A stretch of 32,000 bases of DNA from Kineococcus radiotolerans SRS30216 = ATCC BAA-149 (GCF_000017305.1 NC_009664.2:3750001-3782000); one strand, 5' to 3'; positions 1 to 32,000 are shown, counted from the stretch's first letter. Made by a program: numbers and translations. Notes: generated from the sequence alone by a model not told the origin.

Positions 1-93
1 GGCTTCCGGCCCGAGCTGACGATCGCGCGGGCCCAGCTGGGACCGGCCGCGGGGCTGGTGGGGGCGGCGGACCTGTCCCGCGGCTGGGGCTGA
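1..93 (+). CDS. 3' end of a CDS entering from upstream (last 30 aa; possibly ROK-family sugar kinase)
   Basis: Frame 1 reads GFRPELTIARAQLGPAAGLVGAADLSRGWG*. The TGA at 91-93 shares its A with the ATG of the next gene (TGATG). The A.LG..AG..GAA ending resembles ROK glucokinase C-termini, but 30 aa is too short to be sure. Confidence 0.3.
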   Translation, partial: GFRPELTIARAQLGPAAGLVGAADLSRGWG

Positions 94-848
94 TGGCTCC
101 GCCGGGCGCGCGCGCGGTGACGCGGTTGCGCGTCGCGACCGTCAACGTCCGGGAGCTCCTCGACGACACCGCCGCGCTGGGCGCCCTGCTGCGCACGGCC
201 GCGGCCGACGTCGTGTGCGTGCAGGAGGCGCCCACCCACTCCCTCGCGGTGCACCGCCTCGGGGTCCTCGCCGCCGACGCCGGCCTGTGGGTCGCGGCCG
301 CGGGCCGGGACGGGGCGGGGACGGCGGTGCTGACCGCGGCGCGGGTCGACGTGCGAGCCGCGTCGGTGCGGGCCCTGCCCACCCCCCGCCGCCGGGGGTG
401 GAAGCCGGTGCGGCGGCGCGGGACGGCCGAGGTCGTCGTCCGGGTGCCGCTGGCGGGGGGCTGGTCGCGCGAGGTGCTGGTGCGCAGCGTGCACCTGGGG
501 CTGGACCCGGCCGAGCGGTCCGGGCAGGTGGCCCGGGTGCTGCCCGGGACGCCGCTGCCCGGGCCCTGCGGGCCGTGGTTCGACGCCCCGGCGGTCCTGG
601 CGGGGGACCTCAACGAGGAACCCGGCGGTCCCGTCCACGGGCGGCTGTCGACGGTCCTGGTGGACGCCGCCGACGCGGCCGGCTCACCCTTCCCGACCTT
701 CCCCGCCCGGGCTCCGCGGCGGCGCCTGGACCTGGTGCTCGTCGACCACCGCCTCAGCGTGACCGCGGTGAGCACCCCCGCGGGGGAGGCGGCCGCCGCG
801 AGCGATCACCTCGCCGTCGTCGCGGACCTGCTCGTCCCCGCGCGCTGA
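93..848 (+). CDS. endonuclease/exonuclease/phosphatase (EEP) family protein
   Basis: 251-aa ORF with N-terminal VATVNVREL...VVCVQEAP, central LAGDLNEEPG and C-terminal SDHLAVVADL. These are the typical EEP catalytic motifs (N/E, D-x-N, SDH). Confidence 0.75.
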   Translation: MAPPGARAVTRLRVATVNVRELLDDTAALGALLRTAAADVVCVQEAPTHSLAVHRLGVLAADAGLWVAAAGRDGAGTAVLTAARVDVRAASVRALPTPRRRGWKPVRRRGTAEVVVRVPLAGGWSREVLVRSVHLGLDPAERSGQVARVLPGTPLPGPCGPWFDAPAVLAGDLNEEPGGPVHGRLSTVLVDAADAAGSPFPTFPARAPRRRLDLVLVDHRLSVTAVSTPAGEAAAASDHLAVVADLLVPAR

Positions 849-861
849 GGGGGACGGCGGT

Positions 862-1470
862 TCAGACCACGGCCCCGTCGTCGTCGTCGTCGCGCGACCC
901 GGGCAGCCGGACGACGAGGGTGGCGAAGCCGGCCACGAAGACGGCGGCGGCGATCGCGGTGATCAGCCGCGGGGCGTCCTTCCAGCCCAGGGCCACCACG
1001 AGCAGGAAGAGGGGGGCCCCGACCACGGCGGCCCAGGCGGCCCAGCCGAGGACGTCGCGCGGCAGCGGCTGGGGCTCGGCGGGGACGAAGCCCTCCTCCT
1101 CGTCCAGGGCCCGCAGCTCGGGGGGCTCCTCGTCGCGCGGGGTCGCGGGCCGGCCCGCGGCGGGGACGTCCTCGCGGGGGGGCGGGGGCAGCGGGGCGGC
1201 CGGGCGGACCAGCCGCGGTTCGGGGCGGGCGGGTCCGGTGCCCGGGGCGGCCGCGGTGCCCTCGGCGTCGGGGCCCGCGTCGGTCCGGTCGTCGGGCCGG
1301 GTGCCGGCCCCGTCCGGTTCCCCGGGGTGCCCGGTGTCCTCGCGGGTGCTGCCGCCGCGGGTCCCGTCCCCGGCCGCGGGCGGGACGTCCTCCCCCCAGT
1401 GCGCGACGATCTCGGCGAAGGCCGCGTCGACGTCGAGGGGACCGGAGCCGTCGTCCGGGGTTCGGGACAC
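862..1470 (-). CDS. proline/acidic-rich membrane-anchored hypothetical protein
   Basis: ORF 862..1533, trimmed to an in-frame GTG at 1470 (GTG at 1485 is also possible). It has a long low-complexity Pro/Asp/Gly/Ala region. Two C-terminal hydrophobic helices follow (VLGWAAWAAVVGAPLFLLVVALGW; LITAIAAAVFVAGFATLVV) and then an acidic tail, SRDDDDDGAVV. No recognised family. Divergent from plsC. Confidence 0.5.
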   Translation of the reverse strand: MSRTPDDGSGPLDVDAAFAEIVAHWGEDVPPAAGDGTRGGSTREDTGHPGEPDGAGTRPDDRTDAGPDAEGTAAAPGTGPARPEPRLVRPAAPLPPPPREDVPAAGRPATPRDEEPPELRALDEEEGFVPAEPQPLPRDVLGWAAWAAVVGAPLFLLVVALGWKDAPRLITAIAAAVFVAGFATLVVRLPGSRDDDDDGAVV

Positions 1471-1578
1471 GCTCCATCGTGGCACGCCCGACCCGGGGTG
1501 GTCGAGGTTTCGGCGTGGCGCGGGCGCGCCCACCCGCTACTGTCCTGTGATCACCGCCGCGGACGAGAGGGGGAGGGC

Positions 1579-2394
1579 GTGCCCGGCTTCCCCGTCCTCT
1601 ACTGGCCGATCAAGCTGCTGGTGGCCGAACCGCTGGTGACCGCCGTGTTCCGGCCGTGGGTCCGCGGCCTGGAGCACGTCCCGTCCAGCGGCCCCGCCAT
1701 CCTGGCCAGCAACCACCTCTCCGCCGCCGACACGGTGCTGCTGCCGACGGTGGTGCAGCGGCGGGTCACGTTCATCGCCAAGGCCGACCTCTTCACCGGC
1801 CGCGGGCTGCGCGGCAAGCTCACCAAGGGCCTCATGCACGGCATCGGGCAGCTGCCCGTGGACCGCTCCGGCGGGCGGGCGTCCACCGCGGCCATCGACA
1901 GCGCCGTGCGGGTCCTGGGCGAGGGGGAGCTGCTGGGCATCTACCCCGAGGGCACCCGGTCCCCGGACGGGCGGCTGTACCGCGGCCGCACCGGGGTGGC
2001 CCGCATCGCGCTCGCCTCCGGCGCCCCCGTGGTGCCCGTGGCCATGATCGGCACCGAGGACCTGCTGCCGACGGGGCGGAAGCTGCCCCGGGTCCGCCGG
2101 GTGGGGGCCGTCTTCGGCCCGCCGCTGGACTTCTCCCGCTACGCCGGGCGCGGCGACGACCAGCTCGTGGCCCGCTCGATCACCGACGAGGTCATGTACG
2201 CCATCCAGAAGCTGTCGCGGCAGGAGTACGTCGACGCCTACGCCGAGCGCAGCCGGCTGCGCACCGAGCTCTCCCGCAGCACCGGCGTCCCCGAACCCCC
2301 GACGACCTCCAGCGGGGGGCCCGGGGGACGTGCCGCGCCCCCCGGGGAGGCGCCGGGGCCCGACGCGCCCCGGGACGGTGACGCGCACCGCTGA
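1579..2394 (+). CDS. plsC: 1-acyl-sn-glycerol-3-phosphate acyltransferase (lysophospholipid acyltransferase family)
   Basis: C-terminal 271 aa of ORF 1327..2394. GTG at 1579 is preceded by GAGAGGGGGAGGG (SD-like). It carries the NHLSAAD (HX4D) acyltransferase motif, FIAKADLF, and IYPEGTRSPDG (motif III). Position is equivalent to M. tuberculosis Rv2182c. Confidence 0.85.
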   Translation: MPGFPVLYWPIKLLVAEPLVTAVFRPWVRGLEHVPSSGPAILASNHLSAADTVLLPTVVQRRVTFIAKADLFTGRGLRGKLTKGLMHGIGQLPVDRSGGRASTAAIDSAVRVLGEGELLGIYPEGTRSPDGRLYRGRTGVARIALASGAPVVPVAMIGTEDLLPTGRKLPRVRRVGAVFGPPLDFSRYAGRGDDQLVARSITDEVMYAIQKLSRQEYVDAYAERSRLRTELSRSTGVPEPPTTSSGGPGGRAAPPGEAPGPDAPRDGDAHR

Positions 2395-2466
2395 TCGCGC
2401 GGTGGCAGAGTTCTCCCGGGACGTGATCGGGGCACCGGCGACGACGCCGGGGACTGGAGACGCACG

Positions 2467-3498
2467 ATGCGGGTCGGGATCCTCACCGGGGGCGGCGACT
2501 GCCCCGGGCTCAACGCGGTCATCCGGGCGGCGGTGCTGGCCGGCACCCAGCGCCACGGCATGGAGTTCGTCGGCTTCCTCGACGGCTGGCGCGGCGTGCT
2601 CGAGGGGGACACCGTCCCCCTCGACGAGGCCGCCGTGCGGCCGCTGCTCACCACCGGGGGCACGATCCTGGGGTCCTCGCGCACGAACCCCCTCGCCGAC
2701 GGGGTCGAGGAGGGCGTCGCCCGGGTGCGCGAGCGGTTGGGCGCCCTCGGCGTGGACGCCCTGCTGGTCATCGGCGGGGAGGACACCCTCGGCGTCGCGA
2801 CCGCCCTGCACGCCGCCGGGGTCCCGGTGGTGGGGGCGCCGAAGACCATCGACGACGACCTGTCCGCGACCGACGCCACCTTCGGCTTCGACACGGCCGT
2901 CCAGACCGCCGTCGACGCCTGCGACCGCCTCGCCACCACCGGCGCCAGCCACCACCGGGTGATGATCGTGGAGGTGATGGGCCGCCACGCGGGCTGGATC
3001 GCGCTGCACACCGGGATGGCGGCCGGGGCGCACGTGACGCTGCTGCCGGAGGAGGCGGTGGACCTCGACGCCGTGGCGGGGACCGTGCGGGCGGTGCTCG
3101 CCCGCGGTGGGGCCCCGCTGGTCGTGGTCAGCGAGGGCGCCGACGTGCACGGCGGGCCGGCGGGGGAGGACGCCCCGCGCGACGCCTTCGGCCACGTCCG
3201 GCTGCGCGGGGCGGGGGAGGCGCTGGAGCAGGAGCTGCTCGCCCGCGTCCCCGGCGTGTCGACCCGGGTGACGGTGCTGGGGCACCTGCTGCGCGGGGGG
3301 ACCCCCTCGGCGGCCGACCGGATCCTGGCCACCCGCTTCGGGTTGTCCGCGGTCGAGGCGCTGGCGAGCGGTGACCTGGGGACGATGGCCTCCCTGCACG
3401 GCGTCGAGGTGTCCCAGGTGCCGCTGTCCGAGGCCACCGGGGTGTTGCGCACCGTGCCCGGGGCGCGACGGGCCGAGACCGCGGGCATCCGTTGGTGA
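2467..3498 (+). CDS. pfkA: 6-phosphofructokinase, actinobacterial PfkA/Pfp family (phosphoryl donor not decidable from sequence)
   Basis: 343 aa with MRVGILTGGGDCPGLNAVIRA, IGGEDTLG, PKTIDDDL, MGRHAGWIAL and LGHLLRGG. These are the full set of PFK family-A motifs. Confidence 0.9.
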   Translation: MRVGILTGGGDCPGLNAVIRAAVLAGTQRHGMEFVGFLDGWRGVLEGDTVPLDEAAVRPLLTTGGTILGSSRTNPLADGVEEGVARVRERLGALGVDALLVIGGEDTLGVATALHAAGVPVVGAPKTIDDDLSATDATFGFDTAVQTAVDACDRLATTGASHHRVMIVEVMGRHAGWIALHTGMAAGAHVTLLPEEAVDLDAVAGTVRAVLARGGAPLVVVSEGADVHGGPAGEDAPRDAFGHVRLRGAGEALEQELLARVPGVSTRVTVLGHLLRGGTPSAADRILATRFGLSAVEALASGDLGTMASLHGVEVSQVPLSEATGVLRTVPGARRAETAGIRW

Positions 3499-3553
3499 CG
3501 CTGGGTGAGAACGGTGGCGGGCTCACCCCGCCCGGGGTGCGACACTGGCCCGC

Positions 3554-4954
3554 GTGAGCACTCCCACGACGACGAGTCCCCTCTCGTCGGGCCAGTCGAG
3601 CATCACGTGGCCCGACCTCCCCGCCGCCCAGCAGCCGCAGTGGCCGGACGCCGCGGCGCTGGCCGAGGTGCAGGCGGAGCTCGCGTCGTATCCTCCGCTG
3701 GTGTTCGCCGGGGAGGCGGACCAGCTGCGCGCGCAGCTGGCGAAGGCCGCCCGCGGCGAGGCGTTCCTGCTGCAGGGCGGGGACTGCGCCGAGACCTTCG
3801 CCGGCGCGACGGCCGACGGCATCCGCCGCCGGCTGAAGACGATGCTGCAGATGTCCGCGGTCCTCACCTACGGCGCGAGCCTGCCCGTCATCAAGGTCGG
3901 CCGGATGGCGGGGCAGTTCTCCAAGCCCCGCTCCAGCAACGACGAGACCCGCGACGGCGTCACGCTGCCCGCCTACCGCGGCGACGCCGTCAACGACTAC
4001 GCGTTCACGCCCGAGTCCCGCGTCCCGGACCCGCAGCGGCTGCTGCGCGCGTACCACACGTCCTCGGCGACGCTGAACCTCATCCGGGCGTTCACCACCG
4101 GCGGGTACGCCGACCTGCGCAAGGTCCACGAGTGGAACCGCGGGTTCGCGGCCACCGCGGCCAACGCGAAGTACGACTCCCTGGCCCGCGACATCGACAA
4201 GGCCATGCGGTTCATGGCCGCCTGCGGCGCCGACTTCGACGCGCTGCAGACGGTGCAGTTCTGGTCCAGCCACGAGGCGCTGCTGCTGGACTACGAACGT
4301 CCGCTGACCCGCACCCTCGACGAGGAACCCCCGCTGGCCGGCGCCGCGCCGGACGACGTGCGCCAGGGCGGCCCGTACGACGTGGCCGCGCACATGGTGT
4401 GGATCGGGGAGCGCACCCGGCAGCTCGACGGCGCCCACGTCGACTTCGCCGCCCGGATCCGCAACCCGATCGGGATCAAGCTGGGGCCGAAGACCTCCGT
4501 CGACGACGCCCTCGCGCTCATCGACAAGGTCGACCCCTACCGCGAGCCGGGCCGGTTGACCTTCATCACCCGCATGGGCGCCTCGACGATCCGCGAGGCC
4601 CTGCCCGCTCTCGTCGAGGGCGTCACGCGCTCCGGCGCCCAGGTCACCTGGGTCTGCGACCCCATGCACGGCAACACGATCACCTCGACCAGCGGGTACA
4701 AGACCCGCCGGTTCGACGACGTCGTGGACGAGGTCCGCGGCTTCTTCGAGGTGCACCGCGCGCTGGGCACCGTCCCCGGCGGCCTGCACGTCGAGCTCAC
4801 CGGGGACGACGTCACCGAGTGCCTCGGCGGGGCCTACGACATCGACGACGCGGCGCTGGCGACCCGCTACGAGTCGCTGTGCGACCCGCGGCTGAACCAC
4901 CAGCAGTCCCTGGAGCTGGCGTTCCTCGCCGCGGAGATGCTCGCCGAGCGCTGA
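3554..4954 (+). CDS. aroG: class II 3-deoxy-7-phosphoheptulonate (DAHP) synthase
   Basis: 466 aa with a GTG start. It shows AQQPQWPD...YPPLVFAGE...FLLQGGDCAE, KVGRMAGQFSKPRS and CDPMHGNT. Length and motifs are typical of plant-like/actinobacterial class II DAHP synthase (M. tuberculosis Rv2178c type). Confidence 0.92.
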   Translation: MSTPTTTSPLSSGQSSITWPDLPAAQQPQWPDAAALAEVQAELASYPPLVFAGEADQLRAQLAKAARGEAFLLQGGDCAETFAGATADGIRRRLKTMLQMSAVLTYGASLPVIKVGRMAGQFSKPRSSNDETRDGVTLPAYRGDAVNDYAFTPESRVPDPQRLLRAYHTSSATLNLIRAFTTGGYADLRKVHEWNRGFAATAANAKYDSLARDIDKAMRFMAACGADFDALQTVQFWSSHEALLLDYERPLTRTLDEEPPLAGAAPDDVRQGGPYDVAAHMVWIGERTRQLDGAHVDFAARIRNPIGIKLGPKTSVDDALALIDKVDPYREPGRLTFITRMGASTIREALPALVEGVTRSGAQVTWVCDPMHGNTITSTSGYKTRRFDDVVDEVRGFFEVHRALGTVPGGLHVELTGDDVTECLGGAYDIDDAALATRYESLCDPRLNHQQSLELAFLAAEMLAER

Positions 4955-4962
4955 CCCGCCCC

Positions 4963-5008
4963 GGAGCGGTGGTCCGGCGGGGGGGAATCCCCGCGGGGCC
5001 ACCGCTCC
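4963..5008. terminator. bidirectional stem-loop between convergent aroG and kinase genes
   Basis: GGAGCGGTGG...CCACCGCTCC outer arms with inner GCGGGG/CCCCGC pairing. It lies in the 70-nt gap between two stop codons. No U-tract, as is common in high-GC actinobacteria. Confidence 0.5.
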
Positions 5009-5024
5009 GTCGTCCCCGGCCCGC

Positions 5025-6896
5025 TCAGACGACGGTCAGGGTGACGGTGGAGCCCTTGGGGACGGACTGCCCGGCCGGGGGGTCGCTGTCGCGCACGGTC
5101 CCGAAGACCCCGCCCAGGACGTTGTTCACCTGCACCCGGAAGCCGAGGCCCTCCAGTTGGGCGCGGACCGCGTCGACCTGCTTGCCCTGCACCGCCGGCA
5201 CCTGCACCAGCGGGGGGCCGGAGGAGACGACGAGGGCGACGGGGTCACCGCGGAACAGCGTGCCGTCGACGGGGTCCTGGGAGATGACCTGCCCGGCGGC
5301 GACGGTCTCGCTGACCTGGCGGGTGACCGCGCCGACGGTGAGACCCGCGTCGGTGATCGCCTCCTGCGCCGCGTCCTGGGTGCGCCCGACGAGCCCGGGC
5401 ACCCCGATGGGTTCCCGGCCCTTGGAGACCACGAGCGCGACGGGGGAGTCGTGGGGGACGACCGTGGCCGCCGCGGGGTCGGTCCGCACGACCGCGCCCT
5501 CGGCGACGTCCTCGCTGAACTCCTCGGTGACCGCGCCCACCGCGAGGTCGGTGCCGGTGAGGAGGTCCTGGGCCTCCTCGCGGGTCCGGCCCACGACGTC
5601 GGGCACGGGGAACTGCTGGACCCCCTGGCTGACGACGAGGGTCACCGTCCCGTCCTTGCGGACGCGCTCGCCGTCGCCGGGGTCGCTGGTGACGACGAGC
5701 CCCTGCGGGACGGTGTCGCTGAAGCCCTGCTCCTCCTGCACCCCGAGGCCGGCGGCCCGCAGGACGGCGGTGGCCTCCTGCGGGGACTTCCCCGCGACGG
5801 CCGGGGTGGTGGTGTACGCGCCGGGGCCGGCGGTGAGGTACCAGGCCACGCCCGCGGCGACCGCCAGGACGAGCAGGACCAGACCCGCGAGCAGCCCGCG
5901 CCGGGACCGGCGCCCGGGGTGGACCGGGCGGGGCGGGGGAGCCGCGGCGGCCAGGGCCCCGAGGCGGGTGGTGCTGCCCGGCGCCGCCGTCCCCGCCGGG
6001 CGCGGGGGGCGGGTCCCGAGCTGCTCGGGGGTCAGCGACGCCCGCACCGCGCGCAGCTGCTCGAGCATCTCCCCGGCGTCGGCGGGACGTTCGTCGGGGT
6101 CCTTGGCCAGGGCGTCGAGGACGAGGGCGTCCAGCGCCGGCGGCAGGCCGGGCACCCGCGTCGAGGGCGGGGGGACCGGCTCGTGGACGTGCTTGTAGGC
6201 GATCGCGAAGGGGCTCTCCCCGGTGAACGGGGGCGTCCCGGTGAGCACCTCGTGGAGGACCACCCCCACGCCGTACACGTCGCTGCGGGTGTCGGTCTCA
6301 CCCGTCTCCAGCTGCTCGGGGGCCAGGTACTCCGCGGTGCCCATGAGGTCGCCCATGCCGACGGTGGTGCTCTGACCGCCCGGGCTGACGACGCGGGCCA
6401 GGCCGAAGTCGGCGACCTTGACCCGGCCGTCGTCGGCGACGAGCACGTTGGCCGTCTTCACGTCGCGGTGCAGGACGCCCTTGCGGTGGGCCTCGGCGAG
6501 GGCTTCCAGGACGTCGCCGACGACGCTCAGCGCCTCGCCGGGGGTGAGGGCGCCGGAGTCGAGGACGACGTCGCGCAGGGTGCGGCCGTCGACGAGCTCC
6601 ATCACCAGGTACGCCGTCTCCAGGCCGCCCTCGTGGTCGACGCCCTGGTCGAGGACGGCGACGACCCCGGGGTGGGCGAGGCGGGCCGCGGACTTGGCCT
6701 CCCGCACGAACCGGGCCCGGGCGGCGGGGTCGTGGGCGAGGTCGGCGCGCAGCACCTTCAGGGCCACGGCGCGCTCGAGCCGTTCGTCCTCGGCGCGGTA
6801 GACGACCCCCATCCCCCCGCGGCCGATCCGCCCCAGGACGCGGTAGCGACCGTCGAGGCGTCGCCCCACGAGGGGGTCGGAGAGGGTGGCGTCCAC
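5025..6896 (-). CDS. Ser/Thr protein kinase with four extracellular PASTA repeats (PknB/PknL-like)
   Basis: ORF 5025..7151 trimmed to GTG at 6896, because upstream ORF sequence overlaps the preceding gene. Hanks kinase motifs are present: GRGGMGVVYRA, ALKVL, HRDVKTANVLV, DFGLAR, APEQ. One TM helix follows (LLAGLVLLVLAVAAGVAWYL), then four ~65-aa PASTA-like repeats (e.g. VPDVVGRTREEAQDLL...VVSKG). Confidence 0.9.
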   Translation of the reverse strand: MDATLSDPLVGRRLDGRYRVLGRIGRGGMGVVYRAEDERLERAVALKVLRADLAHDPAARARFVREAKSAARLAHPGVVAVLDQGVDHEGGLETAYLVMELVDGRTLRDVVLDSGALTPGEALSVVGDVLEALAEAHRKGVLHRDVKTANVLVADDGRVKVADFGLARVVSPGGQSTTVGMGDLMGTAEYLAPEQLETGETDTRSDVYGVGVVLHEVLTGTPPFTGESPFAIAYKHVHEPVPPPSTRVPGLPPALDALVLDALAKDPDERPADAGEMLEQLRAVRASLTPEQLGTRPPRPAGTAAPGSTTRLGALAAAAPPPRPVHPGRRSRRGLLAGLVLLVLAVAAGVAWYLTAGPGAYTTTPAVAGKSPQEATAVLRAAGLGVQEEQGFSDTVPQGLVVTSDPGDGERVRKDGTVTLVVSQGVQQFPVPDVVGRTREEAQDLLTGTDLAVGAVTEEFSEDVAEGAVVRTDPAAATVVPHDSPVALVVSKGREPIGVPGLVGRTQDAAQEAITDAGLTVGAVTRQVSETVAAGQVISQDPVDGTLFRGDPVALVVSSGPPLVQVPAVQGKQVDAVRAQLEGLGFRVQVNNVLGGVFGTVRDSDPPAGQSVPKGSTVTLTVV

Positions 6897-6928
6897 GATC
6901 AGCGAGTCTAGGTCGCCCCGGGCCCGCG

Positions 6929-8101
6929 TCAGCTGAAGCGCGCCTGCAGCGTCTGCACGTTCGCCACGTAGCGTCGCGTGTCGTCGTACATCCCGCGCGA
7001 GCGCACCGACGCCTGGCCCTGGTAGTACGAGGCGATCGCGACGTCCGGGGGGTTGTTCGCCACCAGCGTGCGCAGGATCGCGACCCCGGCCCGGGCGTTG
7101 TCGCGGGCGTCGAAGAGGTCGATGGGCTGTCCCAGCAGGTCCGAGGCCCACTCCCCGGAGCTGGGGATGACCTGCATCGCCCCGATGGCGTTGGCGTGGG
7201 AGACGACCTTCATGTTGAAGCCGGACTCCTGGTAGCCGATGGCCAGGGCCAGGGACGGGTCCACCCCGAGCTTCACGGCGGTGGAGCGGATGATCTCGCG
7301 CATCTCCTCCCGCCCGGGCTGGGAGGAGGCCTGGATCCGGGCGCGGTTGACCTCCACGGCCTCGCTGACCGTGGCGGCCCGCGTGGGCGCGGGCGTCGCG
7401 GGCCGGGCCGGGGTGCTCGCGGCCGGTGGCCGGCCGAGGCGCAGCTGCTGGCCCTCGACGATGAAGCCGGTGTCGTCGAGGCCGTTGAGCGCGACGAGGT
7501 CCTCGACCCCGACCCCGGTCGAGAGCGCGATGTGCGACAGCGTGTCCCCGGCGCGGACGGTGTACGTGGCGTCCCCGGCCGCGCCGCCGGTCTTCGCCTG
7601 GGAGCCGCCGCCCGTCCCGCCGGGCAGGGTGAGCTCCTGGCCCTCGCGGATGAACCCGTCGGCGCTCAGGCCGTTGGCCTCGCGCAGCGCCGCGACCGTC
7701 GTGCCCCGGGTCAGCGCGATGCCGCTGAGGGTCTCCCCGGCCCGGACGGTGTGGGTGCCGCCGGCCGGGGCTCCCGCGGGGCCGCCGTCGGCCGCGGGCC
7801 GCGGCACCCGCAGCTGCTGCCCCTCCACGATCTGCGCGTTCCCGTCGAGGCCGTTGGCCTCGACGATCGCCTCGACGGTCGTGCCGGCGCGGCGGGCGAT
7901 GCCGCCGACGGTGTCGCCGGCCCGGACGGTGACGGTGTCCTCGGGGCTCGCGGCGTGCGCGGCGGCCGGCGCGGCCTGGGCGGCGGGCACGAGGGCGGTG
8001 GGGGCGGCGGCGCCGACGAGGGCGGCGGCCAGCCAGCGGCCCCGCCGGGAGCGCTCGCCGGTCTTCTCGGGTGCGTCCGTCGGGTCGTGGTCGTCGGCCA
8101 T
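6929..8101 (-). CDS. secreted 3xLysM lytic transglycosylase (SLT domain)
   Basis: ORF 6929..8665 trimmed to ATG at 8101 (MADDHD...). The Arg-rich signal RSRRGRWLAAALVGAAAP may be Tat-type. There are three LysM repeats (VRAGDTVGGIA..., VRAGETLSGIA..., VRAGDTLSHIA...). The C-terminal SLT core is LALAIGYQESGFN...AIGAMQV...SYYQG. The stop lies 32 nt upstream of the kinase start. Confidence 0.85.
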   Translation of the reverse strand: MADDHDPTDAPEKTGERSRRGRWLAAALVGAAAPTALVPAAQAAPAAAHAASPEDTVTVRAGDTVGGIARRAGTTVEAIVEANGLDGNAQIVEGQQLRVPRPAADGGPAGAPAGGTHTVRAGETLSGIALTRGTTVAALREANGLSADGFIREGQELTLPGGTGGGSQAKTGGAAGDATYTVRAGDTLSHIALSTGVGVEDLVALNGLDDTGFIVEGQQLRLGRPPAASTPARPATPAPTRAATVSEAVEVNRARIQASSQPGREEMREIIRSTAVKLGVDPSLALAIGYQESGFNMKVVSHANAIGAMQVIPSSGEWASDLLGQPIDLFDARDNARAGVAILRTLVANNPPDVAIASYYQGQASVRSRGMYDDTRRYVANVQTLQARFS

Positions 8102-8185
8102 GGCGGATCCCTCGCAGGTCGTGACGGGCGGTTCTGGTGGGGCGGGGGTGAACCTATCGGACGACGCCGCCGCCACCACCCCACG

Positions 8186-8647
8186 ATGGTCGACGGACCC
8201 CCACCGACGTGGGAGGTGCATGGGCGCGTCGTGAGGCGGCAGACTGGTGGGGTGGTCGCACCGTTGAGAGCAGAGATCGCCCGTGAGCAGGGCACCGACG
8301 AGCTGGACGCCCTGGTCCCCGAGTGGCTCACCGTCCCCGGCGTGGCCGAGGTGACCGGCGTCGACCAGCGCGTCGTGCGCCGCTGGCTGCAGGAGCGCGA
8401 GATCGTCGCCGTCCGCCGCGGGGAGCGTTCGGTGGCGCAGGTCCCCGCCGGGTTCGTCACCCCCGAGGGTCCGCTGAACCACCTCAAGGGCACCCTGTCG
8501 GTGCTCGTGGACTCCGGGTACACCGACACCGAGGCCATCGGGTGGCTCTACACCCCCGACGACTCCCTGCCCGGGACGCCCATCGAGGCGCTGCGGGCCA
8601 ACCGCAAGACCGAGGTCCGGCGCCGGGCGCAGGCCCTCGGCTTCTGA
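8186..8647 (+). CDS. Rv2175c-like helix-turn-helix DNA-binding protein
   Basis: C-terminal part of ORF 7196..8647. The ATG at 8186 is the first plausible start, and later GTGs are possible. LTVPGVAEVTGVDQRVVRRWLQEREIVAVRR, DSGYTDTEAIGWLYTPDDSL and EVRRRAQALGF line up with my recollection of M. tuberculosis Rv2175c (LVAVRR, GGYRDTEIMRWLFTPDPSL, EVVRRAQAMAY). Confidence 0.75.
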   Translation: MVDGPPPTWEVHGRVVRRQTGGVVAPLRAEIAREQGTDELDALVPEWLTVPGVAEVTGVDQRVVRRWLQEREIVAVRRGERSVAQVPAGFVTPEGPLNHLKGTLSVLVDSGYTDTEAIGWLYTPDDSLPGTPIEALRANRKTEVRRRAQALGF

Positions 8648-8652
8648 CGGGA

Positions 8653-8677
8653 GGGGCCGGGCCACCGGCCCGGCCCC
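8653..8677. terminator. perfect 11-bp stem / 3-nt loop hairpin between convergent genes
   Basis: GGGGCCGGGCC-acc-GGCCCGGCCCC sits in the 34-nt gap between the stop of the Rv2175c-like gene (8647) and the stop of crtB (8682). Confidence 0.6.
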
Positions 8678-8681
8678 GCGG

Positions 8682-9668
8682 TCAGGCGCTCCGCCAGTGC
8701 GCCTCGTCCGCCCGGGCGAGGCGCGCCCGGACCAGCCCGGGCACGGCCACGGCGAGGCGGCGGGACGTGCCCACCCGCACCCGCCGGTCCAGCACGTCGA
8801 AACCGGCCCGCTCGACCTCGTCGAGGATCCCGCCGTAGAGGCGGTAGGCGGTGCGCAGGCAGTCGCGGCTGGTGGGGTGGACCATGTCCAGCCCCGGCAC
8901 CGCCCGCGCGTACAGCTCGCGGGTGCGGGCGGCCTCGAAGGCCAGCAGCTCCCGCACGGCGGGCGGGGTCCGTCGCGCCGCGCGCGCCGCGAAGAGGTCC
9001 TCGCGGCTGAGGCCGAAGCGTTCGAGGTCCTCGGCCGGGAAGTAGACCCGGCCGCGGTCGAGGTCCTCCCCGACGTCGCGCACGAAGTTCGTCAGCTGGA
9101 AGGCCTCGCCCAGCGCCCGCGCCGGGGCCACCGCCTCCGGGGTCAGCGGTTCCAGGATCGGCAGCATCTCCAGCCCGATGACGGCGGCGGACCCGTAGAC
9201 GTAGCGGTTCAGGTCCTCGTAGGTCGCGTAGCCGGTCTCGGTGATGTCCATCCGCATCGAGTCCAGGAACGCCTCGACGTGCTCGCGCGGGATGTCCCAC
9301 CGGCGCATCGTGGCCGCCATCGCCCGGCCCACCGGGTCCTGCGGGCCGGCGCCCGCCTCGTCGTCCAGGGACTTGAGGAAGTCGTCGGACCACGCCACGA
9401 GCGCGTCGGGGTCGGGGTCGGTGAGGGAGTCGACGAACTCGTCGGCGTAGCGGGCGAACCCGTACAGCGCCCACACGTAGGGCCGCTTCGCGGCGGGCAG
9501 CAGCAGCGTCGCCAGGTAGTAGGTCTTGCCGTGGTCGGCGTGCAGCCGCCGGCACGTCTCGAACGCGGCCCGCAGCTGCGGGTCGAGCAGCGCCGGGTCG
9601 CTCGCGGCGGCCGCGTCGAGGGCCGCCGCGCTGCTGCGCGGCGGTCGCGGGGTGTCCGCCGGGCTCAC
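8682..9668 (-). CDS. crtB: phytoene synthase
   Basis: ORF 8682..10178 trimmed to GTG at 9668, which overlaps the crtI stop (GTGA). Squalene/phytoene synthase motifs: YYLATLLLP, YGFARYADEFVD, NFVRDVGEDL..GRVYFP. Confidence 0.9.
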   Translation of the reverse strand: MSPADTPRPPRSSAAALDAAAASDPALLDPQLRAAFETCRRLHADHGKTYYLATLLLPAAKRPYVWALYGFARYADEFVDSLTDPDPDALVAWSDDFLKSLDDEAGAGPQDPVGRAMAATMRRWDIPREHVEAFLDSMRMDITETGYATYEDLNRYVYGSAAVIGLEMLPILEPLTPEAVAPARALGEAFQLTNFVRDVGEDLDRGRVYFPAEDLERFGLSREDLFAARAARRTPPAVRELLAFEAARTRELYARAVPGLDMVHPTSRDCLRTAYRLYGGILDEVERAGFDVLDRRVRVGTSRRLAVAVPGLVRARLARADEAHWRSA

Positions 9669-11224
9669 GCGCTGCGCCACGCGCGCGAGCGGTAGTCGCG
9701 CATCCGCCCCGTGACCCGCTCGGCCGCCAGCCGCCCCGAGACCAGCACCATCGGCACCCCGACGCCCGGCTGCGTGCCGGAACCGGTGAACACGACGTTC
9801 TCGCCCCAGAGGTTCCCCGGCCGGAACGGCCCGGTCTGCCGGAACAGGTGCGAGGACGCGAACGGGGCGCCGTCGGCCATGCCGCGCCGCTCCCAGTCGG
9901 CCGGGGTGGTGACGTCCTCGGCCTCGATCGACTCCCCGAACCCCTCGTAGCCGCGCTTGGCCATGACCTCCAGGACGTGCTCGCGGTATCGCGGGGCGTG
10001 GGTGTCCCAGTCGATGCGGCTGGACCCCGCCGACAGCGAGGGGGTGGGGAAGAGGACGTAGTAGACGTGCTTGCCCGCCGGGGCGAGCGACGGGTCGGAC
10101 ACCGTGGGCCGCGAGACGAGGACGGAGGGGTCGCTCATCAGGCGCCCGTCGAGCAGCTCGGCGAACACCTCCTCCCACGCGTGCCCGAAGTGGATCGAGT
10201 GGTGGACGGGGTCCGGGTAGTCCTTCGAGGACCCCGCCAGCAGCAGGTAGCAGGAGGGGGAGAAGGTGAGCTTGCGCCGCACCGGTGCGCCGAGGAGCTG
10301 CTCGCGCGCCACCGGCAGGTCCGGGTTCAGCACGACGACGTCGGCGGGGAACCGGCGCCCGTCGGCGGTGATGACCGCCGTGGCCCGCCCCCCGCTGCGC
10401 TCGACGGAGGTCACCGTCGTCCCGTAGTGGAACTGCACGCCGTGCTTCTCCGAGGCCGCGGCCATCGCCGTCGGCAGCGCGTGCATCCCGCCCTTGGGGA
10501 AGAACACCCCCGCGACGGAGTCCATGTAGGCGATCACGGCGTACAGGGCCAGCGCGTCGTAGGGCGACAACCCGGCGTAGAGGGCCTGGAAGGAGAACAT
10601 CCGCTGCGTGCGGGGGTCCTTGAGGAACTTCCCGACCTCGGGCGCCATCTTCTTGAAGCCCCCGGCGGCCAGCAGCCGCACCAGGTTCGGCTTGAGCAGG
10701 TCCAGCGGGGTGTCGATGTTGGAGTCGATGAAGTCGCGGATCTCGTAGCGGTAGAGGTTCGCGACGTGGTCGACGAAGCGCCGGTAGCCGTCGGCCTCGG
10801 CCGCGCCGGAGAGCTCGTGGATCGCCTGGGCGGTGCGCTCCACGTCGGCGGAGACGTACAGGCTGGACCCGTCGGCGAAGTTCCCGCGGTACAGCGGGTC
10901 GACCGGCTCCAGGTCCAGCCAGTCGTCCATGTCCTCGCCGAGGGCGTCGAAGCAGTCGGCGATGAGGTCGGGCATCGTCAGCACCGTGGGGCCGGTGTCG
11001 AAGCGGTACTGCCCGTCGGCGGTGTCCTTCACCACCAGACCGGCGCGGCCACCCGGGACGTCCTCGCGCTCCAGGACGGTGACGTTGCGCCCCGCCCCGG
11101 CCAGCCGCATGGCCGCGGACAACCCCGCCAGCCCCGCGCCGACCACGACGACGTTCTCCGTGGGGCCGGCCACGTGCCGGGTGCGGCCGGGCAGCCAGTC
11201 CAGGCCCCGGCTCAGCGCGCTCAC
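9665..11224 (-). CDS. crtI: phytoene desaturase
   Basis: ORF 9665..11311. The GTG at 11224 overlaps the crtE stop (GTGA); an alternative GTG at 11173 sits just before the FAD fingerprint VVVVGAGLAGLSAAMRLAGAG..V.VLE. The C-terminal FTGSGTQPGVGVPMVLVSGR is typical of the CrtI family. Confidence 0.88.
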   Translation of the reverse strand: MSALSRGLDWLPGRTRHVAGPTENVVVVGAGLAGLSAAMRLAGAGRNVTVLEREDVPGGRAGLVVKDTADGQYRFDTGPTVLTMPDLIADCFDALGEDMDDWLDLEPVDPLYRGNFADGSSLYVSADVERTAQAIHELSGAAEADGYRRFVDHVANLYRYEIRDFIDSNIDTPLDLLKPNLVRLLAAGGFKKMAPEVGKFLKDPRTQRMFSFQALYAGLSPYDALALYAVIAYMDSVAGVFFPKGGMHALPTAMAAASEKHGVQFHYGTTVTSVERSGGRATAVITADGRRFPADVVVLNPDLPVAREQLLGAPVRRKLTFSPSCYLLLAGSSKDYPDPVHHSIHFGHAWEEVFAELLDGRLMSDPSVLVSRPTVSDPSLAPAGKHVYYVLFPTPSLSAGSSRIDWDTHAPRYREHVLEVMAKRGYEGFGESIEAEDVTTPADWERRGMADGAPFASSHLFRQTGPFRPGNLWGENVVFTGSGTQPGVGVPMVLVSGRLAAERVTGRMRDYRSRAWRSA

Positions 11225-12318
11225 GAGCGCCTGCTCGTCGCCGCGACGACCAGCTCGTGCAGGGCCGCTCGCGCGGGTTCCGTCACGTCGGCCGCGTCCA
11301 GCGTGGCGCACGCCACGTCCACCTGCTCAGAGATGATCTTCTCCACTCCACTCAACGCGCCCGTGTCCACCAGGACCTGGCGCAACGTCTCGACACCCTC
11401 GGCGTCCAGCTCCGGGGAACCCAGCAGCCGCCGTACCTCGGCGGCCTGGGTGGGGTCCGCCGCCTGCACGGCGAGCCCGATCAGCACGGTGCGCTTGCCC
11501 TCGCGCAGGTCGTCACCGGCGGGTTTGCCCGTCTCGGCCGGGTCGCCGAACACCCCGAGCACGTCGTCGCGCAGCTGGAACGCCTCGCCCAGCGCGAGCC
11601 CGAACCGCGAGTAGTCGGCCAGCAGGTCCGTGGACGCCCCGGCCAGCGACCCCCCGAGCAGCAGCGGGTGCTCGATGGAGTACTTCGCGCTCTTGAAGGT
11701 CACCACCCGCCGCGCCCGGTCCACCGCGCCGTCGGTGCCGCGCTGGTCGGAGGAGGCCTGCTCCAGCATGTCCAGGTACTGCCCGCCCATGAGCTGGGTG
11801 CGCATGACGTTGAAGATCCGGCGGCCGCGGTCCAGGGCGTCGGGGGCCAGCCGGGCGCGGGAGAACAGCTCGTCGCTCCAGCCCAGGCACAGGTCCCCCG
11901 CGAGGACGGCGCCGGCGAGGCCGAACCGCTCGCGGCTGCCGTCCCAGCCCGACCGCGCGTGCAGGGCCTCGAAGCGCCGGTGCGCCGCCGGCTGACCGCG
12001 GCGGGTGTCGGAGTCGTCCATGACGTCGTCGTGGATGAGCGCCGCGGCCTGGAACAGCTCCAGCGACGCGGCGGCGGTGACGATCCCCTCGTCGGGCAGC
12101 TCCCCGCCGGTCCCGTGGAAGCCCCAGTAGCAGAACGCCGGCCGCAGCCTCTTGCCGCCGGAGAGCAGCGCGGAGATCGCGTCCAGGACCGGCGCGCAGT
12201 CCTCGCTGACCTCCCGCAGGACCGAGGCCTGGTCGCGCAGGAACTCGTCGAGGACGTCGGAGACGGCACGTCGCAGGTCGCTGGTCGCCACGGGCTGGAC
12301 GGGGGAGGCGGGCTGCAC
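11221..12318 (-). CDS. crtE: geranylgeranyl diphosphate (polyprenyl) synthase
   Basis: 365 aa with first aspartate-rich motif LIHDDVMDDSDTRRG and second motif FQLRDDVLG. It heads the crtE-crtI-crtB operon and occupies the position of idsA2 (Rv2173) in M. tuberculosis synteny. Confidence 0.88.
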   Translation of the reverse strand: MQPASPVQPVATSDLRRAVSDVLDEFLRDQASVLREVSEDCAPVLDAISALLSGGKRLRPAFCYWGFHGTGGELPDEGIVTAAASLELFQAAALIHDDVMDDSDTRRGQPAAHRRFEALHARSGWDGSRERFGLAGAVLAGDLCLGWSDELFSRARLAPDALDRGRRIFNVMRTQLMGGQYLDMLEQASSDQRGTDGAVDRARRVVTFKSAKYSIEHPLLLGGSLAGASTDLLADYSRFGLALGEAFQLRDDVLGVFGDPAETGKPAGDDLREGKRTVLIGLAVQAADPTQAAEVRRLLGSPELDAEGVETLRQVLVDTGALSGVEKIISEQVDVACATLDAADVTEPARAALHELVVAATSRRS

Positions 12319-12324
12319 AGGGGC

Positions 12325-12330
12325 ACTCTA
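12325..12330 (-). promoter_or_regulatory. putative -10 hexamer (TAGAGT) giving a leaderless crtE mRNA
   Basis: The minus strand reads TAGAGT-gcccct-GTG. The TAnnnT hexamer ends 6 nt before the GTG at 12318, which is the geometry expected for actinobacterial leaderless transcripts. No SD is present and no convincing -35 was seen. Confidence 0.35.
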
Positions 12331-12346
12331 GGCACCCGCCCGGGGC

Positions 12347-13063
12347 GTGGCGAGCGGGGTGTCCCCGCTGGTCACGGGCGGATCACCCGCCACCGAGCCC
12401 TACCGTGGTCCCGTGGTGATGGATCGGGAGGCGTACCTGCGGCGCTGGCGGGCGCTGCACGGCGGCACGCACGCCAACGCCCTGGTGCGGGCCTGGCTCG
12501 GCGGCGCCCACGCCCTCGCCCGGCCCCTCGCCCGCGCCGCGGTGCCGCCCACCGCGATCACCCTGGCCGGCGGGGCGCTCGCCGTCCTCGCCGCCGCGGT
12601 CGTCGTCGCGGGCGGACGCGGCGGGGCCGCCGCGGTCGCCGCCGGCGCGCTGCTCGCCCTCGCGGGGATCTTCGACAACCTCGACGGCGCCGTCGCGGTG
12701 ATGACCGGGCGGACCAGCCGCCGGGGGGCGCTGCTGGACGCCGCCTGCGACCGGGTCGGCGACGCCGCCTGCGCCGTCGTCCTGTGGGCGTGCGGGGCCC
12801 CGGCCTGGCTGGTCCTCCTCGCCGGCGGGACCGCGCAGCTGCAGGAGTACCTGCGCGCCCGGGCCCAGGGGCTCGGGGTCGACGACGTGCGGATCGTCTC
12901 CGTCGCCGAGCGGCCGGTGCGGCTGGCGATCGCGGCGTCGTGCGCCGCGGCCACCGCGGTCGTCGTCCACCTGGACTGGGCGACCCTGGGGGCCGGGGTC
13001 TGGGCGGTCCTGGGGACCATCGGCCTCGTGCAGGTGGCCACCGCGGTGGGCCGCCGGCTCTGA
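12347..13063 (+). CDS. CDP-alcohol phosphatidyltransferase family membrane protein
   Basis: 238 aa from GTG 12347; an ATG at 12419 is an alternative. The signature is DNLDGAVAVMTGRTSRRGALLDAACDRVGD, i.e. D-x2-D-G-x2-A-[V for R]-x8-G-x3-D-x3-D, set among multiple hydrophobic helices. Confidence 0.7.
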   Translation: MASGVSPLVTGGSPATEPYRGPVVMDREAYLRRWRALHGGTHANALVRAWLGGAHALARPLARAAVPPTAITLAGGALAVLAAAVVVAGGRGGAAAVAAGALLALAGIFDNLDGAVAVMTGRTSRRGALLDAACDRVGDAACAVVLWACGAPAWLVLLAGGTAQLQEYLRARAQGLGVDDVRIVSVAERPVRLAIAASCAAATAVVVHLDWATLGAGVWAVLGTIGLVQVATAVGRRL

Positions 13064-13088
13064 CCCGCGCGGGCCGGGCCGGCGGGTC
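13062..13088. terminator. short GC hairpin between convergent genes
   Basis: GACCCGC...GCGGGTC arms in the 26-nt gap between stops at 13063 and 13090. The inner pairing is imperfect. Confidence 0.3.
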
Positions 13089-13089
13089 C

Positions 13090-14574
13090 TCAGGCGGGAC
13101 CGATCAGGTCGGTGACGATGCGCGCGGACAACCCGACCAGCGGCAGCCCGCCCCCGGGGTGGGCGCTGCCGCCGACGAGGAACAACCCCGGCACGGGGGA
13201 GCGGTTGGCCGGGCGCAGGAACGCCGAGCGGGCCCCGTCGCTGGAACTGCCGTAGATCGCCCCCCCGTCGCTGCCGGTCCGCTCCTCCAGGTCCGCCGGG
13301 GTGCGGACTTCGCTCCAGCGCAGCCGGTCCCGCACGTCCAGGCCCCGCGCGGCCATCGTGTCCAGCACCGTCCGGGCGTGCCGCTCGACCAGGTCGGGCG
13401 AGCGCCAGTCGGTGCCCCGCCGCGGGTCGTGGACGGGGGCGTTGACCAGCACGAACCAGGCCTCGGAGTCCTCGTCGGGCCGCAGCGCGGGGTCGTCGGG
13501 CGCGCTGACGTAGACCGTCGGGTCGGCCACCGGCCGGCCCGCGGCGAGGTCGGCGAACTCCGCGTCGTAGTCGTCGGGGAACAGCACGGTGTGGTGCCGC
13601 AGCCCCGGCGTCCGCCCGTCCAGGGCCAGCAGCAGCACGAAGCCCGACGTGGAGCGGCGCGAGGGGCGCGGGCGCAACCGGGGCCGCGGCAGCAGGTCCC
13701 CGTAGAGGCGGGCGGCGTCGACGGCGGAGACGACGACGTCGGCGCGGACCTCGGTGCCGTCGGCGAGCCGGACGCCCTCGGCGCGGCCGTGCTCGGCCAG
13801 GACGGCGGTGACCGGGGTGCCGGTGCGGATCCGCACCCCGTGCTCGCCGGCGCGGTCGGCCACGGCCTCGGCGAGCCGGTGCAGGCCCCCGCGGACGTAC
13901 CAGGCGCCGAAGGCCTGCTCGACGAAGGGCACCGTCGCCAGGGCGGCGGGGGCCTTCGCCGGGTGCGAGCCGGAGTACGTCGCGTAGCGGTCCAGCAGCG
14001 TCCGCAACCGGGGGTCGTCGAGGTAGCGCCGGCCGAGGCCGCGCAGGCTGGACCACGGGGCGACGGTGGCGACGTCGGAGGCGCTGCGGGCCAGGCGCAG
14101 CAGCGTCCGCGGGCCGTCCAGCGGCGACTCCAGGAACGGTTCGCGCGCCACGTCCCAGATCGCCGCCGCGCGCCGCTGGAACGCCGTCCACTGCGCGCCC
14201 GTGCCCGCTCCCAGCGCCTCGTCCAGGGCGCGGGCCACCCGCGGCAGCCCGCCCCCGGGCAGGTCGACCTCGGTGCCGTCGGCGAAGCGGTAGTGCGCGA
14301 CCGGGTCCAGCGCCACCACGTCGAGGACCGACTCGATCGGGTCGCCGGTCTTGAGGAACAGGTCGCGCTGGACCGCGGGCAGCGTCAGCAGGGAGGGCCC
14401 GGTGTCGAAGGAGAAGCCGTCCCGGCTGAACCAGCCGAGCTTGCCCCCGATCTCCTCGGACTGCTCGAAGACCTCCACCCGGTGACCGAGGGCGGCCAGG
14501 CGCGCGGCGACGGACAACCCGCCCAGACCCGCGCCGACGACGACGACGGTGCTCAGAGCGTCCGTCCCTTCCAC
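13090..14574 (-). CDS. CrtI-family FAD-dependent carotenoid desaturase/oxidase (CrtD-, CrtP- or CrtO-like)
   Basis: ORF 13090..15663 trimmed to GTG at 14574, which gives a 22-nt overlap with the upstream GT gene. N-terminal VVVVGAGLGGLSVAARLAALGHRVEVFEQ...GGK...FDTGP; C-terminal FLVGGSAHPGGGLPLVGLSARIV. At 494 aa, the size fits CrtD/CrtP-type enzymes. Confidence 0.8.
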   Translation of the reverse strand: MEGTDALSTVVVVGAGLGGLSVAARLAALGHRVEVFEQSEEIGGKLGWFSRDGFSFDTGPSLLTLPAVQRDLFLKTGDPIESVLDVVALDPVAHYRFADGTEVDLPGGGLPRVARALDEALGAGTGAQWTAFQRRAAAIWDVAREPFLESPLDGPRTLLRLARSASDVATVAPWSSLRGLGRRYLDDPRLRTLLDRYATYSGSHPAKAPAALATVPFVEQAFGAWYVRGGLHRLAEAVADRAGEHGVRIRTGTPVTAVLAEHGRAEGVRLADGTEVRADVVVSAVDAARLYGDLLPRPRLRPRPSRRSTSGFVLLLALDGRTPGLRHHTVLFPDDYDAEFADLAAGRPVADPTVYVSAPDDPALRPDEDSEAWFVLVNAPVHDPRRGTDWRSPDLVERHARTVLDTMAARGLDVRDRLRWSEVRTPADLEERTGSDGGAIYGSSSDGARSAFLRPANRSPVPGLFLVGGSAHPGGGLPLVGLSARIVTDLIGPA

Positions 14575-15656
14575 GTGAGCTCGCCGCGGCCGTGGCGGCG
14601 CCAGGAGTCGGCCAGGAGCCCGAGCAGGACCGCGATCGAGGCGGGGTGCGCGAAGGCGTCCGGGACGGAGCGCCCGCCCGTGCGCTCCGCCGCGGCGTAG
14701 CGGCCCACGACCCCCGCGAGGTAGCCGAGGGCCCCCACCGGCGAGCCGGTCAGCGCCGCCGCCGCCGGGACGAGGTAGGTCAGGGCGAGCCCCGCGCCGA
14801 CCGCGACGGCGGCCGGCGCGGAGCCGAACGCCGACCACAGCGACTTCGCGTACCCCTCGCGCAGGTCCTCCCACCCGTCGTACATCCGGCACGTCGCGAG
14901 CGCGGTGCCGTCGGCGACCCCGCCGCGACCGCCGTGCGCCTTGACCGCGCGCAGCAGGGCCAGGTCGTCCAGCACCTCCCCGCACACCCCCGCGTGCCCG
15001 CCGCAGGCGCGGTAGGCCGCGGCGTCGACGAGGAGGAACTGCCCGTTCGCCGCGGCCAGCGACGCGCGCGGGGACACCTCGGCCCGGCGCAGCGGCAGGG
15101 TCGTCAGCCACGACCACTGCAGCAGCGGCTGGACGAGGCGCTCGCTCCAGGTGAGGGCGAGCTGGCGGGGGTAGGGGCAGACCAGGTCCAGGCCGGCCCC
15201 GCGCAGCAGGTCGACCCCCGCGGCCACGGCGTGCGGGGCGAGGACCACGTCGGCGTCGACGAAGACCAGGACGTCGCCCGTGGCGGCCCCGGCCAGCCGG
15301 TGGCAGGCGTGGGTCTTGCCCAGCCAGCCCGGTTCCGGGCCCGCGCTGCGCAGCAGCCGCACCCGGGGGTCGGTGCCGGCGGTCGCGGTCACGACGTCCG
15401 CGGTCCGGTCGGTGGAGGCGTCGTCGAGGACGAGCACCTCCAGGTCGGGGACGCCCACCTGGTCCAGCAGCGAGCCGAGGCACGCCGCGACGTGCTCCTC
15501 CTCGTCGCGGGCGGGCACCAGGACGCTCACCCGGCCCGGCACCGGGGGCGGGTCCAGCGGCGGCACCCGCAGGCCGCGGGCGTTGAGCAGGGAGTGGGCC
15601 GTCAGCGCCGCGGCGGCGGCCGACCCGAGCAGGGTGAGGGTGCGCCAGCCGCTCAC
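14553..15656 (-). CDS. family 2 glycosyltransferase (carotenoid glycosyltransferase CruC/CrtQ-like by context)
   Basis: ORF 14553..16112 trimmed to GTG at 15656, overlapping the cruF-like stop (GTGA). It has an N-terminal TM helix, VSVLVPARDEEEHV...LVLDDASTDRT, FVDADV (DxD) and C-terminal TM helices. The 367-aa architecture is like staphylococcal CrtQ. Confidence 0.75.
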   Translation of the reverse strand: MSGWRTLTLLGSAAAAALTAHSLLNARGLRVPPLDPPPVPGRVSVLVPARDEEEHVAACLGSLLDQVGVPDLEVLVLDDASTDRTADVVTATAGTDPRVRLLRSAGPEPGWLGKTHACHRLAGAATGDVLVFVDADVVLAPHAVAAGVDLLRGAGLDLVCPYPRQLALTWSERLVQPLLQWSWLTTLPLRRAEVSPRASLAAANGQFLLVDAAAYRACGGHAGVCGEVLDDLALLRAVKAHGGRGGVADGTALATCRMYDGWEDLREGYAKSLWSAFGSAPAAVAVGAGLALTYLVPAAAALTGSPVGALGYLAGVVGRYAAAERTGGRSVPDAFAHPASIAVLLGLLADSWRRHGRGELTWKGRTL

Positions 15657-16435
15657 CGGGCACCGCCCAGCACCGACCGCAGGTACGGCAGGACCGTCAG
15701 CCCCATCGCCACCCCGCCGTAGGCGGCGACGACGGGGCGGCGGAAGAAGACGGCGTTGCCCAGCGCGGAACCCAGCCAGGTCCAGCCGAGCAGGGTGGCG
15801 GCGACGGCGTGCGGGTGGTCCGGGTCGCGGTCGGCGGGCAGCACCCGGTGCAGGGCGGCGCAGATGACGCCGGCGGTGAGCAGCCACCCCGCGTAGTTGC
15901 TCAGCGGGATCCCCGGCACTCCCGGCAGGTGCGGGCGGGGGGTCTCGAACGCCCAGTGCCCCGCGGCGGTCATCTGCGGGTCCAGGAACAGGTCCCAGCT
16001 GGCCAGCGTCCACGCCGCGGCGGCCACGGCCACCGCGTCGCGCCGGCTGCGCGGCTGGTCCCGGGCCAGGTGCCGCCCGAGCTGCAGGGCCGGCTGGGCG
16101 AGCATCGTCCACGCCAGCGGGACCACGACCGGGACGTCAAGCACCTGCGGCCCCAGCGTCCCGGCGTAGCGGTAGCGGCCGAAGGGGCGCCCGGTGCGGG
16201 TGCCCACGGCCTCCGCCAGCAGCCCCAGGCCTCCCGCCACGGCCAGCGTCGTCAGCGCCCCGCGCGCCCCGCCCCGCCGGGCGGCGTCGCCGACCGACGC
16301 CGCGCAGAAGGCGGCGACGGAGCCGATCGTCGTGCGGCGCAGGGTCTCACCGCGCAGGAGGGGGTGGGCGACCTGGGACAGCACGGCCGCGCCGGTGAGC
16401 GCTCCGGTGAGCAGCGGCGCGAGTTTCGAGGGCAC
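15653..16435 (-). CDS. cruF: carotenoid biosynthesis membrane protein (Caroten_synth/DUF422, CruF-like 1,2-hydratase)
   Basis: 260-aa polytopic protein. GTRTGRPFGRYRYAG..G......VPVVVPLAWTM and WDLFLDPQM...W.F......PGIPLSNYAGW match the conserved blocks I recall for CruF-type carotenoid hydratases. Confidence 0.7.
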   Translation of the reverse strand: MPSKLAPLLTGALTGAAVLSQVAHPLLRGETLRRTTIGSVAAFCAASVGDAARRGGARGALTTLAVAGGLGLLAEAVGTRTGRPFGRYRYAGTLGPQVLDVPVVVPLAWTMLAQPALQLGRHLARDQPRSRRDAVAVAAAAWTLASWDLFLDPQMTAAGHWAFETPRPHLPGVPGIPLSNYAGWLLTAGVICAALHRVLPADRDPDHPHAVAATLLGWTWLGSALGNAVFFRRPVVAAYGGVAMGLTVLPYLRSVLGGAR

Positions 16436-16479
16436 CCGAGCACTCTAGGAGCCGGGCGCGGCACCAGCCTCCGCTGGGC

Positions 16480-17184
16480 TCAGGGGGTGCGCCCGTCCAG
16501 CGTCCCCCGGACGTCCAGGACCCGGAACCGGGCGAACAGCTCCTCCACGTACCAGCCCTCCCGCGGGGTGCGGGCCATGACGTTGCGGTGGGCCTCGCGG
16601 CGGTGGGCGAACTCCTCCAGGGCGCCGGTGGAGTCCCACAGCGAGAACGTCCCCTGGTAGCCCAGCGGCGCCTCCCCGATCCCCATCGCGCACCGCAGCC
16701 CGGGCACGGTGCGCAGCTCGGCGGCCACCGGCGGCACCGCCCGCCAGAACCCGGCGGCGCGGCTCGGGTGCAGCCGGGCGCGGGTGATGGAGGCGATGGG
16801 GCCCTCCACGTCCGCGCCGCCCCGCGCGCGGGGCGGGCCGAAGGGCTCGCGCCCGGACCAGCGGCCGCGGCTGCCGTGGGGCGCGAGCCGGACCTGCAGG
16901 CGCTCGGTGGCGAACCGCTGCCAGGCGCGCACCGGGCGGGAGGTCTCGTAGCGCTCGGCGTCGGCGAGGCGGTCCCAGGCGACGAGGACGGCCCAGTGCC
17001 GCGGGTCGGCGTCGCGGACGGTGAACGTCGTCCCGTCCCCGGTGCCCAGCAGCTTCCCGAACTGCGCCCCCGGCAGCCGCTGCACCGCGCGGCGGTCCGC
17101 GGCCATGCGCCACACGGCGCGGGGGACGGCTCGCGGGGTGACGGTCCAGACGTCGAGGGTCACGACCTCGGGGGTGGCGGGCAC
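16480..17184 (-). CDS. spheroidene monooxygenase (CrtA)-like carotenoid oxygenase
   Basis: 234 aa. It is colinear with my recollection of Rhodobacter CrtA: a beta-strand N-terminus (VVTLDVWTV), F.KLLGTG.G..FT, W.GREPF, ITRARL....FW..VP, and GIGEAPLGYQGTFSLWDS...EEFA...GWYVEELFARFRVL. Start is GTG 17184, 9 nt after the hydrolase stop; GTG 17163 is an alternative. Confidence 0.65.
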   Translation of the reverse strand: MPATPEVVTLDVWTVTPRAVPRAVWRMAADRRAVQRLPGAQFGKLLGTGDGTTFTVRDADPRHWAVLVAWDRLADAERYETSRPVRAWQRFATERLQVRLAPHGSRGRWSGREPFGPPRARGGADVEGPIASITRARLHPSRAAGFWRAVPPVAAELRTVPGLRCAMGIGEAPLGYQGTFSLWDSTGALEEFAHRREAHRNVMARTPREGWYVEELFARFRVLDVRGTLDGRTP

Positions 17185-17193
17185 CCGGGGAGG

Positions 17194-18042
17194 CTACGCG
17201 GCGGGCCCGTCCCCGGCGCGCGCGGAGCGCACCTGCTCCCGCACGACGCGGGCGCAGTCGGCGGGGTGGTCCCACACCGGGACGTGCCCGCTGCGGGCCC
17301 ACTCCAGCCAGCGCGTCTGCGGCGGCGCGCAGGAGCGCACCAGGAACGACGGCGGCAGCACCCGGTCCCGGCCCCCGGCCACGACCGTCACCGGGACCCG
17401 GACGTCGCCGGCCCGGGTGAAGGAGGCCGCGCCGATCCCGGCGTCGGCGGCGGCGTAGCCCGCCGCGGCCGCGACCGCCTCCACCGCGCCGCGCACGACC
17501 TCGGCGGGCAGCCGGCGCGGGGCGGTGCTGGTGGCGCCCAGGGCCAGCGTCCGGCCCACGGCGGTGGTGACGAGCCCGACGGGCAGGCGCCCCGCGAGGC
17601 GGGCGAACTGCTGCCCCGTGGGGAGCAGCGGCGGGCGCCGGCGGGGGGAGGCCCACAACCCCGCGGGGGTGAAGGCGGTGACGCTGGCGACGGCCTCCTC
17701 CGCCCCGGGGGCCGCGGCCGCCTCCAGGCAGACCCACCCCCCGAGGGAGTGCCCGACGAGGTGGACGCGCCGGCCCTCCTCCGCGGCGAGCGCGGCGGCC
17801 AGCCGGTGGAGGCGCTCCCCGAGGGCCGCGGGGCTCATCGCGCTCGCCTCGGCCACCGGGGGCGCGGTGCCGTGACCGGGCAGGTCCAGGACGTGCAGGC
17901 GGTGGTCGGCGGCGAGGTGCGGGACGAGCAGGGACCACGTGCTCGCCGCCCCGCCGAGGCCGTGGACGAGGACGACGGCCGGGGCCTGTGCCGCGGCCGA
18001 CCCCGCGCGGTGCACGGCGAACCCCTCGAGGAGTCCGCTCAC
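17194..18042 (-). CDS. alpha/beta-fold hydrolase
   Basis: 282 aa with VVLVHGLGG oxyanion region, nucleophile elbow GHSLGG and C-terminal SGHVPVWDHP (catalytic His). The GTG start overlaps the upstream YbaK-like stop (GTGA). Confidence 0.8.
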   Translation of the reverse strand: MSGLLEGFAVHRAGSAAAQAPAVVLVHGLGGAASTWSLLVPHLAADHRLHVLDLPGHGTAPPVAEASAMSPAALGERLHRLAAALAAEEGRRVHLVGHSLGGWVCLEAAAAPGAEEAVASVTAFTPAGLWASPRRRPPLLPTGQQFARLAGRLPVGLVTTAVGRTLALGATSTAPRRLPAEVVRGAVEAVAAAAGYAAADAGIGAASFTRAGDVRVPVTVVAGGRDRVLPPSFLVRSCAPPQTRWLEWARSGHVPVWDHPADCARVVREQVRSARAGDGPAA

Positions 18043-18560
18043 CCGATCTCGACCGGGTGCCCGCTGGTGAGCCGCAGGAGCTCGTCGTAGCGGGTGCGGA
18101 ACACCGCGTGCGGGTGCCCGGCCGGTACCCAGACCGCCGGGTACGGGGCCAGGGCCACGTCCACGAACGTGGGCAGCTGCGCCGTGAGCCCGATCGGGGA
18201 GGCGGACCCCAGCACGGACCCGGTGCAGCGCAGCACGTCCGTGTCGTCGTCCCAGGTCAGCTCCGGCTCGCTGAGGACCCCGGCGAGGACGGCCGGCAGG
18301 ATCGGGTGGGCCGCCGAGGCCACGACGAGCAGCCGTCCCCCGTCCCGGGTGCGGAGCACCGCGGTGGTGGCGACGGCGGCGAGCGGGACCCCGAGGTGCT
18401 CGGCGAGCTGACCCGCGTCCCGCAGCGTCGCCGGGACCTCGAGGACCTCACCCGCCCCGCGCAGCTCGACCAGCGCCGTGGCGGTCGCCTCCACGGCCGG
18501 GGCCGTGGCGGTGCTCGTCCCAGCGTTCCCGGGAGACTCGTGAACCACCGTCCACCTCAT
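18039..18560 (-). CDS. YbaK/EbsC/ProX-type aminoacyl-tRNA editing-domain protein
   Basis: 173 aa with an ATG start. It has a central beta-rich core (LLVVASAAH...) and G.VLGSASPIGL....P.FVD..L....VWVPAG.P...F...YDEL, which resembles free-standing YbaK-family deacylases. Assigned from memory of the fold pattern only. Confidence 0.55.
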   Translation of the reverse strand: MRWTVVHESPGNAGTSTATAPAVEATATALVELRGAGEVLEVPATLRDAGQLAEHLGVPLAAVATTAVLRTRDGGRLLVVASAAHPILPAVLAGVLSEPELTWDDDTDVLRCTGSVLGSASPIGLTAQLPTFVDVALAPYPAVWVPAGHPHAVFRTRYDELLRLTSGHPVEIG

Positions 18561-18611
18561 GCACCACGACGGTAAACCGGTTCCCCCCGCCCGTCGCGGT
18601 GAGCGCCCCGT

Positions 18612-19448
18612 TCAGCGGGTGAGGACGGCGGACCCCTCGCGGACCTGCACCGCGGTGGCCGCGGAGACGACGGTGGCGGTGCCCGCGACGGGGCGGTACG
18701 GGAGCCCGGCGACGGTGTACTCGCCGGTGTACGTCGTGGTGAGGGTGATCAGGTGCTCGCCGGGGGTGTCGTAGGCGTGGGTCAGGGTCGCCCGCGGGTA
18801 CGGGTTCCCGGGGTCGGTGGTGGGGCCCAGGGTGGTGCCGTCCCCGAGGTCCCACGTCCAGCTGGTCGGCGTGGCGCGGACCGTCACCGGGTAGCCGAGG
18901 ACCGTCGTGTCGCGCACGACGACGTCGGTCCCGGTGCGCAGGACGAGCGGCACGTGCAGCAGGGCCAGGCCGGTGCGGGGCTGCAGCTCCACGGCGCCGG
19001 CGGGCAGCGGGAGGCGGCGCAGGTCGGCCTCGGTGACGACGGGCAGGGTGACAGGTTCCGCGTCCTCCGCCCCCGCGGTGCACCTGCTGCCCCCGTTGAC
19101 CCAGGGGGCGCCCCCGGTCCGGGTCCAGGTCGTGGCGAAGGTCTGGCCCGGCGGGCAGAGGCGGTTCGAGGCGCCGCAGAAGTCGTCGCCGAAGGAACCC
19201 TCGGGGCCGTTGCGACCGCAGGCGGGGGTCCTGACGACCTCCACGGGTGGGCCTTGACGAGCAGAGTCCCGGCTGGGATTCCGGTGCTGGCGCTGGGAAT
19301 CGGAACGCGATGCGCCGATCTCGAAACTGTCGTCGCGGCTGATTCCCGTTGACCCCGTGGGGCCCGCCCAGGCAGTCGAGCTGGCGCAGGCCAGGGTCAG
19401 CACGCAGATCGTCGTGCTGACACCCCAGGCGGTCTTCCAGCTCCTCAT
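18612..19448 (-). CDS. secreted protein with Cys-rich N-domain and C-terminal PKD domain
   Basis: 278 aa. The Sec signal is MRSWKTAWGVSTTICVLTLACASSTAWA|G. The region ACGRNG...FCGASNRLCPPG...SRCTAG contains four Cys. The PKD signature is WTWDLGDGTT...THAYDTPGEHLITLTTTY. The ATG overlaps the upstream lipoprotein stop (ATGA). The 5' third has visibly lower GC. Confidence 0.7.
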   Translation of the reverse strand: MRSWKTAWGVSTTICVLTLACASSTAWAGPTGSTGISRDDSFEIGASRSDSQRQHRNPSRDSARQGPPVEVVRTPACGRNGPEGSFGDDFCGASNRLCPPGQTFATTWTRTGGAPWVNGGSRCTAGAEDAEPVTLPVVTEADLRRLPLPAGAVELQPRTGLALLHVPLVLRTGTDVVVRDTTVLGYPVTVRATPTSWTWDLGDGTTLGPTTDPGNPYPRATLTHAYDTPGEHLITLTTTYTGEYTVAGLPYRPVAGTATVVSAATAVQVREGSAVLTR

Positions 19449-20059
19449 TCCACCTCCCAGACGATCCAGCGCCCATCTGACCAGTTGAGATCGAGCCAGA
19501 ACTCACCGTTCGGGACTGACGGCGCGGAGCCGACGACTCGACCGTGGAGGTCGGTTGTCTCGAAGGCCGTCTTGGTCGTTGACACAGTGAGGCCGATCTC
19601 GCCTTTCGCTGCATCCCACGAGTCGACCCGGGTGCCAGTGAACTGGATCTCGAACCCGGTCGAGGAGTAGCCCCGCGCTCGATACTCGTCGATCACATCA
19701 GCCTGGTACCGGCATCCGGAGCAGCCTGCGTCCGAGATGGACAGGAGGAGAGCGGGGTCCCCCGTTCCATTGGCGTAGTTCAGGACCTGCGTGAAGTAGG
19801 CCGCGAACGCGCTGGCTCCGTCCACCGTGAACGTCCGGCTCAGCTCGGTCTGCTCGGGCAGCGGGAGGCTCCTCGTGGTCACCGGGGTGGGGGTCGCGCC
19901 GGCCGGTGAGGCCGCCGGTGTCGTCGGGGTGGCCGTGACGGCGCCGGCCGGGGCGGAACCCACCACTGGCGCGTCCGCCGCCTCCTGCGAACACCCGGCG
20001 AGCGCGCCGACGGCGAGGAGCGCGACGAGGGGTGCGGCGACGCGGTGGAGCGGGATCAC
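19445..20059 (-). CDS. lipoprotein with CxxC motif (possibly DUF6318-like)
   Basis: ORF 19445..20158 trimmed to GTG at 20059, so the start is uncertain. It has a perfect lipobox LAVGALAG|CSQE followed by a Pro/Thr/Ala linker. The globular domain shows AFAAYFTQVLNYANGTGDPALLLSISDAGCSGCRY. GC is lower than the surroundings. Confidence 0.6.
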   Translation of the reverse strand: MIPLHRVAAPLVALLAVGALAGCSQEAADAPVVGSAPAGAVTATPTTPAASPAGATPTPVTTRSLPLPEQTELSRTFTVDGASAFAAYFTQVLNYANGTGDPALLLSISDAGCSGCRYQADVIDEYRARGYSSTGFEIQFTGTRVDSWDAAKGEIGLTVSTTKTAFETTDLHGRVVGSAPSVPNGEFWLDLNWSDGRWIVWEVE

Positions 20060-20209
20060 CGTGGCACGGTCGCACGCCGCGGCGCGGCGCGGGCGCCGTC
20101 GGGAGGTCGCTGTGGACAACCCGTCGGCCGTCCGGGTGACGGCGCCCCCGGGGGTCACCCGGGGTCCCTGGGGAGCGACTCCGCGCCCTGTGGACGGCGA
20201 GGTTCACCG

Positions 20210-20240
20210 TTGACGGGCCCGGAGCGGGGTGGTGTAGCTT
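20210..20240 (+). promoter_or_regulatory. putative sigma-A-type promoter (TTGACG - 19 nt - TAGCTT)
   Basis: -35-like TTGACG at 20210-20215 and TAnnnT -10-like TAGCTT at 20235-20240. The 19-nt spacer is longer than optimal. The LexA box starts 10 nt downstream of the -10, where it would occlude the transcription start. Confidence 0.35.
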
Positions 20241-20250
20241 CGTGATGCGT

Positions 20251-20266
20251 TCGAACCGGTGTTCGA
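20251..20266. promoter_or_regulatory. LexA operator (SOS box)
   Basis: TCGAACcggtGTTCGA is a perfect 6+4+6 palindrome matching the Actinobacteria/Gram-positive LexA consensus (TCGAAC-N4-GTTCGA; Cheo-type GAAC-N4-GTTC core). It is the only GAAC-N4-GTTC in the window. It lies in the divergent intergenic region, ~140 nt upstream of the DUF6504-like start. Confidence 0.8.
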
Positions 20267-20404
20267 ACGCGCTCGGCCGCCCGGTGGCGCGGTCCGTGGG
20301 GAGGGGAAGCTCCACGGGCCGCGCCCCGGGTGCGTCGTCGCGGGCCGCTTCCCCCGGCTCGTCGCGCTGCGCGGTCCGTCGCGGCGTCGGCTCGAGGGGG
20401 GAAG

Positions 20405-20821
20405 GTGACAGCGGTGCGGCGGTTCTCCGACGAGGTCCACGTGCGGTGCGGCGCGAGGGGGGAGGAGGCCGGTGTCCCGGCCCTGTTCGTCTGGCGCGGC
20501 CGGCTCTACGTGGTGCGCGAGGTCCTGTCCCGGTGGCGCGAGCGCAGCGCGTGGTGGGAGCACGCCGCCGTCGCCGCCGTCCACGGCGACGAGGCGGGCG
20601 GGGCGGGGGGCGCGGTGACGGCGGTGCGGCCGGTGCTCGAGATCGGGGACCTCGAGCGGGAGGTCTTCCGCGTCGAGGCCGGGGTGGGGCGGGCCGGCGC
20701 GGTGGGCGTCTACGACCTCGCCCGTCCGGTGGCCCTCGGGACGGCGGCCGTGTCGGAGGTCGCTGGTAATCCTGTTCTCGACGAACCGCGCGAGTGGCAG
20801 TTGCTGCGCGTCAGCGACTGA
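20405..20821 (+). CDS. small conserved actinobacterial protein, DUF6504-like
   Basis: ORF 20330..20821 trimmed to GTG at 20405, preceded by GAGGGGGGAAGG. The 138-aa protein has FSDEVHVR, PALFVWRGRLYVVREVLSRWRERSAWW, EREVFRVEA, GVYDL and W.LLRVSD. This pattern is one I recall being annotated as a DUF6504 family protein. No catalytic motif is recognised. Confidence 0.6.
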   Translation: MTAVRRFSDEVHVRCGARGEEAGVPALFVWRGRLYVVREVLSRWRERSAWWEHAAVAAVHGDEAGGAGGAVTAVRPVLEIGDLEREVFRVEAGVGRAGAVGVYDLARPVALGTAAVSEVAGNPVLDEPREWQLLRVSD

Positions 20822-20883
20822 ACCGCCACCGGCCCGCCGTCCAGGCAGCACCAGACGATCGAACGATCTCGGAGGAGAACTCG

Positions 20884-21315
20884 ATGCCCGGCACCTTCGA
20901 CGTCCCCCGGGGCGTCCCCCGTCCGCTGACCACCGCCGCCCTCGACCTGCTCGAGAGGTGCGAGGAGGAACTGCTCCTGGCGCTGCGCACCACCGACACC
21001 GCCGAACGCTACGTCCACGCCCACCTCGGCGCGTTGCGGGCCGGTGCGGCCCTGGTCGCGGTGCACGGGCGGCCCGTCGGTCCCCGGCGCAACGGTCCGC
21101 GCAGCGTGTGGCAGATGCTCCCCGCCATCGACCCCTCGTTGCAGGAGTGGGCCGACCGGTTCGCCGCCACCGCGCCGCTGCGTTCGGCGGTGGAGGCCGG
21201 GCGCACCGGTGTCGTCGGTGAGGCCGACGCGGAGGAACTCCTCGCCGACGCCGAGCGGTTCCTCCGGGTGGTGGAGTCGCTGCTCGGGCTCAGCGCCGTG
21301 CCGCTCGCCGGCTGA
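20884..21315 (+). CDS. small all-helical HEPN-like protein (SAV_6107-type)
   Basis: ORF 20794..21315 trimmed to ATG at 20884, with GGAGGAG 7 nt upstream. The 143-aa protein has LLERCEEELLLA......ERYVHAHLGALRAGAALVA, PRSVWQMLPAIDPSLQEWADRFAA....RSAVEAG and AEELLADAERFLRVVE. This matches the family I recall as the SAV_6107 family HEPN domain-containing protein. Confidence 0.6.
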   Translation: MPGTFDVPRGVPRPLTTAALDLLERCEEELLLALRTTDTAERYVHAHLGALRAGAALVAVHGRPVGPRRNGPRSVWQMLPAIDPSLQEWADRFAATAPLRSAVEAGRTGVVGEADAEELLADAERFLRVVESLLGLSAVPLAG

Positions 21316-21402
21316 GGCGCGCGGCCCGGGCCGTTCCCCAGCGATCCCGCACCACCTGCTGCTCGGCCTTCCCCACGGGCGCGTTCTCGAAGGACGTCCC
21401 CC

Positions 21403-24400
21403 TTGACCACCACCGCACCCCCGTTCCCGCACCTGCACGTGGCCTCCGGCTACTCCCTGCGGTACGGGACCTCCACCCCGGCGGCTCTCGTCGCCCGGGC
21501 CGCCGACCTCGGCCTGGCGACGCTGGCCCTCACCGACCGGGACGGTCTCCACGGTGCGGTGAAGTTCGTCCGGGCCTGCGTCGACGCGGGGATCGCCCCG
21601 GTCCTCGGCGTCGACCTCGCGACGACGCCCACGGGTTCGGCGACCGGGCTCCCCGAGTGGGCCGATCCCTCGGTCGCCGTGCGCCGCAGGGGGTCGCGCG
21701 CACCGGTGCGGGGCGGGTCGGTGGTCGATCCCCGGTGGCCCCGGATCACCGCGCTCGCCCTCGGCGCCGACGAGGCCGGTGCCGGGCGCGGCTGGGCGGG
21801 TCTGTGCCGGCTGGTGAGCGCGACCCACCTCGGCGGGCGGCGCGGAACCCCCGTCAGCAGCCTCGAACTCGTCGCCGCGCACGCTCGCGGCACCGACGGC
21901 CGCGCGGTGCTGGCCGTGCTGCTGGGGCCGGGTTCGGAACTCGGCCGGGCCGTGCTGGCCCGCCGGGACGACCTCGCGCGCGCCGTCCTGCGCCGCTGGC
22001 AGGAGGCGCTGCCCGCCGGTTCGCTGCACCTGGAGGTCGTCTGCCACCACGCCCCGCCGGGGACGGCCGGCAGCGTCGAGCACGCGGCCCGGGTGCTGGG
22101 GCTGGCCCGCGAGGCCGGGGTCCCCGCGGTGCTCACCGCCGCGGTGCGGTCCGCGGAGCCGGACGGGGCGCTGACGGCGGACCTGCTCGACGCGGTGCGC
22201 CGGCTGGTGCCGCTGGGTCCGCGCCACCTGGACCGCACGACGGGGCAGGGGCACCTCCTGCCCTCGGCCGAGATGGCCCGGACCGCGGCCGACGTCGCCC
22301 GCGCCGCGGGGGACCCGGCCGCCGCGGCCGACCTGCTGGCCGCGACGGCGGTGCTCGCCGGCCGCGCCCGGATCGACCCCGCCCGCGACCTCGGCCTCGG
22401 CCGGCACCACCTGCCCGACCCGGCGGCCCTCGGGCTGGGCGACGACGTCGACCAGTCCGCCCTGCTGCGCGGGCGGGCGGAGGCGCGCATCGCCGCGCGG
22501 TACCCGGGGGCCGGTGCCAGCCGGGAGGCGGAGGTCCGCCGACGCCTGGACGAGGAACTCGCGATCATCGAGCAGGTCGGGTTCGCCAGCTACTTCCTCA
22601 CCGTCGCCGACGTCTGCGACCTGACCCGGGCGATGGGCGTGCGGGTCGCGGCGCGGGGTTCGGGGGCGGGCAGCCTGGTGAACCACCTGCTGGGGATCTC
22701 CGACGTCGAGCCCCTCGGGCACGGGCTGCTCATGGAACGCTTCCTCAACCCCCGGCGCGGGCAGTTGCCCGACATCGACCTCGACGTCGAGTCCGCCCGC
22801 CGCGAGGACGTCTACCGGGCGGTCCTGGACCGCTTCGGCGGGGAGCGGGTCACGTGCGTGTCGATGATGGACAGCTACCGGGTGCGGCACGCCGTCCGCG
22901 ACGTCGGGGCGGCGCTCGGGTTGCCGCCGGCGGAGGTCGACGCCATCGCCACCGCCTTCCCGCACCTGCGCGCCCGCGACGCCCGCGCCGCGATCGCCGA
23001 ACTGCCCGAGCTGCGTCGCAGCGGGCTGGGGGAGGAACGCCTCAGCACCTTCTTCGACCTCGTCGAGCGCCTCGACGGCCTGCCCCGGCACGTCGCGCTG
23101 CACCCCTGCGGGATCGTGCTGTCGAACCGGACCCTCCTGGACCGGACCCCGGTGGAGGCCAGCTGGCGGGGTTTCCCGATGAGCCAGTTCGACAAGGACG
23201 ACGTCGAGGACCTCGGCCTGCTCAAGCTCGACGTCCTCGGGATCCGGATGCAGTCGGCGATGGCGTACGCGGTGCGGGAGGTCGAACGGGTCGAGGGCGT
23301 GCGGATCGACCTCGACGACCGGCAGCAGGTGCCGTTGGACGACCCGGCCACCTTCCGACTGATCCGGTCCACCCGGACCCTCGGCTGCTTCCAGATCGAG
23401 TCGCCGGGGCAGCGGGAACTGGTCGGCAAGTTCGCCCCCGAGACCTTCCACGACATCGTCGTCGACATCTCGCTGTTCCGGCCCGGCCCCGTGAAGTCGG
23501 ACATGGTCGCCCCGTTCCTGCGGGCCCGGCAGGGCTGGGCCGCCCCGGAGTTCCTCGACGACCGGTTGCGGCCGGTGCTGGAGCAGACCCACGGCGTCGT
23601 GGTGTTCCACGAGCAGGTCATCGAGATCATCCGGGCCACCACCGGCCACGACCTCGCGGTGTCCGACGAGTACCGCCGGCACCTGGGGACCCGGCAGGGC
23701 CAGGAGGAGATGGAGCCGCAGTTCAAGCGCCGCGCCGTGGAGCACGGCTACCCGGAGGACGTGGTGGCGCGGATCTGGGAGGTGCTCAAGGCGTTCGCCT
23801 CGTTCGGCTTCTGCAAGGCCCACGCCGCGGCGTTCGCGCTGCCGACGTACCAGTCGGCGTGGCTGAAGACCCACCACCCCGCGGCGTTCCTGGCGGGGGT
23901 CCTCACCCACGACCCGGGCATGTACCCGAAGCGGCTGATCCTCGACGACGCCCGCAACCTCGGCGTCGAGGTGCTGGGCCTGGACGTCAACGCCTCCGGC
24001 GACACCTACCGCGTCGAACCCGTGGACCTCCCCGGGCCCCGCCCCGCCCCCCACGGCCAGGCGGCCCTCCACCCGTGGCCGGGGTGGCGGGAGGGGCGCG
24101 ACGCCGAGGGGCTGGGGGAGGGCGTCGCCGACGGCACCGGGTTCGGCATCCGGTTGTCCCTGAGCGACGTCAAGGGGATCTCCGCGGCGGAGGTCTCCCG
24201 CCTCGTCGCCGGTCAGCCCTACCGCTCGCTCGCCGACCTGTGGCAGCGCGCCCGCCCCTCGCGGCCGGTGGCCGAGCGCCTCGTCCTCACCGGGGCGCTG
24301 GACTCCCTGCACGGCCTGCGCCCGGTCGGCCGGGCCGGGGAACCCGCGCCCCGGCGGGGGCGCACCACCCGCCGGGACCTGCTGCTGCAGGTCGCCGAGC

Positions 24401-25365
24401 TCGACCGCTGGACCCGCTCCACCGCCGGGCCCGGGCCGGTGCGCGTCCCCCGGGCCGTCGCGGCGGGCGGGCCGGGTCCCCTCGACGTCCGGGCCGCCGC
24501 CGCCGCGCAGTCGCGGGCCGCGCGGCCCGTCGCCGACCCCGCCGGAGCGGTGCAGCTCGCCCTCGACCTCGGCGACGCCCCCGAGGAGGTCGCGCCCAGC
24601 GGCCTGCCGGAGATGACCGGGGCCGAACGCGTCCGCGCCGAGCTCGACGTCCTCGGGCTCGACGTCAGCTCCCACGTCGTCGACTTCTACGCCCCGCTCC
24701 TGCGCGCGCTGGGGGTCACCCCGGCCCGGGAGCTGCGCTCGCGGCGCAACGCCGCGCAGCTGCTCGTCGCGGGGGTGAAGGTCGCCACCCAGACCCCGCC
24801 GGTCCGCTCGGGGCGGCGGGTCGTCTTCCTCACCCTCGACGACACCACCGGCCCGCTGGACGTGACCTTCTTCGAGGACGCGCAGGGCCCCTACGCCGCG
24901 ACGGTCTTCCACTCCTGGCTGCTCGTCGTGCGCGGGGTGCTGCGGCGCACCGGACCCCGGGGGGTGTCGCTGCGCGCCACCGGGGCGTGGGAGCTGCCCG
25001 CGCTGTGGGACGCCTGGAACGTCGACGGGATCGACGTCGTGCGCGAGCTCATCGCCGGCGCCCCCGACCCCGGCCGCTCCCCGGCCGCGACCCCCACGGC
25101 CCCTCCGGCCCCCCTGACCCCCTCGGCCCCCCTCCCCGCGGAGCACGGCGCGACCGCCGGCGGGACGGGCACCCGGCGCGTGCTGGTGCACGCCAGCGGC
25201 TTCCGGCAGTCCCCCTACGCCGACCTCCGGCCGGCCGGGGAGGACACCCGCAACTCCCGCGCGATCGGCCGGGCCCCCCGGGAGGAGCCGGACCGGGACC
25301 CCGGCGGGCGGGCCGACCCCCCGCGCAAGCTGTGGCACTCCAGCGGCGGGAGCCCCGGGAGGTGA
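21403..25365 (+). CDS. dnaE2: DNA polymerase III alpha-subunit homologue, DnaE2-like (error-prone type)
   Basis: 1320 aa with a TTG start at 21403, GAAGGA 9 nt upstream. The PHP domain shows HLHVASGYSLRYG and LTDRDGLHGAV. Palm catalytic aspartates are in LPDIDLDVES and LLKLDVLGIRM. Fingers show CFQIESPGQRE...SLFRPGPV and GFCKAHAAAFA. The OB-fold segment is LLVAGVKVATQTPPVRSGRRVVFLTLDDTTGPLDVTFF. It lacks the DnaE1 N-terminal HLHNHTEYS pattern and a tau-binding C-terminal domain. Confidence 0.8.
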   Translation: MTTTAPPFPHLHVASGYSLRYGTSTPAALVARAADLGLATLALTDRDGLHGAVKFVRACVDAGIAPVLGVDLATTPTGSATGLPEWADPSVAVRRRGSRAPVRGGSVVDPRWPRITALALGADEAGAGRGWAGLCRLVSATHLGGRRGTPVSSLELVAAHARGTDGRAVLAVLLGPGSELGRAVLARRDDLARAVLRRWQEALPAGSLHLEVVCHHAPPGTAGSVEHAARVLGLAREAGVPAVLTAAVRSAEPDGALTADLLDAVRRLVPLGPRHLDRTTGQGHLLPSAEMARTAADVARAAGDPAAAADLLAATAVLAGRARIDPARDLGLGRHHLPDPAALGLGDDVDQSALLRGRAEARIAARYPGAGASREAEVRRRLDEELAIIEQVGFASYFLTVADVCDLTRAMGVRVAARGSGAGSLVNHLLGISDVEPLGHGLLMERFLNPRRGQLPDIDLDVESARREDVYRAVLDRFGGERVTCVSMMDSYRVRHAVRDVGAALGLPPAEVDAIATAFPHLRARDARAAIAELPELRRSGLGEERLSTFFDLVERLDGLPRHVALHPCGIVLSNRTLLDRTPVEASWRGFPMSQFDKDDVEDLGLLKLDVLGIRMQSAMAYAVREVERVEGVRIDLDDRQQVPLDDPATFRLIRSTRTLGCFQIESPGQRELVGKFAPETFHDIVVDISLFRPGPVKSDMVAPFLRARQGWAAPEFLDDRLRPVLEQTHGVVVFHEQVIEIIRATTGHDLAVSDEYRRHLGTRQGQEEMEPQFKRRAVEHGYPEDVVARIWEVLKAFASFGFCKAHAAAFALPTYQSAWLKTHHPAAFLAGVLTHDPGMYPKRLILDDARNLGVEVLGLDVNASGDTYRVEPVDLPGPRPAPHGQAALHPWPGWREGRDAEGLGEGVADGTGFGIRLSLSDVKGISAAEVSRLVAGQPYRSLADLWQRARPSRPVAERLVLTGALDSLHGLRPVGRAGEPAPRRGRTTRRDLLLQVAELDRWTRSTAGPGPVRVPRAVAAGGPGPLDVRAAAAAQSRAARPVADPAGAVQLALDLGDAPEEVAPSGLPEMTGAERVRAELDVLGLDVSSHVVDFYAPLLRALGVTPARELRSRRNAAQLLVAGVKVATQTPPVRSGRRVVFLTLDDTTGPLDVTFFEDAQGPYAATVFHSWLLVVRGVLRRTGPRGVSLRATGAWELPALWDAWNVDGIDVVRELIAGAPDPGRSPAATPTAPPAPLTPSAPLPAEHGATAGGTGTRRVLVHASGFRQSPYADLRPAGEDTRNSRAIGRAPREEPDRDPGGRADPPRKLWHSSGGSPGR

Positions 25366-25408
25366 CCGGAGCGGCGCGCGGCCACGTCCGCACCGGCGGC
25401 CCCGCCGG

Positions 25409-26215
25409 GTGTCTAGGGTGGGGGACCGCAGCACCGACCGGACGACCACCCGCACGAGCCTGGAGGAACGAGTGGCGAAGGAACGGGGCCGTCCCCGCAC
25501 GTCGACGGTCCTCTGGGAGGGGGTCCAGCGCCTGCTCGCCGACGCGGCCGCCGCGCCCGGCGCCGGGGAACTCACCGTCGTCGACCTCGGCGGCGGGACG
25601 GGCGGCCTCGCCGTGCGGGTCGCCGCGCTCGGCCACCGGGTCGTCGTGGTCGACCCCTCGCCCGACGCCCTCGCCGCCCTCGAACGGCGCACCGTCGAAG
25701 CCGGGCTCTCCGACCGGGTCCGCGCCCTGCAGGGGGACGCGACCGACCTCGCCGCGGTGCTCGAACCCGGCCGCGCCGACGTCCTGCTCTGCCACGGGGT
25801 CCTCGAGGTCGTCGACGACCCGCGCGCCGCGCTGCGCGCCGCCCACGACGCCCTGCGCCCCGGCGGCCGGCTCAGCCTGCTCGTCGCGCAGTGGCCGGCG
25901 AGCGTCCTGGCCCGCGTCCTGTCCGGGCACCTCGACCAGGCGCTGCACGTGCTCTCCGACGCCGACCACCGGTGGAGCGGGCACGACCCGCTGCGGCGCC
26001 GGTTCGACCGCGCCTCGGCGACGGCGCTCGCGCAGGGGGCCGGGTTCACCGTCACCGCGGTCGAGGGCACCCGGACGTTCAGCGACGTCGTCCCCTCCAC
26101 CCGCACCGAGTCCGACGCGGACGTCGAGCTGCTGCGCCGCCTGGAGGCGCTGGCCTCCACGTCCCCGGAGCTGCTCGGGCTGGCCGGGCACCTGCACCTG
26201 CACGCCACCCGCTGA
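25409..26215 (+). CDS. class I SAM-dependent methyltransferase
   Basis: 268 aa. The start is uncertain (GTG 25409 or 25418). Motif I is VVDLGGGTGGLA, with acidic post-I VVVVDPS; also LLCHGVLEVVDDP and LRPGGRLSLLV. An ~80-aa C-terminal extension has no recognised family. Confidence 0.75.
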   Translation: MSRVGDRSTDRTTTRTSLEERVAKERGRPRTSTVLWEGVQRLLADAAAAPGAGELTVVDLGGGTGGLAVRVAALGHRVVVVDPSPDALAALERRTVEAGLSDRVRALQGDATDLAAVLEPGRADVLLCHGVLEVVDDPRAALRAAHDALRPGGRLSLLVAQWPASVLARVLSGHLDQALHVLSDADHRWSGHDPLRRRFDRASATALAQGAGFTVTAVEGTRTFSDVVPSTRTESDADVELLRRLEALASTSPELLGLAGHLHLHATR

Positions 26216-26236
26216 ACCCGTCCCGGGGAGCGGGCG

Positions 26237-27460
26237 GTGAGCCGGCGGCAGCTGCGGCCCGACGGCCCCGGGGGCTGGGGGCTGGACGACGACGACACCG
26301 GCTGCACCGTGCTGCACGCCGACATGGACGCCTTCTACGCCTCCGTCGAGCTGCTGCGCCGCCCCGACCTGGTGGGGACGCCCGTCATCGTCGGCGGCGG
26401 GAACCGCGGGGTGGTGCTGTCGGCGACCTACGAGGCCCGCCGCCACGGCGTGCACGCCGCGATGCCGATGGCCCGCGCCCGGCGCCTGTGCCCGGGCGCG
26501 ACGGTCCTCACCCCCCACCACGAGGACTACGCGCGGATCTCCGCGGGCGTCATGGAGGTGTTCCGCTCGATCACCCCGCTCGTGGAACCCCTCAGCCTCG
26601 ACGAGGCCTTCCTCGACGTCTCCGGCGCCGTCCGCCGCCTCGGCAGCCCGGCCCGGATCGGTGCCGCGCTGCGCGACCGGATCGCCGACGAGCAGGGCAT
26701 CACCTGCTCCGTCGGGGTCGCCTCGACGAAGTTCGTGGCCAAGCTCGCCTCCGGCGCGGCCAAGCCGGACGGGCTGCTGGTCGTCCCCCACGCCCAGACG
26801 GTCGCCTTCCTGCACGCGCTGCCGGTCTCGGCGCTGTGGGGGGTGGGGGAACGCACCGAGGAGACGCTGGCCCGCCTCGGCCTGCGGACGGTCGCCGACA
26901 TCGCCCACACCCCCGTCACGACCCTGGTCCGCGGTCTCGGGGACGCCACCGGCCGGCACCTGCACGCCCTGGCCTGGGGGCGGGACGAGCGCCGGGTCGT
27001 CGCGCTCGCCCCCGAACGCAGCATCGGTTCCGAGGAGACGTTCTCCCGCGACGTGGACGACGCGCGGGTGGTGCACCGGGAGCTGCTGCGGCTGGCCGAG
27101 CGCACCGCCGCCCGGGCCCGGGCGGCCGGGGTGGCCGGGCGGACGGTCGTCCTCAAGGTCCGGTTCGCCGACTTCACCACGATCACCCGCTCCCGCACCC
27201 TGCGCGAACGCACCGACGTCACCCGGGAGGTCCACGCCACCGCGCGGGACCTCTTCGACGCCCTCGCCCTCGACCGGGCCCGGGTGCGGCTGGTGGGGGT
27301 GCGGCTGGAGGGGCTGGCCGAGTCGGCCACCCAACCGCGGCAGCTGGTCCTCGGCGAACGCACCCACGGGTGGCGCGAGGCCGACGGGGCGGTCGACCGC
27401 GCGGGGGCCCGCTTCGGGGCCGGGAGTGTGAGACCGGCCACTCTGCTCCCCCCGCGGTGA
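26237..27460 (+). CDS. dinB: DNA polymerase IV (Y-family)
   Basis: 407 aa with a GTG start. It has VLHADMDAFYASVELLRRPDL.G.PVIVGG, SLDEAFLDVSG, SVGVASTKFVAKLAS..AKPDG and GVGERT. QLVLG at 27341-27355 resembles the E. coli Pol IV beta-clamp-binding C-terminus QLVLGL, and is followed by ~35 extra residues. Confidence 0.92.
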   Translation: MSRRQLRPDGPGGWGLDDDDTGCTVLHADMDAFYASVELLRRPDLVGTPVIVGGGNRGVVLSATYEARRHGVHAAMPMARARRLCPGATVLTPHHEDYARISAGVMEVFRSITPLVEPLSLDEAFLDVSGAVRRLGSPARIGAALRDRIADEQGITCSVGVASTKFVAKLASGAAKPDGLLVVPHAQTVAFLHALPVSALWGVGERTEETLARLGLRTVADIAHTPVTTLVRGLGDATGRHLHALAWGRDERRVVALAPERSIGSEETFSRDVDDARVVHRELLRLAERTAARARAAGVAGRTVVLKVRFADFTTITRSRTLRERTDVTREVHATARDLFDALALDRARVRLVGVRLEGLAESATQPRQLVLGERTHGWREADGAVDRAGARFGAGSVRPATLLPPR

Positions 27461-27689
27461 CCCGGGCCGCCTCCCGGTGAGCGCGGGTCCGTTCCGTCCG
27501 GCAGACTCGCTGTGACCTGCGGTGGAACCGACCGCGGAGCTGCGTCGTTCTCCCCGCTGGAGGGGACGAGACACGCCAAGAGCACCACGGCACGACGCTC
27601 GGTGGGAGACGATGTGGTAAGCCGAGTTTCGTCCGCAGCCACGGGGACATATCCTTTGAAGCACAACGTGCGCACGCCAGGAGGTACAG

Positions 27690-28082
27690 GTGCCGCTCTC
27701 GGAACATGAGCAGCGTCTGCTCGAGCAGATGGAACGTGCGCTGTCCGCGGACGATCCCAAGTTCGCCAACGCCATGAAGGGTTCCCGTCACGGACGCGCC
27801 GCCAGGCGGCGCCTCCTCGTCGGCATCGCTGCCGTCGTGGTGGGTCTCGTGCTCCTCATCATCGGGGCCAGCACGAGCCGGATCTGGCTGGGGGCAGGCG
27901 GTTTCATCGTCATGCTCGCCGGCACGATCTGGGCCTTCTCACCGGCTCGGGGAGCGGGCACCGCCGGTGGGCAGCCCCCCGTGGGGGGATCGCGGCCGGT
28001 GCGGCCGGGGAAGTCGCGCCGGAGCGGGTCCTTCATGGAACGCCTCGAGCAACGGTGGGACCGCCGACGCGGTCAGTGGTGA
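27690..28082 (+). CDS. DUF3040 domain membrane protein (Rv2169c-like)
   Basis: 130 aa. The GTG start has AGGAGG 6 nt upstream. N-terminal MPLSEHEQRLLEQMERALSADDPKFANAMKG is the DUF3040 hallmark. Two TM helices and a basic tail follow. Confidence 0.85.
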   Translation: MPLSEHEQRLLEQMERALSADDPKFANAMKGSRHGRAARRRLLVGIAAVVVGLVLLIIGASTSRIWLGAGGFIVMLAGTIWAFSPARGAGTAGGQPPVGGSRPVRPGKSRRSGSFMERLEQRWDRRRGQW

Positions 28083-28089
28083 TCCACTC

Positions 28090-28112
28090 CTCACCGGGCC
28101 CGGCCCGGTGAG
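28090..28112. terminator. hairpin 1 of three in the convergent intergenic region
   Basis: CTCACCGGGCC-c-GGCCCGGTGAG begins 8 nt after the DUF3040 stop. Confidence 0.45.
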
Positions 28113-28129
28113 GCCAGCACGACCACGCC

Positions 28130-28165
28130 ACGAAGGGCGCCGCGAGACCTCGCGGCGCCCTTCGT
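28130..28165. terminator. hairpin 2: perfect 16-bp stem, 4-nt loop
   Basis: ACGAAGGGCGCCGCGA-gacc-TCGCGGCGCCCTTCGT. This is the strongest stem-loop I found in the window. Confidence 0.6.
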
Positions 28166-28192
28166 CGTCCCCGCCCCCGGGCGGGGACGACG
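28163..28192. terminator. hairpin 3: perfect 13-bp stem, 4-nt loop
   Basis: CGTCGTCCCCGCC-cccg-GGCGGGGACGACG shares 3 nt with hairpin 2 and ends 9 nt before the transglutaminase stop codon (28201). Confidence 0.5.
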
Positions 28193-28200
28193 GGACCGGG

Positions 28201-30492
28201 TCAGTCCCGGTCCCACCACTCCAGGGCCCGCCGGACCCCGGCCATCGGGAAGCACCGGGCCCGCCACCGCAGCCCCCGCGGCCGGCCGGCGGCCACCGCG
28301 TCGACGACGACGTCGACCTGGGCCCGGACGAGGCGACCGGCCTGGCCCGCCCGCGGACGCACCAGCAGCGAGCCCCCCGCGGTCTCCCGCGGGCCGCCGC
28401 CGGAGGCGCCGAAGCGGCTGCTCTCCACCGCCGCCCGCATCCGCTGCACCTCCTGCGCCGCGACCGACCCCGGTTCCAGGAGCTCCGACAGCCCGTCCGC
28501 CCGCTGCCGGGGGGTCGCCGACGGCGCCCAGCGCACCCCCAGGTCGTGGACCCGGTCCTCCAGCTCCGCCCAGGCCGCCTCGGCGGAGGACCCGGTGTCG
28601 TGCACCCCGGCCCACCGGCGGCGGCTGAGCACGGTGGCCGACACCCGCGGGGCGAGCAGCAGCAGCACCAGCGCCAGCGCCCCGAGGACCCAGCCCCACG
28701 GCAGGGCCAGGACCCGGCCCCAGCCGGTCGGCTCCGCCTCGGTGCCGGCGTCGGCCCCGGTGGCGGTGGAGGTCGCGGTGGTGGCCGTCGGCGCGGCCGC
28801 CGAGGAGCTCGCCGCCGAAGGGGCCGCCGAGCGGGACGGGGCGGTCGTCGGCACCGGCACCAGGGGGACGCTCCAGGACGGCGACTGACCGCTCCGCGTC
28901 GCCGGCGTCGGCTCGAAGCGGGTCCACCCCACGCCCTCGAAGTACAGCTCCGGCCAGGCGTGGGCGTCCTGGGCGCTGATCCGCCAGCGCCCGTTCGCGC
29001 TCTCCTCCCCGGGCAGGAACCCGATGGCGACCCGCGCCGGGATGCCCAGCGCCCGGGCCATGACGGCCATCGCGGAGGCGAACTGGACGCAGAACCCGGT
29101 CTTCTGCTCCAGGAACGCCGCGACCGCGTCGGACCCGCCGTCGTTGGGCGCGGTGGTGGAGTAGGTGAACCCGCCGGTGGCGCGGAAGTAGCGCTGCAGG
29201 GCCGCGGCCTGCTCGTAGGGGTCGGAGGCCCCGGCGGTGACCTGGGCCGCGGTGTCGCGCACCACCTGCGGCAGCTCGGGCAGCTCGGTGTAGCGGGACT
29301 CGAGCTCGTCCGGCGCCCGCGGGGCGGCCCGCAGCTCGTCCTCGGTCGGGGCGACCTCGAGGTGGGTGACCTCGTACTGCCGGCCGCGGGTGGTCTCCCC
29401 GTCGCCGACGACGTTGAGGGTGTCGGTCTCGTAGAGCCACTCGCCCTCGATGCCGACGCGCAGGGCCGGGTAGGGCAGCGGCAGGTAGGTCTGGTCCAGC
29501 CCGCGCACCGAGATCGAGGTCCGGCGCACGGTCGAGGCGTCGCGCACGGGGTCCGACAGCCCCGGCGCGGGGTTCAGCCCGTCCTGCACCCGCTGGCTGC
29601 GGGGGATGTCGGCCCCCGTGCTGGGGGCCCAGGTGCGGCCGTCGAACACGTCGGCGGTGACGATGCGCAACGGCGCGGGGTCGGGCTGGTCGGTCTGGTA
29701 CGTGAGGATCGTGGCGTTCGAGCGGGCCCCGAGGCTGGCCTTGAGGTTGAGGATCGGGTTGATCACCGCGATGGTGTCGCCCTGCCCGGTGTCGATCGTC
29801 AGCGGCCGCTCGTCCAGGCCCGGCACCGTTGCGGGCACCGCGACTGCGGCCACCAGGGCCACCGCCGCGGTGGCGCTCGCGGTCACCCCCGCCACCGAGC
29901 GGCGGGCGGGGCCGGGCGGGCGCAGGAGAGAGCTGCGGCGGTCCCCGGCCAGCAGCACCAGGTAGGGGACGCTCGCGAGCACGAACGCGACGGCGCTGGA
30001 CCCGCCCGGGGCCAGGGCCAGCGGCACCGCCACCACGGCGAGCAGCGGCAGCCCGGCCAGCGCGGGCCGGCGGAGGGTGACGGCGAAGAGGTCCACGGCG
30101 AGGGCCAGGAGCCCGGCCCCGGCGACCAGCAGCAGCCGCAGACCGCGCAGGTCGACGGCCGGCACGCTGTAGCGCTGGATGACCTGGACCCCGTCGGTGG
30201 CCAGTTGCGCGAAGCGGCCCGGGGTGGCGGGGGTCGGCACGACCCCCGCCACCGTGGTGCTGCCGCCGAAGAGGACCAGGAGCACGGCCAGGAGGGCGAG
30301 GACCTGCACCGCGACCGCCGGGCCGCGCCGGCGGAGCAGGGCCCGGACCAGCAGCCCGGAGGCGGTCACGGCGCAGACCGCGCTGAACGCGCCGACCAGC
30401 CACCCCGAGGACACGAGGAGCGGTCGCAGGGTGAGCACGGCGGCGGCGCTGGCGACACCGGCCCACAGGGCGGTGCGGGCACTGCGGGTCAC
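28201..30492 (-). CDS. transglutaminase-domain integral membrane protein (TgpA/DUF3488-like)
   Basis: ORF 28201..31656 trimmed to GTG at 30492, overlapping the DUF58 stop (GTGA). The 763-aa protein has ~6 N-terminal TM helices. The transglutaminase core is TGFCVQFASAMAVMARALGIPARVAIGF...DAHAWPELYF.GVGWTRFEPTP. A further TM helix (WGWVLGALALVLLLLAP) and a C-terminal cytoplasmic region follow. Confidence 0.85.
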   Translation of the reverse strand: MTRSARTALWAGVASAAAVLTLRPLLVSSGWLVGAFSAVCAVTASGLLVRALLRRRGPAVAVQVLALLAVLLVLFGGSTTVAGVVPTPATPGRFAQLATDGVQVIQRYSVPAVDLRGLRLLLVAGAGLLALAVDLFAVTLRRPALAGLPLLAVVAVPLALAPGGSSAVAFVLASVPYLVLLAGDRRSSLLRPPGPARRSVAGVTASATAAVALVAAVAVPATVPGLDERPLTIDTGQGDTIAVINPILNLKASLGARSNATILTYQTDQPDPAPLRIVTADVFDGRTWAPSTGADIPRSQRVQDGLNPAPGLSDPVRDASTVRRTSISVRGLDQTYLPLPYPALRVGIEGEWLYETDTLNVVGDGETTRGRQYEVTHLEVAPTEDELRAAPRAPDELESRYTELPELPQVVRDTAAQVTAGASDPYEQAAALQRYFRATGGFTYSTTAPNDGGSDAVAAFLEQKTGFCVQFASAMAVMARALGIPARVAIGFLPGEESANGRWRISAQDAHAWPELYFEGVGWTRFEPTPATRSGQSPSWSVPLVPVPTTAPSRSAAPSAASSSAAAPTATTATSTATGADAGTEAEPTGWGRVLALPWGWVLGALALVLLLLAPRVSATVLSRRRWAGVHDTGSSAEAAWAELEDRVHDLGVRWAPSATPRQRADGLSELLEPGSVAAQEVQRMRAAVESSRFGASGGGPRETAGGSLLVRPRAGQAGRLVRAQVDVVVDAVAAGRPRGLRWRARCFPMAGVRRALEWWDRD

Positions 30493-31808
30493 GGGCGGAC
30501 CTCCTCGTCGGGGAGCGGGGCGGGCCGGGCGGCGCGCGTGGCGTCGGACGGGGCGCCCGCGGGAGTGCCGCGCGCCCCGGTGCGGGTGAGTCTGGCCCAG
30601 ACCTCCGACACGGGGTCGCCGGGGCCGGCCAGCGCCGTGCGCCAGCCCGCGCGCGCCAGCACCAGGTGCGCGCGGCGCAGCCCCGGCCCGTCGTCCTGAC
30701 CGGGCTGCGTCCACGCGGCCGTCCGCTCCAGGACCGCCAGGGCGGGGACGCCCAGCGGTCGCGCCGACAGCAGGGGGGCCACGTCCTCCTCGTCGACCCC
30801 GGCGAGGACCGCGACCAGGAGGGTGGAGTCGGCCCGTCCCAGCGCGGCGACGGAGCGGGCCAGCCCCTCGGGGCCGCCCGGGCGCAGCCGGGCCAGCGAG
30901 CGCAGCAGGCCGCGGACGGCGGAGCTGTCGTCGAGCTCGCGCGGCGGGTCGAAGGCGCCGTCGTGCAGGAGCCGGACGCGGTGCCCGCGCCGGTGCAGGT
31001 GCACGGCCGCCGAGGCGACCAGGCTGACGGCCCACTCCAGCGAGGACCCCGCACCGCGCCCCTCGTGCGCCGCCGCCCGGGTGTCGAGCAGCAGGACGAC
31101 GTCGGGGCGGCCCGGGTGCTCGTCGGAGCGGACCATGACCGCGCCCCGCCGGGCGGTGGAGCGCCAGTGCACGCGGCGCAGGTCGTCGCCCACGCGGTAC
31201 TCCCGCAGGGAGACGTCGTCGAGGGAGGCGGCGGCGGAGGCGCCGGCGGAGGACCCGCGGGCACCCCCGAGGTCGCCCAGGACGAGGTCGGCCAGCGGGT
31301 GCACGCGCGGCAGCACGTCCAGGGTGACGCTCCCGCCGAGGGTGCGGCTGGCGGTGACCAGGCCGAAGACGTCGCGGGCGACGAGCGTGACCGGTCCCAG
31401 CGGGTAGGACCCGCGCACCTCGGCCCTCACCCTGTGCTCGAGGTCGAGGATCTGGCCCTCCCTGAGGCGGGGGACCGGGAGGCGCGCGGTCCCGCCCAGG
31501 GCCAGGGGGACCTGGTCCTCCAGGACCAGGCGCACCCCGGCCCGGGCCCGTCCCAGGACGGTCAGCCGGACGGTGCTCGTGACCCCGGCCTCGACGAGCT
31601 CCGACTTCGACCTCGACACCAGGTCGAGGGTCGCGGCGCTGCGCACGGCGGACCAACCGGCCACCACGAGGAGCACGACGAGCAGGACCCCCACGCGCAG
31701 GACGTCGCGCTGGCCGGTGAGCGGTGCCCCGACCAGGACCACCAGCGCGACCGCCGCGAAGGTCCAGCCGCGCGCGGAGGGGCGCAGGCGCACGGGGCGA
31801 CCGCTCAC
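30489..31808 (-). CDS. DUF58 domain protein
   Basis: 439 aa with a GTG start 7 nt after the MoxR stop. It has two N-terminal TM helices and the hallmark LREYRVGDDLRRVHWRSTARRGAVMVR....GRPDVVLLLD. Confidence 0.85.
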   Translation of the reverse strand: MSGRPVRLRPSARGWTFAAVALVVLVGAPLTGQRDVLRVGVLLVVLLVVAGWSAVRSAATLDLVSRSKSELVEAGVTSTVRLTVLGRARAGVRLVLEDQVPLALGGTARLPVPRLREGQILDLEHRVRAEVRGSYPLGPVTLVARDVFGLVTASRTLGGSVTLDVLPRVHPLADLVLGDLGGARGSSAGASAAASLDDVSLREYRVGDDLRRVHWRSTARRGAVMVRSDEHPGRPDVVLLLDTRAAAHEGRGAGSSLEWAVSLVASAAVHLHRRGHRVRLLHDGAFDPPRELDDSSAVRGLLRSLARLRPGGPEGLARSVAALGRADSTLLVAVLAGVDEEDVAPLLSARPLGVPALAVLERTAAWTQPGQDDGPGLRRAHLVLARAGWRTALAGPGDPVSEVWARLTRTGARGTPAGAPSDATRAARPAPLPDEEVRP

Positions 31809-31815
31809 CGGGGGC

Positions 31816-32000
31816 TCACCGCGGGGAGGGGAGGGCCGTGGAGCGCAGCACGTCGACCACCACGTCGGCGCCCTCGCGCCCGGCCAGCAGGGCGTCCGCC
31901 GTCAGCAGCAGGCGGTGGGCGACGACGGGCACGGCGAGGGCCTGCACGTCGTCGGGCAGCACGTGGTCGCGACCCTCCATCGCGGCGCGCGAGCGGGCCG
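31816..32000 (-). CDS. MoxR-like AAA+ ATPase, C-terminal fragment (5' end outside window)
   Basis: My manual translation of the minus strand gives ...ARSRAAMEGRDHVLPDDVQALAVPVVAHRLLLTADALLAGREGADVVVDVLRSTALPSPR*. This matches the MoxR lid-domain pattern (GR.YV.PDDV..LA.PVL.HRL.L). It is not in the ORF track because it runs off the window. Confidence 0.7.
   Translation of the reverse strand, partial: ARSRAAMEGRDHVLPDDVQALAVPVVAHRLLLTADALLAGREGADVVVDVLRSTALPSPR

Follow-up and report, generated by a model that had tools for sequence, protein, structure and literature searches.

The region from Krad_3217 to Krad_3213 of Kineococcus radiotolerans is, with a probability of roughly 0.8 as judged from its sequence, a LexA-repressed operon for a ‘split’ mutasome that works independently of ImuA and ImuB. 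DnaE2-type mutasomes drive damage-induced mutagenesis and the evolution of drug resistance in Actinobacteria, and the function of DnaE2 in the absence of ImuA and ImuB is a current question. For this locus the core of the answer has already been published, and it involves a split ImuB (a stand-alone ImuB-C), an active PolY and RecA. Two new leads are added here. One is a non-catalytic HEPN-fold protein encoded between imuB-C and dnaE2B, whose translation is often coupled to that of the polymerase. The other is a CmoM-like methyltransferase that is usually part of the unit. A LexA operator and promoter, both strongly conserved, precede the whole unit. The HEPN-like and methyltransferase genes are strictly or mostly conserved in the operon and were previously undescribed there, and both deserve a place in any reconstitution or genetic work on such mutasomes, whether in Kineococcus, in Janibacter or in their relatives.

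Organization and conservation of the cassette

The cassette lies within a 32,000-nucleotide stretch of DNA, hereafter the window. Gene coordinates proposed in the initial annotation, together with intergenic gaps of 62, 87, 43 and 21 nt, were reproduced, and they bear out its description of a tightly packed, co-directional five-gene unit (Table 1). Its family assignments for the five genes were likewise confirmed by matches to Pfam and NCBIfam profiles. All five open reading frames (ORFs) are backed by the pattern of GC content across codon positions, and by this pattern gene 1 starts at GTG 20405 (or at GTG 20414, giving a product of 135 aa) and gene 2 at ATG 20884.

Table 1. Predicted promoter elements and genes of the cassette, with positions counted from the first nucleotide of the window.
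Feature	Coordinates	Strand	Locus tag and protein	Description
-35-like hexamer	20210..20215	+		TTGACG, read from sequence
-10-like hexamer	20235..20240	+		TAGCTT (TAnnnT), preceded by a conserved GTG, read from sequence
LexA (SOS) box	20251..20266	.		TCGAAC-N4-GTTCGA, TCGAACcggtGTTCGA, predicted operator, sequence match
Gene 1	20405..20821	+	Krad_3217 (by tag spacing), ABS04681	Stand-alone ImuB-C (DUF6504), 138 aa
Gene 2	20884..21315	+	Krad_3216 (by tag spacing), presumably ABS04680	HEPN_SAV_6107 helical bundle, 143 aa
Gene 3	21403..25365	+	Krad_3215, ABS04679	DnaE2B-type C-family polymerase, 1320 aa
Gene 4	25409..26215	+	Krad_3214 (by tag spacing), presumably ABS04678	Class I SAM-dependent methyltransferase, CmoM/SmtA-like, 268 aa
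Gene 5	26237..27460	+	Krad_3213, ABS04677	Active-type Y-family polymerase (DinB type), 407 aa

The predicted operator is the single occurrence of GAAC-N4-GTTC in the window, as had been claimed, and no further LexA-like site with two or fewer mismatches was found elsewhere in these 32 kb. None of 100 dinucleotide-preserving shuffles contains the full 16-mer, TCGAACCGGTGTTCGA. The TTGACG/TAGCTT pair noted in the initial annotation is also present, with the -10-like hexamer ending 10 nt upstream of the box; a simple sigma-70 scan did not flag this pair because its spacer is 19 nt long.

For comparison we used the 80 nearest loci, which come from several actinobacterial orders (Kineosporiales, Micrococcales, Nanopelagicales and MAGs of Frankiales/Mycobacteriales). 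The succession of -35 element, TAnnnT and box is common to 65 related loci, in which TTGAC(G/A) stands at a constant distance from the LexA box, and the conserved ‘gTGTAnnnT’ ends 10 nt upstream of the box in nearly all loci. Of 78 related loci, 60 have a perfect box and 72 a box with at most one mismatch; its arms are conserved and its spacer varies. As background, the remaining 1.26 Mb of these loci contains only two perfect LexA sites. Both the sequence match and the conserved promoter position thus agree with the proposal that the palindrome represents the actinobacterial LexA operator consensus, here adjoining a promoter as in an SOS regulon. The UV-induced dnaE2-dinB2 operon of Streptomyces likewise carries an SOS box (PMC3273824). 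A conserved LexA operator on the promoter argues for damage control of the cassette.

Gene order is equally stable, and so is the strand of the genes. The two small genes keep the neighbourhood that the initial annotation had suggested checking: the order ImuB-C, HEPN, DnaE2B occurs in all judgeable loci except one (L024), where ImuB-C, HEPN and PolY are retained and DnaE2B is missing. The HEPN gene adjoins gene 1 on its downstream side wherever a related locus is long enough for a judgement, and at least 16 loci show an ATGA overlap of its stop codon with the start of the polymerase gene. A methyltransferase gene lies between DnaE2B and PolY in 49 of 54 judgeable loci, the other five having a four-gene form. 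Independent gene calls for Angustibacter give an identical layout. The cassette occupies one conserved chromosomal position with conserved flanking genes and no mobile-DNA setting.

The polymerases and the stand-alone ImuB-C domain

Gene 1 matches PF20114 (DUF6504) with an E value of 3e-18, its product is 100% identical to a K. radiotolerans DUF6504 protein, and PMC12926913 lists ABS04681 under ImuB-C. Conserved positions are WW, D and the C-terminal W, and the AF2 model is all-beta and has no fold match in the PDB. Residues 428-500 of a canonical ImuB, encoded in the imuA-imuB-dnaE2 operon of locus L082, match the same profile with 24.2 bits. By this shared profile match, DUF6504 is a stand-alone form of the ImuB C-terminal domain (ImuB-C), encoded here beside the polymerase. 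The earlier statement that the first small protein looks nothing like ImuA' or ImuB is thereby contradicted. Nor does the statement that the small proteins have no functional description hold, since stand-alone ImuB-C has been described since 2013 (PMC3765255, PMC6511836) and the locus itself has been modelled. ABS04681, ABS04679 and ABS04677, together with RecA (ABS02980), appear as a ‘DnaE2B-PolY-ImuBC-RecA system, good tetramer complex modeled’ (PMC12926913, NAR 2026).

Gene 3 has a complete domain set (PHP, DNA_pol3_alpha, finger, HHH_6 and OB). Its NCBIfam scores for DnaE2 and DnaE1 (605.7 and 595.5 bits, both below cut-off) do not separate the classes, and its assignment to DnaE2B is based on the published tree, in which ABS04679 carries that label (PMC12926913), and on a degenerate PHP site. 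At the PHP site, two ligand positions differ from those of E. coli alpha (SLRYG, TDRDG). These replacements are conserved, as are the catalytic PDIDLD, the C-terminal tail and, within the protein, a clamp-type motif (QLALDLG) at residue 1051. The published classification and the degenerate site support the initial annotation in its view of the polymerase as DnaE2-type rather than replicative. Deletion of Streptomyces dnaE2 gave no UV-mutagenesis phenotype (PMC3273824), and a mutagenic role of DnaE2B-class enzymes is putative.

Gene 5 scores 404.5 bits against the NCBIfam model PRK03858 (DinB; cut-off 367), and its catalytic motifs DMDAFYASVE and SLDEAF are intact. The C-terminus carries QLVLGE, a clamp-like motif without the last hydrophobic residue, followed by GWREAxxAVDRAxARFGAGSVRPAxL, which is >90% conserved and resembles the RecA N-terminus ...AIDKNFGKGSVMRLG; in the same way the >90% conserved ...AVDRAGARFGAGSVRPA... 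parallels the RecA N-terminal ...AIDKNFGKGSVMRL.... Judged by these motifs, gene 5 encodes an apparently active PolY with a RecA-NT motif.

The reported lack of full-length imuA'/imuB is also supported. A published table for K. radiotolerans gives DnaE2A = 0, DnaE2B = 2 and Y-family = 2 (PMC12926913), and both Y-family proteins are DinB-type according to the genome paper. There is no further IMS or RecA-like ORF in the window, and no ImuA/ImuA' (RecA-like) ORF in the cassette. A full-length ImuB combines an inactive Y-family core with RecA-NT and ImuB-C, whereas the sole Y-family gene of the cassette is catalytically intact and lacks DUF6504. The occurrence of DnaE2 without ImuA'/ImuB is already explained, at the level of structural models, by the published split-ImuB system.

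We infer LexA binding, damage induction, co-transcription, complex formation and a mutagenic function for the cassette. The promoter anatomy suggests that in an undamaged cell LexA would block transcription by occupying the box, which lies a short distance downstream of the -10 element. On DNA damage, RecA-stimulated LexA cleavage would release a single transcript of all five genes. In the published AlphaFold-based model of the same locus, the small beta-barrel of ImuB-C (DUF6504) is predicted to bind the PHP domain of DnaE2B, and the catalytically intact DinB-type PolY is predicted to recruit RecA via its C-terminal RecA-NT motif. The clamp-type motifs of both polymerases may tether them to the beta clamp, where insertion opposite lesions would fall to PolY and extension to DnaE2B.

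The HEPN_SAV_6107 protein and the methyltransferase

Gene 2 matches PF18726 (HEPN_SAV_6107) with an E value of 2e-31 (108.8 bits, cut-off 27.2). Its AF2 model (pLDDT 86.7) has five helices, and the top Foldseek matches are the HEPN domains 2hsb, 1wol and 3o10 (TM 0.58-0.68, with an E value of only 0.017). Profile match and predicted structure together place the protein in the HEPN superfamily, with its four-helix fold. Among 77 sequences, R42 and R52 are invariant, H47 is found in 71 (with Q in its place in the other six) and R100 in 72. No His follows R100 to complete the canonical Rx4-6H motif, whose place is where helix 3 ends; a separate R42-x4-H47 is located in helix 2. The protein is actinobacterial and without Rx4-6H, as reported for the HEPN_SAV_6107 family in a 2013 survey (PMC3710099); that survey gave no gene context, whereas here the family is tied to imuB-C and dnaE2B. 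Comparison of the HEPN profile with rhizobial ImuA revealed no similarity (hhalign probability 0.5%), and neither the HEPN protein nor the methyltransferase is mentioned in the searchable mutasome literature.

Strict synteny and translational coupling make a role as an accessory or regulatory subunit plausible for the HEPN protein. We would give even odds to its being a non-catalytic adaptor or regulator, either of the complex or of the mRNA that encodes the complex. A more far-reaching proposal, which we advance tentatively, is that it is an unrecognised, lineage-wide mutasome subunit or gatekeeper that replaces ImuA in part, while the CmoM-like methyltransferase modifies a component or substrate of the pathway. 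As such a subunit, it would be synthesized in coordination with DnaE2B and have ImuB-C, DnaE2B or PolY-RecA as its binding partner, and the published four-protein model would be incomplete for most of the clade. A good model of the published tetramer is obtained without the HEPN protein (PMC12926913), the protein is apparently absent from the related Nonomuraea system, and Tessaracoccus seemingly has no HEPN gene (from contiguous accession numbers only). The protein is therefore not universally required.

Gene 4 matches the Pfam families Methyltransf_11/12/25 and carries a GxGxG-type SAM motif (VVDLGGGTGG). CmoM is its best full-length match, although the score against the CmoM model NF008264 (96.2 bits, cut-off 366) falls short of equivalog level. 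The nearest solved structures, matched over the full length, are CmoM 8joz (E value 1e-21) and 4htf. The most likely role of the methyltransferase is an auxiliary and dispensable one in the SOS response.

We regard as rather unlikely an arrangement in which the HEPN protein and the methyltransferase stand outside the polymerase machine and provide a separate SOS-induced, RNA-directed function from the shared transcript, for example RNA binding or cleavage combined with tRNA/rRNA methylation that reshapes translation during damage. A comparable case is the E. coli operon dinB-yafN-yafO-yafP, which also encodes an acetyltransferase and a toxin-antitoxin pair. RNA cleavage or RNA binding is the typical activity of HEPN domains (PMC3710099), and among solved structures gene 4 is closest to CmoM, a tRNA methyltransferase, and to SmtA. 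The same arrangement would fit the confident modelling of the tetramer without either protein, the five loci that lack the methyltransferase and the apparent absence of HEPN from other ImuB-C/DnaE2B systems. However, the fixed position of the HEPN gene between imuB-C and dnaE2B, with its recurrent stop-start overlap, is a pattern typical of subunits of one complex, and in L024 the gene stays with ImuB-C and PolY despite the loss of DnaE2B. The missing catalytic His of Rx4-6H and the distance of gene 4 from the CmoM cut-off also speak against RNA-directed activities.

It is highly improbable that genes 1 and 2 are a defence or toxin-antitoxin-like module, in which an active HEPN RNase toxin and its partner became fixed beside SOS polymerases. 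Small HEPN proteins often serve as the toxin in two-gene modules (PMC3710099), and R42, H47, R52 and R100 could form an alternative active site like that proposed for AF_0298-like HEPNs, AF_0298 (2hsb) being the best structural match of gene 2. Against this, the canonical catalytic His is absent and H47 itself is replaced by Q in six of the 77 sequences. No MNT or other known antitoxin partner is present, the neighbours being ImuB-C and DnaE2B in all loci apart from the DnaE2B-less L024, and gene 1 is an ImuB-C domain that binds DnaE2 in models. PADLOC returned no significant defence-system match, only a weak one to PDC-M05B (E value 0.0025), and the single conserved chromosomal site with conserved flanks is not mobile DNA. 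We give as little credence to the cassette being a specialised replication device (for instance for patching the ends of the linear K. radiotolerans chromosome, a role proposed for DinB homologues of Streptomyces), or to gene 3 being a second replicative DnaE1. The K. radiotolerans chromosome is described as linear in PMC2587704, telomere replication in Streptomyces involves DinB1 and DinB2 (PMC3273824), and the NCBIfam scores of gene 3 for the two polymerase classes are nearly equal. However, the conserved LexA operator on the promoter points to damage control, and the cassette recurs across many genera and orders, whatever the topology of the replicon. Besides gene 3, which is classed as DnaE2B, a single separate DnaE1 is encoded in the genome, and the replaced PHP metal-ligand positions argue against both proposals.

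Comparison with described systems

The split mutasome proposed here is identical in components and locus to the putative DnaE2B-PolY-[ImuB-C]-RecA mutasome described by the Venclovas laboratory (PMC6511836, 2019; PMC12926913, 2026), which occurs in Actinobacteria only, with an active PolY that bears a RecA-NT motif and in a genome without ImuA/ImuB. As described in PMC12926913, that system consists of four proteins; HEPN_SAV_6107, the methyltransferase, the Pfam name DUF6504 and the LexA box are unmentioned there. Its published representative Tessaracoccus lapidicaptus seemingly has a plain three-gene form, as read from contiguous accession numbers only.

With the canonical ImuA(ImuA')-ImuB-DnaE2 mutasome of Mycobacterium, Caulobacter and Pseudomonas, the cassette shares an SOS-controlled error-prone C-family polymerase, an ImuB-C domain whose predicted contact in DnaE2 is the PHP domain, and a Y-family partner with a RecA-NT motif. 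However, ImuB is split here into an intact DinB and a separate ImuB-C protein, and ImuA is absent, with RecA predicted to take its place. The canonical polymerase belongs to the DnaE2A clade, whereas the one encoded here is placed in the DnaE2B clade by the published tree and has its own clamp-type motif.

In the dnaE2-dinB2 operon of Streptomyces, a DnaE2B-class polymerase and a Y-family gene are co-transcribed, as we propose for the cassette, behind a GAAC-N4-GTTC SOS box (PMC3273824), and plasmid copies additionally carry lexA. In contrast to the cassette, the partner is an inactivated PolY, ImuB-C, HEPN and methyltransferase genes are lacking, and the two genes overlap directly. [quoted passage not shown] In the same account it combines a stand-alone ImuB-C with an active PolY in a single damage-controlled unit, and it is this operon that L024, with its ImuB-C, HEPN and PolY genes and no DnaE2B, resembles.

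A LexA-fronted cassette and its published description

The window has a G+C content of ~77% and contains a single occurrence of GAAC-N4-GTTC in 32 kb; 0 of 100 shuffles gave a copy of the full palindrome. Five plus-strand ORFs lie 3ʹ of this LexA (SOS) box, with intergenic gaps of 62, 87, 43 and 21 nt. The single box, the TTGACG/TAGCTT pair and the gene gaps were all recovered as given in the initial annotation, which had been made by reading the sequence without searches. Codon-position GC backs all five ORFs (GC3 0.92-0.97, GC2 ~0.54) and guided the choice of start codon for gene 1 (GTG, 20405) and gene 2 (ATG, 20884). Family scans upheld the labels previously assigned, with matches to DUF6504 (PF20114) for gene 1, HEPN_SAV_6107 (PF18726) for gene 2, a complete DnaE-type polymerase for gene 3, a class I SAM methyltransferase for gene 4 and DinB, at a score exceeding the NCBIfam cut-off, for gene 5. 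Genes 1 and 2 have no model in NCBIfam.

Features of the cassette and its surroundings in the window
Feature	Position	Strand	Remark
Phosphofructokinase and class II DAHP synthase	2395-4954		
Carotenoid cluster	9665-16444		
Flanking genes conserved with Angustibacter	18039-20158		
DUF6318 protein	19445-20158	-	
TTGACG	20210-20215		Upstream of LexA box
TAGCTT	20235-20240		Upstream of LexA box
LexA box, full palindrome TCGAACCGGTGTTCGA	20251-20266		Only window site with two or fewer mismatches
Gene 1, DUF6504/ImuB-C	20405-20821	+	ABS04681
Gene 2, HEPN_SAV_6107	20884-21315	+	
Gene 3, DnaE2B-type polymerase	21403-25365	+	ABS04679
C-terminus of gene 3	25100-25365	+	
Gene 4, class I SAM methyltransferase	25409-26215	+	
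Gene 5, PolY (DinB type)	26237-27460	+	ABS04677
Flanking genes conserved with Angustibacter	27690-31901		

Gene 1 is 100% identical to a DUF6504 protein of Kineococcus radiotolerans, and in the genome paper for this organism Krad_3213 is given as DinB and Krad_3215 as a paralogue of DnaE. A 2026 NAR survey of bacterial polymerases (PMC12926913) splits DnaE2 into clades A, B and X, reports that genomes with DnaE2B are without ImuA or ImuB, and describes one actinobacterial DnaE2B group that goes with an active PolY, a stand-alone ImuB-C and RecA. Its supplementary table assigns ABS04679 (1320 aa) to DnaE2B, ABS04681 to ImuB-C, ABS04677 (407 aa) to PolY and ABS02980 to RecA, with the remark ‘good tetramer complex modeled’ on the K. 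radiotolerans entry, and the sequences given in the supplement for the first three match genes 3, 1 and 5, respectively. The genome table of the survey credits this species with one DnaE1, no DnaE2A, two DnaE2B and two Y-family proteins. The first definition of a stand-alone ImuB-C dates from 2013 (PMC3765255), and a 2019 paper described variants that lack ImuA (PMC6511836). The main surprise of the initial annotation, a DnaE2 operating without ImuA' and ImuB, has therefore been accounted for by earlier work on this same locus. Neither PMC12926913, supplements included, nor the two earlier papers (2013, 2019) mention the HEPN protein, the methyltransferase or the LexA box, and our literature search yielded no paper pairing HEPN with DnaE2 and none naming DUF6504 at all. 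The lead that is left consists of two conserved genes, those for HEPN and the methyltransferase, together with the conserved SOS operator.

For the proposed split mutasome, with its predicted SOS control, published models would have ImuB-C bind the PHP domain of DnaE2B and PolY bind RecA, thereby replacing ImuA. To these we add our own suggestions that the HEPN protein could be a non-catalytic adaptor or regulator made together with DnaE2B, and that the methyltransferase probably serves an auxiliary, dispensable function.

Predicted functions of the cassette proteins

Gene 1 had been said to look nothing like ImuB. We examined DUF6504 against a canonical imuA-imuB-dnaE2 operon carried by the Rhizobium Ti plasmid pTiK15_93 (L082), in which the stretch of ImuB that follows the IMS domains (residues 428-500) matches PF20114 at 24.2 bits, equal to the gathering score. 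Alignment of gene 1 with published ImuB-C proteins reveals that the WW pair, one Asp and the C-terminal Trp are kept. AF2 predicts gene 1 to be an all-beta domain (core pLDDT >90) that has no fold match in the PDB, which agrees with the ‘novel beta-barrel’ described for ImuB-C (PMC12926913). Because of the match to the ImuB C-terminus, the kept residues and the fold, the earlier statement is wrong, and sequence and conservation identify gene 1 as an ImuB-C. Directly 3ʹ of the Rhizobium operon is a gene for an SOS response-associated peptidase (SRAP; L082, 7549-8214), which agrees with the association reported in PMC3765255.

Gene 3 keeps the catalytic PDIDLD motif. Alignment to E. coli alpha shows that its PHP positions have changed (SLRYG in place of SMIDG; TDRDG), and the changed residues are conserved. 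NCBIfam models do not tell DnaE2 from DnaE1 for this protein, and its relatives in the PDB are DnaE1 only. Its class as a DnaE2B is taken from the published tree, where ABS04679 bears that label, and from the degenerate PHP site. A conserved internal clamp-type motif, QLALDLG, occurs at residue 1051. At the C-terminus, a variable Pro/Ala-rich linker precedes two strongly conserved motifs, VLVHASGFRQSPYAD...PRKLWHSSPGSxGR, and this tail may be used for partner binding.

The catalytic motifs of gene 5 are intact. A Tyr residue, which is aromatic, occupies the presumed steric-gate position, set by reference to the E. coli DinB sequence. The C-terminus carries QLVLGE followed by GWREAxxAVDRAxARFGAGSVRPAxL, a motif that is >90% conserved and parallels the RecA N-terminus. 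These features predict an active PolY with a RecA-NT motif.

Gene 2 is modelled as a confident five-helix bundle (pLDDT 86.7), for which the best structural matches are the HEPN domains of AF_0298, ST0689, sacsin and HepT, all with weak E-values. [quoted passage not shown] At the corresponding position of gene 2, R100 is conserved in 72 of 77 sequences and there is no His. R42 and R52 are invariant, and Y43, H47, W76, W89, F93 and E104 nearly so. Searches with the HEPN profile of gene 2 matched no PDB sequence, and the profile is not similar to ImuA; a PADLOC search for defence systems gave a weak HEPN match and nothing significant. Gene 4 is related over its full length to CmoM/SmtA (8joz, E 1e-21; 4htf) and scores far under the NCBIfam CmoM equivalog cut-off. 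PADLOC also scores it at 78.8 bits against the mad2 model (methylation-associated defence system), but over the SAM-binding half only. This match probably reflects generic Rossmann-fold similarity, and we do not read it as a sign of a defence role.

Conservation of the cassette and its operator

A genome scan using one genome per species identified 495 relatives of gene 1, and the best 80 of these loci were compared; protein searches were evaluated over the best 120 matches. The locus scan used a narrow DUF6504 alignment, since one with distant ImuB-C proteins in it proved too diverse. The 80 loci derive from ~20 Kineococcus species, other Kineosporiaceae, Dermatophilaceae (Pedococcus, Phycicoccus, Oryzihumus) and Ornithinimicrobium, as well as MAGs of Nanopelagicales, Frankiales and Mycobacteriales. 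Two contigs assigned to ‘Janthinobacterium lividum’ (L008) and ‘uncultured Neorhizobium’ (L052) MAGs bear the high-GC actinobacterial cassette and are probably mis-binned.

To establish gene content, profiles of the five window proteins were searched iteratively against ORFs from all six frames. Among these best 80 of 495 loci, the order ImuB-C, HEPN, DnaE2B is found on one strand in every judgeable case but L024. The complete five-gene set is present in 49 loci, counting the window, and five lack only the methyltransferase; 22 contigs are too short to judge genes 4 and 5. The HEPN stop codon overlaps the DnaE2B start as ATGA in at least 16 loci (inspected by eye in one, L025). Median identities to the window proteins outside Kineococcus are 44%, 49%, 60%, 51% and 70% for genes 1 to 5, respectively. 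The exception, L024, is on the complete 7.3-Mb chromosome of a Kineosporiaceae MAG, where a perfect LexA box is followed by ImuB-C, HEPN and a DinB-type PolY (9983-12420) and then directly by TgpA, without DnaE2B or methyltransferase at the locus. HEPN is kept with ImuB-C and PolY there even though DnaE2B is lost.

Independent gene calls and precomputed Pfam assignments for Angustibacter revealed the same five genes, flanked as in the window by a YbaK/tRNA_edit gene upstream and by DUF3040, TgpA transglutaminase and DUF58 genes downstream. The cassette therefore occupies one constant position in the core chromosome.

In the 400 nt preceding gene 1, 60 of 78 related loci have a perfect box and 72 have one with at most one mismatch, as compared with two perfect and 10 one-mismatch sites in the rest of these loci (1.26 Mb). 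Its arms are fixed and its 4-nt spacer is variable. Alignment of the upstream regions by anchoring on the box uncovered a layout kept in 65 loci: TTGAC(G/A), a ~19-nt spacer, gTGTAnnnT, a 10-nt gap and the box. With this conserved spacing, the box covers the likely transcription start. A sigma-70 and terminator scan over 19900-27900 called no site, the promoter being missed because its spacer is 19 nt, and the promoter call relies on conservation across loci instead. Sequence and conservation together show a compact five-gene unit with a single conserved, predicted promoter-operator. The box consensus agrees with the SOS box of Gram-positive bacteria and mycobacteria that has been cited for Streptomyces dnaE2, a UV-induced gene (PMC3273824); our literature search found no damage-response expression data for Kineococcus.

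Related arrangements and neighbouring genes

Other arrangements occur outside the 80 loci. In Nonomuraea gerenzanensis (L083, 6198-10648), a DUF6504 domain directly precedes a DnaE2B sharing 49% identity with gene 3. Genes for HEPN, the methyltransferase and PolY are absent from the vicinity, and 17.6 kb contain no LexA box. This 11.85-Mb record is filed as a plasmid and is evidently a mislabelled chromosome. Streptomyces plasmids carry only DnaE2B-like, inactive PolY and lexA genes, and tblastn of genes 1 and 2 against the plasmid collection gave no match. Many Streptomyces linear plasmids (151 matching records) bear a DnaE2B-like dnaE. On the linear plasmid of Streptomyces sp. MMBL 11-1 (L081, 6052-11209), this gene shares an overlap with a Y-family gene that is truncated (337 aa, partial IMS domain) and is followed by a plasmid-borne lexA; ligA lies upstream.

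Just upstream of the cassette promoter in the window, the genes for the DUF6318 protein and a PKD-domain protein are located in a lower-GC stretch (0.70). The window also carries phosphofructokinase and class II DAHP synthase genes, and a carotenoid cluster encoding a phytoene-desaturase-like amine oxidase, a polyprenyl synthetase, a CDP-alcohol phosphatidyltransferase-like protein and a Caroten_synth protein, which fits the orange pigment of Kineococcus.
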